From: Candidatus Kuenenia stuttgartensis
GTDB lineage: Bacteria > Planctomycetota > Brocadiia > Brocadiales > Brocadiaceae
Length of the DNA: 32,000 bases
Reading direction: 5' to 3'
Assembly (NCBI RefSeq): GCF_900232105.1
Contig: NZ_LT934425.1
Coordinates: 2,280,001 to 2,312,000 of the forward strand
The notes under the pieces are model-generated. The model saw only the letters and a program-made list of their open reading frames with translations, ran no database searches and was not told the origin of the DNA. Positions within the stretch are counted from its first letter, which is position 1. Each line of letters begins with the position of its first letter. Both the position numbers and the translations under genes were made by a program. Below are positions 1-32,000 of the stretch, piece after piece.

Positions 1-607
1 AGACTTCTCGAAAGGTATTGAGTCCGATAAGATAAGCAATCAGTATTCGATGCTTGGAAGTATGGTGCTGTGGATATTCTGGCCATCGTTTTGTGCGGCA
101 GCCGCCGAGGCGTCACAAATGGTTACTGCGGCGATAAACACTATTCTTTCCTTATGTGCCGCAACAATTTCTACTTATCTTGCGACAACGTTGATTCGAA
201 AGAAAATCGTTATTGAAGATATGGCAAATGCCGCACTTGCCGGCGGTGTGGCTATCGGTTCTTCTTGTGCTCATACAACGCCAAGGGCAGCGCTGATGCT
301 AGGTTTCATAGCCGGTATTTTGAGTGTCATTGGCTTTGCACTCATACAACCACGGCTTCAGAAAATGATTAAGGGTATTGATACCTGCGGCGTTCATAAC
401 CTTCATGGTATGCCTGGTATATTGGGTGGTCTGGCAGCAATTTTTATGGCAGGCAGCGCAGTGCCGGGATTGCAGATAAAGGGGGTTGTTATAACCTTTG
501 TCGTGGCCATTATTACCGGGCTTGCAAGCGGGACGGTGGTTTCTCTGTTTGGCCACAGAAGAGATTCTTACAATGATGAAGAAGAATTTGTAGTGGAAGC
601 CCACTAA
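1..607 (+). CDS. Rh-type ammonium/ammonia channel protein, C-terminal part (5' end outside window)
   Basis: The frame of the 50..607 ORF stays open back to nt 2 (DFSKGIESDKISNQYS precedes the listed Met), so the window edge cuts the gene. The sequence is multi-TM and hydrophobic. It has LWIFWPSF and DTCGVHNLHGMPGILGG, the conserved His-containing pore segments as spelled in Rh50/Rh members of the Amt/MEP/Rh superfamily. Confidence 0.8.
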   Translation, partial: DFSKGIESDKISNQYSMLGSMVLWIFWPSFCAAAAEASQMVTAAINTILSLCAATISTYLATTLIRKKIVIEDMANAALAGGVAIGSSCAHTTPRAALMLGFIAGILSVIGFALIQPRLQKMIKGIDTCGVHNLHGMPGILGGLAAIFMAGSAVPGLQIKGVVITFVVAIITGLASGTVVSLFGHRRDSYNDEEEFVVEAH

Positions 608-636
608 GAGTGCTGCCGGAGAAGATATATTTATAT

Positions 637-680
637 AGACCTCCTGCGTTTAATAAAACGCAAGAGGTCTTTTATTTTTA
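637..680 (+). terminator. Intrinsic terminator after the ammonium transporter gene
   Basis: Stem agacctcctgcgtt / aacgcaagaggtct (one bulge) around a short AT loop. It is followed directly by tttattttt and sits 30 nt after the stop codon. Confidence 0.65.
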
Positions 681-690
681 AGGAAAACAT

Positions 691-1701
691 ATGAATAAAA
701 TAATTGAATGTGTGCCTAATTTTAGCGAAGGAAAAGATCCCCGGAAAGTAGCAAAAATTGCAGATGCGGTTCAAAGGGTTAAGGGGGTGAAATTGCTGAA
801 CGTCGAATCTGATCCGGACTATAACCGCACGGTAATTACCTTTGCGGGAGAGCCGGAAGCAGTAAGGGACGCTGCATTTTCTGCAATAGAAACGGCAGCG
901 AACGTTATTGATATGACACTGCAAAAAGGGGAACATCCGCGTATTGGCGCAACAGATGTTTGCCCTTTTGTTCCCGTGGCAAACATTACCATGTCTGAAT
1001 GCGTTAAAATCGCACATTTATTAGGTAAGGATGTTGGAGAAAGGATTGGTATTCCCGTGTATCTTTACGCGGAGGCGGCAAATGTACCCCGACGTTATTT
1101 GCTCCCGGACATACGGAAAGGCGAATATGAAGGCCTTTCAAAAAAAATGAACGATGCGGAATGGCGGCCTGATTACGGCCCTTCAGTATTTAACGACCGT
1201 GTGAAAAAAACAGGCGCCACGGTGATTGGCGCGCGGGAATTTTTAATTGCTTACAATGTGAATCTTGATACTGACGATATTTCCGTTGCCAATACTATTT
1301 CAGGGATGATCCGGTCTTCGGGGAGAATGAAATTGAATGAAAAAGGGGAAAAGGAGCGTGTTGCCGGTACGCTGAAATTCGTTCAGGCAATGGGCGTGGA
1401 TTTAAAGGAATACAAAATTACTCAGGTATCCACCAACATCCTGAATTATAAAGTAACCCCGCCGCATGTTGTTTTTGAAGAGATAAAGAAACTTGCAAAC
1501 GTTTATGGCGTAAACGTCCGTGGCAGCGAGGTTATCGGCCTTATACCAAAAGGCGCTATTATTGAGGCAGGACGTTTTTATTCTTCGGAAGAAAATGAAC
1601 AAAACCTTGTCAACGTTGCAGTAGAAAAACTGGGATTAAGCCAGCTCAATAAATTTGTACCGGATAAAAAAGTTGTTGAGTATATGCTTGGACTGAATTG
1701 A
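691..1701 (+). CDS. ftcD: Glutamate formimidoyltransferase (formiminotransferase domain protein)
   Basis: 336 aa. The N-terminus MNKIIECVPNFSEGKD matches the hallmark ECVPNFSEG start of the formiminotransferase family. HPRIGATDVCPFVP follows. The length fits the stand-alone two-subdomain FT enzyme. Confidence 0.85.
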   Translation: MNKIIECVPNFSEGKDPRKVAKIADAVQRVKGVKLLNVESDPDYNRTVITFAGEPEAVRDAAFSAIETAANVIDMTLQKGEHPRIGATDVCPFVPVANITMSECVKIAHLLGKDVGERIGIPVYLYAEAANVPRRYLLPDIRKGEYEGLSKKMNDAEWRPDYGPSVFNDRVKKTGATVIGAREFLIAYNVNLDTDDISVANTISGMIRSSGRMKLNEKGEKERVAGTLKFVQAMGVDLKEYKITQVSTNILNYKVTPPHVVFEEIKKLANVYGVNVRGSEVIGLIPKGAIIEAGRFYSSEENEQNLVNVAVEKLGLSQLNKFVPDKKVVEYMLGLN

Positions 1702-1778
1702 TAATTGATACACCGATGGATTTCGCCTGCACAAAAATAGGGATGGGCAGGCCTCTTTCGGCAAAGAGCCTGGAATTA

Positions 1779-2066
1779 TCAGACAAGATATGCGTCGATT
1801 TCTTCTTTATTGAAACCATACAATATCTTATCTTCATTAACAACGACAATGGGAAGTTTGTCGAGAGATTCTATGTCATCAGTGCCAACAATTCTTATCG
1901 CATCTTTCCTTGCGTCTTCATCCTTGTCTATATCGTAGGAAATGTAATCTGCATTTCTCTTGTTTAAGTATGCAAGCAATTGATTACATTTCGGGCAAAA
2001 CGGGGTGCAAAATACTTTAAATTTATTTTTAGCCATGTTTTTCTCTCTTTCTTCGTAAAAGGACAT
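1779..2066 (-). CDS. Glutaredoxin-like / thioredoxin-fold small redox protein
   Basis: 95 aa. A CPKC dithiol motif follows the first beta-strand (KVFCTPFCPKCNQLLAYL). YISYDIDKDEDARKD and a later PIVVV..ILYGF motif are typical of the NrdH/YruB-type glutaredoxin fold. Confidence 0.6.
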   Translation of the reverse strand: MSFYEEREKNMAKNKFKVFCTPFCPKCNQLLAYLNKRNADYISYDIDKDEDARKDAIRIVGTDDIESLDKLPIVVVNEDKILYGFNKEEIDAYLV

Positions 2067-2295
2067 TCTATTTGTTACACCCTATAACGGTCTGCGTTTT
2101 CGTACAGGATGCTTTTACAAGTCAAGTTAAAATTCAAGCATAAACAAGGTTATCCGTCAACGAAAAAACCCTATTCGCCTCAATTGTTTATGAACAAATT
2201 ATACTGCCATGAAAGAGATAGGTAATGGCAAAGAAAGTAGCACTACAGCGACATTTTATTCTTACGTCCTGCACAAAAATATGATAAGTTTTCTC

Positions 2296-2512
2296 CCATA
2301 AGGTGCAGTAAAATCCTTTAGACAGTAGGGTGGATTAAGCGACAGCGAATCCACCGTTCCATTATTATTGGTGGATTCGGTGCGAAAAAGCCGCACCTTA
2401 ATCCACCCTACACGTTTGAAACGCCAAGTGAAACAACATGGTCTTTGCAGGCATGGTATATTAACCCTGACAGGGTTTGGAACCCTGTCAGGGTTGTTTA
2501 TTTCATTTTCAT
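2296..2512. repeat. Composite palindromic repeat, family 2, copy A (GTAG-hairpin module plus aaccctgacaggg hairpin)
   Basis: cccataaggtg..gtagggtggattaagcgacagcgaatccacc..atccaccctac..ggtatattaaccctgacagggtttggaaccctgtcagggttgttt recurs in the same order and orientation at 28628-28806. It lies directly upstream of the MFS gene start. Confidence 0.8.
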
Positions 2513-2542
2513 GTGAAGTCCCTACATTGAGGATAAGAACAT

Positions 2543-3835
2543 ATGCTGAAGTTTAAAAACAGGCAGGAATTGGGGTGGTGTTTTTATGATTGGGCGAATT
2601 CGGCATTCGCCACAACCGTCATGGCAGGATTCTTCCCGGTTTTTTTTAAAAATTACTGGTGTCAGGGTATGGAAGTGACAAAAAGTACTGCGATTTTGGG
2701 AATGGCAAATTCTTTGTCGGGGTTTTTAGTGGCAGCGATTGCCCCAATAATTGGTGCGATTGCGGATAGCGGGTCGTATAAAAAAAGGTTTCTTATTTTT
2801 TTTGCATATCTTGGAGTCCTGTCAACAACAGCGCTTTTTATGGTGCAGAGGGGTAATTGGCTGTTTGCGGCAGTTGCCTACACAATTGGCACGGTTGGAT
2901 TTTCAGGCAGTGTCATCTTTTATGATTCCATCCTTCCTTTAATAACAAATAAAAAAAGGATTGATTATGTATCTGCGCTGGGCTATGCGATGGGTTATCT
3001 TGGCGGAGGAATACTCTTTGCATTCAATATTTGGATGATATTACACCCGGCATTTTTTGGACTGAAAGATGCAAACCACGCAATACGTATTTCCTTTTTA
3101 ACCGTTGCCGCCTGGTGGGGAATATTTACATTACCCATTATTTTTTTTGTAAAGGAACCCGGGAAAGAACCCCGCATTTCGCCTAAATTTGCTTTCCGAA
3201 GCGGATTGAAACAATTAACCCATACCTTACATAAGATGCAACACATGAAAACGATAGTTCTTTTTTTAACCGCCTATTGGCTTTATATTGATGGCGTGGA
3301 TACTATAGTAAGAATGGGGGTTGATTATGGATTGTCAATAGGTTTCGAATACAGGGACTTGCTGCTGGCATTGCTTATCACCCAATTCGTAAGTTTTCCC
3401 TGCGCCATAGTATTTGGAAAGCTGGGTGAAAGAATAGGGGCGAAACATGCGATTTTTATTGCTATCGGAGTCTATATCTTTGCAGTAATGTGGGCAATGA
3501 GGATGAAGGCAACCTATGAGTTTTATGGGCTTGCTATCCTTATAGGGCTTGTCCAGGGCGGCATTCAGGCAATGAGTCGGTCTTTTTATTCACGCCTTAT
3601 TCCCCATGATCAATTGGCTGAGTTTTACGGATTTTACAATATGGTAGGCAAGTTTGCCGTTATCCTAGGCCCTGTTTTAATCGGCATTACAGGGATATTT
3701 TTTGAGAGTTCGCGAATGGGCATCGCGTCAATCGTGATTCTCTTTATAACCGGAGGGGTACTGCTTTTTTTTGTGGATGAAAAGAAAGGTGCTGAGCAAA
3801 CAAAATATCTTTCTTTACGTGAAAACGGACAGTAG
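2543..3835 (+). CDS. MFS transporter, UMF1 (Atg22-like) family
   Basis: 430 aa with about 12 hydrophobic segments. The N-terminal ELGWCFYDWANSAFATTVMAGFFPVFF matches the conserved UMF1-family opening (YDWANSAF). Confidence 0.8.
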   Translation: MLKFKNRQELGWCFYDWANSAFATTVMAGFFPVFFKNYWCQGMEVTKSTAILGMANSLSGFLVAAIAPIIGAIADSGSYKKRFLIFFAYLGVLSTTALFMVQRGNWLFAAVAYTIGTVGFSGSVIFYDSILPLITNKKRIDYVSALGYAMGYLGGGILFAFNIWMILHPAFFGLKDANHAIRISFLTVAAWWGIFTLPIIFFVKEPGKEPRISPKFAFRSGLKQLTHTLHKMQHMKTIVLFLTAYWLYIDGVDTIVRMGVDYGLSIGFEYRDLLLALLITQFVSFPCAIVFGKLGERIGAKHAIFIAIGVYIFAVMWAMRMKATYEFYGLAILIGLVQGGIQAMSRSFYSRLIPHDQLAEFYGFYNMVGKFAVILGPVLIGITGIFFESSRMGIASIVILFITGGVLLFFVDEKKGAEQTKYLSLRENGQ

Positions 3836-4044
3836 GCAGTCGGAAGTTAGCAGTCAGCAATCGACAATCGGCAATCGACAAATTGCAAATTGCAGATTGT
3901 GGCCTGAGGATTGAGGATTGAGCACGAGGGGATGGGATCATATCTTGATGTGTGATTAAACCCATTTTTGAAATCAATGATCAATATGTTACCCCTTTTG
4001 CGCCTTTATCAACAATATAATAAAATCAATGCGGAGGTTATATA

Positions 4045-4595
4045 ATGGACATTTATCCAATAAAAACAGAAGTAGATTACAAAAAAGCACTTTCCGAAAT
4101 TGAAAATCTCTGGGGTTCAAAAGAAAATACAAAAAAAGGAGATAAACCAGTACATCGTTTCGTTAAAGTGTGTACGTAAAAAAATGTCATTGCGAGGAGT
4201 GGAGCGACAGCGAAGCAATCTTAAGTCCTTTGGGAACAAGAGATTGCTTCGCTGTCGCTCGCAATGACGGTATCAATGTAGATATTTTAATGAAACGCTA
4301 TACTAGATATTCTTTTAGTTTTGGTGGAAGCATATGAAGAAAAACACTATCCAGTTGATCCACCTGATCCGGTAGAAGCATTAAGATTCAGAATGGAACA
4401 AATGGAGTTATCCAGAAAGGATTTAGAACCATTTATAGGAAAACGTGGTCGAGTGTCAGAAATTTTAATCATCAAAGAAGTCTTACTTTAAATATGATTA
4501 AAAAGCTTCATTTTAATCTTCATATTCCTTTAGAAATCTTAATCGGGAATGCACCCGTGGCGGACTTAGAAGCACAAAACTATCAACCTGTATAA
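4045..4595 (+). pseudogene. higA: higA-like HTH antitoxin gene (COG5499-type), disrupted by a MITE and a frameshift
   Basis: MDIYPIKTEVDYKKALSEIENLWGSKENTKKGDKP runs into an insert that carries a TAA at 4177. The same frame resumes at 4303 with LDILLVLVEAYEEKHYPVDPPDPVEALRFRMEQMELSRKDLEPFIGKRGRVSEIL. A frameshift near 4470 is then needed to read HQRSLTLNMIKKLHFNLHIPLEILIG. No higB-like toxin ORF lies upstream. Confidence 0.7.
4149..4304. mobile_element. 156-bp MITE-like insertion inside the higA-like gene
   Basis: Imperfect terminal inverted repeats agtacatcgtttcgttaaa / tttaatgaaacgctatact. There is a long internal hairpin (gtcattgcgag..gagcgacagcgaagcaatct / agattgcttcgctgtcgctcgcaatgac). 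Deleting exactly 4149-4304 (156 nt = 52 codons) restores an uninterrupted GDKPDILLVLVEAYEEKH reading frame. Confidence 0.65.
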
Positions 4596-4644
4596 ATGCC
4601 AGATAGAAGCACTGCACTTGATTTAACCGCGTCACCCACCATTG

Positions 4645-4680
4645 CGCCAAACGCCTGTTGGCGGTTCGTTGTTTTTTTTC
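4645..4680 (+). terminator. Possible intrinsic terminator between convergent higA remnant and DUF262 gene
   Basis: Stem cgccaa/ttggcg with a 7-nt loop, followed by gttcgttgttttttttc. The T-run is only on the plus strand. Confidence 0.45.
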
Positions 4681-4685
4681 TGTCG

Positions 4686-6473
4686 TCATAGTCCGAAGTA
4701 ATAATCTCTCATTTTGTTTGCCATAAGTTTCCTTCTCAAAGCCAGAAAGTCTTGATAGTCGTCTATGGTCATTTCCATCAACTCTGTCGGAACACAATTC
4801 ACTTTTAAATTGTCCAAAAGTTCCTGCTCTGTCGAAATTCCACTTACTTGTCTGTTGTTCTCAATCATTTGCGTTTTGAGTAAGTCGAAATAGTCTTTAG
4901 GAGGCTTGTTGCCCACCTTAATGTTTATTTCTGACTGCATATACACATAGTTTGCAATCTGATTGTATTTGCTTCGGTCAAGCCCGTTCTTCTTCAAATA
5001 GTCTTTTGGAAACAAATGGTGTATGTCACCACGAAGCGAAATCAAGTCGCTAACTAAAACGTCTTTTGATAAAAATCCTTTGTCGTTAGCTTTTACTTGT
5101 GAGGCAAGAAATACGTGGAAATATGGACTACTTGCAACAGAAGTGTCCAAACTTTGTGGCAAAGAAGCGTTCCAAAATGCTTCTGAAAGTTCGGCTTCTT
5201 CTCGTTCGTTCAAAATCTCGTTAAATGGTTTGTGTTCAATCTGCTTAATGTCGAAGTCAAACGCACTTTCTGGTGAACCTGAATACCGACCTGTCAGAAT
5301 TGAATAAACCAACCAACGTCTTGCATAACTCTCAATGTCAACGGAACTTACTCCAAGGTCTTTCAGTTTAAGGTAAACTATGTAAGCAAAATTTATGGCG
5401 TTTTGTGAACGGATTAGTTTAGGTGAAATAAAGCCGGCTGATTTTACAATCATTAAAAACCTTTTGAAATTGGTTTCATTGATAAAGTTGGTTACTCCGT
5501 TTTTAAGTGTCGCAAATGATTGTTGAGCTATTTCCGCTTCGTATGTTCTTGTTTCAAAATTTCTTCCTGATAACAAACTAACTAAGTCGGAAAGTCTGCC
5601 CCTGTTGAATTGTGAAGTAAAAGTAACACGAATTAAGTCATTATAGTCGGGGTCGTAAAGGTCTTCATTTTCAGTTTTGAGCCATTGCATTTTTTGAAAG
5701 AAGTCTGTTTTTGCAAACTCCTTGTCATTATCTACTATGTGTTTGTAAAAGTCTGGAGCAATGGCAAGGTGGCAGAAATAGTCAATCGCTTTTCTTAGTT
5801 CATTTCCACCATTTTCGGTGTCTGCTGCAATCTTACTCATTGCAAAGTCTGCTTGACTTAAAACAACGCCTTTTGAGTTGATGCGGATAAAAATTTCCGT
5901 AACGGTTTCAATGTCTAAGTCAGGCGAAAGTTCGATTAAACCAATTTGCTTTTTCGGTATGTTAATAAGGTTTGAGAAAGCGTTACGAACGTGCTTTTTG
6001 TCAACATCAGTATTTAGTTCAAAATAATTGTCCGCAATCTCAAATAGGTCTCCGTTTATTGCTTCTGAAATATCGTGTAGCCAGGTTTTGTCTTTAAGAA
6101 TGGCTGGATTTTGAACTTCAAACCGTTCTTCAATTGGATTGAACGCTATTTTGATTTTTACTTGTTGATATGTCTTGTTGATTATATATTGTCCAAGAAT
6201 TGCAGCTGTTAATGCTGTTACTCGTTGTTGTCCATCAATTAAAACCTTTTTACCTTCACTTAAACTTCCGTCTTTCAGCCTTACGTTAGGGTTTCTCCAA
6301 GCGATAACATAGCCAACAGGATAACCTTGATATAAACTGTCCATTAAGTCGCGGACTTTTGAACTGTCCCAAACAAATGGTCTTTGAATTTCCGGAATTG
6401 CAATTTCTCCTGAATTTACCCAAGCTAAAATTGTCTCGATTAAGTGTTGGTTAACTGAATATTTCTGCATCAA
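4686..6473 (-). CDS. DUF262 + DUF1524 (GmrSD-family) nuclease, probable modification-dependent restriction enzyme
   Basis: 595 aa. The N-terminal ParB-like DUF262 signatures are [11 protein letters not shown] and [12 protein letters not shown]. The C-terminal His-Me-finger-like region is [12 protein letters not shown]...[19 protein letters not shown], as in the DUF1524 nuclease end of GmrSD/BrxU-type enzymes. Confidence 0.85.
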
Positions 6474-6517
6474 GTCTTTCCTTTTTTGTCTGTTCGTTTA
6501 TGGTTTCGGTGTCGTCT

Positions 6518-7140
6518 TTACAATGACCGCCAACGTTTTGCGTGTTGCCGAAGTTGGCGATTTTCAGCACTAAAGTTCATTCGAAGCATTACTGTTTGTT
6601 GACCCACAACTGTCGTATGAAGCACGGAACCCTCTGTGTCAATGGTAAATCTGATTTTGTTTCGATGGATTTTATTCAGGTATTCCACCAATGGCGTTAC
6701 TTCCCGTTCGTGTTGATGTATCAGGTTTACTCCGGGTGTGGTGATGATAAGTTCCGGGTCTTTAAACCTTTGTTGTGTTCAATAAACTGAAAAACATTGA
6801 TGTGCACTATCATTGTCTTACCGCTTCCTGTTGCCATCCAGTAAGCCAATGCACTTTTTGCAAAGTCTTCAAATTCCTTGCTGTAACGTTGCCTGAAAAA
6901 AACTTAGGTAAAGTAAATCGCCAATATCTGATAGTAACTAAGGGTTACTTTCTGTTGCTTGCGGGCTTCCAGATAAGTGTTGTAAGCTTTCAGATACTTC
7001 TTTACGGCATCCAATATTTTTTCATCTAAACCAATATAGGCATCATAAGCTTCAATTTTTTCCTGTGTTGACTTGTCGAATAAATCAATCGTCTCCCTCA
7101 GGAAGTGCCTGCGTATATGTTGATATAATTTTAATTCCAT
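6518..7140 (-). pseudogene. Remnant of an SF2 helicase / restriction-enzyme Res-like gene (in-frame stop, frameshift, 3' truncation)
   Basis: The minus-strand reading from 7140 gives MELKLYQHIRRHF...AIYFT, then an in-frame TAA at 6901-6903. The same frame continues VFFRQRYSKEFEDFAKSALAYWMATGSGKTMIVH (helicase motif I / Walker A). A frameshift near 6750 is needed to continue FKDPELIITTPGVNLIHQHEREV. Only about 200 codons remain before the DUF262 gene. Confidence 0.6.
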
Positions 7141-7149
7141 AATTTTGAC

Positions 7150-7941
7150 TTAACTGCTTTTATACTGTATTTCCAATGCCTTTGGAAGCATCAGCAGAAA
7201 AGGCAATGTTTTTTCATACTTTAAATCTTCATAGAATAATCCTATGCGGGCTAAATTATTGTAGTAGGCTTGCAGGTTGTGATAATAGTAATACTCGCTT
7301 GCTATATACCACGCATTTTGACCTAAATGGCTACTTAAAAACCATTTTTCCAGCAGCCTGGCAGCTCTGCCATTACCATCATTGAATAGATGAATTTTTA
7401 CAAATACTAAATGAATGTAAGATGCATAATAGAAAATCTCTTCGGTGCCGGGCGAACCGGCAAGCAATGTTTCCAGTTCATCCCAAAAACGTTTAAATTC
7501 CTTTTTTACAATGGATGCAGGCGCAGCTTCGTATTGTATGCGTTGAGACTGCTGCTCCATAATCAGCATGTTACCTGTCCTTATCACGCCCCGTTGTGCC
7601 TCCGGCAATAACTGACGGGTAGCTATGCTGTGGGCTTTATAAAAATTGGATAGGCTAAGCCTGTTGTCCCTTGCAAATTCATAGGCGGCATACAAATCAT
7701 TGGGCTTTTCGGTCAGGTTGGGCAGATATTCTATGTTGAGCACTTTGTGTTTTACATAGCTGTCAACCTCTAAGGTTTCGCCTTCTATACGGGATGAAGA
7801 CATTACCGATACTGCAGTGGCAAATTTAAAGTTATCCGCAGTCCATTCTTTTTGTTTAATTGAAGAAAAGGCATCATTCAGGTCTATATCCAGCATGGAT
7901 ACATACGGTGACAGTAAATCGTTTTTAAGCAACTCTTCCAT
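7150..7941 (-). CDS. fic: Fic family protein (AMPylase-type) with N-terminal auto-inhibitory motif
   Basis: 263 aa. The canonical Fic motif HxFx(D/E)GNGRxxR is present as HLFNDGNGRAAR. An [ST]xxxE[GN] inhibitory-helix motif is present N-terminally as SSRIEG, which is the class II arrangement. Confidence 0.9.
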   Translation of the reverse strand: MEELLKNDLLSPYVSMLDIDLNDAFSSIKQKEWTADNFKFATAVSVMSSSRIEGETLEVDSYVKHKVLNIEYLPNLTEKPNDLYAAYEFARDNRLSLSNFYKAHSIATRQLLPEAQRGVIRTGNMLIMEQQSQRIQYEAAPASIVKKEFKRFWDELETLLAGSPGTEEIFYYASYIHLVFVKIHLFNDGNGRAARLLEKWFLSSHLGQNAWYIASEYYYYHNLQAYYNNLARIGLFYEDLKYEKTLPFLLMLPKALEIQYKSS

Positions 7942-8076
7942 ACTGTTTACTGATTAAAAATGTTTGCGTGAATAATATTTACCCGTGACAATCCTTTGCC
8001 TACTTGCAGTTGTTTGTCTTTGAGCGTTGCCAGAATATTGAAATCATAATTGACTTCTATTTTTCCCATTGAAGAT

Positions 8077-8299
8077 GGGTGCATTCCCGATTTTTTGTAA
8101 ATATAGTCAAAAAAATAAGGTTTTCGGAAGATGAATAATAAAATTTATTGCAAGGGTGGTACAGGCATTCCTGCCTGTATTCCGCACAGACAAAATGCCT
8201 GTGCCACCCGTATAGGCAGGCAGCTTGTGTATTAAATATCACAAGCAGGATGCTTGTGTTACATTGTGCAGATAATTACAAAAAATCGGGAATGCCCCC
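8077..8299. mobile_element. MITE family 1, short (internally deleted) copy
   Basis: Terminal inverted repeats gggtgcattcccgattttttgtaa / ttacaaaaaatcgggaatgccccc. The interior matches both ends of the 422-bp copy at 26518-26939 (reverse orientation) but lacks its central ~200 bp. I found no flanking target duplication. Confidence 0.7.
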
Positions 8300-8613
8300 A
8301 GTTTCCTTTTGCTATAGTAACTCTCGATATCAAGGCTCGCGGTTAAACTATATCTTTGCAATTATAAAGTCAAGAAAATCATGTGATATAGTTAAACTTG
8401 CATTGTACAGATGCTTCAAATTTAGCGGTATATAATGGCTACTTTGTGTGAAGATTTTTGGAAGCTTTCAATTGTTACCTTCATTTGAAATCTTAAAACA
8501 CCAGCAACTCTAATAGTTCCAAACAGGGTTTGTCCGTGCCACCCTTATAAAACTCGCATTTTGTGAGCTTTTTGAGTATACATCGCAAATGGAGAGCCGC
8601 CTGAGTGTCGTTG

Positions 8614-9303
8614 TCAATACCTGATACCATCAAAGAAATTACACACCTTCATGGAAACAATACCTTCTTTTCCCCGGTAGAAATGGTCGCTGTTTTCTAT
8701 TAACTCACTTGTCACGGGCAAGTGTATTTTTTCTAAACCTTGCAGTGTGTCTTCCACTGTTGTGGCGAAATCATTTTGATTATATATGAATAATTTTGGT
8801 TTTTTACATTCCCTTAAAAAACTGAGGTTATATTTGCCAAATGGCGTGGAAATTGAAGCGAATGCCGATACGGCATCGCTTGCCGTCGCTACTCTCATGC
8901 CAACAATACAGCCAAATGAATACCCCGCAATAAATATCTTAGCGTCCCTGCCGGACTGCTTTACCAGGAAATTTAGAGCTGAATGAACGTCCGTTAGGGC
9001 ATCGGCATAATTTTCACTGCTCATTGTTTTTTCCCAGTAGTGAAATATTTCTGCAATATCTTTCACCCCGCATTCGCTGTTACCAACGCCGCGGTAATTG
9101 AAACGGAGCGAGAGAAAGCCGGCTTTTGCCGAAACACGCGCAAGGCTCGTTATTATATTGTTTTCCATATCGCCGCCGAGGGTAGGATGGGGGGGGCATA
9201 AAAGAATTGCCCTGGAAGGCATTGTGTTTTCATCGTATGCCAATACTCCCTCGAGGGATAAATTATCAGAAGGGAAATGAACGTGTTCTTCTGTTATGTT
9301 CAT
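8614..9303 (-). CDS. Alpha/beta-fold hydrolase
   Basis: 229 aa. The nucleophile elbow G-x-S-x-G appears as AGYSFGC. RFNYRGVGNS is upstream and a C-terminal NSDHFY His region is present. The start overlaps the upstream cytochrome gene stop by 4 nt. Confidence 0.7.
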   Translation of the reverse strand: MNITEEHVHFPSDNLSLEGVLAYDENTMPSRAILLCPPHPTLGGDMENNIITSLARVSAKAGFLSLRFNYRGVGNSECGVKDIAEIFHYWEKTMSSENYADALTDVHSALNFLVKQSGRDAKIFIAGYSFGCIVGMRVATASDAVSAFASISTPFGKYNLSFLRECKKPKLFIYNQNDFATTVEDTLQGLEKIHLPVTSELIENSDHFYRGKEGIVSMKVCNFFDGIRY

Positions 9304-10013
9304 GGTTGTGCAGAGACGTCCCTTTCTTTTTGAATGCCTTTCAAAAGCATTCGTGATAATTGGATATTGTGTATGCCATATTGTTGTATTTGCTTTACAT
9401 ACTTTTGCATTTTCGCGCTATTATTGTTTTCCCGGATAACCGGCTGCGTTTCTTCTCTCAAAAACTCTTTCCATTTATCATAGAGTAATCCGTAATCATC
9501 ATTATGACACTCTATACAGATACTGCGGGTATCACGGAAGAGAAAATTGTTTTCTTCCTGTTTGTGGCAATCGGTACACAACACCGCCTTATACATCCAA
9601 TCAGGGGTTCCGGTGACGGGAGAATGAATGCCCGCATAGCGGAACGAACCGTTTCGGTAGTCGTTTACCGCGGAATGGCATTTCAAACAATCGTCATTTG
9701 TTGCTTCATTGTGATGACATTTTTTGCAGTCGTTTTCTTCAATTATTAAACCGCCGTGTGTTTTCGTGTTTGCCGGATCGTTATTATGGCATTCACAGCA
9801 TTCAATGTTCTGTAAGGGAGAATGATGGTTGTGCAAAAAAAAGCTGTCCTTATATTTTGTACGGTAATGCAAATAATTTACGTGGCACCTGTCCGTGCAT
9901 GAGCCTGAAGGATACACGAACGGTGTTTGCCGCATCAACAGATTTTCTTCCCCTGATGTGAGTGAATTGAGCGAAGCGATAAAAAAACAGGCGATGATTA
10001 TTAATCGTTTCAT
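9300..10013 (-). CDS. Periplasmic multiheme cytochrome c (5 CxxCH plus one CxxxCH)
   Basis: The N-terminal signal peptide is MKRLIIIACFFIASLNSLTSG. Heme-binding motifs are CCECH, CKKCH, CLKCH, CTDCH and CIECH, plus CTDRCH. Confidence 0.85.
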   Translation of the reverse strand: MKRLIIIACFFIASLNSLTSGEENLLMRQTPFVYPSGSCTDRCHVNYLHYRTKYKDSFFLHNHHSPLQNIECCECHNNDPANTKTHGGLIIEENDCKKCHHNEATNDDCLKCHSAVNDYRNGSFRYAGIHSPVTGTPDWMYKAVLCTDCHKQEENNFLFRDTRSICIECHNDDYGLLYDKWKEFLREETQPVIRENNNSAKMQKYVKQIQQYGIHNIQLSRMLLKGIQKERDVSAQP

Positions 10014-11266
10014 GTGCTTTCCTGCAAGACCTGATTGAGTTTCGTAATGCTGTATTCCAGAAGGTCCTTTACATATTTAATGTTGTGGGCGCCGTTACTC
10101 CCATCTTCCTTGATAAAATAATAATTCGACTCCGCTTCGGTAATAACATGCCCTGCATTCGGAAGAGGGAGTTTTTTTGCCCTTTTCAAAAGAAGCTTTA
10201 GCAACCTCATTCTTTTCGAGACGAAAGATATTTGCTCAGATACTATTTTGTCAAATCCACTGTCATGGCAATTGTTGCATACCTCCGGCGCTACTTTTGA
10301 TAATAATACGTCCTTGTGGCATGCAGAGCAATTGAGCGTTGCGATAAACATGGGATCGGGTTCGTCCGCAATGCCTGCGCCGCCCGTTCCCGCCATAACC
10401 ATCCATTGCGTTTTGTAGAGAGAGAGGTCAAATGTGCGGTTCGGAATATTTGAAAGCACAACTCCATTTTTCTTCATAGCGGTATGTATAATGGCACTGT
10501 GGCATGCAACACATGATGTTTTGTGATTCATTATATGGATATCATGCATGTCCGGTGCAGTATACTTTTCCTGAATAGTTTGATGGCATACATAACAATT
10601 CTCCCTGACAACGGCGCCGTTTCCCTGTACAACAGCGAAATGACAATCGGAACAACCCACGTTCTTCCTTTCTTCATAAGCAATGTGGTTAAATGTGTTG
10701 CCGTAAATTTGAATGTTTTTTTCTACGGGAGCATGACACAAGGTACATTCGGAAATGGGTTGTTTCTCCCTTGTGAGAAGCGCCTGTTGCATGCCGGCAA
10801 AATGACATACATTGCAGGTATCGGCCTCTGTCTCAAAATGTCTTCTGCCATTACCATGCGAGTGGCAGGAGACACAGCGCAACGTAAGATTGCCTGGAAA
10901 ATGCTTTGTATGTGTTGCATGCCGGAAATCTCTTGTTTTTTTGAATCGGGTTGCCGTTTCTGAGAGTTTTTGTAAAGGATGACACAGTTCTGATGTACAA
11001 CGTTCATCCGCCATTTCGACCGCCATTACCTTCATGCTTCTGTTTTCGGGTGCATGGCAGTCGATACAGGCAATGTTCCCTGACAAGACATTGTAGCATT
11101 TATTGTTGAATGTGACGTCCGAATGGCACTTGCCGCAATATTGTGTATACTTCACCTTCGTCACGGTAAAAAACAGCGCTGCCACAGCAATTGCAATGGC
11201 TATGAGTGCAGAGATTGCCAGCCGGACGGCGTGTCTTTTATTTAAATTTTTTACTTCTTCAAACAT
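10010..11266 (-). CDS. Membrane-anchored multiheme cytochrome c (10 CxxCH plus one C-x4-CH), NapC/NrfH-like N-terminus
   Basis: The N-terminal TM helix AISALIAIAIAVAALFFTV is followed at once by CGKCH. Further motifs are CIDCH, CVSCH, CNVCH, CTLCH, CSDCH, CYVCH, CVACH, CSACH and CNNCH, plus CTSELCH. A 4-nt overlap joins it to the next gene. Confidence 0.85.
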   Translation of the reverse strand: MFEEVKNLNKRHAVRLAISALIAIAIAVAALFFTVTKVKYTQYCGKCHSDVTFNNKCYNVLSGNIACIDCHAPENRSMKVMAVEMADERCTSELCHPLQKLSETATRFKKTRDFRHATHTKHFPGNLTLRCVSCHSHGNGRRHFETEADTCNVCHFAGMQQALLTREKQPISECTLCHAPVEKNIQIYGNTFNHIAYEERKNVGCSDCHFAVVQGNGAVVRENCYVCHQTIQEKYTAPDMHDIHIMNHKTSCVACHSAIIHTAMKKNGVVLSNIPNRTFDLSLYKTQWMVMAGTGGAGIADEPDPMFIATLNCSACHKDVLLSKVAPEVCNNCHDSGFDKIVSEQISFVSKRMRLLKLLLKRAKKLPLPNAGHVITEAESNYYFIKEDGSNGAHNIKYVKDLLEYSITKLNQVLQEST

Positions 11267-11287
11267 GATTTATTCTTCACTTACAAC

Positions 11288-11384
11288 GTAACACTTTAGT
11301 CTTTTGAAACTGGAAATTGTCATTTGTAGTGCGACGAGGTTCGTCGCACTACATGGTAGAGACAGGTTTCAAACCTGTCTCTAC
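11288..11384. repeat. Solo MITE-family-3 end followed by two GTAG...CTAC hairpins
   Basis: gtaacactttagtcttttgaaa is the same as the left end of the element at 12887. It is followed by the perfect hairpins gtagtgcgacgaggttcgtcgcactac (11326-11352) and gtagagacaggtttcaaacctgtctctac (11356-11384). The region lies between two cytochrome genes. Confidence 0.75.
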
Positions 11385-11430
11385 TTAGATATCTCAAGTG
11401 AGGAACGAGCCGCAACCACTGGAATCAAAA

Positions 11431-12435
11431 TCAATGCGAATATATTTTTTCCGCCAAAACGATGGATATGTCACGGTTTAATGACGTTCTTATCATTCTT
11501 GCCCTGAGGGTACAGACATTATCTTTCAGCGTAAAGTGGAATGGTATCATTCGCTTCTCCTTATAGTGCAGCGCTGTTTTCAATTCTACAAACAGGCTTG
11601 TCTCTCTGTAGCCTGCAACATGCCCCGTTTTATTTAACAACTCTATTGTCACGAGCACTTCCCGGTATCCGTAGTCACCCGTTGGTACACTATGCGGGAT
11701 GCCGGTATTGGTTATTTCAAGTGCGCCTTCAATAGCATCTTCTGTTTGAACTATTTTAGTAAAGCAAAGGGACAACATATGCTCGTCAACGGGAATTAAC
11801 TCCTGAAAAGAAAAAAGATGCTGCTTGCCTTCCCGCTTTGGATATATCTTTTGCCAGGGTTCATCCTGAATAAGTTTTCGGACTATTTCCGGCATATGGC
11901 AGTCCTGGCAGGTCTTTTTATCTTCGGCGTCTTTTATTTCTTTCCAGACGTTATACGTGCCGGCGTGGCATTTTCCGCAAAGTTCACTGCTCTTGTAAAA
12001 CATATTCATCCCGGTAACCGGATGTGGGGCGCGGGCAGGGGTTGGTCCGGCGAGTGTGCAGTCATTTAAATGGCAGGCATTGCAATTGACCCCCTCTTCA
12101 ACATGTATATTCCGAGGGACGATGCTTGCATCGGTAAAAATGGTTTCCGGTACGTGGCATCCAAGGCAAAAAGTGAATGAATAATCAAATGCTTGTTCCC
12201 TGAAGGCATTGCTGGTATAACTTCCGGCATGGGGAGAATCTTTCCATTCATGGTAAATATCAATATGGCAATCGCCGCATTTTCCCGCTTCAGGTGACTT
12301 CATGCCTGTTTCCACCAGCTCAGGGTAAATAATGCAGCCGCTGATAATGAAGGCCATCGGAAAGAAAAAGATAACTATGAAAAAGGGGAACAGACGTCTG
12401 CCCATTGATGCATTTTCAGGATTGCTTTGTATCAT
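11431..12435 (-). CDS. Pentaheme cytochrome c, probable lipoprotein
   Basis: Motifs are CGDCH, CLGCH, CNACH, CGKCH and CQDCH. A signal peptide with a lipobox-like IISGC follows MGRRLFPFFIVIFFFPMAF. The likely start is Met at 12435 (gagga upstream) or 12405. The ORF-track start at 12513 would overlap the upstream gene by about 100 nt. Confidence 0.8.
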   Translation of the reverse strand: MIQSNPENASMGRRLFPFFIVIFFFPMAFIISGCIIYPELVETGMKSPEAGKCGDCHIDIYHEWKDSPHAGSYTSNAFREQAFDYSFTFCLGCHVPETIFTDASIVPRNIHVEEGVNCNACHLNDCTLAGPTPARAPHPVTGMNMFYKSSELCGKCHAGTYNVWKEIKDAEDKKTCQDCHMPEIVRKLIQDEPWQKIYPKREGKQHLFSFQELIPVDEHMLSLCFTKIVQTEDAIEGALEITNTGIPHSVPTGDYGYREVLVTIELLNKTGHVAGYRETSLFVELKTALHYKEKRMIPFHFTLKDNVCTLRARMIRTSLNRDISIVLAEKIYSH

Positions 12436-12730
12436 GCCTTCGTTTTCCTCTGAAAATGAATGGAAGGAAGATAAAGAACAAGGCGCTTGCCACAAGAATA
12501 AAAATAAAGACAAATTCGTTGTGGATACATTTTTTGAGCAAATAGACGGGAATGAAAAACCACGGAATATGTTCCGGTTTGTTTACAGGGTTAAACGGGA
12601 GCGGGAAAAATAAAACGGCAAGGAGGTCAAGCACCACAAGAAAGCAACCAACGATAATGTACCGGAACATTTCGTTCGGGAAAAAGGGTTCCAGCATATC
12701 CGGACGTTTGTTTTTCGTGTAATCTTTCAT
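12416..12730 (-). CDS. Cytochrome b C-terminal-domain / b6f subunit IV-like membrane protein
   Basis: 104 aa with 3 hydrophobic helices. PFFPNEMFRYIIV and NKPEHIPWFFIPVYLLKK resemble the PF(Y/F)P...LR and P(E/P)HIKPEWYF(L)P signatures of the cytochrome b C-terminal domain/PetD. No cytochrome b N-terminal-domain gene is adjacent. Confidence 0.55.
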   Translation of the reverse strand: MKDYTKNKRPDMLEPFFPNEMFRYIIVGCFLVVLDLLAVLFFPLPFNPVNKPEHIPWFFIPVYLLKKCIHNEFVFIFILVASALFFIFLPFIFRGKRRHDTKQS

Positions 12731-12886
12731 AAGATATGAAGTGTGTATTCCTCTTCTAATGTCTCTTTAGTCAATACCTTTTTTCTTCGGAAAAGACGCA
12801 GATAGCCATTGCACAAGTCATTGCGTTGATGAATTGTAATTACTAAGCAAAACAATATATGCCAAGCATTTTTAATGCGAATGTTT

Positions 12887-13072
12887 GTAACACTTTAGTC
12901 TTTTGAAAATTGATACACATATTTTAGCTTAATATGGGTGGCACGGACAAGCAGTGCTTGTCCGTGGTCGTGTGCAAATGGGGCTACGTCTAATTTCCAC
13001 ACGGACAAACGGAGTTTGTCCGTGCCACCCAAAACTAAACTGCAACATATTTTCAAAAAGCTAAATTGTTAC
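12887..13072. mobile_element. MITE family 3, complete 186-bp copy with 8-bp target-site duplication
   Basis: Ends are gtaacactttagtcttttgaaaat / attttcaaaaagctaaattgttac. It is flanked by direct gaatgttt at 12879-12886 and 13073-13080. The core is a long palindrome gggtggcacggacaagc..gcttgtccgtg ... cacggacaaac..gtttgtccgtgccaccc. Confidence 0.8.
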
Positions 13073-13199
13073 GAATGTTTTGAGTTAAACAACCACATGG
13101 CAATGGTTAAAATAAAGAACGCAAACGATTTTGACAGAGATTTTTGCGCCTATGTGTAATATTTACAATGCCATGCCGGGTATAGTCAAAACATAGAGA

Positions 13200-13778
13200 C
13201 TATTTTGCGCTTATTTCCAAAGTGGTGGTGTAGACGTAATCATCCGTCTCACTGCCTTTACCATCAGCATCAACGCCTGCCGCGTAAAATGTTATTGGCT
13301 CCGTAGCGTCGGTAGGAGCCGTCCACTTCACCTTCCAGTTCTTTTTCTTTGTTCCCTTATACGTATGTTCTATATATTTATCCTTGTCAGCTTTATCAAG
13401 TCCCCGATAATCATCCGCAGGAATAACCTGTGTGGTATTCCCGATTTTTTTAAATTTTCCCACTCTGTTTCCGCTTGCATCAACCGCAGTCATTTCAAAC
13501 CCACGTTTTTTTCCACTGGAGTTGCTAAATGCTACCTTTAATTTGATAGTTTTTCCAGGGGTATACTCATAGGGACCGGAAATAGAAAATTCAGCATCCC
13601 CGGAATCGTTGGTGTATGTATCATGGCAACCACTTGCATTACAGGTGCCGGAATCATCAGGAGCTCCGGTACGGTAAGCATCAGGACCGCTTGCCGATGC
13701 AAATACTGCACTTGAAAACATACTGCATAACGATACACTCAACGCCAAACAAGAAAGAGAATTCTTTACTATTTTCAC
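13200..13778 (-). CDS. Exported beta-rich protein with N-terminal GAP...C-x3-G-C-H motif, function unknown
   Basis: The signal peptide MKIVKNSLSCLALSVSLCSMFSSAVFASA is followed by YRTGAPDDSGTCNASGCH. The rest alternates hydrophilic and hydrophobic residues in a beta-sandwich-like pattern. Confidence 0.6.
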   Translation of the reverse strand: MKIVKNSLSCLALSVSLCSMFSSAVFASASGPDAYRTGAPDDSGTCNASGCHDTYTNDSGDAEFSISGPYEYTPGKTIKLKVAFSNSSGKKRGFEMTAVDASGNRVGKFKKIGNTTQVIPADDYRGLDKADKDKYIEHTYKGTKKKNWKVKWTAPTDATEPITFYAAGVDADGKGSETDDYVYTTTLEISAK

Positions 13779-13819
13779 ATTACAACTCCTTACAATAAAT
13801 GTTTTTATTCATACAGATA

Positions 13820-14683
13820 CTATTTCTTTTTTAAGGTAATTTCCAATGGTGTTACATCTGTTTGATTCATTTGATAGGATTGATTGTAAGCATCGTAACC
13901 TTTCTTATACACTTTCATGGAATACGCACCTGCCTTCACTTTTTCAAGAATAAATTCACCGCCTTCGTCTGTTTTCGTTTGATATTTGATCTTACCATTT
14001 TTACTGAGGCGTACTTTAGCGCCGGCAACGGGTTCTCCGGCTACATCAATCGTATCCGATAAATACTCCCGGGCATTATATTCAACAATCCAATCCTTTA
14101 TTGTGTTATATTCACTATTGCTGTTGAGGTTCGGCCACATAGTACCCTCGCTGGAATTTTTATCAAGTTTTCTCAATAAGAGAGAATCCTCACTTCCCGG
14201 AGTAACCAATCTTGGATCCGTTACTTCAGCATATGTCGTCAAGGGTATGCTACTTTCAGAGCCACCCTCTTTGTGGCACGAAATACATTTGGCGTCGAGA
14301 ATCGACTTTACACTGCTCTCATAACTTATCTCCGAAGAATTACCTCCGTTATCATTACTGGTTACCATACCAGCAAGATCGAGGTCATTTGTATTTATAA
14401 ATACTCTGCCCTCTGCTTCGGTAGTATGACAACCATCCGCATTACAACCACCATTTTCTGCGCCGGTCGGCATCGATACCGTACGGCCACGATAAGATAC
14501 AGATATGGTAAACGGTGCTGTTAAATCCTTCTCTGAGTAAAAATTTCCTAACTGATCTGATCGCAAGCGTACTTTTTGGCCATTAGCGTCTGTTATTTTT
14601 ATTTTTGCACTCTTTCTCGCATTTGAACCTTCAGCATCATCATAAATCCCCCTTTCCGGAAAGATTTCAACAAAATCCTTATT
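13820..14683 (-). pseudogene. 5'-truncated gene: C-x4-CH + PSCyt1-like CxxCH domain + carboxypeptidase-regulatory-like domain protein
   Basis: The frame is open from 14683 with no ATG and no signal peptide for about 40 codons; the ORF track begins at a TTG. It contains GAENGGCNADGCH. SVKSILDAKCISCHKEGG matches the planctomycete cytochrome c (PSCyt1) pattern. The C-terminal VAGEPVAGAKVRLS...TDEGGEFILEKVKAGAYSMKVYKKGY matches the CarboxypepD_reg-like pattern. The open frame abuts the IS. Confidence 0.6.
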
Positions 14684-14686
14684 TTA

Positions 14687-16655
14687 AGCGGGTTTCCACA
14701 AATTCAAAATAATATGTAGTCGCAGAATAAATGGCCTATTTATTAATACAAATCCTTTATAACCCTATAAATACTGACTTGACAAAATATTTTATTAATG
14801 ATAGTGTAGTCAAAGAATATTGGGACTACATTATGCACCTTACTTATAGCGATTCTAAATACAAAGGGAAAACCTATAAATCTTACTCTATTGCCGAATC
14901 CTACAGGGATGGCAAAAAGGTCAGAAAAAGAATACTTTGGCCCATCGGGAAACTTTCCGATATTCAAGCCGAGCAAATCAAACTGATATGTAAAACAGTT
15001 GAAAACACAGATCAATTGCAGACTCAGCTCAAAGACGTTGCAGTCCTGGAAAGCAGGGCATATCTCGATATAGCCGTTGTTAATGAGTTGTGGAACCAGT
15101 GGCAGCTTGATCAGGCTTTTGACTACGATGTCACTGCAGGCGCCCTTCCTACCAATATGATTGCAAAGATACTGACTATTAACAGGTGCACCGATCCGTG
15201 TTCTCATTATTCCATTCCTCATTGGGCGAAAAAGAGCGCGCTGGAGGACATTCTTAAAATTGATCTTTCAGGCCTAAATGACGATAAAATCTATTATGAA
15301 TTAGATAAAATACACAAAAACAAAATATCTATAGAGAACCACCTTTTTAACCAAACCTTCTGGAAACGTCCGGAATCCTATAAATTTATCAACTACGACC
15401 TAACTACTTCCTACTTTGTGGGATATAACTGTGATCTATCGGCATTTGGCAAGGGCAAAATAGAGTGTCATGGCAGGCGGCAGGTCTTACTGGGTGTTCT
15501 TATCAACTCTGAGGGATATCCTTTCAAATGGGATGTATTCCCCGGGAACACCGCTGAGGTAAAAACCCTCAAACAGAATATCAATGCCTGTAAAACCAGA
15601 TTCAAATTGACTGATAAAAACGTCACCCTTGTATTTGACAGAGGCATAATCTCTGAGGACAATGCCAATTTGATAGAAGAAGCCAAACTCAAATACATCT
15701 CGGCATTGGATAGAAATCAGATACCCTCTTGCGGTGTCAGTTTAAAGTCTCTTAATGGGTTATCCATAGAAGATAAGGACGCCTCCGATATACCTATCCC
15801 GCAAGGGTTTTTAAACTATGATGATGAATTATACTACCATGACAATGGCGTCATAGGAAACAAGCGTTTTATTACCGGTTTTAATCCCACTTTATTTATA
15901 GAAGACCGCAATAATAGAGACGAGAAAATAACCTTTTTTAAGGATTATCTCAAAGAAGAGAATAAAAACCTTAAAAATGCCCAAAGAGACCGGCAATATG
16001 ACGCAACAAAGAGCCGCATTGTAGATGAGCTGAAAAGGTTAAAGATTCATAAATATTTCGAAGACCCTGTTCTGACGTCCATCACCGTTACCCATAGACT
16101 GAAAAACGGGCAGGTCAAATCCGTCAAAAGTTTCAAAATAGAAATCAAGCTGTTAACTGATGTTATAGCCGCAGATAGATTGTTGGATGGCGTATGTGTT
16201 TTTATCACTAACCATACAGAACGGGAAGATGGAGGTGCGTTTAAAGCAAAACCCCAATCTATAGTTAGAGCCTATCGGGACAAGACAAAAATAGAAGATG
16301 TCTTTAAAAATGTAAAATCGTTCTTAAAAATCAGGCCCTTCTTTGTCAATACCGAGGCACATGTTAAAGCCGTCTATACTATCTGCATCCTGGCATATTT
16401 TATAAACCGTTATCTATCAAACCAACGAAAGGCAATAGGAGAAAAAGATTTTTTAAACTCAAAGGAACTCTATGCGCCGTTCAAAGATATAGATATCGCC
16501 ACTCTTGAGGCTAAAAATACCGGTGAAACCTTAAAGAAAGCCGTGAAACTTCCCGCCGTCACACAAATGCTATTGGAAAAACTTGGAATGTCCAATGTTG
16601 TTTTCGGCCAGTAATTAAAAGACTTCCAAAAGACATGTAGTCGCAGAATCAATGT
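14687..16655 (+). mobile_element. Insertion sequence, IS4 family (IS1634-like); boundaries approximate
   Basis: It has a single large DDE transposase ORF. The flanking host ORF fragments stop or open at 14684-14686 and 16656-16658. I could not identify terminal inverted repeats. Instead, a ~40-nt imperfect direct repeat (ttccacaaa..atgtagtcgcagaataaatg / ttccaaaag..atgtagtcgcagaatcaatg) sits on both sides of the transposase ORF. Confidence 0.6.
14731..16614 (+). CDS. DDE transposase, IS4 family (IS1634 group-like)
   Basis: 627 aa. It has VFDRGIISEDN (second catalytic D context) and a C-terminal YRDKTKIEDVFKNVK. The latter fits the IS4 Y-x2-(R/K)-x3-E-x6-K signature. The size is typical of IS1634-group transposases. 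Confidence 0.8.
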   Translation: MAYLLIQILYNPINTDLTKYFINDSVVKEYWDYIMHLTYSDSKYKGKTYKSYSIAESYRDGKKVRKRILWPIGKLSDIQAEQIKLICKTVENTDQLQTQLKDVAVLESRAYLDIAVVNELWNQWQLDQAFDYDVTAGALPTNMIAKILTINRCTDPCSHYSIPHWAKKSALEDILKIDLSGLNDDKIYYELDKIHKNKISIENHLFNQTFWKRPESYKFINYDLTTSYFVGYNCDLSAFGKGKIECHGRRQVLLGVLINSEGYPFKWDVFPGNTAEVKTLKQNINACKTRFKLTDKNVTLVFDRGIISEDNANLIEEAKLKYISALDRNQIPSCGVSLKSLNGLSIEDKDASDIPIPQGFLNYDDELYYHDNGVIGNKRFITGFNPTLFIEDRNNRDEKITFFKDYLKEENKNLKNAQRDRQYDATKSRIVDELKRLKIHKYFEDPVLTSITVTHRLKNGQVKSVKSFKIEIKLLTDVIAADRLLDGVCVFITNHTEREDGGAFKAKPQSIVRAYRDKTKIEDVFKNVKSFLKIRPFFVNTEAHVKAVYTICILAYFINRYLSNQRKAIGEKDFLNSKELYAPFKDIDIATLEAKNTGETLKKAVKLPAVTQMLLEKLGMSNVVFGQ

Positions 16656-17018
16656 TTATAAGTGTTTGCCAAATTTGACTTTAGTAATTTCTTTCCGGAA
16701 CATGGGATAAATCGTTCCCCCAATAGAAAACGTATGTTCTCTGCCTCCTGTGTGGCAACCGCTCGTCAAACAATTCCTTCCTGCGTTGTGAGAATCCTCG
16801 TCTTCACCATCATCATCATCATCTTCTTCCTCCCCATCTTCGTCTTCATCATTATTTATTTTATGATCAGCATCATTGCCCTTTTGTAATAAATAGACCC
16901 CGGTATTTTTATTCAAAACACCTGCAAATGACATTGAAATCACATATATTTGAAAAACAATTATTGCCAAAATACAGTAAATAGATTTCAGAAATTTTTT
17001 GTTCATTGAACTGTTCAT
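16656..17018 (-). pseudogene. N-terminal fragment of an exported acidic C-x4-CH protein, ending at the IS boundary
   Basis: The likely start is MNSSMNKKFLKSIYCILAIIVFQIYVISMSFAG (signal peptide). A D/E-rich tract (DEDEDGEEEDDDDDGEDED) follows, then GRNCLTSGCHTGGREHTFSIGGTIY. The stop lies immediately next to the IS-associated sequence. Confidence 0.5.
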
Positions 17019-17349
17019 AAAACGATCTTCCCGTAAAAAAGTTGAAACAAGGTATATATCCTGAAAAAGCACTTTTTGTTTGCCATTAGCTCTCAAAAAA
17101 CTTCTGCCCTCTATGGCTAAAGCAACTAGAATACCATACAATTCAGAAAGAATTTGCATTGATTATAAGTATCTGAAACATTATTACTTAAAATAAATTT
17201 ATCGTTTATTTTATCATTATTACAACACATGAATTTTTCAGACTTTTGTAATTTTTACAGATAACTATTGTAATTGTGACATTATTCAGGGGGTCAGAAA
17301 AAGATTCCTATCTTTTCGCGCTTTCGCGTTATATCCAAGATGCTCATAA

Positions 17350-17753
17350 AATATGAATTTTAAATTGTTAATTGGGTGGCACGGACAAACCTTGTTTGTC
17401 CGTGCCACCCTCTATCGATACTTAAATACTATATTAAATTTTTCTAAAAACAGATGCTTTTGACTATATCAGGAGGCTTACGTGTATTGATACCTGGATT
17501 GTATATTAAATTTTAGAAAAATAGATACTTTTGGCTATAAACAATTAGTAGAGACACGACATGTCGTGTCTCTACGTGACTCATGCTTCCCTGTCTGCGT
17601 ACGTTTCCGAAGGTAGCCAGACCGTCCCGGTCTGGGCGAGTCGCCTGTCTGCGTGCCGGGACGTATAGGCAAGGCCGCTTGTGTATTAAATATCACAAGC
17701 AGGATGCTTGTGTTACATTGTGCAGATAGTTACAAAAAATCGGGAATGCGCCC
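17350..17753. repeat. MITE family 1, copy lacking the left terminal repeat
   Basis: 17585-17753 is near-identical to the reverse complement of 26518-26686, including the right terminal repeat ttacaaaaaatcgggaatgcgccc. It contains the gggtggcacggacaaac..gtttgtccgtgccaccc hairpin (17374-17410), the GTAG hairpin 17548-17575, and an internal tandem duplication of the tattaaatttt..aaaaa.agat block. The left end is degenerate. Confidence 0.7.
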
Positions 17754-17776
17754 GGGAAATATGCTATAGTAGCCGC

Positions 17777-18280
17777 ATGAACGAAGAACATTCACCTATG
17801 AAATTGCTTATGAAAAGATTGCAGCATAATGAAAGTGAAGTGGTGCGCCAAGCCCTTGAAGAAATCGGCAGATCCGGAAAGGGGAATCGCGAGGCCATAA
17901 AAATGCTTCAGGATTTTTTAAAGGGAGAGCGGCGAATGCCTCTCCGCGTTTTGGCGGTTCAAACTATTGCGAAAATAAAGGAGTCCCCTCAATCTTCCAC
18001 AAAAGAATTCAAAAAACCGAACGTCTTTCAGTGTCCGGGGGCGGAGAAGATAAAAAGGGTTGAAATTTTGGAGGTAACGTGTCCCCACTGCCACCAGGAA
18101 GGTACGGCGTCGGTAGCCGGTTTTGAATATGAATTCGCATGCGAGAGCTGCGGGGGCATGATAAAGCGAGATATCCCTGAAAGCTGTATCGAGAAGTGTC
18201 CTATGGGAAGCGAGTGTGTTGGTGAAGGGCGTTATCAAAAATATTTACACGGCAGAAAAAAAGCTACTGGAGATACATAG
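17777..18280 (+). CDS. HEAT-repeat-like N-terminus + Cys-rich zinc-ribbon-like C-terminus protein, paralog A
   Basis: The probable start is MNEEHSPMKLL; the longer ORF-track start lies inside the MITE. VVRQALEEIGRSGKGNREAIKMLQDFLKGERRMPLRVLAVQTIAKI resembles PBS-lyase/HEAT-like repeats. The C-terminus has CPHC..CESC..CIEKC..C. It is about 95% identical to the 28830..29324 product. Confidence 0.6.
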   Translation: MNEEHSPMKLLMKRLQHNESEVVRQALEEIGRSGKGNREAIKMLQDFLKGERRMPLRVLAVQTIAKIKESPQSSTKEFKKPNVFQCPGAEKIKRVEILEVTCPHCHQEGTASVAGFEYEFACESCGGMIKRDIPESCIEKCPMGSECVGEGRYQKYLHGRKKATGDT

Positions 18281-18485
18281 CGCAGCAAAAAGTCGCAACC
18301 AAAAATGTAGAGACGCACGGCCGTGCGTCTCTACTAATCAATGCCTTACTGTTGCTTCGACAAGCTCCGCACGAGTATGCATTTTGAAAAACGAGCATTA
18401 AAAACAAGAAGTTGATGGATAGTAGTACAAAGAAAAACTTACAAAAAAAGAGGTTTTTACAGGGCAATATTATAAACCCATTTAC

Positions 18486-18557
18486 TGGCAAAATGGAGTA
18501 GTGTATTTCTCTATACCTACCGTAGTCATTGGCTCGTGGGCGAGAAAGACAAGGGGC
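18486..18557. repeat. Duplicate of the 3' end of the MBL-fold hydrolase gene (att-like direct repeat, left copy)
   Basis: ggcaaaatggagtagtgtatttctctatacctaccgtagtcattggctcgtgggcgagaaagacaagggg differs from 30976-31047 at 4 positions by my count. On the minus strand it reads LVFLAHEPMTTVGIEKYTTPFCQ-stop. Confidence 0.8.
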
Positions 18558-18775
18558 TGCTGGGGTCATTTAGAGAAGCAAGGATGGTTTATATTGATTT
18601 ATGTTGCAGGTATAGGTTGTATCATAAAAGTTTAAGGGAAATTGGTCAGGAGCTGGGAGGTTTAACCGTTGGAGGGATGAGTCAGGTAAGAAAGAGATTA
18701 AAAGAAAAACTGCAGAAAGACGATACCTTAAGGTTCATGTATAACCGGTGCAATAAGGCGCTCTCCGACGAATAG
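18536..18775 (+). pseudogene. C-terminal DnaA-C-like HTH fragment of a transposase-associated protein
   Basis: ARMVYIDLCCRYRLYHKSLREIGQELGGLTVGGMSQVRKRLKEKLQKDD follows the Bac_DnaA_C pattern (..yL.r..t..sl.eIG..fGg..hs.V..a.k.....). As I recall, this domain occurs at the C-terminus of COG1943-type Y1 (REP-associated/IS200-like) transposase relatives. Only ~70 residues are present and no catalytic domain. Confidence 0.45.
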
Positions 18776-18906
18776 TTATTTATACAGGTAAAAGGATTTA
18801 CCTGAATATTAATCAATTTCAACATATCCTTGTAATTAAAACTGTTAAATGTATAATCGTTTCAGGAAAAAATACATTGTTGTCAATAGGTTAGGTTTGA
18901 CCCCAT
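18710..18906. repeat. Direct repeat, copy 1 (tail of HTH fragment plus downstream sequence ending in tttgaccccat)
   Basis: ctgcagaaagacgataccttaaggttcatgtataacc...caataggttaggtttgaccccat recurs at 19904-20090 with few substitutions and small indels. Confidence 0.85.
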
Positions 18907-19195
18907 GCCATACCCATGGGTAAATATTGGTGATAAGGCGGCCGTCTTTGAGGCCACCCACGGTACTGCCCCCAAATATGCGGGAAAAGATATGGTTAAT
19001 CTGGGTTCAGTTATTTTATCAGGGGTAATGATGTTTGAGCATCTGGGCTGGGATGAGGCAGCAAACATGATTGTGAAGGCATTGGGAAAGGCTATTCAAA
19101 AGAAGACAGTTACGTATGACCTTGAACGTCAGATGAAGGGCGCTAAATTAGTCAAGTGTTCCGAGTTTGCCGATGAAATAATTAAGAATATGTGA
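18905..19195 (+). pseudogene. icd: Isocitrate dehydrogenase (NADP) 3'-terminal fragment (icd')
   Basis: [90 protein letters not shown] aligns along its length with the last ~90 residues of bacterial Icd (E. coli ...[37 protein letters not shown]...[29 protein letters not shown]). The first ~320 residues are absent. Confidence 0.85.
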
Positions 19196-19241
19196 GGTAA
19201 TTCTTCAGCCACAAACCTGAAATAAAGAAGGAGGGAACAAA

Positions 19242-19439
19242 ATGTCGGTCAAAGAAATGATAAAGAAAGAGATTGATAAACTTCCGGAAAATCTTCTTCC
19301 AGAGGTCTTTGATTTCATTCAGTTTTTAGAAAGCAAAAGAGAAAGAATCGTGATTGCAAGAGCCTCTCAGGACTTGTCCACTGCATCATTTCAAAAAATA
19401 TGGGACAATGAAGAGGATGCAGTTTATGACAGTCTATAA
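19242..19439 (+). CDS. DUF2281-like antitoxin
   Basis: 65 aa. The KEIDKLPENLLPEVFDFIQFLESK pattern is typical of DUF2281 antitoxins. It overlaps the downstream PemK/MazF gene by 14 nt. A good SD (aaggaggg) lies upstream. Confidence 0.65.
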   Translation: MSVKEMIKKEIDKLPENLLPEVFDFIQFLESKRERIVIARASQDLSTASFQKIWDNEEDAVYDSL

Positions 19440-19767
19440 TAGAGGAGATGTCGTTCTTGTCCCTTTTCCATTCAGCAACCAAACTATCATAAAGAAACGT
19501 CCGGCGGTAATTATTAGTTCTGATGTTTATAACAATACATCCTCTGACATTGTTATTATGGCAATTACGGGAAAAACAGGCAATCTTACCATAGGAGAAT
19601 GTTTAATAGAAGATTGGCAGAGTGCTGGTTTGTTAAAGCCTTCTTCTATCAAACCAGCCATATCAACTATTGAACAAAGCTTAGTTTTAAAGAAACTTGG
19701 CAAACTTTCGCCTAAAGACCTCATTTTAATGGAAAATGTACTAAAAGAATTTTTAGATTTGATATAA
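19426..19767 (+). CDS. PemK/MazF-family type II toxin (endoribonuclease)
   Basis: From Met at 19426: MTVYNRGDVVLVPFPFSNQTIIKKRPAVIISSDVYNNTSSDIVIMAITG. This is the RGD(I/V)(V/W)..F.....KKRPA.V(I/V)S....IV..ITS/G signature of the PemK/MazF fold. The ORF-track start at 19354 is probably too long. Confidence 0.8.
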   Translation: MTVYNRGDVVLVPFPFSNQTIIKKRPAVIISSDVYNNTSSDIVIMAITGKTGNLTIGECLIEDWQSAGLLKPSSIKPAISTIEQSLVLKKLGKLSPKDLILMENVLKEFLDLI

Positions 19768-19903
19768 AGAAGATTTGCTTATTGACTTAGCTCACCCCTG
19801 GTTTTTACAATTACTTATTAACTTAGTTTGTCCAACACATAGGAAGGGGTCAAATCTTTACCATTGACAAATATGTAATTGATAAAGATTTGACCCCATC
19901 CCT

Positions 19904-20090
19904 CTGCAGAAAGACGATACCTTAAGGTTCATGTATAACCAGTGCAGTAATGCGCTCTCCGACGAATAGTTATTTATACAGGTAAAAGGATTTACCTGAA
20001 TATTAATCAATTTCAACATATCCTTATAATTAAAACTGTAATCATTTTAGGGAAAAAACATTCTTGTCAATAGGTTAGGTTTGACCCCAT
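19904..20090. repeat. Direct repeat, copy 2
   Basis: It matches 18710-18906. Together the two copies bracket the icd'-antitoxin-toxin module. Confidence 0.85.
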
Positions 20091-20108
20091 TGACTCCCCT
20101 TGCCAATA

Positions 20109-20133
20109 GGTTAGGTTAGGTTAGGTTAGGTTT
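20109..20133. repeat. Pentanucleotide microsatellite (ggtta)x5
   Basis: aataggttaggttaggttaggttaggtttgacccc. The homologous sites at 18888 and 20072 carry only two units (aataggttaggtttgacccc). Confidence 0.9.
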
Positions 20134-20180
20134 GACCCCATTGACTTTGACTACACCCTAACTAAAAAAGGATTGATTCC

Positions 20181-21941
20181 ATGAAACAGCTTACCAAATT
20201 GTCAAATATTGATCAGTTCTTACCCAGATGGACGAAAAGAGTTATCGCAGAAACGGGTGGGCGAGACCCTCTTGGTTTATCAAGGGTTTCGGACATGATT
20301 GTCGAATTCCTTTTAACAGGTATTACTACTCAAACGAATAGAGCAAGATACTATTCATTTTACTGCTGGAATATCTGGAATATCTGGCATATTCATCTAA
20401 CGGAAAAGCCTCAGAAGTATAAAGATTTTGTTGACAGTTTTCGTAGAAGAGAGGCAGTACTTGCCATGTCCACATATGCCAACAATAGTAATACCTCACC
20501 TGTTGGCATTAAAGCCGCCCGTCCAATATTGGAGAAAGGATTCCAGAGAGGTGAGATGGACAGTAATTTTCGTGTTCTACCTTCGAATGCGCTGGGTGGC
20601 TATGGTCAGTATTACGGAGGAAGCCTGTATCAGCTTGGGTTGACGCGTCGCATTGAAAATGGAATTGACCATTTGAATAAAGGAATGGGAGAAGCATTGG
20701 CAGAAGCATTTCATTTATCTATTCATGAGACTCCTTACATCCAAAAGGAACTTTTTCGAAAAACAAAAATTCCACTTGTTGACTTTGATGGGTCTAAAAA
20801 ATTGCTGACTCTCGATGCCATCATGAAAAAATCTGGAGTCATAGAACGGAAACTTCTCATAGATCTGTTTTTCGGCTTCAATGGCACTACCATTTGTGAA
20901 AGCACCTTACTCAGAAGACACACCTTGGGTCAAATACTCCACATTCTGTGTGAATATGAAAGACATGATTTATATCTAAACCTAGATAGCATCGATGTCA
21001 TTTTTGTCTATGCGCCTTCTTACTTCGATGTCATTTGGTCTGAGGAGGATGATAAAACTATTCCATATAAATGTCCTGAAAAGTTTAGACGTTGTCACTC
21101 TCTTTGGAGGCAATTCTGTCTCCAACAATATTTTACAAATGCATTAGAAAACATACTATTTGCTGTTTTGGAAATAATAGGTAATGAATCAGCGGGTCTA
21201 ACTATAGAAAATATTGTTTTACGATTGATGGAGACCACATTTCTCAAAGTTTTACGAGAGAAAGCAGGAAAGGATTGCTATAGACCAAGAGAAATCCTTA
21301 AAGCTTTTAACATCGAAGACATTCCGACTCATGAAGCATCATACGATTTGCAACAATTGCTTATTCCAACTGCTAAAAATAGCGAATTTGATATCCTGAG
21401 GATATCTGAGGAAGACACAGGAAGTGTTACGGCTAAGGCAATGCTACTTTTAGCAGTTCTTTATGGAAAGTGGAGAGGAATTCAGGATGAAGAAGGCATG
21501 TGTTATGTACATGAACATGCTGGTAACGGCCTTTGGTTTTGGACGTTTATGCCAATCATTGATAAATGGCTGGACAAGAATACAAAGTGGGATGAAACAC
21601 TAGAAAGAATTATAAGATGTTTCATTGTTGATCAACATGATAGAATTATGTACGAGAAAAAGAGATTGGAAAGTTGCTGGTTCAGAACTGATGGAAATCG
21701 ACTATTTAAAGAACAGGAATACTCACCTAAATTTCGTGCTAATCGACATCTTCAAGCAGTTAATATTATGCGTGACTTATGTCTTATAGAATCTGACGAT
21801 GAAGGATACCTTTCGATTACCTCGAAAGGCAAAACAATTCTGAACAAAATACTGAACGAACATGAATGTGTAATAAGAAAGACAATCGATTCAATTTGCA
21901 TGAGATACTTGATAGTAGCTCCTATGATCATGCGCTCATAG
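20181..21941 (+). CDS. Cassette ORF1: 586-aa protein of unknown function with winged-helix-like C-terminus
   Basis: An AAGGA lies 8 nt upstream of the ATG. I found no nucleotide-binding or catalytic motif. The N-terminal block AETGGRDPLGLSRVSDMIVEFLLTGITTQTNRARYYSFYCW looks conserved but I cannot place it. The C-terminal IMRDLCLIESDDEGYLSITSKGKTIL has the usual wHTH wing pattern (gLie..d..y.lT.kG). Confidence 0.6.
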   Translation: MKQLTKLSNIDQFLPRWTKRVIAETGGRDPLGLSRVSDMIVEFLLTGITTQTNRARYYSFYCWNIWNIWHIHLTEKPQKYKDFVDSFRRREAVLAMSTYANNSNTSPVGIKAARPILEKGFQRGEMDSNFRVLPSNALGGYGQYYGGSLYQLGLTRRIENGIDHLNKGMGEALAEAFHLSIHETPYIQKELFRKTKIPLVDFDGSKKLLTLDAIMKKSGVIERKLLIDLFFGFNGTTICESTLLRRHTLGQILHILCEYERHDLYLNLDSIDVIFVYAPSYFDVIWSEEDDKTIPYKCPEKFRRCHSLWRQFCLQQYFTNALENILFAVLEIIGNESAGLTIENIVLRLMETTFLKVLREKAGKDCYRPREILKAFNIEDIPTHEASYDLQQLLIPTAKNSEFDILRISEEDTGSVTAKAMLLLAVLYGKWRGIQDEEGMCYVHEHAGNGLWFWTFMPIIDKWLDKNTKWDETLERIIRCFIVDQHDRIMYEKKRLESCWFRTDGNRLFKEQEYSPKFRANRHLQAVNIMRDLCLIESDDEGYLSITSKGKTILNKILNEHECVIRKTIDSICMRYLIVAPMIMRS

Positions 21942-23329
21942 CTACGTATACTTTTGACCCAGAGTTCTTTGAGGAGTACTGTCTTGAAAAACTTAAAAGT
22001 CTAAGTGGAAATGGTAATATTTCTGTTCTCGTAGATAGGGGTGAATACGAAAAAGTCATAAAAGGAACAGACTCATCAATGCCACAAAAGGCAAATCTTC
22101 GTTATCTCTTACATCCAGTTTACGTTCTAGGTGCATTTCATTCAAAAATATTTCTTTTTGTAAATCAAGACCATGGCTTGCTTGTAATCGGAAGTGCAAA
22201 TTTTACCCGTCCAGGCCTTGCATCAAATGCAGAGTTGGTGTCATGCTACGAATATGAAGTTGAGGAAAAGGAACAATTTAAGTATTTGTTTATGTCTGCA
22301 TTTCACTATTTCAGACAAATAAGTAACTATTCTCTAAGTCAAACACTCGAATCCAATATTCGGGTAGTAGAACGGGAAATTGCCTGGTTAACTGAAGGGT
22401 ATAACAATGAAATAAACGAATCAAATCCAGTACTACTACATAACATTGATACCCCACTATGGGAACAGCTAAAGGCGAAAATTGAACAACCCGTTGATTC
22501 TATTTCTGTGCTTTCCAGATATTTCGACCCAACACCTACCCTTCTTGATAGAGTGGATCGAGATTTTAAACCGAAAAAAATTAAAATCTTTACTCAAAAC
22601 GGAATCACCACATTGACCTCACAATGGTTGAAACATCCGCTAGTGAGGAAGAGTAAAGTTGAGATATATCTATGTACATATAAAGATGAAGAACATAGCC
22701 AACCCCTTCATGCAAAAGCTATTGCTATCGAGAAAGATAAAAATATCGTATTTGCTTTTGGTAGTGCCAATTTTACTACACCAGCGATGTTGCGTACCAT
22801 GAACGATGGTAATGCTGAGGTAATCTTGTGTTTCCATGGCTTAAGTAAATCGAGTATAAGCCCAGAAAGGTTTTTTGATCCAGACAATACTGCCATTCTG
22901 CTTAATCATGAAAAACAATTGAATTTTACGCAGGAGGAGGACAAAAAATCTCCATCCAATAGATATGATATATTACTTAAAGAAGCCTTGCTTGAGGGTG
23001 AACGGTTGTGCCTGATCGCTGATATTTCTGAAAAATTTAGACAATACCCTCTCATTGCTGAAATCAGTTCTCCAAACAAACCTACGCAACAAGTTAAGTT
23101 GCAGCAGTTAGATGAAGGATACTACGACGCAGACCTTTCAGATGAAATGCTGAAGAATTTTGGTGATCAATCATCCGTTGTTCAAATAAAAGCTTTGATG
23201 AACGATGAATTGATTGCACTAAGCAATCCTCTTCTATTAACCCAATCTACAAGATATTCAAACCGGTGGAAGTGTGCGTCGCGAGCGACAAATAAAGGAA
23301 GCAATGCAAAGCACAGACAAGTTCCATGA
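21866..23329 (+). CDS. Cassette ORF2: PLD-family phosphodiesterase/nuclease with two HxK...GSxN motifs
   Basis: Motif 1 is GAFHSKIFLFVNQDHGLLVIGSANFTRPGL. Motif 2 is PLHAKAIAIEKDKNIVFAFGSANFTTPAM. The N-terminal HALIATYTFDPEFFEEY is typical of the PLD-like nuclease fold. Its last ~30 codons (after 23240) appear to be out-of-frame read-through (see findings). The start overlaps ORF1 by 76 nt, or 46 nt if TTG at 21896 is used. Confidence 0.8.
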   Translation: MCNKKDNRFNLHEILDSSSYDHALIATYTFDPEFFEEYCLEKLKSLSGNGNISVLVDRGEYEKVIKGTDSSMPQKANLRYLLHPVYVLGAFHSKIFLFVNQDHGLLVIGSANFTRPGLASNAELVSCYEYEVEEKEQFKYLFMSAFHYFRQISNYSLSQTLESNIRVVEREIAWLTEGYNNEINESNPVLLHNIDTPLWEQLKAKIEQPVDSISVLSRYFDPTPTLLDRVDRDFKPKKIKIFTQNGITTLTSQWLKHPLVRKSKVEIYLCTYKDEEHSQPLHAKAIAIEKDKNIVFAFGSANFTTPAMLRTMNDGNAEVILCFHGLSKSSISPERFFDPDNTAILLNHEKQLNFTQEEDKKSPSNRYDILLKEALLEGERLCLIADISEKFRQYPLIAEISSPNKPTQQVKLQQLDEGYYDADLSDEMLKNFGDQSSVVQIKALMNDELIALSNPLLLTQSTRYSNRWKCASRATNKGSNAKHRQVP

Positions 23330-24911
23330 AGCGCTCAAGGAGATGAACCACTCTGGTGATTTAGATCGCCAGATACAGTTCCTGATCTATTGTGATATTC
23401 CAGTAATTGAAGCAGAACAACCATTTGCACGTAGGGCAAGACCACCTTTGGATCGGAACAAGGAAATGCGAAACATTGGAGAACGGAATCTCAAACACTT
23501 TGTAGACCTTCACGAAGCAACCATTGACTTCATAAATAGGCATTTTGGAAAGCTCAAAAAACATATAAAAAATGGAACTATAAAAGGCATACCAAACTTT
23601 ATGCATATCTTTCTTGCCATTTGTTGGATTCTTGAGAACCAGATTGAAAGGGTAATTCAGGGGTTTAAGTCAAAATTAACACCGATGACTTCAAAAGAGT
23701 GGTATGACTACCGTGAACAACTTGATGAATATTTTAAATACTTCAAGGAAGTTATGGATTGTCTTTGGGGTGATTATCTAACGACCATGCTTAAACATCA
23801 CACCCGCCGGGAAATCAGGGAAAAACTCGATCCTGATTTCCACTATTTGAAGGATGTCTGTTCGCAGATGTTGGGATTTAGGTCAAGAATTGAGGTCTTG
23901 CGAAAATCTCAATTAAAGGTCCAACGTGAAAGTGGCAGGGCTTTAGTCCTTCCAGAGTATTTTGAATCCATTCTCAAAGAGGAAAAATGGCACATTTATT
24001 GTGAACATATAAACTCGTCCATTGTTCAAATCAGAGCTTTAGTTGAAAATAACTCGATTGTACCTAAAAATCAGGTTCTATCAACCAATTTTCAAGAGAT
24101 TAAAACTGGTAGAAGTATAGGATGTGAATATCAAATAAAGGAGGCGCAGCAAAGTACATTGCAGTGCATAGAAGCAATCAAAGAATTATACAACTCCAGC
24201 AATTCCAAGGCACTGAAACAGTTCCTGACTTTCTGTGATATTCCAGTAATCAAAAATATACAACCAATATTAGCATACAGCCCAAGACCTTCTTCTGGGT
24301 TGAGCAAGGAAACATGGAGACTTGGAGAATGGAATCTTAGACACTTCATAAATCATCACAAAGCGACACTTCACTTTATAGACAAACATTTTAGAAAGTT
24401 AGAGATACATATTAAAGATATACCTAAAGAGAACATACCAAACTTTATGCATATCTTCCTTGCCATTGGTTGGATTTTGAGGAACCAAATCGAAATGGCA
24501 ATTCACTGCCTTAAGACAAAAATAACTCCCATGTCTTTAGAAGAATGGCAAGAATACCTTAAACAACTGGATATATATTTTAAAAAGTTTAGACTACTCA
24601 TGGATTGTCTTTGGTATAAATATCTTTCTATCATGTTAAAATATTATGCACATGAGACAATACGGGAAAGGTTCGAACCAGATTTCCAATTTCTAAAAGA
24701 CATTTGTTCGCATATGCTTGGATTTCGACCAAGAATTGATATTCTATGTAAGTCTCATTTAAAAATTCAGAGATCAGACGGAACAATAATACTTCCTGAA
24801 TATTTCTCTTCTGTTTTCAATGAAAAGGATTGGAAATACTACTCCAATAATATAAAAAAGATTCATCGCGCTATTTTTAAACACTTTTTCAAAAAGAAAC
24901 ACAAATTATGA
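23274..24911 (+). CDS. Cassette ORF3: tandem-duplicated ~282-residue helical domain protein, unknown function (probably the C-terminal part of ORF2)
   Basis: The two halves align residue for residue (QIKEAMQST../QIKEAQQST.., IPNFMHIFLAICWILENQIE/IPNFMHIFLAIGWILRNQIE, MDCLWGDYL/MDCLWYKYL, LGFRSRIEVL/LGFRPRIDIL, LPEYFES/LPEYFSS). The listed start is a GTG. The frame is open from 23241, and homology to repeat 2 begins upstream of that GTG. Confidence 0.7.
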   Translation: MRRERQIKEAMQSTDKFHEALKEMNHSGDLDRQIQFLIYCDIPVIEAEQPFARRARPPLDRNKEMRNIGERNLKHFVDLHEATIDFINRHFGKLKKHIKNGTIKGIPNFMHIFLAICWILENQIERVIQGFKSKLTPMTSKEWYDYREQLDEYFKYFKEVMDCLWGDYLTTMLKHHTRREIREKLDPDFHYLKDVCSQMLGFRSRIEVLRKSQLKVQRESGRALVLPEYFESILKEEKWHIYCEHINSSIVQIRALVENNSIVPKNQVLSTNFQEIKTGRSIGCEYQIKEAQQSTLQCIEAIKELYNSSNSKALKQFLTFCDIPVIKNIQPILAYSPRPSSGLSKETWRLGEWNLRHFINHHKATLHFIDKHFRKLEIHIKDIPKENIPNFMHIFLAIGWILRNQIEMAIHCLKTKITPMSLEEWQEYLKQLDIYFKKFRLLMDCLWYKYLSIMLKYYAHETIRERFEPDFQFLKDICSHMLGFRPRIDILCKSHLKIQRSDGTIILPEYFSSVFNEKDWKYYSNNIKKIHRAIFKHFFKKKHKL

Positions 24912-26095
24912 AAAGAGAAAAAAGGAAAGAAAAACTTAAGCACAAAAAAGACTTGGCTGCTAATAAAAAGTGGGAACAATTTGACAGAGTATTTGAAAGC
25001 ATAAGCATAAAAAAAGATTTTTCAAAGTTGCAAAGGAGCTTGAAGGAAAAAGTAATATCACGACGTTATCCATCTTTTCGTATAGAGTTATCTGATGAAT
25101 TAAAAAATGATTCCGAATCGATTTTGGTTGCGAAGGAAGTAGATGACTGTATTAAGCAATTAACTTTTGTACTAAAGCCCTTTAACACAACCATTAAAAT
25201 AAATGATTATTTCTCAGTTGCGGTTTCCGTTGCCCATTGTTTTAAAAATTGCGAAGAACTCTCATCCTTAGAAAATATAAAAACTGCTACGAGTTTGTTG
25301 TTGTCAGAGGAAAACATAGCTGCAGTAATAAAATGTTTGTATCAAAATATAGATGCAGTACTCATAGAACATAATAAAATGGACAGATTTTTTTTTTGGG
25401 CGTCTATAGAATGTAACACTTTACCAAACGGAAAGCCTATCAGGTTGATTCGAATACATAGACAACAGTGTATGTCTAAAAGTTTTTTTGTTGATGGACA
25501 GCAAAGAATTGCATATAAATGCGGTCAGTGTTTTATGCCTTATGGAATAAAATGGGCTGGCTTGGACAACAAAAATGTTGGGTTAACTGGCTTAGAAAAG
25601 AACATTCCTGTATACATTCAATCTCATGCGTTGGAAAGGTTATACGAAAGAATAGATTGTTTTGAAAACTCAAAAAGTCTTATTTACGATTATTTGTGGT
25701 GTTCCATCTTAAATGCAAAAGTTGTTAAAAGTACTAATGGAAAATATCTTATCGAATATTGGTTTAATTGTCACAAACTGGGTTATTTGGTAACAACGAT
25801 AAACGATGGAGTTGCTATAGTAAGAACATTTCTCTTTATCACAATGGATGGAACACCAGAAGGACTGTTATTGCACAAAAAACTCGGTATCAGAAGAGAT
25901 GATAAAGAATACTTACATCTCGACAAACTAAGAACCTACCTTATGACTGATATTCAAGAAGACACTGAATTACGTAATGTTTTTGAAGAATGTGGGTGTG
26001 GGCATTTATTTAAGGTTGTTAAGGAAGATGCGGTAATATGCCGAACGACTGGAGATGCTAAAGACATTCGTAAATACTTAAATCTAGGTAGTTGA
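24908..26095 (+). CDS. Cassette ORF4: 395-aa protein of unknown function, Lys-rich N-terminus
   Basis: The ATGA start/stop overlap with ORF3 indicates translational coupling. The N-terminus is MKREKRKEKLKHKKDLAANKK. The central/C-terminal segment PVYIQSHALERLYERID...NGKYLIEYWFNCHKLGYLVTTINDGVAIVRTFLFIT has an HAxxRxxxR-plus-beta-strand pattern reminiscent of DUF4258/BECR-fold toxins. That link is a weak inference. Confidence 0.6.
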   Translation: MKREKRKEKLKHKKDLAANKKWEQFDRVFESISIKKDFSKLQRSLKEKVISRRYPSFRIELSDELKNDSESILVAKEVDDCIKQLTFVLKPFNTTIKINDYFSVAVSVAHCFKNCEELSSLENIKTATSLLLSEENIAAVIKCLYQNIDAVLIEHNKMDRFFFWASIECNTLPNGKPIRLIRIHRQQCMSKSFFVDGQQRIAYKCGQCFMPYGIKWAGLDNKNVGLTGLEKNIPVYIQSHALERLYERIDCFENSKSLIYDYLWCSILNAKVVKSTNGKYLIEYWFNCHKLGYLVTTINDGVAIVRTFLFITMDGTPEGLLLHKKLGIRRDDKEYLHLDKLRTYLMTDIQEDTELRNVFEECGCGHLFKVVKEDAVICRTTGDAKDIRKYLNLGS

Positions 26096-26097
26096 AA

Positions 26098-26280
26098 ATG
26101 AAAAATCAAAAAAGCAACAAAAGATACAATGCGATACTGTTTGATATAGTTGGTACTTTGCTAACAAGACAGTCCGCAGATTTTCAAGTGTTCGCGGGGC
26201 GTTGTCAGGAAACCGGAATCACAATAGATTTAGATACTGCACGGAGAGGCTGGAAACAATCTGAGAGGTGGATTTTCTGA
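26098..26280 (+). pseudogene. HAD-superfamily hydrolase N-terminal fragment
   Basis: MKNQKSNKRYNAILFDIVGTLL resembles HAD motif I (hhhFDxDGTL), but the second Asp is replaced by Val. The ORF stops after 60 codons, whereas HAD enzymes are ~200+ aa. Downstream sequence to ~26450 has only short broken frames. Confidence 0.4.
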
Positions 26281-26517
26281 AGGAAATGGCTGGCGAACCC
26301 AGGATGCCTGACCACGAATTTTTCAGATGACCTGATTCCATTGCCTTGCGAACGGCGTTTGGCGAGAAGTCAGATGAAGAGATATGGAAAATGGTTTCTC
26401 TTATTCTCCCGCTTCAAGGCCCAAGACAGTCATGAGAAGTAATCGCTGGAAAATTTCACAAATCGCCCTAATTATTAAGTTGCGTTTAATGATGGTAGAG
26501 GATTAACATTTCGATTC

Positions 26518-26939
26518 GGGTGCATTCCCGATTTTTTGTAACTATCTGCACAATGTAACACAAGTATCCTGCATGTGATATTTAATACACAAGCTGCCTG
26601 CCTATACGTCCCGGCACGCAGACAGGCGACTCGCCCAGACCGGGACGGTCTGGCTACCTTCGGAAACGTACGCAGACAGGGAAGCATCGTAGAGACAGGT
26701 TTCAAACCTGTCTCTACAATGACCTATATTTTTATGCCCCACTAATTGTTTATAGCCAATAGTATCTATTTTTCTAAAATTTAATATATACTCCAGGTAT
26801 CAATAGATGGGTGGCACAGGCTTTTTGCCTGTGCGGAATACAGGCAGGATGCCTGTACCACCCTTGCAATAAATTCTATTATTCATCTTCCGAAAACCTT
26901 ATTTTTTGACTATATTTACAAAAAATCGGGAATGCACCC
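26518..26939. mobile_element. MITE family 1, complete 422-bp copy with 9-bp target-site duplication
   Basis: Ends are gggtgcattcccgattttttgtaa / ttacaaaaaatcgggaatgcaccc. It is flanked by direct tttcgattc at 26509-26517 and 26940-26948. The interior carries the GTAG hairpin gtagagacaggtttcaaacctgtctctac (26689-26717) and a gggtggcacagg..cctgtaccaccc palindrome. Confidence 0.85.
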
Positions 26940-27042
26940 TTTCGATTCTCATGAGAGATGTATACTAAAGCAGAACGATTCAATCCCGATAATTTATATG
27001 ATCTAATTAATTGGAAAGATAGATAACTAACATTTTTGCGTT

Positions 27043-28545
27043 ATGAATAAATCACCCTTCATCTCCAAAACAAAATACATCGCCGGTATTCAGTGCCATA
27101 AACTCCTCTGGCATTACTACAACGCAAAGGAAGAGTTCCAGGAAGTAGATGCCGGCACGCAATCGCTATTCGACCAAGGACATTTAGTCGGTGAATACGC
27201 AAAAAAACGCTATCCAACCGGAATAGAAGTGTCTGAAGATATCATCGCTTTTGAAAAGGTCATTGAGCAATCTAAACAGTTAATCTCAAAACGCCTACCG
27301 CTTTTTGAAGCCGCATTTCGTTATAAAAACGCTTACGCCCGCGCAGATATTCTAAATCCGGCAGGAAGAAAAGCCTGGGAAATTATAGAAGTGAAAAGTT
27401 CAACCCAGGTGAAAGATATTCATCTTTACGACCTTTCTTTGCAGTGGTATACATATAAAGGAACCGGACTTGAGATCAAACGATGTTATCTTCTGCATAT
27501 TAATAATGAATATGTCCGCAAAGGAGAAATCGATCCGGGAAAGTTATTTGCCCTTGAAGATATTACATCGGATGTGAAAATATTACTTCCAGAAGTTGAA
27601 GGACGATTGGAAAAAATGATCAAAGTAATTGCAGCAAAAAAATATCCCAAAATTGAAATCGGTTTACATTGTAACGACCCTTACGAATGTCCGCTGCAAG
27701 AAAAATGCTTTGATTATTTGCCAAGACACAATCCGCTGACGTTATATTACTTCAAAGGAGAGAAAGCCTTTTCATTGATAAATGATGGCGTCACCGATAT
27801 TCTAAAGTTCGATGATTCCATCACACTATCCGCTAAACAAAAGATACAGATACAGAGTCTTCGGTCAAAAAGAGAGTATGTAAATAAAGAGGGAATACAG
27901 TCATTCTTAAATAAACTTGCTTATCCTTTATATTATCTTGATTTTGAGACTATCGGAACTGCAATCCCGCTGTTTGACCATGTAAAACCGTATCAACAGA
28001 TTCCATTTCAGTTCTCGCTTCATATTCAAGCATCACCAAAGAGTAAACTTGAGCACATCGGTTATTTAGCAGAAGGCAAAGACGACCCCCGTCCGGAATT
28101 ATTAAAGCTATTGAAAAAACACCTTGGCATGAAAGGATCGATTGTTACATACAACGCATCCTTTGAAAAAGACAAACTCAACAAAGCGTGCGAAGCATTT
28201 CCGGCTTACCGGGAGTGGAATCGGAAGATACAAGCCCGAATAGTTGATCTGTTGGATCCTTTCAAAGCCTTCTACTACTATAACTACAAACAAGAGGGAA
28301 GCGCATCGATCAAATCTGTCTTACCTGTACTAACGGGAAAAGGATATGATGGGATGGAGATCGCCGATGGTGGAACGGCGAGCAATGAATATCTGCGAGT
28401 GACGTATGGAGAAGGTGTTACCGAAAAAGAGCGAAAGACAGTTCGGAAATATCTTGAAGAGTATTGTGAGTTGGATACGATGGCGATGGTGAAAATTGTT
28501 GAAAAGTTGATAAAGATTTCCAATGGCAAAGTAGATTATTCGTAA
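27043..28545 (+). CDS. DUF2779-like protein: N-terminal PD-(D/E)XK (RecB/Cas4-like) nuclease domain plus C-terminal DFET-containing domain
   Basis: 500 aa. ISKTKYIAGIQCHKLLWHYY matches the usual DUF2779 opening (SKS.f..g.qC.k.LW). ARADIL...WEIIEVKSST supplies D...ExK. The C-terminal half has YYLDFETIGTAIPLF...PFQFSLH. Confidence 0.65.
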   Translation: MNKSPFISKTKYIAGIQCHKLLWHYYNAKEEFQEVDAGTQSLFDQGHLVGEYAKKRYPTGIEVSEDIIAFEKVIEQSKQLISKRLPLFEAAFRYKNAYARADILNPAGRKAWEIIEVKSSTQVKDIHLYDLSLQWYTYKGTGLEIKRCYLLHINNEYVRKGEIDPGKLFALEDITSDVKILLPEVEGRLEKMIKVIAAKKYPKIEIGLHCNDPYECPLQEKCFDYLPRHNPLTLYYFKGEKAFSLINDGVTDILKFDDSITLSAKQKIQIQSLRSKREYVNKEGIQSFLNKLAYPLYYLDFETIGTAIPLFDHVKPYQQIPFQFSLHIQASPKSKLEHIGYLAEGKDDPRPELLKLLKKHLGMKGSIVTYNASFEKDKLNKACEAFPAYREWNRKIQARIVDLLDPFKAFYYYNYKQEGSASIKSVLPVLTGKGYDGMEIADGGTASNEYLRVTYGEGVTEKERKTVRKYLEEYCELDTMAMVKIVEKLIKISNGKVDYS

Positions 28546-28627
28546 TACATTCTCTCCTGAAAAAATAACCTATCATGTTGAAACAGGTACGCAGATTCCG
28601 GGAACACAAGAATATGGTAAGTCTTCA

Positions 28628-28806
28628 CCCATAAGGTGTGGGTAAAATCCGTTAGACAGTAGGGTGGATCAAGCGACAGCGAATCAACCGTTTCATTTAT
28701 TATTGGTGGATTTGCTGTGAAAAAGCCCACCCTACACGAAATGAGAGAAAAGAGTCTTGGCGAGCATGGTATATTAACCCTGTCAGGGTTGTTTCTTTCA
28801 TTTTGT
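28628..28806. repeat. Composite palindromic repeat, family 2, copy B
   Basis: It is collinear with 2296-2512: cccataaggtg..gtagggtggatcaagcgacagcgaatcaacc..cccaccctac..ggtatattaaccctgtcagggttgttt. It lies directly upstream of paralog B. Confidence 0.8.
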
Positions 28807-28829
28807 GGGAAATATGCCATAGTAGCTGC

Positions 28830-29324
28830 ATGAACGAAGAACATTCACCTATGAAATTGCTTATGCAAAGATTGCAGCATAATGAAAGCGAAGTGGTGCG
28901 TCAAGCCCTTGAAGAAATTGGCAGATCCGGAAAGGGGAATCGCGAGGCCATAAAAATGCTTCAGGATTTTTTAAAGGGAGAGCGGCGAATGCCTCTCCGC
29001 GTTTTGGCGGTTCAAACTATTGCAAAAATAAAGGAGTCCCCTCAATCTTCCGCAAAAGAATTCAAGAAACCGAACGTCTTTCAGTGTCCGGGGGCGGAGA
29101 AGATAAAAAGGGTGGAAATTTTGGAGGTAACGTGTCCCTACTGCCATCAGAAAGGTACGGCGTCGGTGGCCGGTTTTGAATATGAATTCGAATGCGAGAG
29201 CTGCGGGGGAATGATACAGCGTGATATCCCTGAAAGCTGTATTGAGAAATGTCCCGTGGGAAGCGAGTGTGTCGGTGAAGGGCGTTATCAAAAATATTTA
29301 CAAGGCAGAAAGAAAGCTACTTGA
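28830..29324 (+). CDS. HEAT-repeat-like + zinc-ribbon-like protein, paralog B
   Basis: I count 8 substitutions over ~164 aligned residues against the 17777..18280 product. Nucleotide similarity runs from ~28806 to ~29350. Confidence 0.6.
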   Translation: MNEEHSPMKLLMQRLQHNESEVVRQALEEIGRSGKGNREAIKMLQDFLKGERRMPLRVLAVQTIAKIKESPQSSAKEFKKPNVFQCPGAEKIKRVEILEVTCPYCHQKGTASVAGFEYEFECESCGGMIQRDIPESCIEKCPVGSECVGEGRYQKYLQGRKKAT

Positions 29325-29915
29325 AATACATAGCGCAGCCTTTGGCCGCAACCAAATTCGAAATACGAATATCGAATCTATTAAAATAAGGAATTTAGAA
29401 ACCGCAAATACACGCAAATGGACGCAAATATTTTTAACGGGAGTCACAGAAATCTGGCAATCTAGTCTCTGACCACTGCCTACTGCTTCTGGCGACCGGC
29501 TTTCGCGTTCATTGGCGTCCATTAGCGGTTATCTTTCTAAACAACCTCCAGGGAATTTCGAATTACGGGGAAAATAGGAATAATAAGAGAAGTGTCCCTA
29601 TATCCTATTTCCCCCCCTATATCCCTTGCTCATGGATCGAGGATGCTTCCCCTCAGGTGGCACGGCCAACTTGAGCAGAATACAACGTGATCGCGCGATA
29701 TAGCAGACGAGTCCGGCACAGGGGTTGTAGCCTTGTCGTTGATCGCAGTTGTTATGCGATTAAGACGTTGAATTAATATTTACTGAATGGCATATAGTAG
29801 ATTTGCAGGAAATTTTAAAATTGGCTAGACAAGGTATAAAATAAAGGCGAAATAGCGCTTGCCAATGATCCTAAAATAATATATATTCATAGTATATATT
29901 CAAAGGAGGTGTTTT

Positions 29916-30143
29916 GTGAAAACTGCAAAAATTTTTCAAAACGGTCAAAGCCAGGCTGTTAGGCTGCCCAAGGAGTTTCGGTTTGAGGGTGACCACGTAT
30001 TTATCAAAAAGTCGGGAAATATTGTGATGCTTATTCCAGCCAAAGAATCGTGGAATTCTTTGGTAGACAGCCTTGATAAATTTACCGATGACTTCATGGG
30101 TGAGAGAAAACAGTTAGATACCCAGACAAGGGAGCCACTTTAA
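29916..30143 (+). CDS. vapB: VapB antitoxin (AbrB/SpoVT-type)
   Basis: GTG start preceded by aaggagg. KTAKIFQNGQSQAVRLPKEFRFEGDHVFIKK is the classic AbrB-fold VapB/VagC N-terminus. The stop overlaps the vapC start (TAATG). Confidence 0.85.
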   Translation: MKTAKIFQNGQSQAVRLPKEFRFEGDHVFIKKSGNIVMLIPAKESWNSLVDSLDKFTDDFMGERKQLDTQTREPL

Positions 30144-30544
30144 TGAAATGTATGCTTGATACCAATATATGCATTTATCTCATCAAGCGGAAAAACCCTA
30201 AAATCCTTGCGTATCTCAAAAAACACGACATAGGGGAGGTTGGTATTTCATCTATTACCCTCGCGGAACTTCAATACGGGGTGGCAAACAGCAATTATAT
30301 CCAGAGAAACAGAGAGGCTTTACATGAGTTTATCCTGCCTCTTGAAATTGCAGATTTCGATGAAAAGGTTGCTGAGGTGTACGGGAATGTGAGGGCGAAC
30401 CTTGAAAAGGCAGGAACCCCTATTGGCTCAATGGATATGCTCATTGGCGCTCATGCCATGAGTCTCGGTGTAACCCTTGTATCTAATAATACCAGGGAAT
30501 TTAATCGTATAAAAGGGCTTAAGGTTGTAGACTGGACCATTTGA
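30143..30544 (+). CDS. vapC: VapC PIN-domain toxin
   Basis: 133 aa. MLDTNICIYLIKRKNP ... ISSITLAELQYG ... MDMLIGAHA ... LVSNNTREFNRIKGLKVVDW is collinear with enterobacterial VapC/MvpT, including the acidic PIN residues. Confidence 0.9.
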   Translation: MKCMLDTNICIYLIKRKNPKILAYLKKHDIGEVGISSITLAELQYGVANSNYIQRNREALHEFILPLEIADFDEKVAEVYGNVRANLEKAGTPIGSMDMLIGAHAMSLGVTLVSNNTREFNRIKGLKVVDWTI

Positions 30545-30952
30545 AGGTAGGGAATCAGGCCTACGGTGACATTCAACAGCGTAGTGGTAAGACGTGCCTT
30601 GCTACTGTTTGAACACGCACCAGAGGTGGTAACCCTAAAGCGTAAAAAGGGGCATACCTTGATCAGGGGTTAACATGTCGATAGTTTGGGCTTGATCACA
30701 AATCAAGGTGTGAACCGTATCTTCACTCCTAACTCCGCACTTTAGTGCGGAGATATTCGTAAAAAACCCGACTTTAGCCAGGACTTTGGATTATTCCGTA
30801 ACCCCGACAGAGTTCCAAACTCTGTCAGGGTTAAATCAACTATTCCCCGCGCATTTGACCGCCATGGATTAACAGTACTTCAGGGCTAAAGCCCCGGACA
30901 TTTTTATTTTGTCAACCCCATGCTAAAGCATGGGGTTAAAGCATGGATGGAT

Positions 30953-30975
30953 TTTTCAAAAAACTAAAGTGTTAC
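30953..30975. repeat. Solo right end of MITE family 3 abutting / forming the MBL gene 3' terminus
   Basis: ttttcaaaaaactaaagtgttac has the same spelling as the right end at 13049-13072. Similarity between the two MBL 3'-end copies stops exactly at this junction. Confidence 0.6.
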
Positions 30976-31540
30976 GGCAAAATGGATTTGTGTATTTCTC
31001 TATACCTACCGTAGTCATTGGCCCGTGGGCGGGAAAGACAAGGGTTTCGTCAGGCAGGGTGAAGATATGCTTGCGGATATGTTCTGTCTGGCATTGAGCG
31101 GCCTTTGAAGAATTCGTACCACCAACTGAACCGCAAAAAAGCGCATCTCCTGTAAACACACCACCGGGGATATAGTACGACATTCCATGAAGAGTATGGC
31201 CAGGCGTGGATAATGCTTTGAATTGCAGCGAACCAACCTCAATTATTTCGCTGCCCTGCAGCATGTTATTGGCAGAATGTACTTCTCCCTCTCCGGCATA
31301 ACTCTTAACAGGATAACGGCGGGAAAACTCCTGCATGCCTTCGGTATGGTCCCAATGTCCATGCGTAAAAAAGAGATATTGTAAGAGGATTTGCCGTTCC
31401 CGGATAAAAGCCTCTATTTCATCGCTGAAACCCCCGGGATCAATAAATACCCCTACCCTGGTTTCAGGGTCTGCAACAAGATACCCGTTAATCGGGTAAC
31501 TTCCCACGGTAAAACGCCTGAATATCAGATTGCAAATCAT
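30956..31540 (-). CDS. MBL-fold metallo-hydrolase (glyoxalase II-like)
   Basis: 194 aa. The HxHxDH motif appears as THGHWDH. Later His/Asp ligand regions are TPGHTLHG and GDALF. The end is PAHGPMTTVGIEKYTNPF. The last 6 codons plus the stop are encoded by the MITE-end-like sequence. Confidence 0.85.
   Translation of the reverse strand: MICNLIFRRFTVGSYPINGYLVADPETRVGVFIDPGGFSDEIEAFIRERQILLQYLFFTHGHWDHTEGMQEFSRRYPVKSYAGEGEVHSANNMLQGSEIIEVGSLQFKALSTPGHTLHGMSYYIPGGVFTGDALFCGSVGGTNSSKAAQCQTEHIRKHIFTLPDETLVFPAHGPMTTVGIEKYTNPFCRNTLVF
30976..31047. repeat. att-like direct repeat, right copy (inside the MBL gene 3' end)
   Basis: It matches 18486-18557 (see that feature). Confidence 0.8.
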
Positions 31541-31597
31541 GGCGTGATCTCCTTTGAGTAATTCGTTTTTTTCAAAAAATAAACGGCAAACCCCAGG

Positions 31598-32000
31598 TTA
31601 ATCATAGCGCACCTCATCCCGGTTTGCCGCCTGATTTATATCGGTATCAACCCACTTTGTATCTACAAAATGCGCCTTATGAAACACCGCTTCATCAAGC
31701 GTGCATTTCTCAAAACTGCAACGGATAAAAATTGCTGCCCGAAAAATAGCCTTTTGCAGACGGCACTCCACAAACCGAGTATCAATGAAGGTTGAGAAGG
31801 GAAAGCGGACGAAAAAGTAATCCTCCCGCTCAAACAGGCAATCATGCCAAAATGAACCACTGAAGGCGACCTCGCTGAAAGAGGAACCCCGGAGCTGGCA
31901 CTTGTGAAATGTGGAGAATCCGAAGGAACTCAGTTTTGCCGTGGTTTTTGCTATCGTACATCCGGAGAAATGGTTTGAGGTAAAAAGGGCATCCTGTATC
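31598..32000 (-). CDS. Pentapeptide-repeat protein, C-terminal part (5' end outside window)
   Basis: It is not in the ORF track because no start codon lies inside the window. The minus-strand frame beginning at 31999 is open for 133 codons to the TAA at 31598-31600. It reads ...FSGCTIAKTTAKLSSFGFSTFHKCQLRGSSFSEVAFSGSFWHDCLFERED..., with F/L/C recurring every fifth residue. Confidence 0.7.
   Translation of the reverse strand, partial: IQDALFTSNHFSGCTIAKTTAKLSSFGFSTFHKCQLRGSSFSEVAFSGSFWHDCLFEREDYFFVRFPFSTFIDTRFVECRLQKAIFRAAIFIRCSFEKCTLDEAVFHKAHFVDTKWVDTDINQAANRDEVRYD

What the first reader, a model, noticed from the sequence alone, without database searches (positions are those of the whole stretch)
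18486..31047. 72-nt direct repeats derived from the 3' end of the MBL-hydrolase gene bracket a 12.4-kb accessory segment
18486-18557 and 30976-31047 are direct repeats with 4 mismatches by my count. The right copy is part of the intact minus-strand gene (...LVFPAHGPMTTVGIEKYTNPFC...). The left copy encodes an alternative complete 3' end (LVFLAHEPMTTVGIEKYTTPFCQ-stop). A duplicated gene 3' end at both borders is the established footprint of site-specific integration into the 3' end of a gene. Everything between the copies is accessory: a transposase-related fragment, icd', two TA pairs, the PLD cassette, the DUF2779 nuclease and MITEs. No integrase is present, so the island is either a decayed remnant or mobilised in trans.
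Basis: partly seen in the sequence, partly recalled or inferred. Interest (0 to 1): 0.7.

Follow-up and report, generated by a model that had tools for sequence, protein, structure and literature searches.

The report
Duplicated gene segment flanking defence island
The 72-base repeats are real, but they are only the tip of a 0.8-kb duplicated stretch of chromosome flanking an old, species-wide block of defence and toxin-antitoxin genes in the anammox bacterium Kuenenia stuttgartiensis, and the evidence points to ordinary recombination rather than an integrase-driven mobile island.

Summary
Observation confirmed. 18482-18555 and 30972-31044 are direct repeats (74 nt, 93%), are not dispersed, and are the last 72 nt of the MBL-hydrolase gene.

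The site-specific integration reading is not supported.
- The repeat is the right end of a collinear ~0.8-kb duplication: a whole conserved HEAT/zinc-ribbon gene ("H", 17754-18286 = 28807-29339, 95%), a spacer, and the MBL tail.
- In Ca. Kuenenia hertensis, H and MBL lie tail-to-tail 9 nt apart with nothing between them.
- More than 12 K. stuttgartiensis assemblies carry both copies with identical borders.
- The left junction fuses the MBL tail to a 5'-truncated DnaA_C-like HTH gene. This is an illegitimate junction, not an att site.
- No integrase, tRNA or Rfam element is present in this strain or in strains with other cargo.
- The two H copies differ as much as species do (dS 0.17, dN/dS 0.12).

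Most likely an ~11-kb block was joined in once, by recombination anchored in H-MBL homology. It now serves as a defence-cassette slot: PLD cassette here, AAA ATPase or SNF2 helicase in other strains. VapBC is a later allelic replacement that overwrote the MBL stop codon.

This is an ordinary genomic-island history and is of modest interest.

The parts
17485..17753 (.). MITE copy whose terminal inverted repeat ends exactly at the left border of the duplicated segment
   Evidence: 87% to the reverse complement of 26517-26805. The TIR GGGNGCATTCCCGATTTTTTGTAA recurs at 8077-8104, 8272-8299, 26518-26545 and 26912-26939.
17754..18286 (+). H_L: left copy of the duplicated HEAT-repeat/zinc-ribbon gene (CDS 17777-18280, 167 aa)
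   Evidence: 533 nt, 94.9% to 28807-29339. HEAT_2 hit. Identical in all K. stuttgartiensis assemblies. 97% aa identity to the single H gene of Bin_40, which lies next to the same cytochrome cluster.
18287..18485 (.). Left spacer: REP-like palindrome 18307-18334, plus the ancestral sequence downstream of MBL (18436-18485)
   Evidence: 18436-18555 matches Bin_40 L005 10616-10497 at 92.5%. 18389-18555 matches the right-hand spacer of VapBC-less strains at 92.8%.
18486..18557 (-). MBL': displaced last 72 nt of the MBL gene (the left 72-mer), with ancestral ...PFCQ-stop
   Evidence: P->L and G->E in the PAHGP motif are unique to this copy.
18558..18775 (+). 5'-truncated DnaA_C-like HTH gene. Its fusion to MBL' is the illegitimate left junction.
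   Evidence: Homologs P0002, P0004 and P0005 (100-125 aa, PF08299) extend ~45 aa further at the N-terminus. No Pfam hit for the fragment itself.
18710..18906 (+). DR-A1: nested 197-nt direct repeat (3' end of the DnaA_C-like gene, downstream region, and the motif ...TTGTCAATAGGTTAGGTTTGACCCCAT)
   Evidence: 91% to 19904-20090.
18905..19195 (+). icd': C-terminal 96 aa of an isocitrate dehydrogenase
   Evidence: PF00180 profile positions 263-348 of 348, E=7e-24. 84% to the Jettenia icd C-terminus.
19242..19767 (+). DUF2281 antitoxin (19242-19439) and PemK/MazF toxin (19426-19767)
   Evidence: Conserved in all strains.
19842..19901 (.). Inverted repeat built from the GGGGTCAAA/TTTGACCCC motif, immediately before DR-A2
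   Evidence: (I21).
19904..20090 (+). DR-A2: second copy of the nested repeat. Its end is the left border of the strain-variable cassette slot.
   Evidence: Homology with CSTR1 (L068) stops at 20090.
20091..26939 (+). Strain-variable cassette slot. In this strain: 586-aa (ZacA-like), PLD nuclease 21866-23329 (ZacB/DrmC-like), 545-aa, 395-aa, 62-aa, and a MITE at 26517-26939.
   Evidence: Replaced by an AAA-ATPase cassette in CSTR1 (L068) and by a 689-aa protein plus SNF2 helicase in L073 and L077. GC 33-39%.
27043..28545 (+). DUF2779/Cas4-like nuclease, conserved next to H_R in all strains
28605..28806 (.). Repeat element (about 87% to 2272-2509) abutting the left end of the right copy
28807..29339 (+). 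H_R: right copy of the HEAT/zinc-ribbon gene (CDS 28830-29324, 164 aa). This is the more divergent copy.
   Evidence: Site patterns place it outside the group H_L + Bin_40. dN/dS 0.12 against H_L.
29377..30975 (+). VapBC replacement segment (VapB 29916-30143, VapC 30143-30544). It replaces the 300-380-nt spacer of other strains and overwrites the last codon and stop of MBL.
   Evidence: Absent in L053, L061, L068-L074, L076 and L077, which have a 189-aa MBL ending CQ*. The tract extends into MBL to about 31282.
30956..31540 (-). Intact MBL-fold hydrolase gene (194 aa, hybrid allele). The right 72-mer is 30976-31047.
   Evidence: No SNPs in the 5' 263 nt and 11 SNPs in the 3' 262 nt against the L071 allele.

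Best explanation
The 72-nt repeats are the right-hand tip of a duplicated ~0.8-kb piece of chromosome. It consists of a conserved anammox HEAT/zinc-ribbon gene (H), a short spacer and the last 72 nt of the convergent MBL-hydrolase gene.

Ancestral Kuenenia had H and MBL tail-to-tail. In the ancestor of K. stuttgartiensis an ~11-kb block was joined in by a single recombination event. The block ran from the truncated DnaA_C-like gene through icd'-TA, the defence cassette and DUF2779 to a second, more divergent H and its spacer. One side of the event was anchored by homology in the H-spacer-MBL region. The other side was an illegitimate join between nt 72 of the MBL tail and the middle of a DnaA_C-like gene. 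Two equivalent routes are Campbell-type single crossover of a circularised fragment, and homology-facilitated illegitimate recombination of DNA from a divergent Kuenenia lineage in which this block lay upstream of H.

The result leaves the ancestral MBL tail stranded on the left as a decaying fragment. It also leaves two H genes, both kept under purifying selection.

The structure is now fixed and not self-mobile. Its interior behaves as a defence/TA cassette slot, exchanged among strains by homologous recombination between conserved flanks. The VapBC pair arrived later by such an allelic replacement.

Shown: extent and collinearity of the duplication, ancestral adjacency, fixation, the truncated-gene junction, absence of an integrase, cargo and VapBC polymorphism, and gene-conversion mosaics.

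Inferred: the recombination route, the direction of the event and the foreign origin of H_R.
For: - Two collinear repeats share about the same divergence: 533 nt at 94.9% and 74 nt at 93.2%. In VapBC-less strains the spacers also align (167 nt at 92.8%), which gives one continuous unit.
- K. hertensis L006 has MBL 9998-10570 and H 10579-11130 convergent, 9 nt apart. L007 is the same.
- The left copy keeps the ancestral CQ-stop and 50 nt of downstream sequence shared with Bin_40.
- The left junction truncates a DnaA_C-like gene whose homologs extend about 45 aa upstream.
- No integrase, tRNA or Rfam hit was found.
- Every K. stuttgartiensis assembly examined has the same borders (>12, including the complete CSTR1 genome). 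H_L and H_R are each invariant. The icd' fragment's exact protein is also on record on a 4,406,153-nt contig, the size given for the MBR1 genome, so the island is presumably in MBR1 too; its borders there were not examined.
- H_L against H_R gives dS 0.167 and dN/dS 0.12, as large as H_L against Bin_40 (dS 0.142). With outgroups, H_L and Bin_40 share 5-6 derived states, against 1 for H_R and Bin_40.
- Homologous recombination operates at this locus. The L061 right copy is a mosaic of L-type and R-type tracts reaching into an intact MBL. The window MBL is a hybrid allele with a tract boundary near 31282. Cassettes differ between conserved flanks.
- The interior GC of 33-39% against 42-47% in the flanks fits foreign cargo.
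Against: - The topology alone (gene tail duplicated at both borders, displaced tail at the far end) is also what integrase-mediated insertion gives.
- The left limit of the duplication coincides with MITE or repeat ends in both copies (17753 and 28806). The original extent may therefore be obscured.
- No donor genome carrying the block upstream of a single H was found, and no K. stuttgartiensis strain has an empty site. The event is reconstructed, not observed.
- An ancient intragenomic duplication followed by loss in Bin_40 explains the H_R phylogeny equally well.
- The two contigs that would show recombination in action are each open to an assembly-artefact reading. These are the L060/L048 circle or tandem junction and the L096 tandem MBL'.
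Confidence: 0.6

Rival explanations
1. First reader's model. A genomic island integrated by a tyrosine or serine recombinase into an att site in the last 72 nt of the MBL gene and carried a replacement gene tail. The integrase has since been lost or acts in trans.
For: - Direct repeats of the gene tail lie at both borders, and the displaced ancestral tail is at the far end.
- Related species lack the insert.
- The island contains icd', a fragment of a gene that is a classical integration target; e14 is flanked by icd and icdC (PMC13626634).
- In Bin_40 a different defence island follows the MBL tail.
Against: - The duplication continues for 0.8 kb through the spacer and a whole core gene.
- The left border is a fusion to a truncated gene, not an element end.
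- No recombinase was found in any strain variant.
- Borders are identical in all strains.
- If L096 is real, a second MBL-tail duplication has a different length (409 nt) and a different partner. That argues against a fixed att site.
Confidence: 0.12
2. Purely intragenomic history. The block lay upstream of a single H gene. An ~11-kb tandem duplication had endpoints inside the DnaA_C-like gene and 72 nt into MBL. A deletion then removed the cargo from the left copy, leaving H_L-spacer-MBL'.
For: - It gives the same single novel junction MBL'|DnaA_C' and the same collinear repeats.
- The region upstream of H is variable in K. hertensis too, with TA genes between the cytochromes and H.
- Bin_40 carries a DnaA_C-unit motif just after H.
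Against: - It needs two large events.
- The copies differ at the level of separate species (dS 0.167), and H_R branches outside H_L + Bin_40. The duplication would therefore have to predate the Bin_40 split and then be lost there.
- No intermediate was found in more than 12 assemblies.
Confidence: 0.22
3. The repeat is a chance match, a dispersed repeat, or an assembly artefact (false haplotype duplication).
For: The window comes from a multi-strain 'low abundance' assembly, GCA_900232175.1. MITEs and REPs are abundant in the window.
Against: - E=2.7e-24.
- The 32-nt core occurs only at the two expected places in 105 loci.
- The same two-copy structure is present in more than 12 independent assemblies, including the closed CSTR1 genome.
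Confidence: 0.01

Closest known systems
Prophage e14 / phage 21 at the E. coli icd gene (integrase-mediated insertion into a gene's 3' end with a duplicated tail, icd and icdC)
   Same: A gene tail occurs at both borders. The intact gene uses the tail adjacent to the inserted DNA, and the displaced tail is a pseudogene fragment at the far end. Recombination between the two tails can make hybrid alleles (PMC13626634; compare L061 and the hybrid MBL).
   Different: There is no integrase or excisionase. The repeat extends through a neighbouring complete gene (0.8 kb). The far border is a fusion of two truncated genes. The insert is fixed in the species and shows no sign of excision.
Campbell-type (single-crossover) integration of circular DNA, and homology-facilitated illegitimate recombination during uptake of foreign DNA (own knowledge; the term is used in PMC8116780 and PMC3410848)
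   Same: The insert is flanked by direct repeats equal to the shared homologous segment. One junction is seamless and the other is an illegitimate join with little or no microhomology. The incoming copy of the homologous segment is diverged.
   Different: This is not demonstrated experimentally here. Neither the donor nor competence or transfer routes in anammox bacteria are known. The left limit of the homology is masked by MITEs.
Defence islands and cassette hot spots between conserved core genes (own knowledge)
   Same: Cargo has PLD nuclease/ZacB-DrmC-like, Cas4-like DUF2779, GmrSD-type and TA genes. Different cassettes (PLD, AAA ATPase, SNF2 helicase) occupy the same slot in different strains.
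   Different: The slot sits inside a duplicated core-gene segment. Its left border is a conserved 24-nt motif associated with DnaA_C-like HTH genes.

Membership tests
Integrase-mediated integrative island in a gene 3' end | Direct repeats derived from the target gene's 3' end at both borders | tested here: met
   74 nt at 93%.
Integrase-mediated integrative island in a gene 3' end | The repeat is limited to the att core or gene tail carried by the element | tested here: not met
   The duplication continues through the spacer and the whole H gene, about 0.8 kb.
Integrase-mediated integrative island in a gene 3' end | Integrase or recombinase gene within or next to the island | tested here: not met
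   Pfam, NCBIfam and PADLOC scans of all substantial ORFs of the window and of the alternative cargo in CSTR1 and L073 found none.
Integrase-mediated integrative island in a gene 3' end | Empty site in relatives, and presence/absence polymorphism | tested here: inconclusive
   Other species (K. hertensis, L007) have MBL directly next to H. All of the more than 12 K. stuttgartiensis assemblies carry the insert with identical borders.
Integrase-mediated integrative island in a gene 3' end | Excised circle or restored junction with the crossover in the att site | not testable with these tools
   No read data were available. The only circle-like contig (L060/L048) has its crossover at the start of H, not in the 72-mer. 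It may be an assembly switch inside a 205-nt identical stretch.
Recombination-generated segmental duplication (Campbell-type or homology-anchored insertion) | Collinear duplication of a contiguous chromosomal segment flanking the insert | tested here: met
   H, spacer and MBL tail are in the same order and orientation in both copies.
Recombination-generated segmental duplication (Campbell-type or homology-anchored insertion) | One novel illegitimate junction joining the end of the segment to unrelated DNA | tested here: met
   MBL' at nt 72 is fused to a 5'-truncated DnaA_C-like gene at 18556 +/- 10.
Recombination-generated segmental duplication (Campbell-type or homology-anchored insertion) | Uniform divergence along the whole unit (one event) | tested here: met
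   94.9% for H, 92.8% for the spacer, 93.2% for the MBL tail.
Recombination-generated segmental duplication (Campbell-type or homology-anchored insertion) | Identified donor, or an intermediate | tested here: inconclusive
   No donor was found. L096 shows an analogous tandem intermediate for VapBC, but it contains a garbled 70-nt stretch.
Composite transposon or MITE-bounded element | Matching IS or MITE copies bracketing the segment, with target-site duplication | tested here: not met
   MITE copies at 17485-17753 and 26517-26939 are inverted and do not bracket the segment. The IS at 14649-16706 lies outside it and is strain-specific.
Defence island or cassette hot spot | Defence-type cargo that differs between strains while the flanks stay conserved | tested here: met
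   PLD/ZacB-like E=3e-19 and ZacA-like E=2e-5. An AAA-ATPase or SNF2 cassette sits in the same slot in other strains.

The most novel reading that the evidence does not exclude
Small DnaA_C-like HTH genes, together with a conserved ~24-nt motif (TTGTCAATAGNTTAGGTTTGACCCC), may mark the junctions of modules in anammox accessory regions. The motif is found singly and as an inverted pair. In the window it ends exactly where icd'-TA begins (18906), where the second repeat begins (19899) and where strain-specific cassettes begin (20090, at a shared ATG). It also flanks DnaA_C-like genes in two other genomes and follows H in Bin_40. The units could therefore be the recognition sites of an undescribed, integron-like cassette-recombination or cassette-regulation system. 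On that reading the nested 'duplicated 3' end' structures, including the MBL one, would be its products.
Probability: 0.08. Interest if true: 0.6.

Novelty: new member of a known kind. Interest (0 to 1): 0.25.

Why it matters
The case shows that a 'duplicated gene tail at both borders' is not by itself a footprint of integrase-mediated integration. Here, extending the comparison by a few hundred bases and looking at sister species turns an apparent att site into the tip of a segmental duplication. For anammox genomics it does three things. It defines a conserved locus (cytochrome cluster, H, MBL) where K. stuttgartiensis strains carry different defence cassettes. It documents a second, selectively maintained copy of a conserved anammox-specific gene. 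It gives concrete examples of homologous-recombination-driven cassette exchange in an organism that cannot be grown in pure culture or manipulated genetically. It does not reveal a new mobile element.

Tried and rejected
- Searched for an integrase or recombinase with Pfam, NCBIfam and PADLOC on all substantial ORFs, on small ORFs in the gaps and on alternative cargo. None was found.
- tRNA/tmRNA and Rfam scans of the window were empty.
- The metagenome scan with the H protein gave only 5 loci and no empty-site variant.
- Looked for an empty site among K. stuttgartiensis strains using exact-protein look-ups of MBL, H_L, H_R, p586, icd', PemK and VapC. All strains carry the insert.
- Tested whether the 79-aa ORF is a transposase fragment. 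Only DnaA_C-like HTH homologs of 100-125 aa were found, and their neighbours gave no transposase domain.
- Tested whether icd'-TA was copied from Kuenenia's own icd locus. The top hits are mostly partial genes at contig ends, and the Jettenia hit is simply its real icd. This was uninformative.
- Considered L060/L048 as proof of an excised circle. Downgraded, because a 205-nt stretch identical between the copies in that population could let an assembler switch paths.
- Considered L096 as a caught-in-the-act intermediate. Kept only as suggestive, because the second MBL copy holds a garbled G/C-rich 70-nt stretch.
- Frank et al. 2018 (PMC5854607) predicts 27 genomic islands in strain MBR1 but gives no coordinates usable here.

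Full report
**Source.** The window is from Candidatus Kuenenia stuttgartiensis. It is 100% identical to GCA_900232175.1 contig OCTL01000112.1 (L050). The left half carries multihaem cytochrome genes.

**Observation.**
- The two 72-mers are real. 18482-18555 against 30972-31044 is 93.2% over 74 nt, E=2.7e-24.
- The right copy is the end of the intact 194-aa MBL-fold gene 30956-31540 (-). The left copy reads ...LVFLAHEPMTTVGIEKYTTPFCQ*.
- A 32-nt core of the repeat occurs at most twice per locus, always at these two places, in 105 loci totalling 1.3 Mb. It is not a dispersed repeat.

- A longer collinear repeat lies 200 nt to the left of each 72-mer: 17754-18286 against 28807-29339, 533 nt at 94.9%. 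It contains a complete gene (17777-18280 and 28830-29324) for a HEAT-repeat/zinc-ribbon protein, here called H.
- H is conserved in single copy across Kuenenia, Brocadia, Jettenia and Scalindua.
- In the window the two repeats are separated by 195 nt on the left and by 1,632 nt, including VapBC, on the right.
- In most other K. stuttgartiensis strains (L053, L068-L074, L076, L077) there is no VapBC. H_R is followed by a 300-380-nt spacer whose right 167 nt align with the left spacer at 92.8%, and then by a 189-aa MBL ending ...CQ*.
- The duplicated unit is therefore one continuous segment of H, spacer and the last 72 nt of MBL. It is about 0.8 kb long and uniformly 5-7% diverged. The material truly between the copies is 18558-28806 (10.25 kb).

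**Ancestral state.**
- In Ca. K. hertensis (L006) MBL (9998-10570) and H (10579-11130) are convergent and 9 nt apart. The same cytochrome cluster as window 8611-12731 lies about 4 kb beyond H. MAG L007 has the same MBL-H adjacency.
- In Kuenenia sp. Bin_40 a single H (97% aa identity to H_L) directly follows the cytochrome cluster. MBL lies 175 kb away on the same strand of the same contig, so an inversion breakpoint falls between H and MBL. A different defence island (PLD-SNF2 helicase, type IIG methyltransferase fragments) follows MBL.
- Bin_40's MBL ends ...CQ*, and its next 50 nt match window 18436-18485. The left copy therefore retains the ancestral gene end and flank.
- In the window's intact gene, homology breaks inside the last codon, giving ...CRNTLVF*.

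**Borders.**
- The left border (18556 +/- 10) fuses the MBL tail to an ORF whose homologs are 100-125-aa DnaA_C-like HTH proteins (PF08299). These extend about 45 residues further at the N-terminus, so both partners of the junction are truncated genes. No transposase domain was found in these homologs or their neighbours.
- The left limit of the duplication (17754 and 28807) abuts a MITE terminus in the left copy and another repeat element in the right copy. The original extent may therefore be masked.
- No integrase or recombinase was found in any ORF of the window, in small ORFs in the gaps or in alternative cargo of other strains. There is no tRNA/tmRNA and no Rfam family.

**Population data.**
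- Every K. stuttgartiensis assembly with enough sequence carries cytochromes, Reeler, CarboxypepD_reg gene, MITE, H_L, MBL', DnaA_C', icd', DUF2281/PemK, cassette, DUF2779, H_R and MBL. This covers more than 12 assemblies, including the closed CSTR1 genome. H_L is 533/533 identical in all of them, and H_R is identical in all of them. The icd' fragment's exact protein is also on record on a 4,406,153-nt contig, the size reported for the MBR1 genome, but the borders in that genome were not examined.
- There is no empty-site polymorphism within the species.
- Polymorphism is found elsewhere. An IS (14649-16706) interrupts the CarboxypepD_reg gene only in some strains. VapBC is present or absent. 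The cargo between 20090 and 26940/27023 differs: the PLD cassette here, an 814-aa AAA ATPase cassette in CSTR1, and a 689-aa protein plus SNF2 helicase in L073 and L077.

**Age and origin of the copies.**
- H_L and H_R differ at 27 sites. Between them dS = 0.167 and dN/dS = 0.12. This is as large as H_L against Bin_40 (dS 0.142).
- Polarised with K. hertensis and L007, H_L and Bin_40 share 5-6 derived states, against 1 shared by H_R and Bin_40.
- H_R is therefore either an old paralog or, more simply, a copy that arrived with the block from a more divergent Kuenenia lineage.
- Both copies evolved under purifying selection. In contrast, the stranded MBL tail has P->L and G->E changes in the PAHGP motif that no intact allele shows.

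**Recombination at the locus.**
- In L061 (JAANMT) the right copy is a mosaic of L-type and R-type tracts. It has the complete left-type spacer and two left-type SNPs inside an intact MBL. This is gene conversion between the copies.
- The window's MBL is itself a hybrid. Against the L071 allele it has no differences in the first 263 nt and 11 in the next 262 nt. VapBC therefore came in as a tract of at least 1.9 kb (29377 to about 31282) that replaced the spacer and the gene end.
- L096 shows H_R-c-VapBC-MBL'(409 nt)|c-spacer-MBL, with a 57-nt direct repeat and an illegitimate junction. This would be a Campbell-type intermediate with a different MBL-tail length. However, its second MBL has a garbled 70-nt stretch, so I treat it only as suggestive.
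- L060/L048 joins DUF2779 to H, MBL' and DnaA_C', as expected for a circle or tandem made by H_L x H_R recombination. An assembler switch inside a 205-nt identical stretch is equally possible.

**Interpretation.**
- The pattern is a contiguous chromosomal segment duplicated on both sides of the insert, with one seamless and one illegitimate junction, uniform divergence, no recombinase and fixation in the species. It fits a one-off homology-anchored insertion, either Campbell-type or homology-facilitated illegitimate recombination (own knowledge; term as in PMC8116780).
- It fits much less well the integrase model exemplified by e14 at icd/icdC (PMC13626634). An internal tandem duplication followed by deletion remains a viable variant.
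- The block today is a defence/TA cassette slot. The cargo includes ZacA/ZacB-like proteins, a DrmC-like PLD nuclease and a Cas4-like DUF2779 protein. Interior GC is 33-39%.

**Side observation.**
- A nested 197-nt repeat (18710-18906 and 19904-20090, 91%) brackets icd' and the DUF2281/PemK pair in the same topology.
- Its end carries the motif TTGTCAATAGGTTAGGTTTGACCCC. The motif marks the start of icd' and of the strain-specific cassettes, at a shared ATG.
- It also flanks DnaA_C-like genes in L066 and L067, and a one-base-shorter copy follows H in Bin_40.
- This may be only a shared promoter or leader. The possibility that it is a recombination site is the most novel reading left open.

**Verdict.** The feature is an ordinary recombination-built, fixed genomic island of modest interest.

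Noticed in passing
window 18710-18906 and 19904-20090: A nested 197-nt direct repeat (91%) brackets icd' plus the DUF2281/PemK pair. It is made of the 3' end of the DnaA_C-like gene and its downstream region. The topology is the same as the H/MBL duplication, on a smaller scale. Many short-read assemblies break exactly here, giving ~1.08-kb icd'-TA contigs (L081-L083).
   Followed up: partly
window 18882-18906, 19842-19901 (inverted pair), 20066-20090, 20117-20141; L065 10643-10685; L066 3885-4361; L067 548-562 and 1093-1107: The conserved motif TTGTCAATAGNTTAGGTTTGACCCC sits at module junctions and flanks small DnaA_C-like HTH genes in unrelated contigs. In the window and in CSTR1 it is followed by ATGCCAT, which starts two different downstream ORFs (icd' and a 114-aa ORF).
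   Followed up: partly
window 20091-26939/27022; L068 973-4191; L073 1-4110: This is a strain-variable cassette slot. It holds a ZacA/ZacB-like PLD cassette in the window, an 814-aa AAA ATPase cassette in strain CSTR1, and a 689-aa protein plus a 966-aa SNF2/ResIII helicase in L073 and L077. The flanks icd'-TA and DUF2779-H_R are conserved.
   Followed up: partly
L096 4814-6124 (GCA_027493735.1 JAOSKF010000003.1): One MAG has a partial MBL (409 nt, window-type) after VapBC, then a repeated 57 nt (window 29320-29376), then the spacer and a second complete MBL. The second copy has a garbled G/C-rich 70-nt stretch. This is either a real Campbell-type intermediate or an assembly artefact.
   Followed up: partly
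L048 = L060 (JAANMY010024617.1), 1-2418; L061 (JAANMT010015504.1): L060 is a contig joining the DUF2779 3' end to a hybrid H, then the left spacer, MBL' and DnaA_C'-icd'-TA. This is a circle or tandem junction, or an assembly switch. The sister sample contig L061 has a right copy converted almost entirely to left type.
   Followed up: partly
window 30956-31540: The window's MBL gene is a hybrid allele. It is identical to VapBC-less strains over the 5' 263 nt and 4% different over the 3' 262 nt. It has a 5-aa C-terminal extension (RNTLVF in place of Q) created by the VapBC segment.
   Followed up: yes
window 14649-16706; L002 1-1073: An IS with a DDE_Tnp_1 transposase (627 aa) interrupts a CarboxypepD_reg-domain gene. 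That gene is 426 aa and intact in L043, L044 and L084. A second copy of the same IS interrupts the HD-domain gene just beyond the right end of the window in the same assembly.
   Followed up: partly
L005 and L065 (Kuenenia sp. Bin_40, contig JBDIWA010000002.1): H and MBL are 175 kb apart on the same strand, so a large inversion has a breakpoint exactly between the two genes. A different defence island (1073-aa PLD-helicase, AlbA_2-like protein, type IIG methyltransferase fragments) follows the MBL tail.
   Followed up: partly
right spacer in L053, L068-L077 (between H_R and MBL): The spacer length varies, with the MBL motif 327-383 nt after H_R. The variation comes from different numbers of GAGTTAAA and CTCCTAAA tandem units forming a long hairpin-like element.
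   Followed up: no
window 23171-23893 vs 24015-24739: The 545-aa protein of the PLD cassette is an internal tandem duplication: two ~240-aa halves, 72% identical at the DNA level.
   Followed up: no
window 17548-17575, 18307-18334, 11356-11384, 26689-26717; 12935-13031, 17372-17410, 8520-8544: At least two families of short REP-like palindromes are scattered through intergenic regions: GTAGAGAC...GTCTCTAC and GGGTGGCACGGACAAAC...GTTTGTCCGTGCCACCC. They occur at or near several rearrangement borders.
   Followed up: no
window 4550-8480: A segment with a GmrSD-type restriction gene (4686-6473) and a Fic gene (7150-7941) is absent from strain L043 but present in Bin_40 (L065). This is another strain-variable defence patch in the same window.
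   Followed up: no

Follow-up and report, generated by a model that had tools for sequence, protein, structure and literature searches.

A probable helicase-less, Azaca-related PLD nuclease module in Candidatus Kuenenia stuttgartensis, with a two-gene core and a damaged copy

A stretch of 32,000 nucleotides of Candidatus Kuenenia stuttgartensis DNA (contig NZ_LT934425.1, positions 2,280,001 to 2,312,000; "the window" in what follows) contains four overlapping, co-directional open reading frames, one of which encodes a recognizable PLD-family nuclease. An earlier note on this DNA, made from the sequence alone, proposed that the four make up an undescribed defence or conflict system. The question is what they are: how many genes, which of them belong together, and whether they already have a name. 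The reading that we think probable is that they represent a PLD nuclease module without a helicase, related to Azaca and as yet unnamed, which is present in Kuenenia as a three-gene cassette around a two-gene core, with a damaged copy in the window.

Gene structure and lesions

The ORFs overlap by 76 nt (ORF1/ORF2), by 56 nt (ORF2/ORF3) and as ATGA (ORF3/ORF4). The earlier note had these lengths and overlaps right, and allowed for a frameshift at the second junction, but built its system from four parts. ORF2 and ORF3 are one gene, so that four ORFs are three genes (A, B and C), of which B is divided by a frameshift (Table 1). Removing one C from the CCC run at the split yields a gene B product of 1014 aa, collinear with the intact proteins (1014 and 1031 aa) of two sister contigs, L081 and L082, that are 94% identical to the cassette in nucleotide sequence. 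The extra C is shared by a near-identical trio, the window, an NCBI MAG (L086) and a Logan contig (L087), and is absent from L081 and L082; its site is no long homopolymer. Downstream, ORF3 has a GTG start of its own, with GGTGGA close by. Programmed +1 frameshifting at ACC-C-AAT was considered and set aside: tRNA-Thr re-pairs poorly on CCC, a slow codon is absent and the sister contigs lack the C.

The 76-nt overlap of ORF1 with ORF2 has a separate origin. The codon at 21867-21869 is TGT in the window and TGA in L086 and L087, assemblies of 99.9% identity, where ORF1 consequently has 562 aa and meets ORF2 at an ATGA junction. The overlap is thus the result of a TGA-to-TGT change, and the last 24 codons of ORF1 are a read-through extension. 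With gene B split by the frameshift and the stop of ORF1 lost, the copy in the window is probably impaired or decaying. The split gene might also work as two polypeptides: ORF2 retains both HKD motifs, and ORF3 can call on its own start. The damage makes this locus a less valuable example.

Table 1. Features of the cassette, in coordinates of the window
Feature	Position	Strand	Remarks
(TAGGT)x5.2 pentanucleotide repeat	20107..20132	+	49-74 nt 5' of the ORF1 ATG; one unit shorter in the L088 assembly
Cassette extent common to L081 and L082	20158..26189	+	~94% nucleotide identity
Gene A (ORF1)	20181..21941	+	586 aa; ~550 aa in the family; ancestral stop at 21867-21869
ORF2 as called	21866..23329	+	487 aa; continues out of frame beyond the frameshift
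Gene B, N-terminal part (ORF2 to the frameshift)	21866..23242	+	Two-HKD PLD nuclease and ZacB-like middle region
HKD motif 1	22139..22201	+	
HKD motif 2	22709..22771	+	
CCC run with one extra C (+1 frameshift)	23241..23243	+	Splits gene B
ORF3 as called	23274..24911	+	545 aa; GTG start
Gene B, C-terminal helical domain, copy 1 (ORF3 first half)	23244..24089	+	Present once in 726-737-aa homologues
Gene B, C-terminal helical domain, copy 2	24090..24911	+	Tandem duplicate of copy 1
Gene C (ORF4)	24908..26095	+	395 aa; overlaps gene B by ATGA

The three genes travel as one unit, since the cassette is shared with L081 and L082 while the flanks differ: 5' of it both contigs depart from the window, and 3' of it the homology with L082 stops ~90 nt beyond ORF4 (L081 stops at its own contig end). 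At 36.1% GC (32.9% in ORF4) the cassette is more AT-rich than the remaining window (40.6%) and the cytochrome genes (43.1%), as had been claimed, but the 30% against 45% given for the contrast was too wide. The surrounding island is mosaic and repeat-bounded, and the genes that had been listed near the cassette and elsewhere in the window (GmrSD, Fic, PemK/MazF, DUF2779 and PIN genes) are all there.

The PLD nuclease and its C-terminal domain

ORF2 has two PLDc_2 domains above the gathering score (Pfam E 3.6e-18), with the motifs H92-x-K94...G109-S-x-N112 and H282-x-K284...G299-S-x-N302. Across 28 homologues none of the ten HxK and GSxN residues varies, which upholds the original description of a single-chain PLD phosphodiesterase. 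The gene B family also matches the RE_NgoFVII and Tyr-DNA phosphodiesterase profiles (the N-terminal PLD domain of Pfam RE_NgoFVII in 27 of the 28 homologues). With its two HxK...GSxN motifs in one chain and with relatives of the nuclease type rather than the lipid type, gene B appears to encode a PLD-superfamily nuclease. Membership in that superfamily, and the automatic annotation of one JGI homologue as cardiolipin synthase-like, might suggest a metabolic phospholipase or cardiolipin-synthase-type enzyme accompanied by accessory proteins. We regard this as highly improbable, because the nearest profiles (RE_NgoFVII, Tyr-DNA phosphodiesterase, ZacB and DrmC) are nuclease-type, the neighbours are restriction and defence genes instead of lipid genes, and the spread over phyla and plasmids is patchy. 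A Walker A motif is absent from every product of the cassette, and the earlier observation that no helicase or methyltransferase partner is encoded within it holds.

ORF3 had been taken for a separate regulatory protein with a duplicated helical domain. Its homologues turn out to be the C-terminal ~250 aa of PLD proteins of 721-737 aa (a few of 671-679 aa), the exceptions being the Kuenenia copy, which is split, and a handful of shorter entries that look partial. The duplication has a period of 846 nt, its two copies share 71% nucleotide and 52% amino acid identity, and it is seen only in cassettes of the Kuenenia lineage. A universal role for ORF3 was discarded as a candidate: the ORF3 HMM recovers the close clade only, plus one partial match, and the two clades of PLD proteins are homologous over residues 5-478 only (hhalign). 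ORF3 is, on these alignments, a clade-specific C-terminal domain of the nuclease itself, tandemly duplicated in the window.

A conserved pair and an added third gene

The same pair of genes recurs far from Kuenenia. A search with the ORF1 profile led to 80 loci, 73 of which yielded an ORF1-family ORF (in 7 of these, the ORF1 relative only); in 66 of the 80, A is followed by an adjacent, co-directional B. These loci span more than 12 phyla, archaea included, and 4-nt overlapping A/B junctions are common. Canonical examples are those of Rubritalea spongiae NZ_JBHSJM010000001.1, Sorangium CP150314.1 and Myroides pFM-G13. Matches to the PLD gene lie on 25 plasmids, including six conjugative and six mobilizable ones, and all five plasmid loci that were opened contain the pair; phage genomes gave no match, and a PHROGs search was likewise empty. 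Pairwise identities of A and of B are closely correlated (r=0.95, permutation p=0.001), although shared organismal phylogeny could explain part of this mirror-tree correlation. The pair goes unnamed in PADLOC 2.0, NCBIfam 2026, PGAP annotation and the literature searched. By these comparisons, the conserved core is a widespread, unnamed two-gene module of a ~550-residue protein and a PLD nuclease.

The N-terminal part of gene A has an invariant motif, GRDPLGLSR...RARYYSFY, which bears a weak likeness to ZacA/DUF6361; the rest is a large helical body and, probably, a winged helix at the C-terminus. The family comprises 1736 clusters at 50% identity (E≤1e-3), and no Pfam or NCBIfam family was found for ORF1. 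Its predicted fold is confident (pTM 0.84) and has no significant match in a search of the PDB, which likewise returned nothing when the ORF1, ORF4 and PLD alignments were used as sequence profiles. The partner proteins are as uncharacterized as they had seemed, without Pfam or NCBIfam families and without PDB matches by sequence or fold.

That holds equally for ORF4, a member of an orphan family marked by the motifs VYIQSHALxRLxER and RTFLFxTxxGTPEG, in 31 members of which Pfam finds nothing recurrent. Its predicted fold, too, is confident (pTM 0.85) and without significant PDB match. One sub-domain weakly resembles YoeB (6l8e_E; E 1.1 and a target TM of 0.50 over 91 columns); taken with the beta-alpha-alpha-beta4 element of residues 233-310 and the sequence 'SHALERLxER', this suggests a RelE/YoeB-like core, which should be treated as a lead and not as a result. 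ORF4 is joined to the pair in the Kuenenia lineage only. It was rejected as a conserved third component: an HMM search to E≤10 found no homologue in the 80 loci with ORF1 relatives and, conversely, no A-B pair lies near the ORF4 homologues in 8 loci. The four-gene system of the earlier note, with ORF4 as a part, thus comes down to three genes in the window and two that are conserved elsewhere. Many ORF4 homologues sit on contigs of ~1.5 kb. The possibility that ORF4 is an IS transposase was also dismissed, because it is single-copy in the window, solitary in unrelated contexts and without a DDE match, and because it moves with the cassette.

Relation to Azaca and to other PLD systems

Azaca, a system reported by Millman and colleagues in 2022, consists of ZacA (a DUF6361 protein), ZacB (a PLD nuclease) and ZacC (an SF2 helicase). 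Among 5027 PADLOC models, ZacB is the one closest to gene B, at E 2.6e-19 (67 bits) for the window protein; ORF1 matches ZacA at E 2e-5 (22 bits). Both matches are sub-threshold, with partial coverage. At another locus, L002, the values are 1.9e-20 for ZacB and 4.2e-6 for ZacA, and the ZacB alignment there (protein 280-502 against model 294-511) extends past the second HKD motif into what comes after it. PLD proteins of the distant clade also match ZacB (1.2e-9 and 1.4e-16), and their partners have no PADLOC match. The order of the genes, partner protein then PLD nuclease, is the same in both systems, and both are found in defence islands. From these profile comparisons gene B would be a homologue of ZacB, not a clear member of its family, and the pair a distant relative of Azaca. 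The claim that the system is undescribed therefore holds for its name and not for its being categorically new.

Is it then an ordinary Azaca system, its ZacC helicase encoded elsewhere or lost from the locus? The shared gene order, and the fact that ZacB and ZacA are the best PADLOC matches, speak for this, and we nevertheless consider it very unlikely. Scores of 67 and 22 bits, over parts of the proteins, are far below the level of full-length family members. Gene A, with its ~550 aa, is well above the ~400 aa of ZacA (a 396-position model), and what the two have in common is the N-terminal motif, ~75 residues (23-99 of ORF1) that match below family thresholds. DUF6361 itself is matched weakly by 8 of 24 ORF1 relatives (best 1.6e-4), but Pfam finds no match to it in the window ORF1 at E≤1 or in members of the distant clade at E≤0.01. 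Gene B carries an additional, variable C-terminal domain of 270-400 aa. Lastly, the cassette encodes neither a ZacC-type SF2 helicase with its Walker A motif nor any other NTPase, and across the 66 loci the pair has no conserved helicase neighbour of any family.

The missing helicase also sets a limit to the analogy. Cleavage by Azaca requires ZacC and its Walker A motif, ZacB is inactive without that helicase, and mutating conserved residues of ZacA has no effect in vitro (bioRxiv 10.1101/2025.07.10.664194, also the source for the composition of Azaca). The analogy with ZacAB accordingly gives no ground for expecting activity from a pair that lacks a helicase.

DISARM and ARMADA resemble the module in tying a PLD nuclease to methylase-based defence; arrays of this type combine an SNF2 helicase, a PglX/DrmMI methylase and a YprA helicase (bioRxiv 10.1101/2025.09.15.676423), and one of our loci, L053 (SNF2 helicase, methylase, pair, UvrD), has a layout resembling ARMADA II. 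The DISARM nuclease DrmC, in contrast, is a small PLD protein of ~250 aa whose likeness to gene B (E 1e-8 in round figures) is weak and confined to the HKD core: the DrmC match is at E 2.8e-8, and its NCBIfam score, 33.5 bits, does not reach the cut-off of 133. The pair comes without DrmA/DrmB or a YprA helicase, and most pairs, the window's included, have no methylase nearby; among the window ORFs of ≥90 aa, Pfam finds no DrmA/DrmB-type helicase or methylase. As for Pbe/Dnd-type systems, with their PLD-helicase fusion PbeA and partners PbeBCD, the match to PbeA (E 2.5e-7 or weaker) spans ~50 residues of the HKD motif, and the helicase part is absent. The two-component restriction enzymes NgoAVII/CglI and their single-chain relatives BfiI, Nuc and SauUSI share the catalytic domain of PLD-family DNA nucleases. 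NgoAVII/CglI and SauUSI join it to a B3-like DNA-binding domain and an ATPase or helicase (the N-protein or the SauUSI helicase), whereas the cassette has no ATPase and its partner protein is unrelated; BfiI and Nuc are dimers of one-HKD chains, whereas gene B has two HKD motifs in one chain.

Neighbourhood and function

R-M or helicase clusters lie near the pair in 25 of the 66 loci, and in 18 there is a methyltransferase cluster. The order hsdM-hsdS-A-B-hsdR is found on a Myroides plasmid and at Pseudomonas loci. At five loci or more, an SNF2/RapA-like helicase and a DrmMI/PglX-like methylase come before the pair (at L053 a GajB-like UvrD helicase comes after it). The systems represented among the neighbours include type I R-M, PglX/DrmMI-like methylases, Druantia, Tiamat, PglW and type IV enzymes; the PADLOC models matched are type I HsdR, DruE3, PglW, TmtA, GajB-like UvrD, DrmMI/type IIG, type IV mREase and DpdF/DinG, in a scan of 18 proteins picked for their large size, a biased sample that overstates enrichment. 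These neighbours are in keeping with the earlier suggestion of a conflict system centred on a PLD nuclease in a neighbourhood of defence genes and mobile elements. To judge from such associations and from the weak homology to Azaca, the module is probably defensive.

Two other functions could be served by a nuclease in this setting. One is that of a toxin held in check, in the manner of abortive infection: A would restrain the nuclease until infection releases it onto host and phage DNA alike. Tight pairing and translational coupling of the genes would suit this, as would the lack of a methyltransferase in most of the loci (48 of 66) and the toxin-antitoxin pairs around the cassette in the window, where, moreover, it is the nuclease gene that has probably been inactivated while gene A, its stop codon change apart, remains unframeshifted, as expected if the nuclease is costly. 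Gene A, however, is far larger than typical antitoxins and as conserved as B, and direct restriction would better fit the 18 loci in which the pair is co-directional with an adjacent methyltransferase-based system, so that we hold this explanation to be unlikely.

The other is maintenance of mobile elements or DNA processing, that is, competition between or exclusion of plasmids and islands instead of immunity to phage, and it strikes us as less likely still. The plasmid-borne copies already mentioned point in its direction, as do an integrase and IS adjoining the pair in Haloferax, a relaxase-related gene adjoining it in Polaromonas, and the mosaic island of the window; but the chromosomal neighbours that can be identified belong mostly to dedicated anti-phage and restriction systems, and anti-plasmid and anti-phage functions can coexist.

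A helicase-less nuclease module with a defensive role remains the reading that we prefer, and its workings may be pictured as follows. A and B, translationally coupled and inherited together, would assemble into a complex. DNA cleavage by B would follow the covalent phosphohistidine mechanism of PLD enzymes, with no need for metal or NTP, and target recognition or licensing would fall to A, with its helical body and winged helix, and to the swappable C-terminal domain of B. The module would be an evolutionary relative of ZacA-ZacB that works without a ZacC-type helicase. Where it stands co-directionally beside R-M or helicase operons, in roughly one-third of loci (type I R-M, or SNF2 helicase with a PglX/DrmMI-like methylase), it may contribute a further arm of restriction; where the pair is solitary, as in the window, it may be a modification-dependent or otherwise sensor-gated nuclease. 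The Kuenenia lineage duplicated the C-terminal domain of B and gained ORF4 as an orphan third gene.

Implications

More tentatively, and with somewhat less than even confidence, the A-B pair could be a distinct and widespread defence family (at least 1000 protein clusters in bacteria, archaea and plasmids) in which a partner of unrepresented fold controls the PLD nuclease, and which dispenses with helicase and NTPase and provides a portable restriction arm alone or with type I R-M and SNF2/PglX-type methylation modules; the Kuenenia version would stand out by two copies of a sensor-like domain and, as third protein, another of unrepresented fold. The versions worth testing are the intact ones, those of L081 and L082 and the canonical pairs of 550 and 730 aa, the cassette of the window being damaged, and gene A and ORF4, with confident folds unlike anything solved, are reasonable structural targets. 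Should the pair prove active, licensing of a ZacB-like PLD nuclease would be possible without the helicase on which Azaca strictly depends, suggesting a different way of recognizing its target, and a compact two-gene module would be seen to recur beside, and sometimes inside, methyltransferase-based systems in distant phyla.

The conserved gene pair

What is conserved at this locus is two genes rather than the four-gene PLD cassette proposed in the earlier note: gene A (ORF1), encoding a protein of ~550 aa, and gene B, encoding a PLD protein with two HKD motifs. The proposed ORFs themselves have the positions (see table) and overlaps claimed for them, and all are real coding sequence, since each has homologues. 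ORF2 is indeed a two-HKD PLD protein (PLDc_2 twice, E 3.6e-18); in both motifs HxK and GSxN are invariant across 28 homologues, and no cassette product contains a Walker A motif. The host is Candidatus Kuenenia: Kuenenia entries match the products of ORF1 and ORF3 at 100% identity, and an NCBI Kuenenia MAG matches the cassette region at 99.9% identity. The reported AT-richness is present but modest, with a GC content of 36.1% in the cassette (32.9% in ORF4) against 40.6% in the remaining window and 43.1% in the cytochrome genes. The surroundings (GmrSD, Fic, multihaem cytochromes, a DDE transposase, the PemK pair, DUF2779 and PIN) are as described. The earlier observation stands in part, and so does its interpretation.

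Cassette ORFs and features of the surrounding island (positions in the window)
Feature	Position	Remarks
ORF1	20181-21941	co-directional with ORF2-ORF4
ORF2	21866-23329	co-directional with ORF1, ORF3, ORF4
ORF3	23274-24911	co-directional; GTG start
ORF4	24908-26095	co-directional with ORF1-ORF3
Perfect (TAGGT)x5.2 repeat	20107-20132	49-74 nt upstream of ORF1 start
Related single-unit copy of surrounding motif	20066-20094	CAATAGGTTAGGTTTGACCCCATTGAC
9-nt x3 tandem repeat	20366-20392	in frame within ORF1; CTGGAATAT, WNI repeats
Orphan 3' isocitrate/isopropylmalate dehydrogenase fragment	18905-19195	last 96 codons; Pfam Iso_dh E 7e-24
Direct duplication, ~190 nt	18710-18906, 19904-20090	97% identity; includes 3' end of small sigma-r4-like ORF
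Long framing repeats	17485-17754 vs 26517-26805; 17754-18053 vs 28807-29106; 18487-18555 vs 30976-31044	
HEAT-like/zinc-ribbon ORFs	17708-18280, 28803-29324	~175-190 aa, 97% identical, 11 kb apart
DDE transposase gene	14731-16614	
62-codon ORF	26092-26280	begins 4 nt before ORF4 stop

Scanning an ORF1 alignment against one genome per species yielded 80 loci, in 66 of which a PLD gene follows immediately on the same strand; the remainder are mostly contig ends or degraded remnants, and at one locus, L009, a full-length ORF1 relative stands without any downstream PLD gene. Among the hosts are Acidobacteriota, Myxococcota, Verrucomicrobiota, Chloroflexota, Desulfobacterota, Fibrobacterota, Spirochaetota, alpha-, beta- and gammaproteobacteria, Elusimicrobia and one Archaeoglobaceae MAG. 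Matches to the PLD gene extend to 25 plasmids, haloarchaeal ones included, eight of which match the ORF1 N-terminal region as well, and the pair was present in all five plasmid loci opened. Among 1.84 billion representatives, a profile search places 1736 clusters in the ORF1 family at E≤1e-3; at E≤1e-10 the number is 1034. PGAP labels A 'hypothetical protein' and B either that or 'phospholipase D-like/family protein'.

Pairwise identities of A and B are tightly correlated (r=0.95 over 57 loci, 0.94-0.95 within each clade; permutation p=0.001) and the A-B junctions are frequently 4-nt overlaps; A and B are therefore inherited as a unit. No third gene is conserved beside them. In the close clade a ~550-aa protein accompanies a PLD protein of 726-737 aa that spans ORF2 and a single copy of the ORF3 repeat; in the distant clade the sizes are ~550 and 830-960 aa. 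Homology between the PLD proteins of the two clades is confined to residues 5-478 (hhalign probability 100, E 5e-50) and their C-terminal domains differ, so that ORF3 is a clade-specific C-terminal domain, tandemly duplicated in the Kuenenia lineage (846-nt period, 52% amino acid identity between copies).

ORF4 has 87 homologues, about 400-430 aa in length. Even an HMM search at E≤10 detects none in the 80 pair loci; ORF4 homologues elsewhere occur on their own in unrelated surroundings. Only in Kuenenia-lineage contigs is ORF4 joined to the pair. The part common to the window and two sister contigs, L081 and L082, is ~20158-26189: the upstream sequence differs in both, and homology stops ~90 nt beyond ORF4 in L082 and at the contig end in L081. 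In this lineage, therefore, the three genes move together as a unit.

A damaged copy

ORF2 and ORF3, taken earlier for separate genes, are one. Upstream of its GTG, the ORF3 frame (from 23244) encodes NLQDIQTGGSVRRERQIKEA, resembling NFQEIKTGRSIGCEYQIKEA, the beginning of the second repeat within ORF3; NPLLLT of ORF2 corresponds to NQVLST. If the CCC run at 23241-23243 is read one C short, the product has 1014 aa and is collinear with the intact 1014-aa and 1031-aa PLD proteins of L081 and L082 (contigs of 94% DNA identity), and a +1 frameshift has thus split a single gene. The extra C is also found in two assemblies that are 99.9% identical, L086 (an NCBI MAG) and L087 (a Logan contig), and no long homopolymer is present there. 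We take it to be a genuine strain-level lesion rather than an assembly error, and the sequence context appears to disfavour programmed frameshifting. At 21867-21869 the window has TGT and L086 and L087 have TGA, so that the reference ORF1 is 562 aa long with an ATGA overlap with ORF2; the 76-nt ORF1/ORF2 overlap is secondary. With its nuclease gene split and ORF1 reading through its stop codon, this strain's copy is probably impaired. However, the entire catalytic region remains in ORF2, and translation of ORF3 might begin at its GTG, so some residual function may persist.

In L086 and L087, public assemblies of the same strain, ORF4 is broken in the annotations by single-base deletions in A6-7 and T10 homopolymers (L086 14738, 14763 and 14827 and L087 5313, equivalent to window 24918, 24944, 25009 and 25388). 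These are most likely assembly errors; they could also be homopolymer phase variation.

Relation to Azaca

The best PADLOC match of ORF2 is ZacB (E 2.6e-19), with DrmC, PDC-M27B and PbeA next at 1e-8 or weaker; ORF1 matches ZacA weakly (E 2e-5, residues 23-99). A close-clade homologue, L002, gives both matches. Distant-clade PLD proteins also match ZacB; their partners have no PADLOC match, and no Pfam family matched distant-clade members. DUF6361, the ZacA domain of Pfam, is touched by 8 of 24 ORF1 relatives at E of at least 1.6e-4, and none of the proteins is covered by an NCBIfam model. Azaca comprises ZacA (DUF6361), ZacB (PLD) and ZacC (an SF2 helicase), and cleavage of T4 DNA requires all three together with the ZacC Walker A motif (bioRxiv 10.1101/2025.07.10.664194). 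Ancestry with ZacA-ZacB appears to be shared, but a helicase is neither present at this locus nor conserved with the pair, and the locus therefore lacks a defining feature of Azaca. A literature search of limited reach found no paper naming the pair. The locus is a helicase-less relative of Azaca ZacAB belonging to a widespread, unnamed family, of which the example in the window is lineage-elaborated and damaged.

Neighbourhoods elsewhere

In other genomes, genes neighbouring the pair match type I HsdR, DruE3, PglW, TmtA, a GajB-like UvrD, DrmMI/type IIG, a type IV enzyme and DpdF/DinG. Since the neighbours scanned with PADLOC were picked by size, which biases the sample, and no baseline was set, defence-gene enrichment around the pair is indicated, not measured. 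Neighbour clusters include HsdR (9 loci), HsdM (9), HsdS (6), a PglX/DrmMI-like methylase (9) and a SNF2/RapA-like helicase (7); at least one of these occurs at 25 of 66 loci, and a methylase cluster at 18 of 66. The gene order on a Myroides plasmid is hsdM-hsdS-A-B-hsdR, and Pseudomonas has the same order plus one extra gene between hsdS and A. Insertion of the pair into type I R-M operons, with hsdS on one side and hsdR on the other, occurs in unrelated phyla (L090, Myroides pFM-G13, 475-14246; L055, 5626-17400). PrrC-type genes occupy a similar place in other type I R-M operons. Locus L053 reads SNF2 helicase, methylase, 416-aa gene, A, B, 402-aa gene, UvrD helicase, a layout resembling ARMADA II with the pair replacing the YprA helicase, a comparison offered as an idea only. 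Neither ORF1 nor ORF4 matched deposited phage genomes; in IMG/VR, ORF1 has no relatives and ORF4 has five, of which four lie on 185-388 kb contigs.

The surrounding island

The (TAGGT) repeat, one unit shorter in another assembly (L088), may serve the cassette as a promoter spacer of variable length (contingency locus). The 9-nt repeat within ORF1 is one unit shorter in L081 and L082. The dehydrogenase fragment and the DUF2281/PemK pair are bracketed by the ~190-nt duplication, and this arrangement resembles a scar left by an integrative element of the icd-targeting kind. Long repeats frame the island. Among them are inverted arms of ~270 nt, 8.9 kb apart, whose complementarity reaches 100% over 89 nt, and the two HEAT-like/zinc-ribbon ORF copies; through such repeats the whole segment could be inverted or deleted. 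The DDE transposase gene is absent from the otherwise near-identical L086, in which the flanking CarboxypepD_reg-domain gene encodes 379 aa (248 aa in the window): the strains are polymorphic for this IS insertion. The 62-codon ORF resembles a HAD-type hydrolase N-terminus (AILFDIVGTL) and appears truncated; an ORF begins at the same place in L081.

Possible mechanism and significance

The ORF1 model (pLDDT 84.9, pTM 0.84) is mainly helical with a C-terminal beta-beta-alpha-beta-beta-alpha element, and HTH_45 and Mrr_N matched weakly in a few ORF1 relatives, in keeping with a winged helix. Foldseek against the PDB found nothing better than E 0.28 for this model. PLD nucleases such as Nuc and BfiI act through a phosphohistidine intermediate and need neither metal nor ATP. 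The analysis establishes that a single-chain PLD protein, both of its catalytic motifs intact, is tightly linked to a partner and has a C-terminal domain that varies, that an NTPase is lacking and that the neighbourhoods are of the defence type. A and B may form a complex in which the winged helix of A and the C-terminal domain of B would provide recognition or gating, and the pair might work by itself or serve as an additional restriction arm next to methylation modules.

Candidate PLD defence modules are numerous and the present copy is broken. What speaks for the locus is the size of the family, the absence of two of its folds from solved structures, and the information that licensing of a ZacB-like nuclease without a helicase would bring.

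Follow-up and report, generated by a model that had tools for sequence, protein, structure and literature searches.

A one-nucleotide insertion splits a ZacB-like nuclease gene in the sampled genomes of Candidatus Kuenenia stuttgartiensis

The window analysed here, a stretch of 32,000 nucleotides from Candidatus Kuenenia stuttgartiensis, contains two adjacent reading frames on the + strand, ORF2 (21866-23329, 487 aa) and ORF3 (usually annotated at 23304-24911, 535 aa from an ATG, and carrying two tandem helical domains). They raise the question of whether these are two genes or the halves of one and, if one gene was split, whether the split reflects an error in the record, a recoding signal, the separation of a working enzyme into two subunits or a simple loss of function. 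The original prediction held that one extra C in a C run divides a single gene, and offered sequencing or assembly error, recent inactivation and programmed frameshifting as explanations.

One gene read in two frames

Analysis of the junction revealed that ORF2 and ORF3 are two halves of one gene, parted by one extra C in the CCC run at 23241-23243. The native ORF2 frame reads ...SSVVQIKALMNDELIALSNPLLLT and then enters an unrelated 28-aa tail, QSTRYSNRWKCASRATNKGSNAKHRQVP, while the ORF3 frame, in +1 relative to ORF2, is open from 23241 (a TAA occupies 23238-23240) and reads PNLQDIQTGGSVRRERQIKEAMQST. At the insertion the ORF2 frame reads TTA ACC CAA, where the ancestral gene would read TTA ACC AAT. 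The native in-frame portion comprises the N-terminal 459 codons of the ancestral gene (21866-23242), ending ...SNPLLLT; the following 28 codons and TGA stop (23243-23329) are a by-product of the frameshift, and their translation has no counterpart in any homologue. Deleting one C produced a virtual fusion, a single ORF of 1014 codons with no internal stops, whose restored junction reads ...LLLTNLQDIQTGGSVR; this agrees with the roughly 1000 codons predicted for a PLD nuclease followed by two copies of the helical domain.

The linker inside ORF3 gave the same answer. It reads SSIVQIRALVENNSIVPKNQVLSTNFQEIKTGRSIGCEYQIKEAQQST, begins at 24015 and includes 'cta tca acc aat' at 24078, and MAFFT alignment of 23160-23330 with 24000-24170 contained a single 1-nt gap, exactly at A-CCC-A (23240-23244) opposite A-CC-A. 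Coordinates, frames, linker and alignment were all rechecked, and everything that the original prediction had read from the junction holds, including the frame shift by one C.

Comparison of orthologous loci, which had been proposed as a check, showed that the gene is fused in close relatives. Two contigs from related anammox bacteria, L020 and L021 (~93% nucleotide identity), carry an uninterrupted gene of 1031 and 1014 aa, respectively, whose products are 94-96% identical in amino acid sequence to the virtual fusion. Their junction reads TTA ACC AAT CTA, versus TTA ACC C AAT in the window, and the DNA of the ORF2 tail is read in the other frame. Similarly, 117 distant homologues (~720-740 aa, with one helical domain) are continuous across the junction and colinear with the fusion, with no residue gained or lost. 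The frameshift cuts the motif SNxLLVTNLxDIxTGxxVRRERxIKEAQQS, the most conserved of the family, which in the ORF3 frame is continued by 20 codons, NLQDIQTGGSVRRERQIKEA (23244-23303), upstream of the annotated ATG. Within this stretch the conserved residues are retained in most of the 117 homologues (N in 112, L in 105, D in 103, R in 105, R in 95, E in 103, R in 116 and A in 117). The alignments thus place the colinearity of ORF2 and ORF3 with their homologues far beyond chance and, because the gene is uninterrupted in L020 and L021 and the homologues are continuous through the cut motif, they show that the ancestral state is one gene.

The same ORF2/ORF3 split was called on more than 100 independent contigs. 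The exact 535-aa ORF3 occurred on 77 contigs (103 index blocks), and exact forms of ORF2 on 13, 106 and 18 contigs (NCBI, JGI, ENA and Logan). CCC was invariant in 10 of 10 fetched K. stuttgartiensis loci, at least 99.8% identical and drawn from MAGs and from JGI, ENA and SRA-run assemblies. No fused K. stuttgartiensis protein was present in a collection of 15 billion proteins, and a search with the fused protein in a genome-contig collection, from which the window's species seems to be absent or masked, found no relative. Judged from these assemblies, the change from CC to CCC is a genuine mutation, carried by every sampled K. stuttgartiensis genome. The records of this species deposit the halves separately, as a 'phospholipase D-like domain-containing protein' (e.g. 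WP_099325304.1) and a 'hypothetical protein', and a literature search for the UniProt and GenBank accessions returned nothing. In most strains, neither half contains a further stop or indel.

Domains of the nuclease and members of its cassette

The native part of ORF2 encodes a Tdp1-like catalytic core with two HKD motifs (FHSK...GSANFT and LHAK...GSANFT; both HxK...GSxN motifs are intact), followed by a beta domain, and it matched Pfam PLDc_2 (3.6e-18, in two stretches) and Tyr-DNA_phospho (3.6e-5). The AF2 model of a homologue, P0001, which is 51% identical to the window protein (pLDDT 92.9), matched Tdp1 chains in Foldseek over ~380-440 columns (E 1e-10, probability 1.0, target TM 0.5), and from this model the two HKD lobes are predicted to form one active site in a Tdp1-like single-chain fold. 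Mapped onto the same model, the insertion lies where a linker joins the beta domain to the first helical domain.

The C-terminal region is a tandem duplication (direct-repeat family D1). Repeat unit 1 (aa 436-716 of the virtual fusion; 23171-24014), inside which the frameshift lies, comprises the last two beta strands, the linker and helical copy 1, and repeat unit 2 (aa 717-1014; 24015-24911) comprises a diverged second linker and helical domain. Unit 2 shares 52% amino acid and 67.5% nucleotide identity with unit 1 (dN/dS 0.31, dS ~1.05), and in an NJ tree copy 2 is sister to copy 1 but on a longer branch. An origin of copy 2 from a foreign homologue, considered on account of its low GC content of 0.326, was rejected because the two copies are mutual nearest relatives as well as NJ sisters. 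Taking columns conserved at ≥90% as family-conserved, the native N-terminal part keeps 72 of 73 and copy 1 keeps 34 of 35; copy 2 keeps 27 of 35, with S453, R474, R596 and R617 lost. The helical domain is rare (148 clusters among 1.84 billion representative proteins), and its duplicated form was found only in the window's species and in L020 and L021, both members of the window's own 90% cluster; an exhaustive phmmer search of the 1.84 billion representatives with ORF3 found no protein longer than 748 aa.

Azaca is an anti-phage system composed of ZacA (a DUF6361 protein), ZacB (a PLD nuclease) and ZacC (an SF2 helicase). The best PADLOC model for ORF2 was ZacB (2.6e-19; 1e-17 to 4e-24 for its homologues), and the gene lies in a four-gene cassette (20158-26445) that is ~93% identical in nucleotide sequence to those of L020 and L021. 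The flanks of the L020 cassette differ from those of the window, and an L020 flanking gene is closest to Ca. Brocadia MAGs. The upstream partner, ORF1 (20181-21941), has a ZacA-like N-terminus, matching PADLOC ZacA at 2e-5 over residues 23-99 only; partners of the homologues matched at 3.5e-11 to 2e-4 through their N-terminal 70-80 residues. Pfam DUF6361 did not match ORF1 and scored 0.0047, below the curated cut-off, in the L016 partner. In L011, L014-L016, L020 and L021, an ORF1-type gene immediately precedes the PLD gene, and in the window's strain group ORF1 is extended by 24 codons through a SNP that removed its TGA stop (21867-21869).

Downstream, ORF4 (24908-26095, 395 aa) starts 4 nt within the end of ORF3 (ATGA) and has no known domain: Pfam, PADLOC, PHROGs and NCBIfam returned no match, its 87 homologues are uncharacterised, and inspection of its sequence found no GxxxxGK[ST] motif. 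ORF4 is present in L020 and L021 at 77-78% amino acid identity and absent next to the distant homologues, making it a cassette member in Kuenenia-type loci only. No ZacC-like helicase or P-loop ORF was found in the window between 19 and 28.5 kb, nor was a helicase found within the operon in L011, L014, L016, L020 or L021; the sole helicase-like gene of L015 is part of a neighbouring type I R-M system. The broken gene is most likely an Azaca-like defence nuclease, with ZacA-like and ZacB-like components and no helicase, that was recently inactivated.

Fate of the split gene

We propose, with a probability of about 0.66, that a genuine and recent one-nucleotide insertion split a ZacB-like nuclease gene and most likely left a young pseudogene in a presumed anti-phage operon. 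In the proposed sequence of events, CC became CCC at 23241-23243 recently in the K. stuttgartiensis lineage, in a gene of 1014 codons. Its product would have been a PLD/HKD nuclease of the ZacB-like (Azaca) type, in which the Tdp1-like two-lobed catalytic core is followed by a small beta domain, an extended linker and, at the C-terminus, an all-helical domain in two tandem copies. Translation from the original start would now stop after 459 native and 28 nonsense residues, and the remaining 555 codons, in the +1 frame, would be made, if at all, only by re-initiation at GTG 23274 or ATG 23304. The predicted outcome is recent inactivation of the presumed nuclease operon ORF1-PLD-ORF4; both the loss of function and the defence role are inferred.

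The break is recent, since the window's branch shows only ~20 codon changes relative to L020 and L021 and, of 108 family-conserved columns, 106 are retained in the virtual protein made of PLD and copy 1, a number equal to the family median. Further damage is seen at the locus in some strains: in one sub-lineage (three assemblies, L039-L041) a 1123-nt IS encoding a DDE_3 transposase lies within ORF3, at 24574-24578. This insertion, together with the loss of the ORF1 stop in the window's strain group, marks the locus as apparently dispensable or decaying. Moreover, an ORF3 product started at the ATG would be without the helix that carries R474 (116 of 117 homologues) and A479 (117 of 117). Among the explanations offered originally, recent inactivation is therefore the one that fits best; sequencing or assembly error can be rejected, and nothing speaks for programmed frameshifting. 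On so short a branch, intact halves do not separate a gene too young to have decayed from one still under selection, and the K. stuttgartiensis branch holds too few substitutions (13 and 6 codons) for a dN/dS test.

The main alternative is functional fission, in which ORF2, the nuclease core, and ORF3, with the tandem helical domains, would be made as separate polypeptides that still assemble, with ORF3 translated from ATG 23304 or GTG 23274 and coupled to the end of ORF2. Because both pieces are otherwise pristine and a usable ATG has newly arisen, this is a possible outcome, albeit one we regard as unlikely. Protein splitting is best tolerated at a domain boundary, and the break does fall at one, in the inter-domain linker of the AF2 model. 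A Shine-Dalgarno-like AAGGAAG precedes ATG 23304 by 4 nt, a spacing resembling that of other genes in the window, and ORF3 read from this ATG shares 26 nt with the end of ORF2; in most strains it is intact and keeps its conserved residues. The ATG is also derived, with GTG at this codon in L020 and GAA in L021; it and the frameshift arose on one and the same short branch, which is how compensation for a split would look. That the frameshift in fact created a working two-subunit enzyme, rescued by this GTG to ATG change, is slightly less probable still. The codon-480 column is variable in the 117 homologues (Q 69, E 16, R 11, T 8, K 5, M 3) and differs among all three close relatives; the V to M change may therefore be drift. 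A product started at the ATG would be missing 20 residues from the motif that the family conserves best, R474 and A479 among them, both near-invariant; the alternative GTG start (23274-24911, 545 aa) has a poorly spaced Shine-Dalgarno sequence. The IS in three assemblies suggests in addition that ORF3 is dispensable, and the branch is too short for a test of selection.

In favour of fission, in-frame stops also sit at domain boundaries of the gene in two other lineages (L017, TGA right after SN; L019, TAG at the PLD/beta boundary), but each is a single short contig that may be a plain pseudogene, and we rejected them as evidence for recurrent fission. Other candidates for recurrent fission were likewise rejected, namely P0163 on L018, an apparent stand-alone helical domain that is a contig-edge partial, and P0126, whose assembly is full of errors.

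At ACC-C, programmed +1 ribosomal frameshifting or slippage during transcription would restore the 1014-aa protein in regulated amounts; a shift by +1 after ACC gives back precisely the ancestral product, and the 20 codons that separate the site from the ATG are pristine. The site itself makes this very improbable. The exact fusion is possible at one position only, because the +1 frame is blocked by a TAA ending at 23240; P-site re-pairing of ACC on CCC involves a first-position mismatch; CAA in the A site is a normal sense codon, not a stop and not obviously rare; and the upstream CCTCTTCTATTA is not Shine-Dalgarno-like. Furthermore, RNA folding at the site was no more stable than that of shuffled sequence (MFE z = +0.46), an Rfam scan of the site gave no match, and a run of three Cs is too short for polymerase slippage. 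The shift is also not a conserved feature, since the closest relatives are in frame.

Finally, a homopolymer error of sequencing or assembly in one record, with the true genome in frame, has a negligible probability because the same split recurs on the independent contigs and CCC in the ten loci read directly, across MAG, JGI, ENA and per-run SRA (Logan) assemblies with no fused K. stuttgartiensis version on record, even though one poor assembly of this species (a 192,435-nt contig, WP_1697040xx proteins) has many artificial-looking frameshifts here, e.g. P0126.

Significance and comparison with known systems

The main consequence is for annotation: the two deposited K. stuttgartiensis proteins should be marked as one frameshifted gene. 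The locus also documents a rare, uncharacterised relative of Azaca, with a ZacA-like partner, a ZacB-like nuclease bearing a long helical domain and no helicase; a variant of it in which the helical domain is tandemly duplicated (the window's species, L020 and L021 only); and a young disruption of such a system in the best-studied anammox bacterium. If the halves do not work together, the case is one of routine defence-gene turnover. If they cooperate, fused and split cassettes would form a natural test of domain fission, and a true fission would be a very young, datable split of a defence protein whose unsplit ancestor is alive in sister anammox bacteria.

The cassette resembles Azaca in its ZacB-like nuclease, in the order of partner and then nuclease, and in a 4-nt overlap. 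In contrast to Azaca, whose ZacC is required for DNA cleavage in vitro (bioRxiv 10.1101/2025.07.10.664194), no ZacC helicase or NTPase was found in the window or in the related loci examined. The nuclease here also carries an additional ~260-aa helical domain, which the Kuenenia clade has in duplicate; its partner is 534-586 aa long, compared to the 396 positions of the ZacA model; and ORF4 is added in the Kuenenia-type cassette. With Tdp1 and other single-chain, two-HKD phosphodiesterases of the PLD superfamily, the nuclease shares the fold match and both HxK motifs, but sequence identity is 10-13%, the gene lies in a bacterial two-gene operon, beta and helical domains are added, and nothing in these data points to Tdp1-type substrates.

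As in prfB-type frameshifting, a +1 shift would restore the full-length product; unlike prfB, the site lacks a re-pairing slippery codon, an A-site stop and an upstream Shine-Dalgarno sequence, and is not conserved in relatives. The locus resembles the frameshift pseudogenes and split genes of bacterial genomes in the single-base indel in a short homopolymer, the ORF that is continuous in close relatives, the pieces annotated as separate proteins and the further damage, here an IS, in some strains. It differs from them in that all sampled genomes of the species share the lesion, the two pieces are pristine apart from it and a usable ATG has newly arisen in the downstream piece; nonetheless, the case is one of ordinary gene breakage.

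Structure of the interrupted gene

Analysis of the boundary between ORF2 and ORF3 indicated a single gene divided by one extra C. ORF2 (21866-23329, 487 aa) reads ...SSVVQIKALMNDELIALSNPLLLT before continuing for 28 unrelated residues to a TGA, and ORF3 (23274-24911), in the +1 frame relative to ORF2, encodes 545 aa from its GTG or 535 aa from ATG 23304, the start chosen by the annotators. The ORF3 frame is preceded by a TAA at 23238-23240, is open from 23241, and reads P-NLQDIQTGGSVRRERQIKEAMQST upstream of and across the annotated start. The junction pattern is found again, unbroken, from 24015, where the first internal repeat of ORF3 gives way to the second, and a single 1-nt gap suffices to align the two stretches of DNA, A-CCC-A (23240-23244) versus A-CC-A. 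Removal of one C results in a 1014-codon ORF, with the frameshift lying in the linker, where residue 459 meets residue 460. The original prediction was thus accurate throughout in its description of the frames, the linker repeat, the one-C gap and the ORF restored on deletion.

Its core interpretation, one gene split by an extra C, was borne out by two related anammox contigs, L020 (ERR15087790) and L021 (SRR22388352). These were reached only indirectly, through two proteins at 76-77% identity found in a search with ORF4. Both contigs carry the ORF1-PLD-ORF4 cassette as in the window, a shared stretch of four genes with ~93% nucleotide identity to 20158-26445 (L020 499-6789; L021 94-6125). In both, the PLD gene is unbroken, with both helical copies present, and encodes 1031 aa in L020 and 1014 aa in L021 (96.4% and 94.1% identity, respectively, to the virtual fusion of ORF2 and ORF3). 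The junction in L020 and L021 reads GCA CTA AGC AAT CCT CTT CTA TTA ACC AAT CTA CAA, from which the window differs by ACC C AAT. The fused proteins, known from one contig each, share a 90% cluster with ORF2 and ORF3. Pairwise dN/dS among the three lineages was 0.27-0.69, indicating purifying selection on the intact gene. At ~5230-5289 of L020, the PLD gene passes ...KKKHKL and continues for ~17 extra codons (YEKREKERNTQTQKRFGY) over the ORF4 start, which accounts for its length of 1031 aa; the aligned proteins point to a minor sequence change where the stop codon would be.

Protein family and duplication of the helical domain

ORF2 contains two PLD/HKD motifs (Pfam PLDc_2, 3.6e-18; also RE_NgoFVII and Tyr-DNA_phospho). 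A search with the virtual fusion returned 244 homologues, although the 90% cluster to which the window's proteins belong, with ORF2, ORF3 and the 1014- and 1031-aa fused relatives, was not among them. The best 120 of the 244 were all ~720-740 aa long, with 38-51% identity and ~71% query coverage; the standard family member is therefore one polypeptide that joins a PLD core to a single helical domain. The virtual fusion was colinear over the junction in both alignments (10 and 117 sequences), and the family's most conserved motif, SNxLLVTNLxDIxTGxxVRRERxIKEAQQS, contains the junction; among the 117 sequences, S453 and A479 are invariant, and R474 and N460 are kept in 116 and 112, respectively. 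In the AlphaFold2 model of P0001, the closest distant homologue (pLDDT 92.9, pTM 0.89), residues 1-340 form two HKD lobes and 369-453 a beta domain, from which an extended linker (456-469) leads to a helical bundle (470-726). Foldseek matched the catalytic part of the model to Tdp1 (E 1e-10), and the only matches of the helical part were designed helical repeats.

Irregular family members were also seen in other lineages. A 274-aa metagenome protein, P0127, looks chimeric, with an ORF1-like partner N-terminus (MWTKRVAADTGGRDPLGLARV...) fused directly to the helical domain (…LLTFLSYCNIPL…), which implies a deletion or mis-assembly in another lineage. Two contigs, L017 and L019, have in-frame stops, both at domain boundaries and each on one short metagenome contig per lineage: a TGA at 400-402 of L017, right after the invariant SN and ~5 codons upstream of the equivalent of the window frameshift, and a TAG at 4800-4802 of L019, at the boundary of the PLD and beta domains.

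The helical domain is duplicated in tandem, with a repeat unit of ~282 codons (846-nt spacing) that begins within the last two beta strands. Copies 1 and 2 are 52% identical in amino acids and 67.5% in nucleotides (dN/dS 0.31, dS ~1.05), yet they are sisters in a neighbor-joining tree, copy 2 having the longer branch; accordingly, the duplication is an old one that took place in situ. Of 35 conserved columns, copy 1 retains 34 and copy 2 retains 27, the latter lacking S453, R474, R596 and R617 and carrying GCEY in place of the near-invariant RRER motif. When 1.84 billion representatives were searched exhaustively with ORF3, just 148 clusters proved to contain the helical domain, and none exceeded 748 aa. 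The GC content of copy 2 and ORF4 (24015-24911; 24001-26000) is 0.326-0.327, compared to 0.36-0.47 elsewhere in the window.

Probable inactivation and its alternatives

Judged from the sequences compared here, the gene break is recent. The window branch carries changes in 13 codons of the N-terminal part and 6 of the ORF3 part, and of 108 family-conserved columns the virtual PLD region plus copy 1 still has 106, a number that matches the family median. In three independent assemblies, L039 (7276-8398), L040 and L041, copy 2 of ORF3 is interrupted at 24574-24578 by a 1123-nt IS whose minus strand encodes a 345-aa DDE_3/HTH transposase; 5 nt of target sequence appear to be duplicated. In addition, a SNP at 21869 (A versus T) changes the ORF1 stop TGA (21867-21869) to TGT in the window and most strains, adding 24 codons to ORF1, which then runs to 21941, overrunning the ORF2 start and altering ORF2 codon 2. 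The A, with the canonical ATGA overlap with ORF2, is kept in L002, L004, L008 and L009 (ORF1 of 559 or 562 aa) and in L020 and L021 (558 aa). The IS in ORF3 and the ORF1 stop loss are signs of dispensability. Recent inactivation best fits the data among the three alternatives first proposed, and we place the probability that the split gene is a pseudogene at about two in three. Assemblies of K. stuttgartiensis are also polymorphic for a 9-nt indel in ORF1 at 20366-20374 (CTGGAATAT, one WNI unit of 'CWNIWNIWHI'), giving 586 or 583 aa.

The main rival, which we rate as unlikely, is functional fission, in which the two halves would still work as split. The break is predicted to fall at a domain boundary, and ATG 23304, whose start overlaps the ORF2 end by 26 nt, has AAGGAAG 4 nt upstream, resembling other starts in the window. 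This ATG is derived: codon 480 (23304-23306) is one of only five codons with a different state in each of the three close lineages (ATG in the window, GTG in L020, GAA in L021) and may have changed in compensation or may merely be fast-evolving. However, the family varies at this codon column, with M in 3 of 117 sequences, the product from this ATG would lack the first helix, including the near-invariant R474 and A479, and the IS disrupts ORF3 in some strains.

Programmed frameshifting, another alternative of the original prediction, found no support. The exact ancestral protein could be attained only by a shift at ACC|C, where re-pairing from ACC to CCC has a first-position mismatch and is followed by CAA, a normal sense codon; inspection of the sequence upstream of ACC|C revealed no SD-like element, the 121-nt junction region folded no better than shuffles (z = +0.46) and gave no Rfam match, and the gene is in frame in L020 and L021. 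Polymerase slippage or phase variation would need a longer run than C3, and the ten K. stuttgartiensis loci read showed no variation in the length of this run.

Those ten loci (MAGs, one JGI metagenome, one ENA assembly and four SRA-run assemblies) all had CCC and the identical split, at ≥99.8% identity to the window, and no fused K. stuttgartiensis protein was found with three start/SNP variants in a collection of 15 billion proteins; therefore the insertion is real and shared by all genomes sampled from the species, which dispenses with sequencing or assembly error. Matching by exact sequence assigns the window to Candidatus Kuenenia stuttgartiensis. The exact 535-aa ORF3 is present on 77 contigs, and the ORF2 forms on 13, 106 and 18 (NCBI, JGI, ENA, Logan and UniRef).

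Cassette surroundings and likeness to Azaca

The cassette has a setting consistent with a variable, defence-island-like region. Upstream lie an IS1634-family transposase (14731-16614, 1.9e-69) and a MazF-type (PemK/MazF) toxin (19354-19767), preceded in related loci by a DUF2281-type antitoxin gene; a DUF2779/Cas4-like protein (27043-28545) is another neighbor. The flanks of L020 are unlike those of the window, the downstream UDPGP gene flanking its cassette is nearest to Ca. Brocadia MAGs (78-82% aa), and divergence is mosaic, with dS of 0.02-0.11 in the PLD gene versus 0.27-0.40 in ORF4 (77-78% aa), a pattern suggesting that anammox bacteria have exchanged this DNA by horizontal transfer and recombination.

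Repeats are found at both edges. Directly upstream of ORF1, bordering the shared cassette on its left, a cluster at 19842-20146 includes a 28-nt hairpin (19842-19901) and a 25-nt sequence (TAGGTTAGGTTTGACCCCATTGACT) that recurs perfectly and in direct orientation at 20071 and 20122 and in part at 19886. Such sequences may serve as operators or be small repeat elements. Shortly after the cassette ends come MITE-like 41-nt inverted repeats 340 nt apart (26518-26558 and 26899-26939) and a palindrome with an 18-nt perfect stem (26685-26721), at which Rfam microRNA matches on both strands were spurious. Secondary BLAST matches revealed dispersed repeats of 87-95% identity on both sides (17754-18286 with 28807-29339; 17485-17754 with 26517-26805, inverted; 18710-18906 with 19904-20090), among them two paralogous HEAT-repeat ORFs (17708-18280 and 28803-29324). 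The translation of a 62-aa ORF at 26092-26280 (…YNAILFDIVGTLLTRQ…) resembles an N-terminal fragment of a HAD-family hydrolase and is probably a gene remnant.

In sum, the K. stuttgartiensis split is a well-explained frameshift of an ordinary kind, affecting an uncharacterised defence-type operon. The distant homologues form a conserved two-gene operon, in which a 534-554-aa partner lies upstream of the nuclease, separated from it by a short gap or overlapping it by 4 nt, and matches ZacA/DUF6361 weakly at its N-terminus; a type I R-M system adjoins one homologue, and we infer a defence role for the operon. The top PADLOC match of ORF2 was ZacB, the Azaca nuclease (2.6e-19). In contrast to Azaca, a ZacC-type helicase is missing from the operon in the window and in the related loci examined, and ZacC is needed for Azaca cleavage in vitro (bioRxiv 10.1101/2025.07.10.664194); the system is therefore Azaca-like rather than Azaca.
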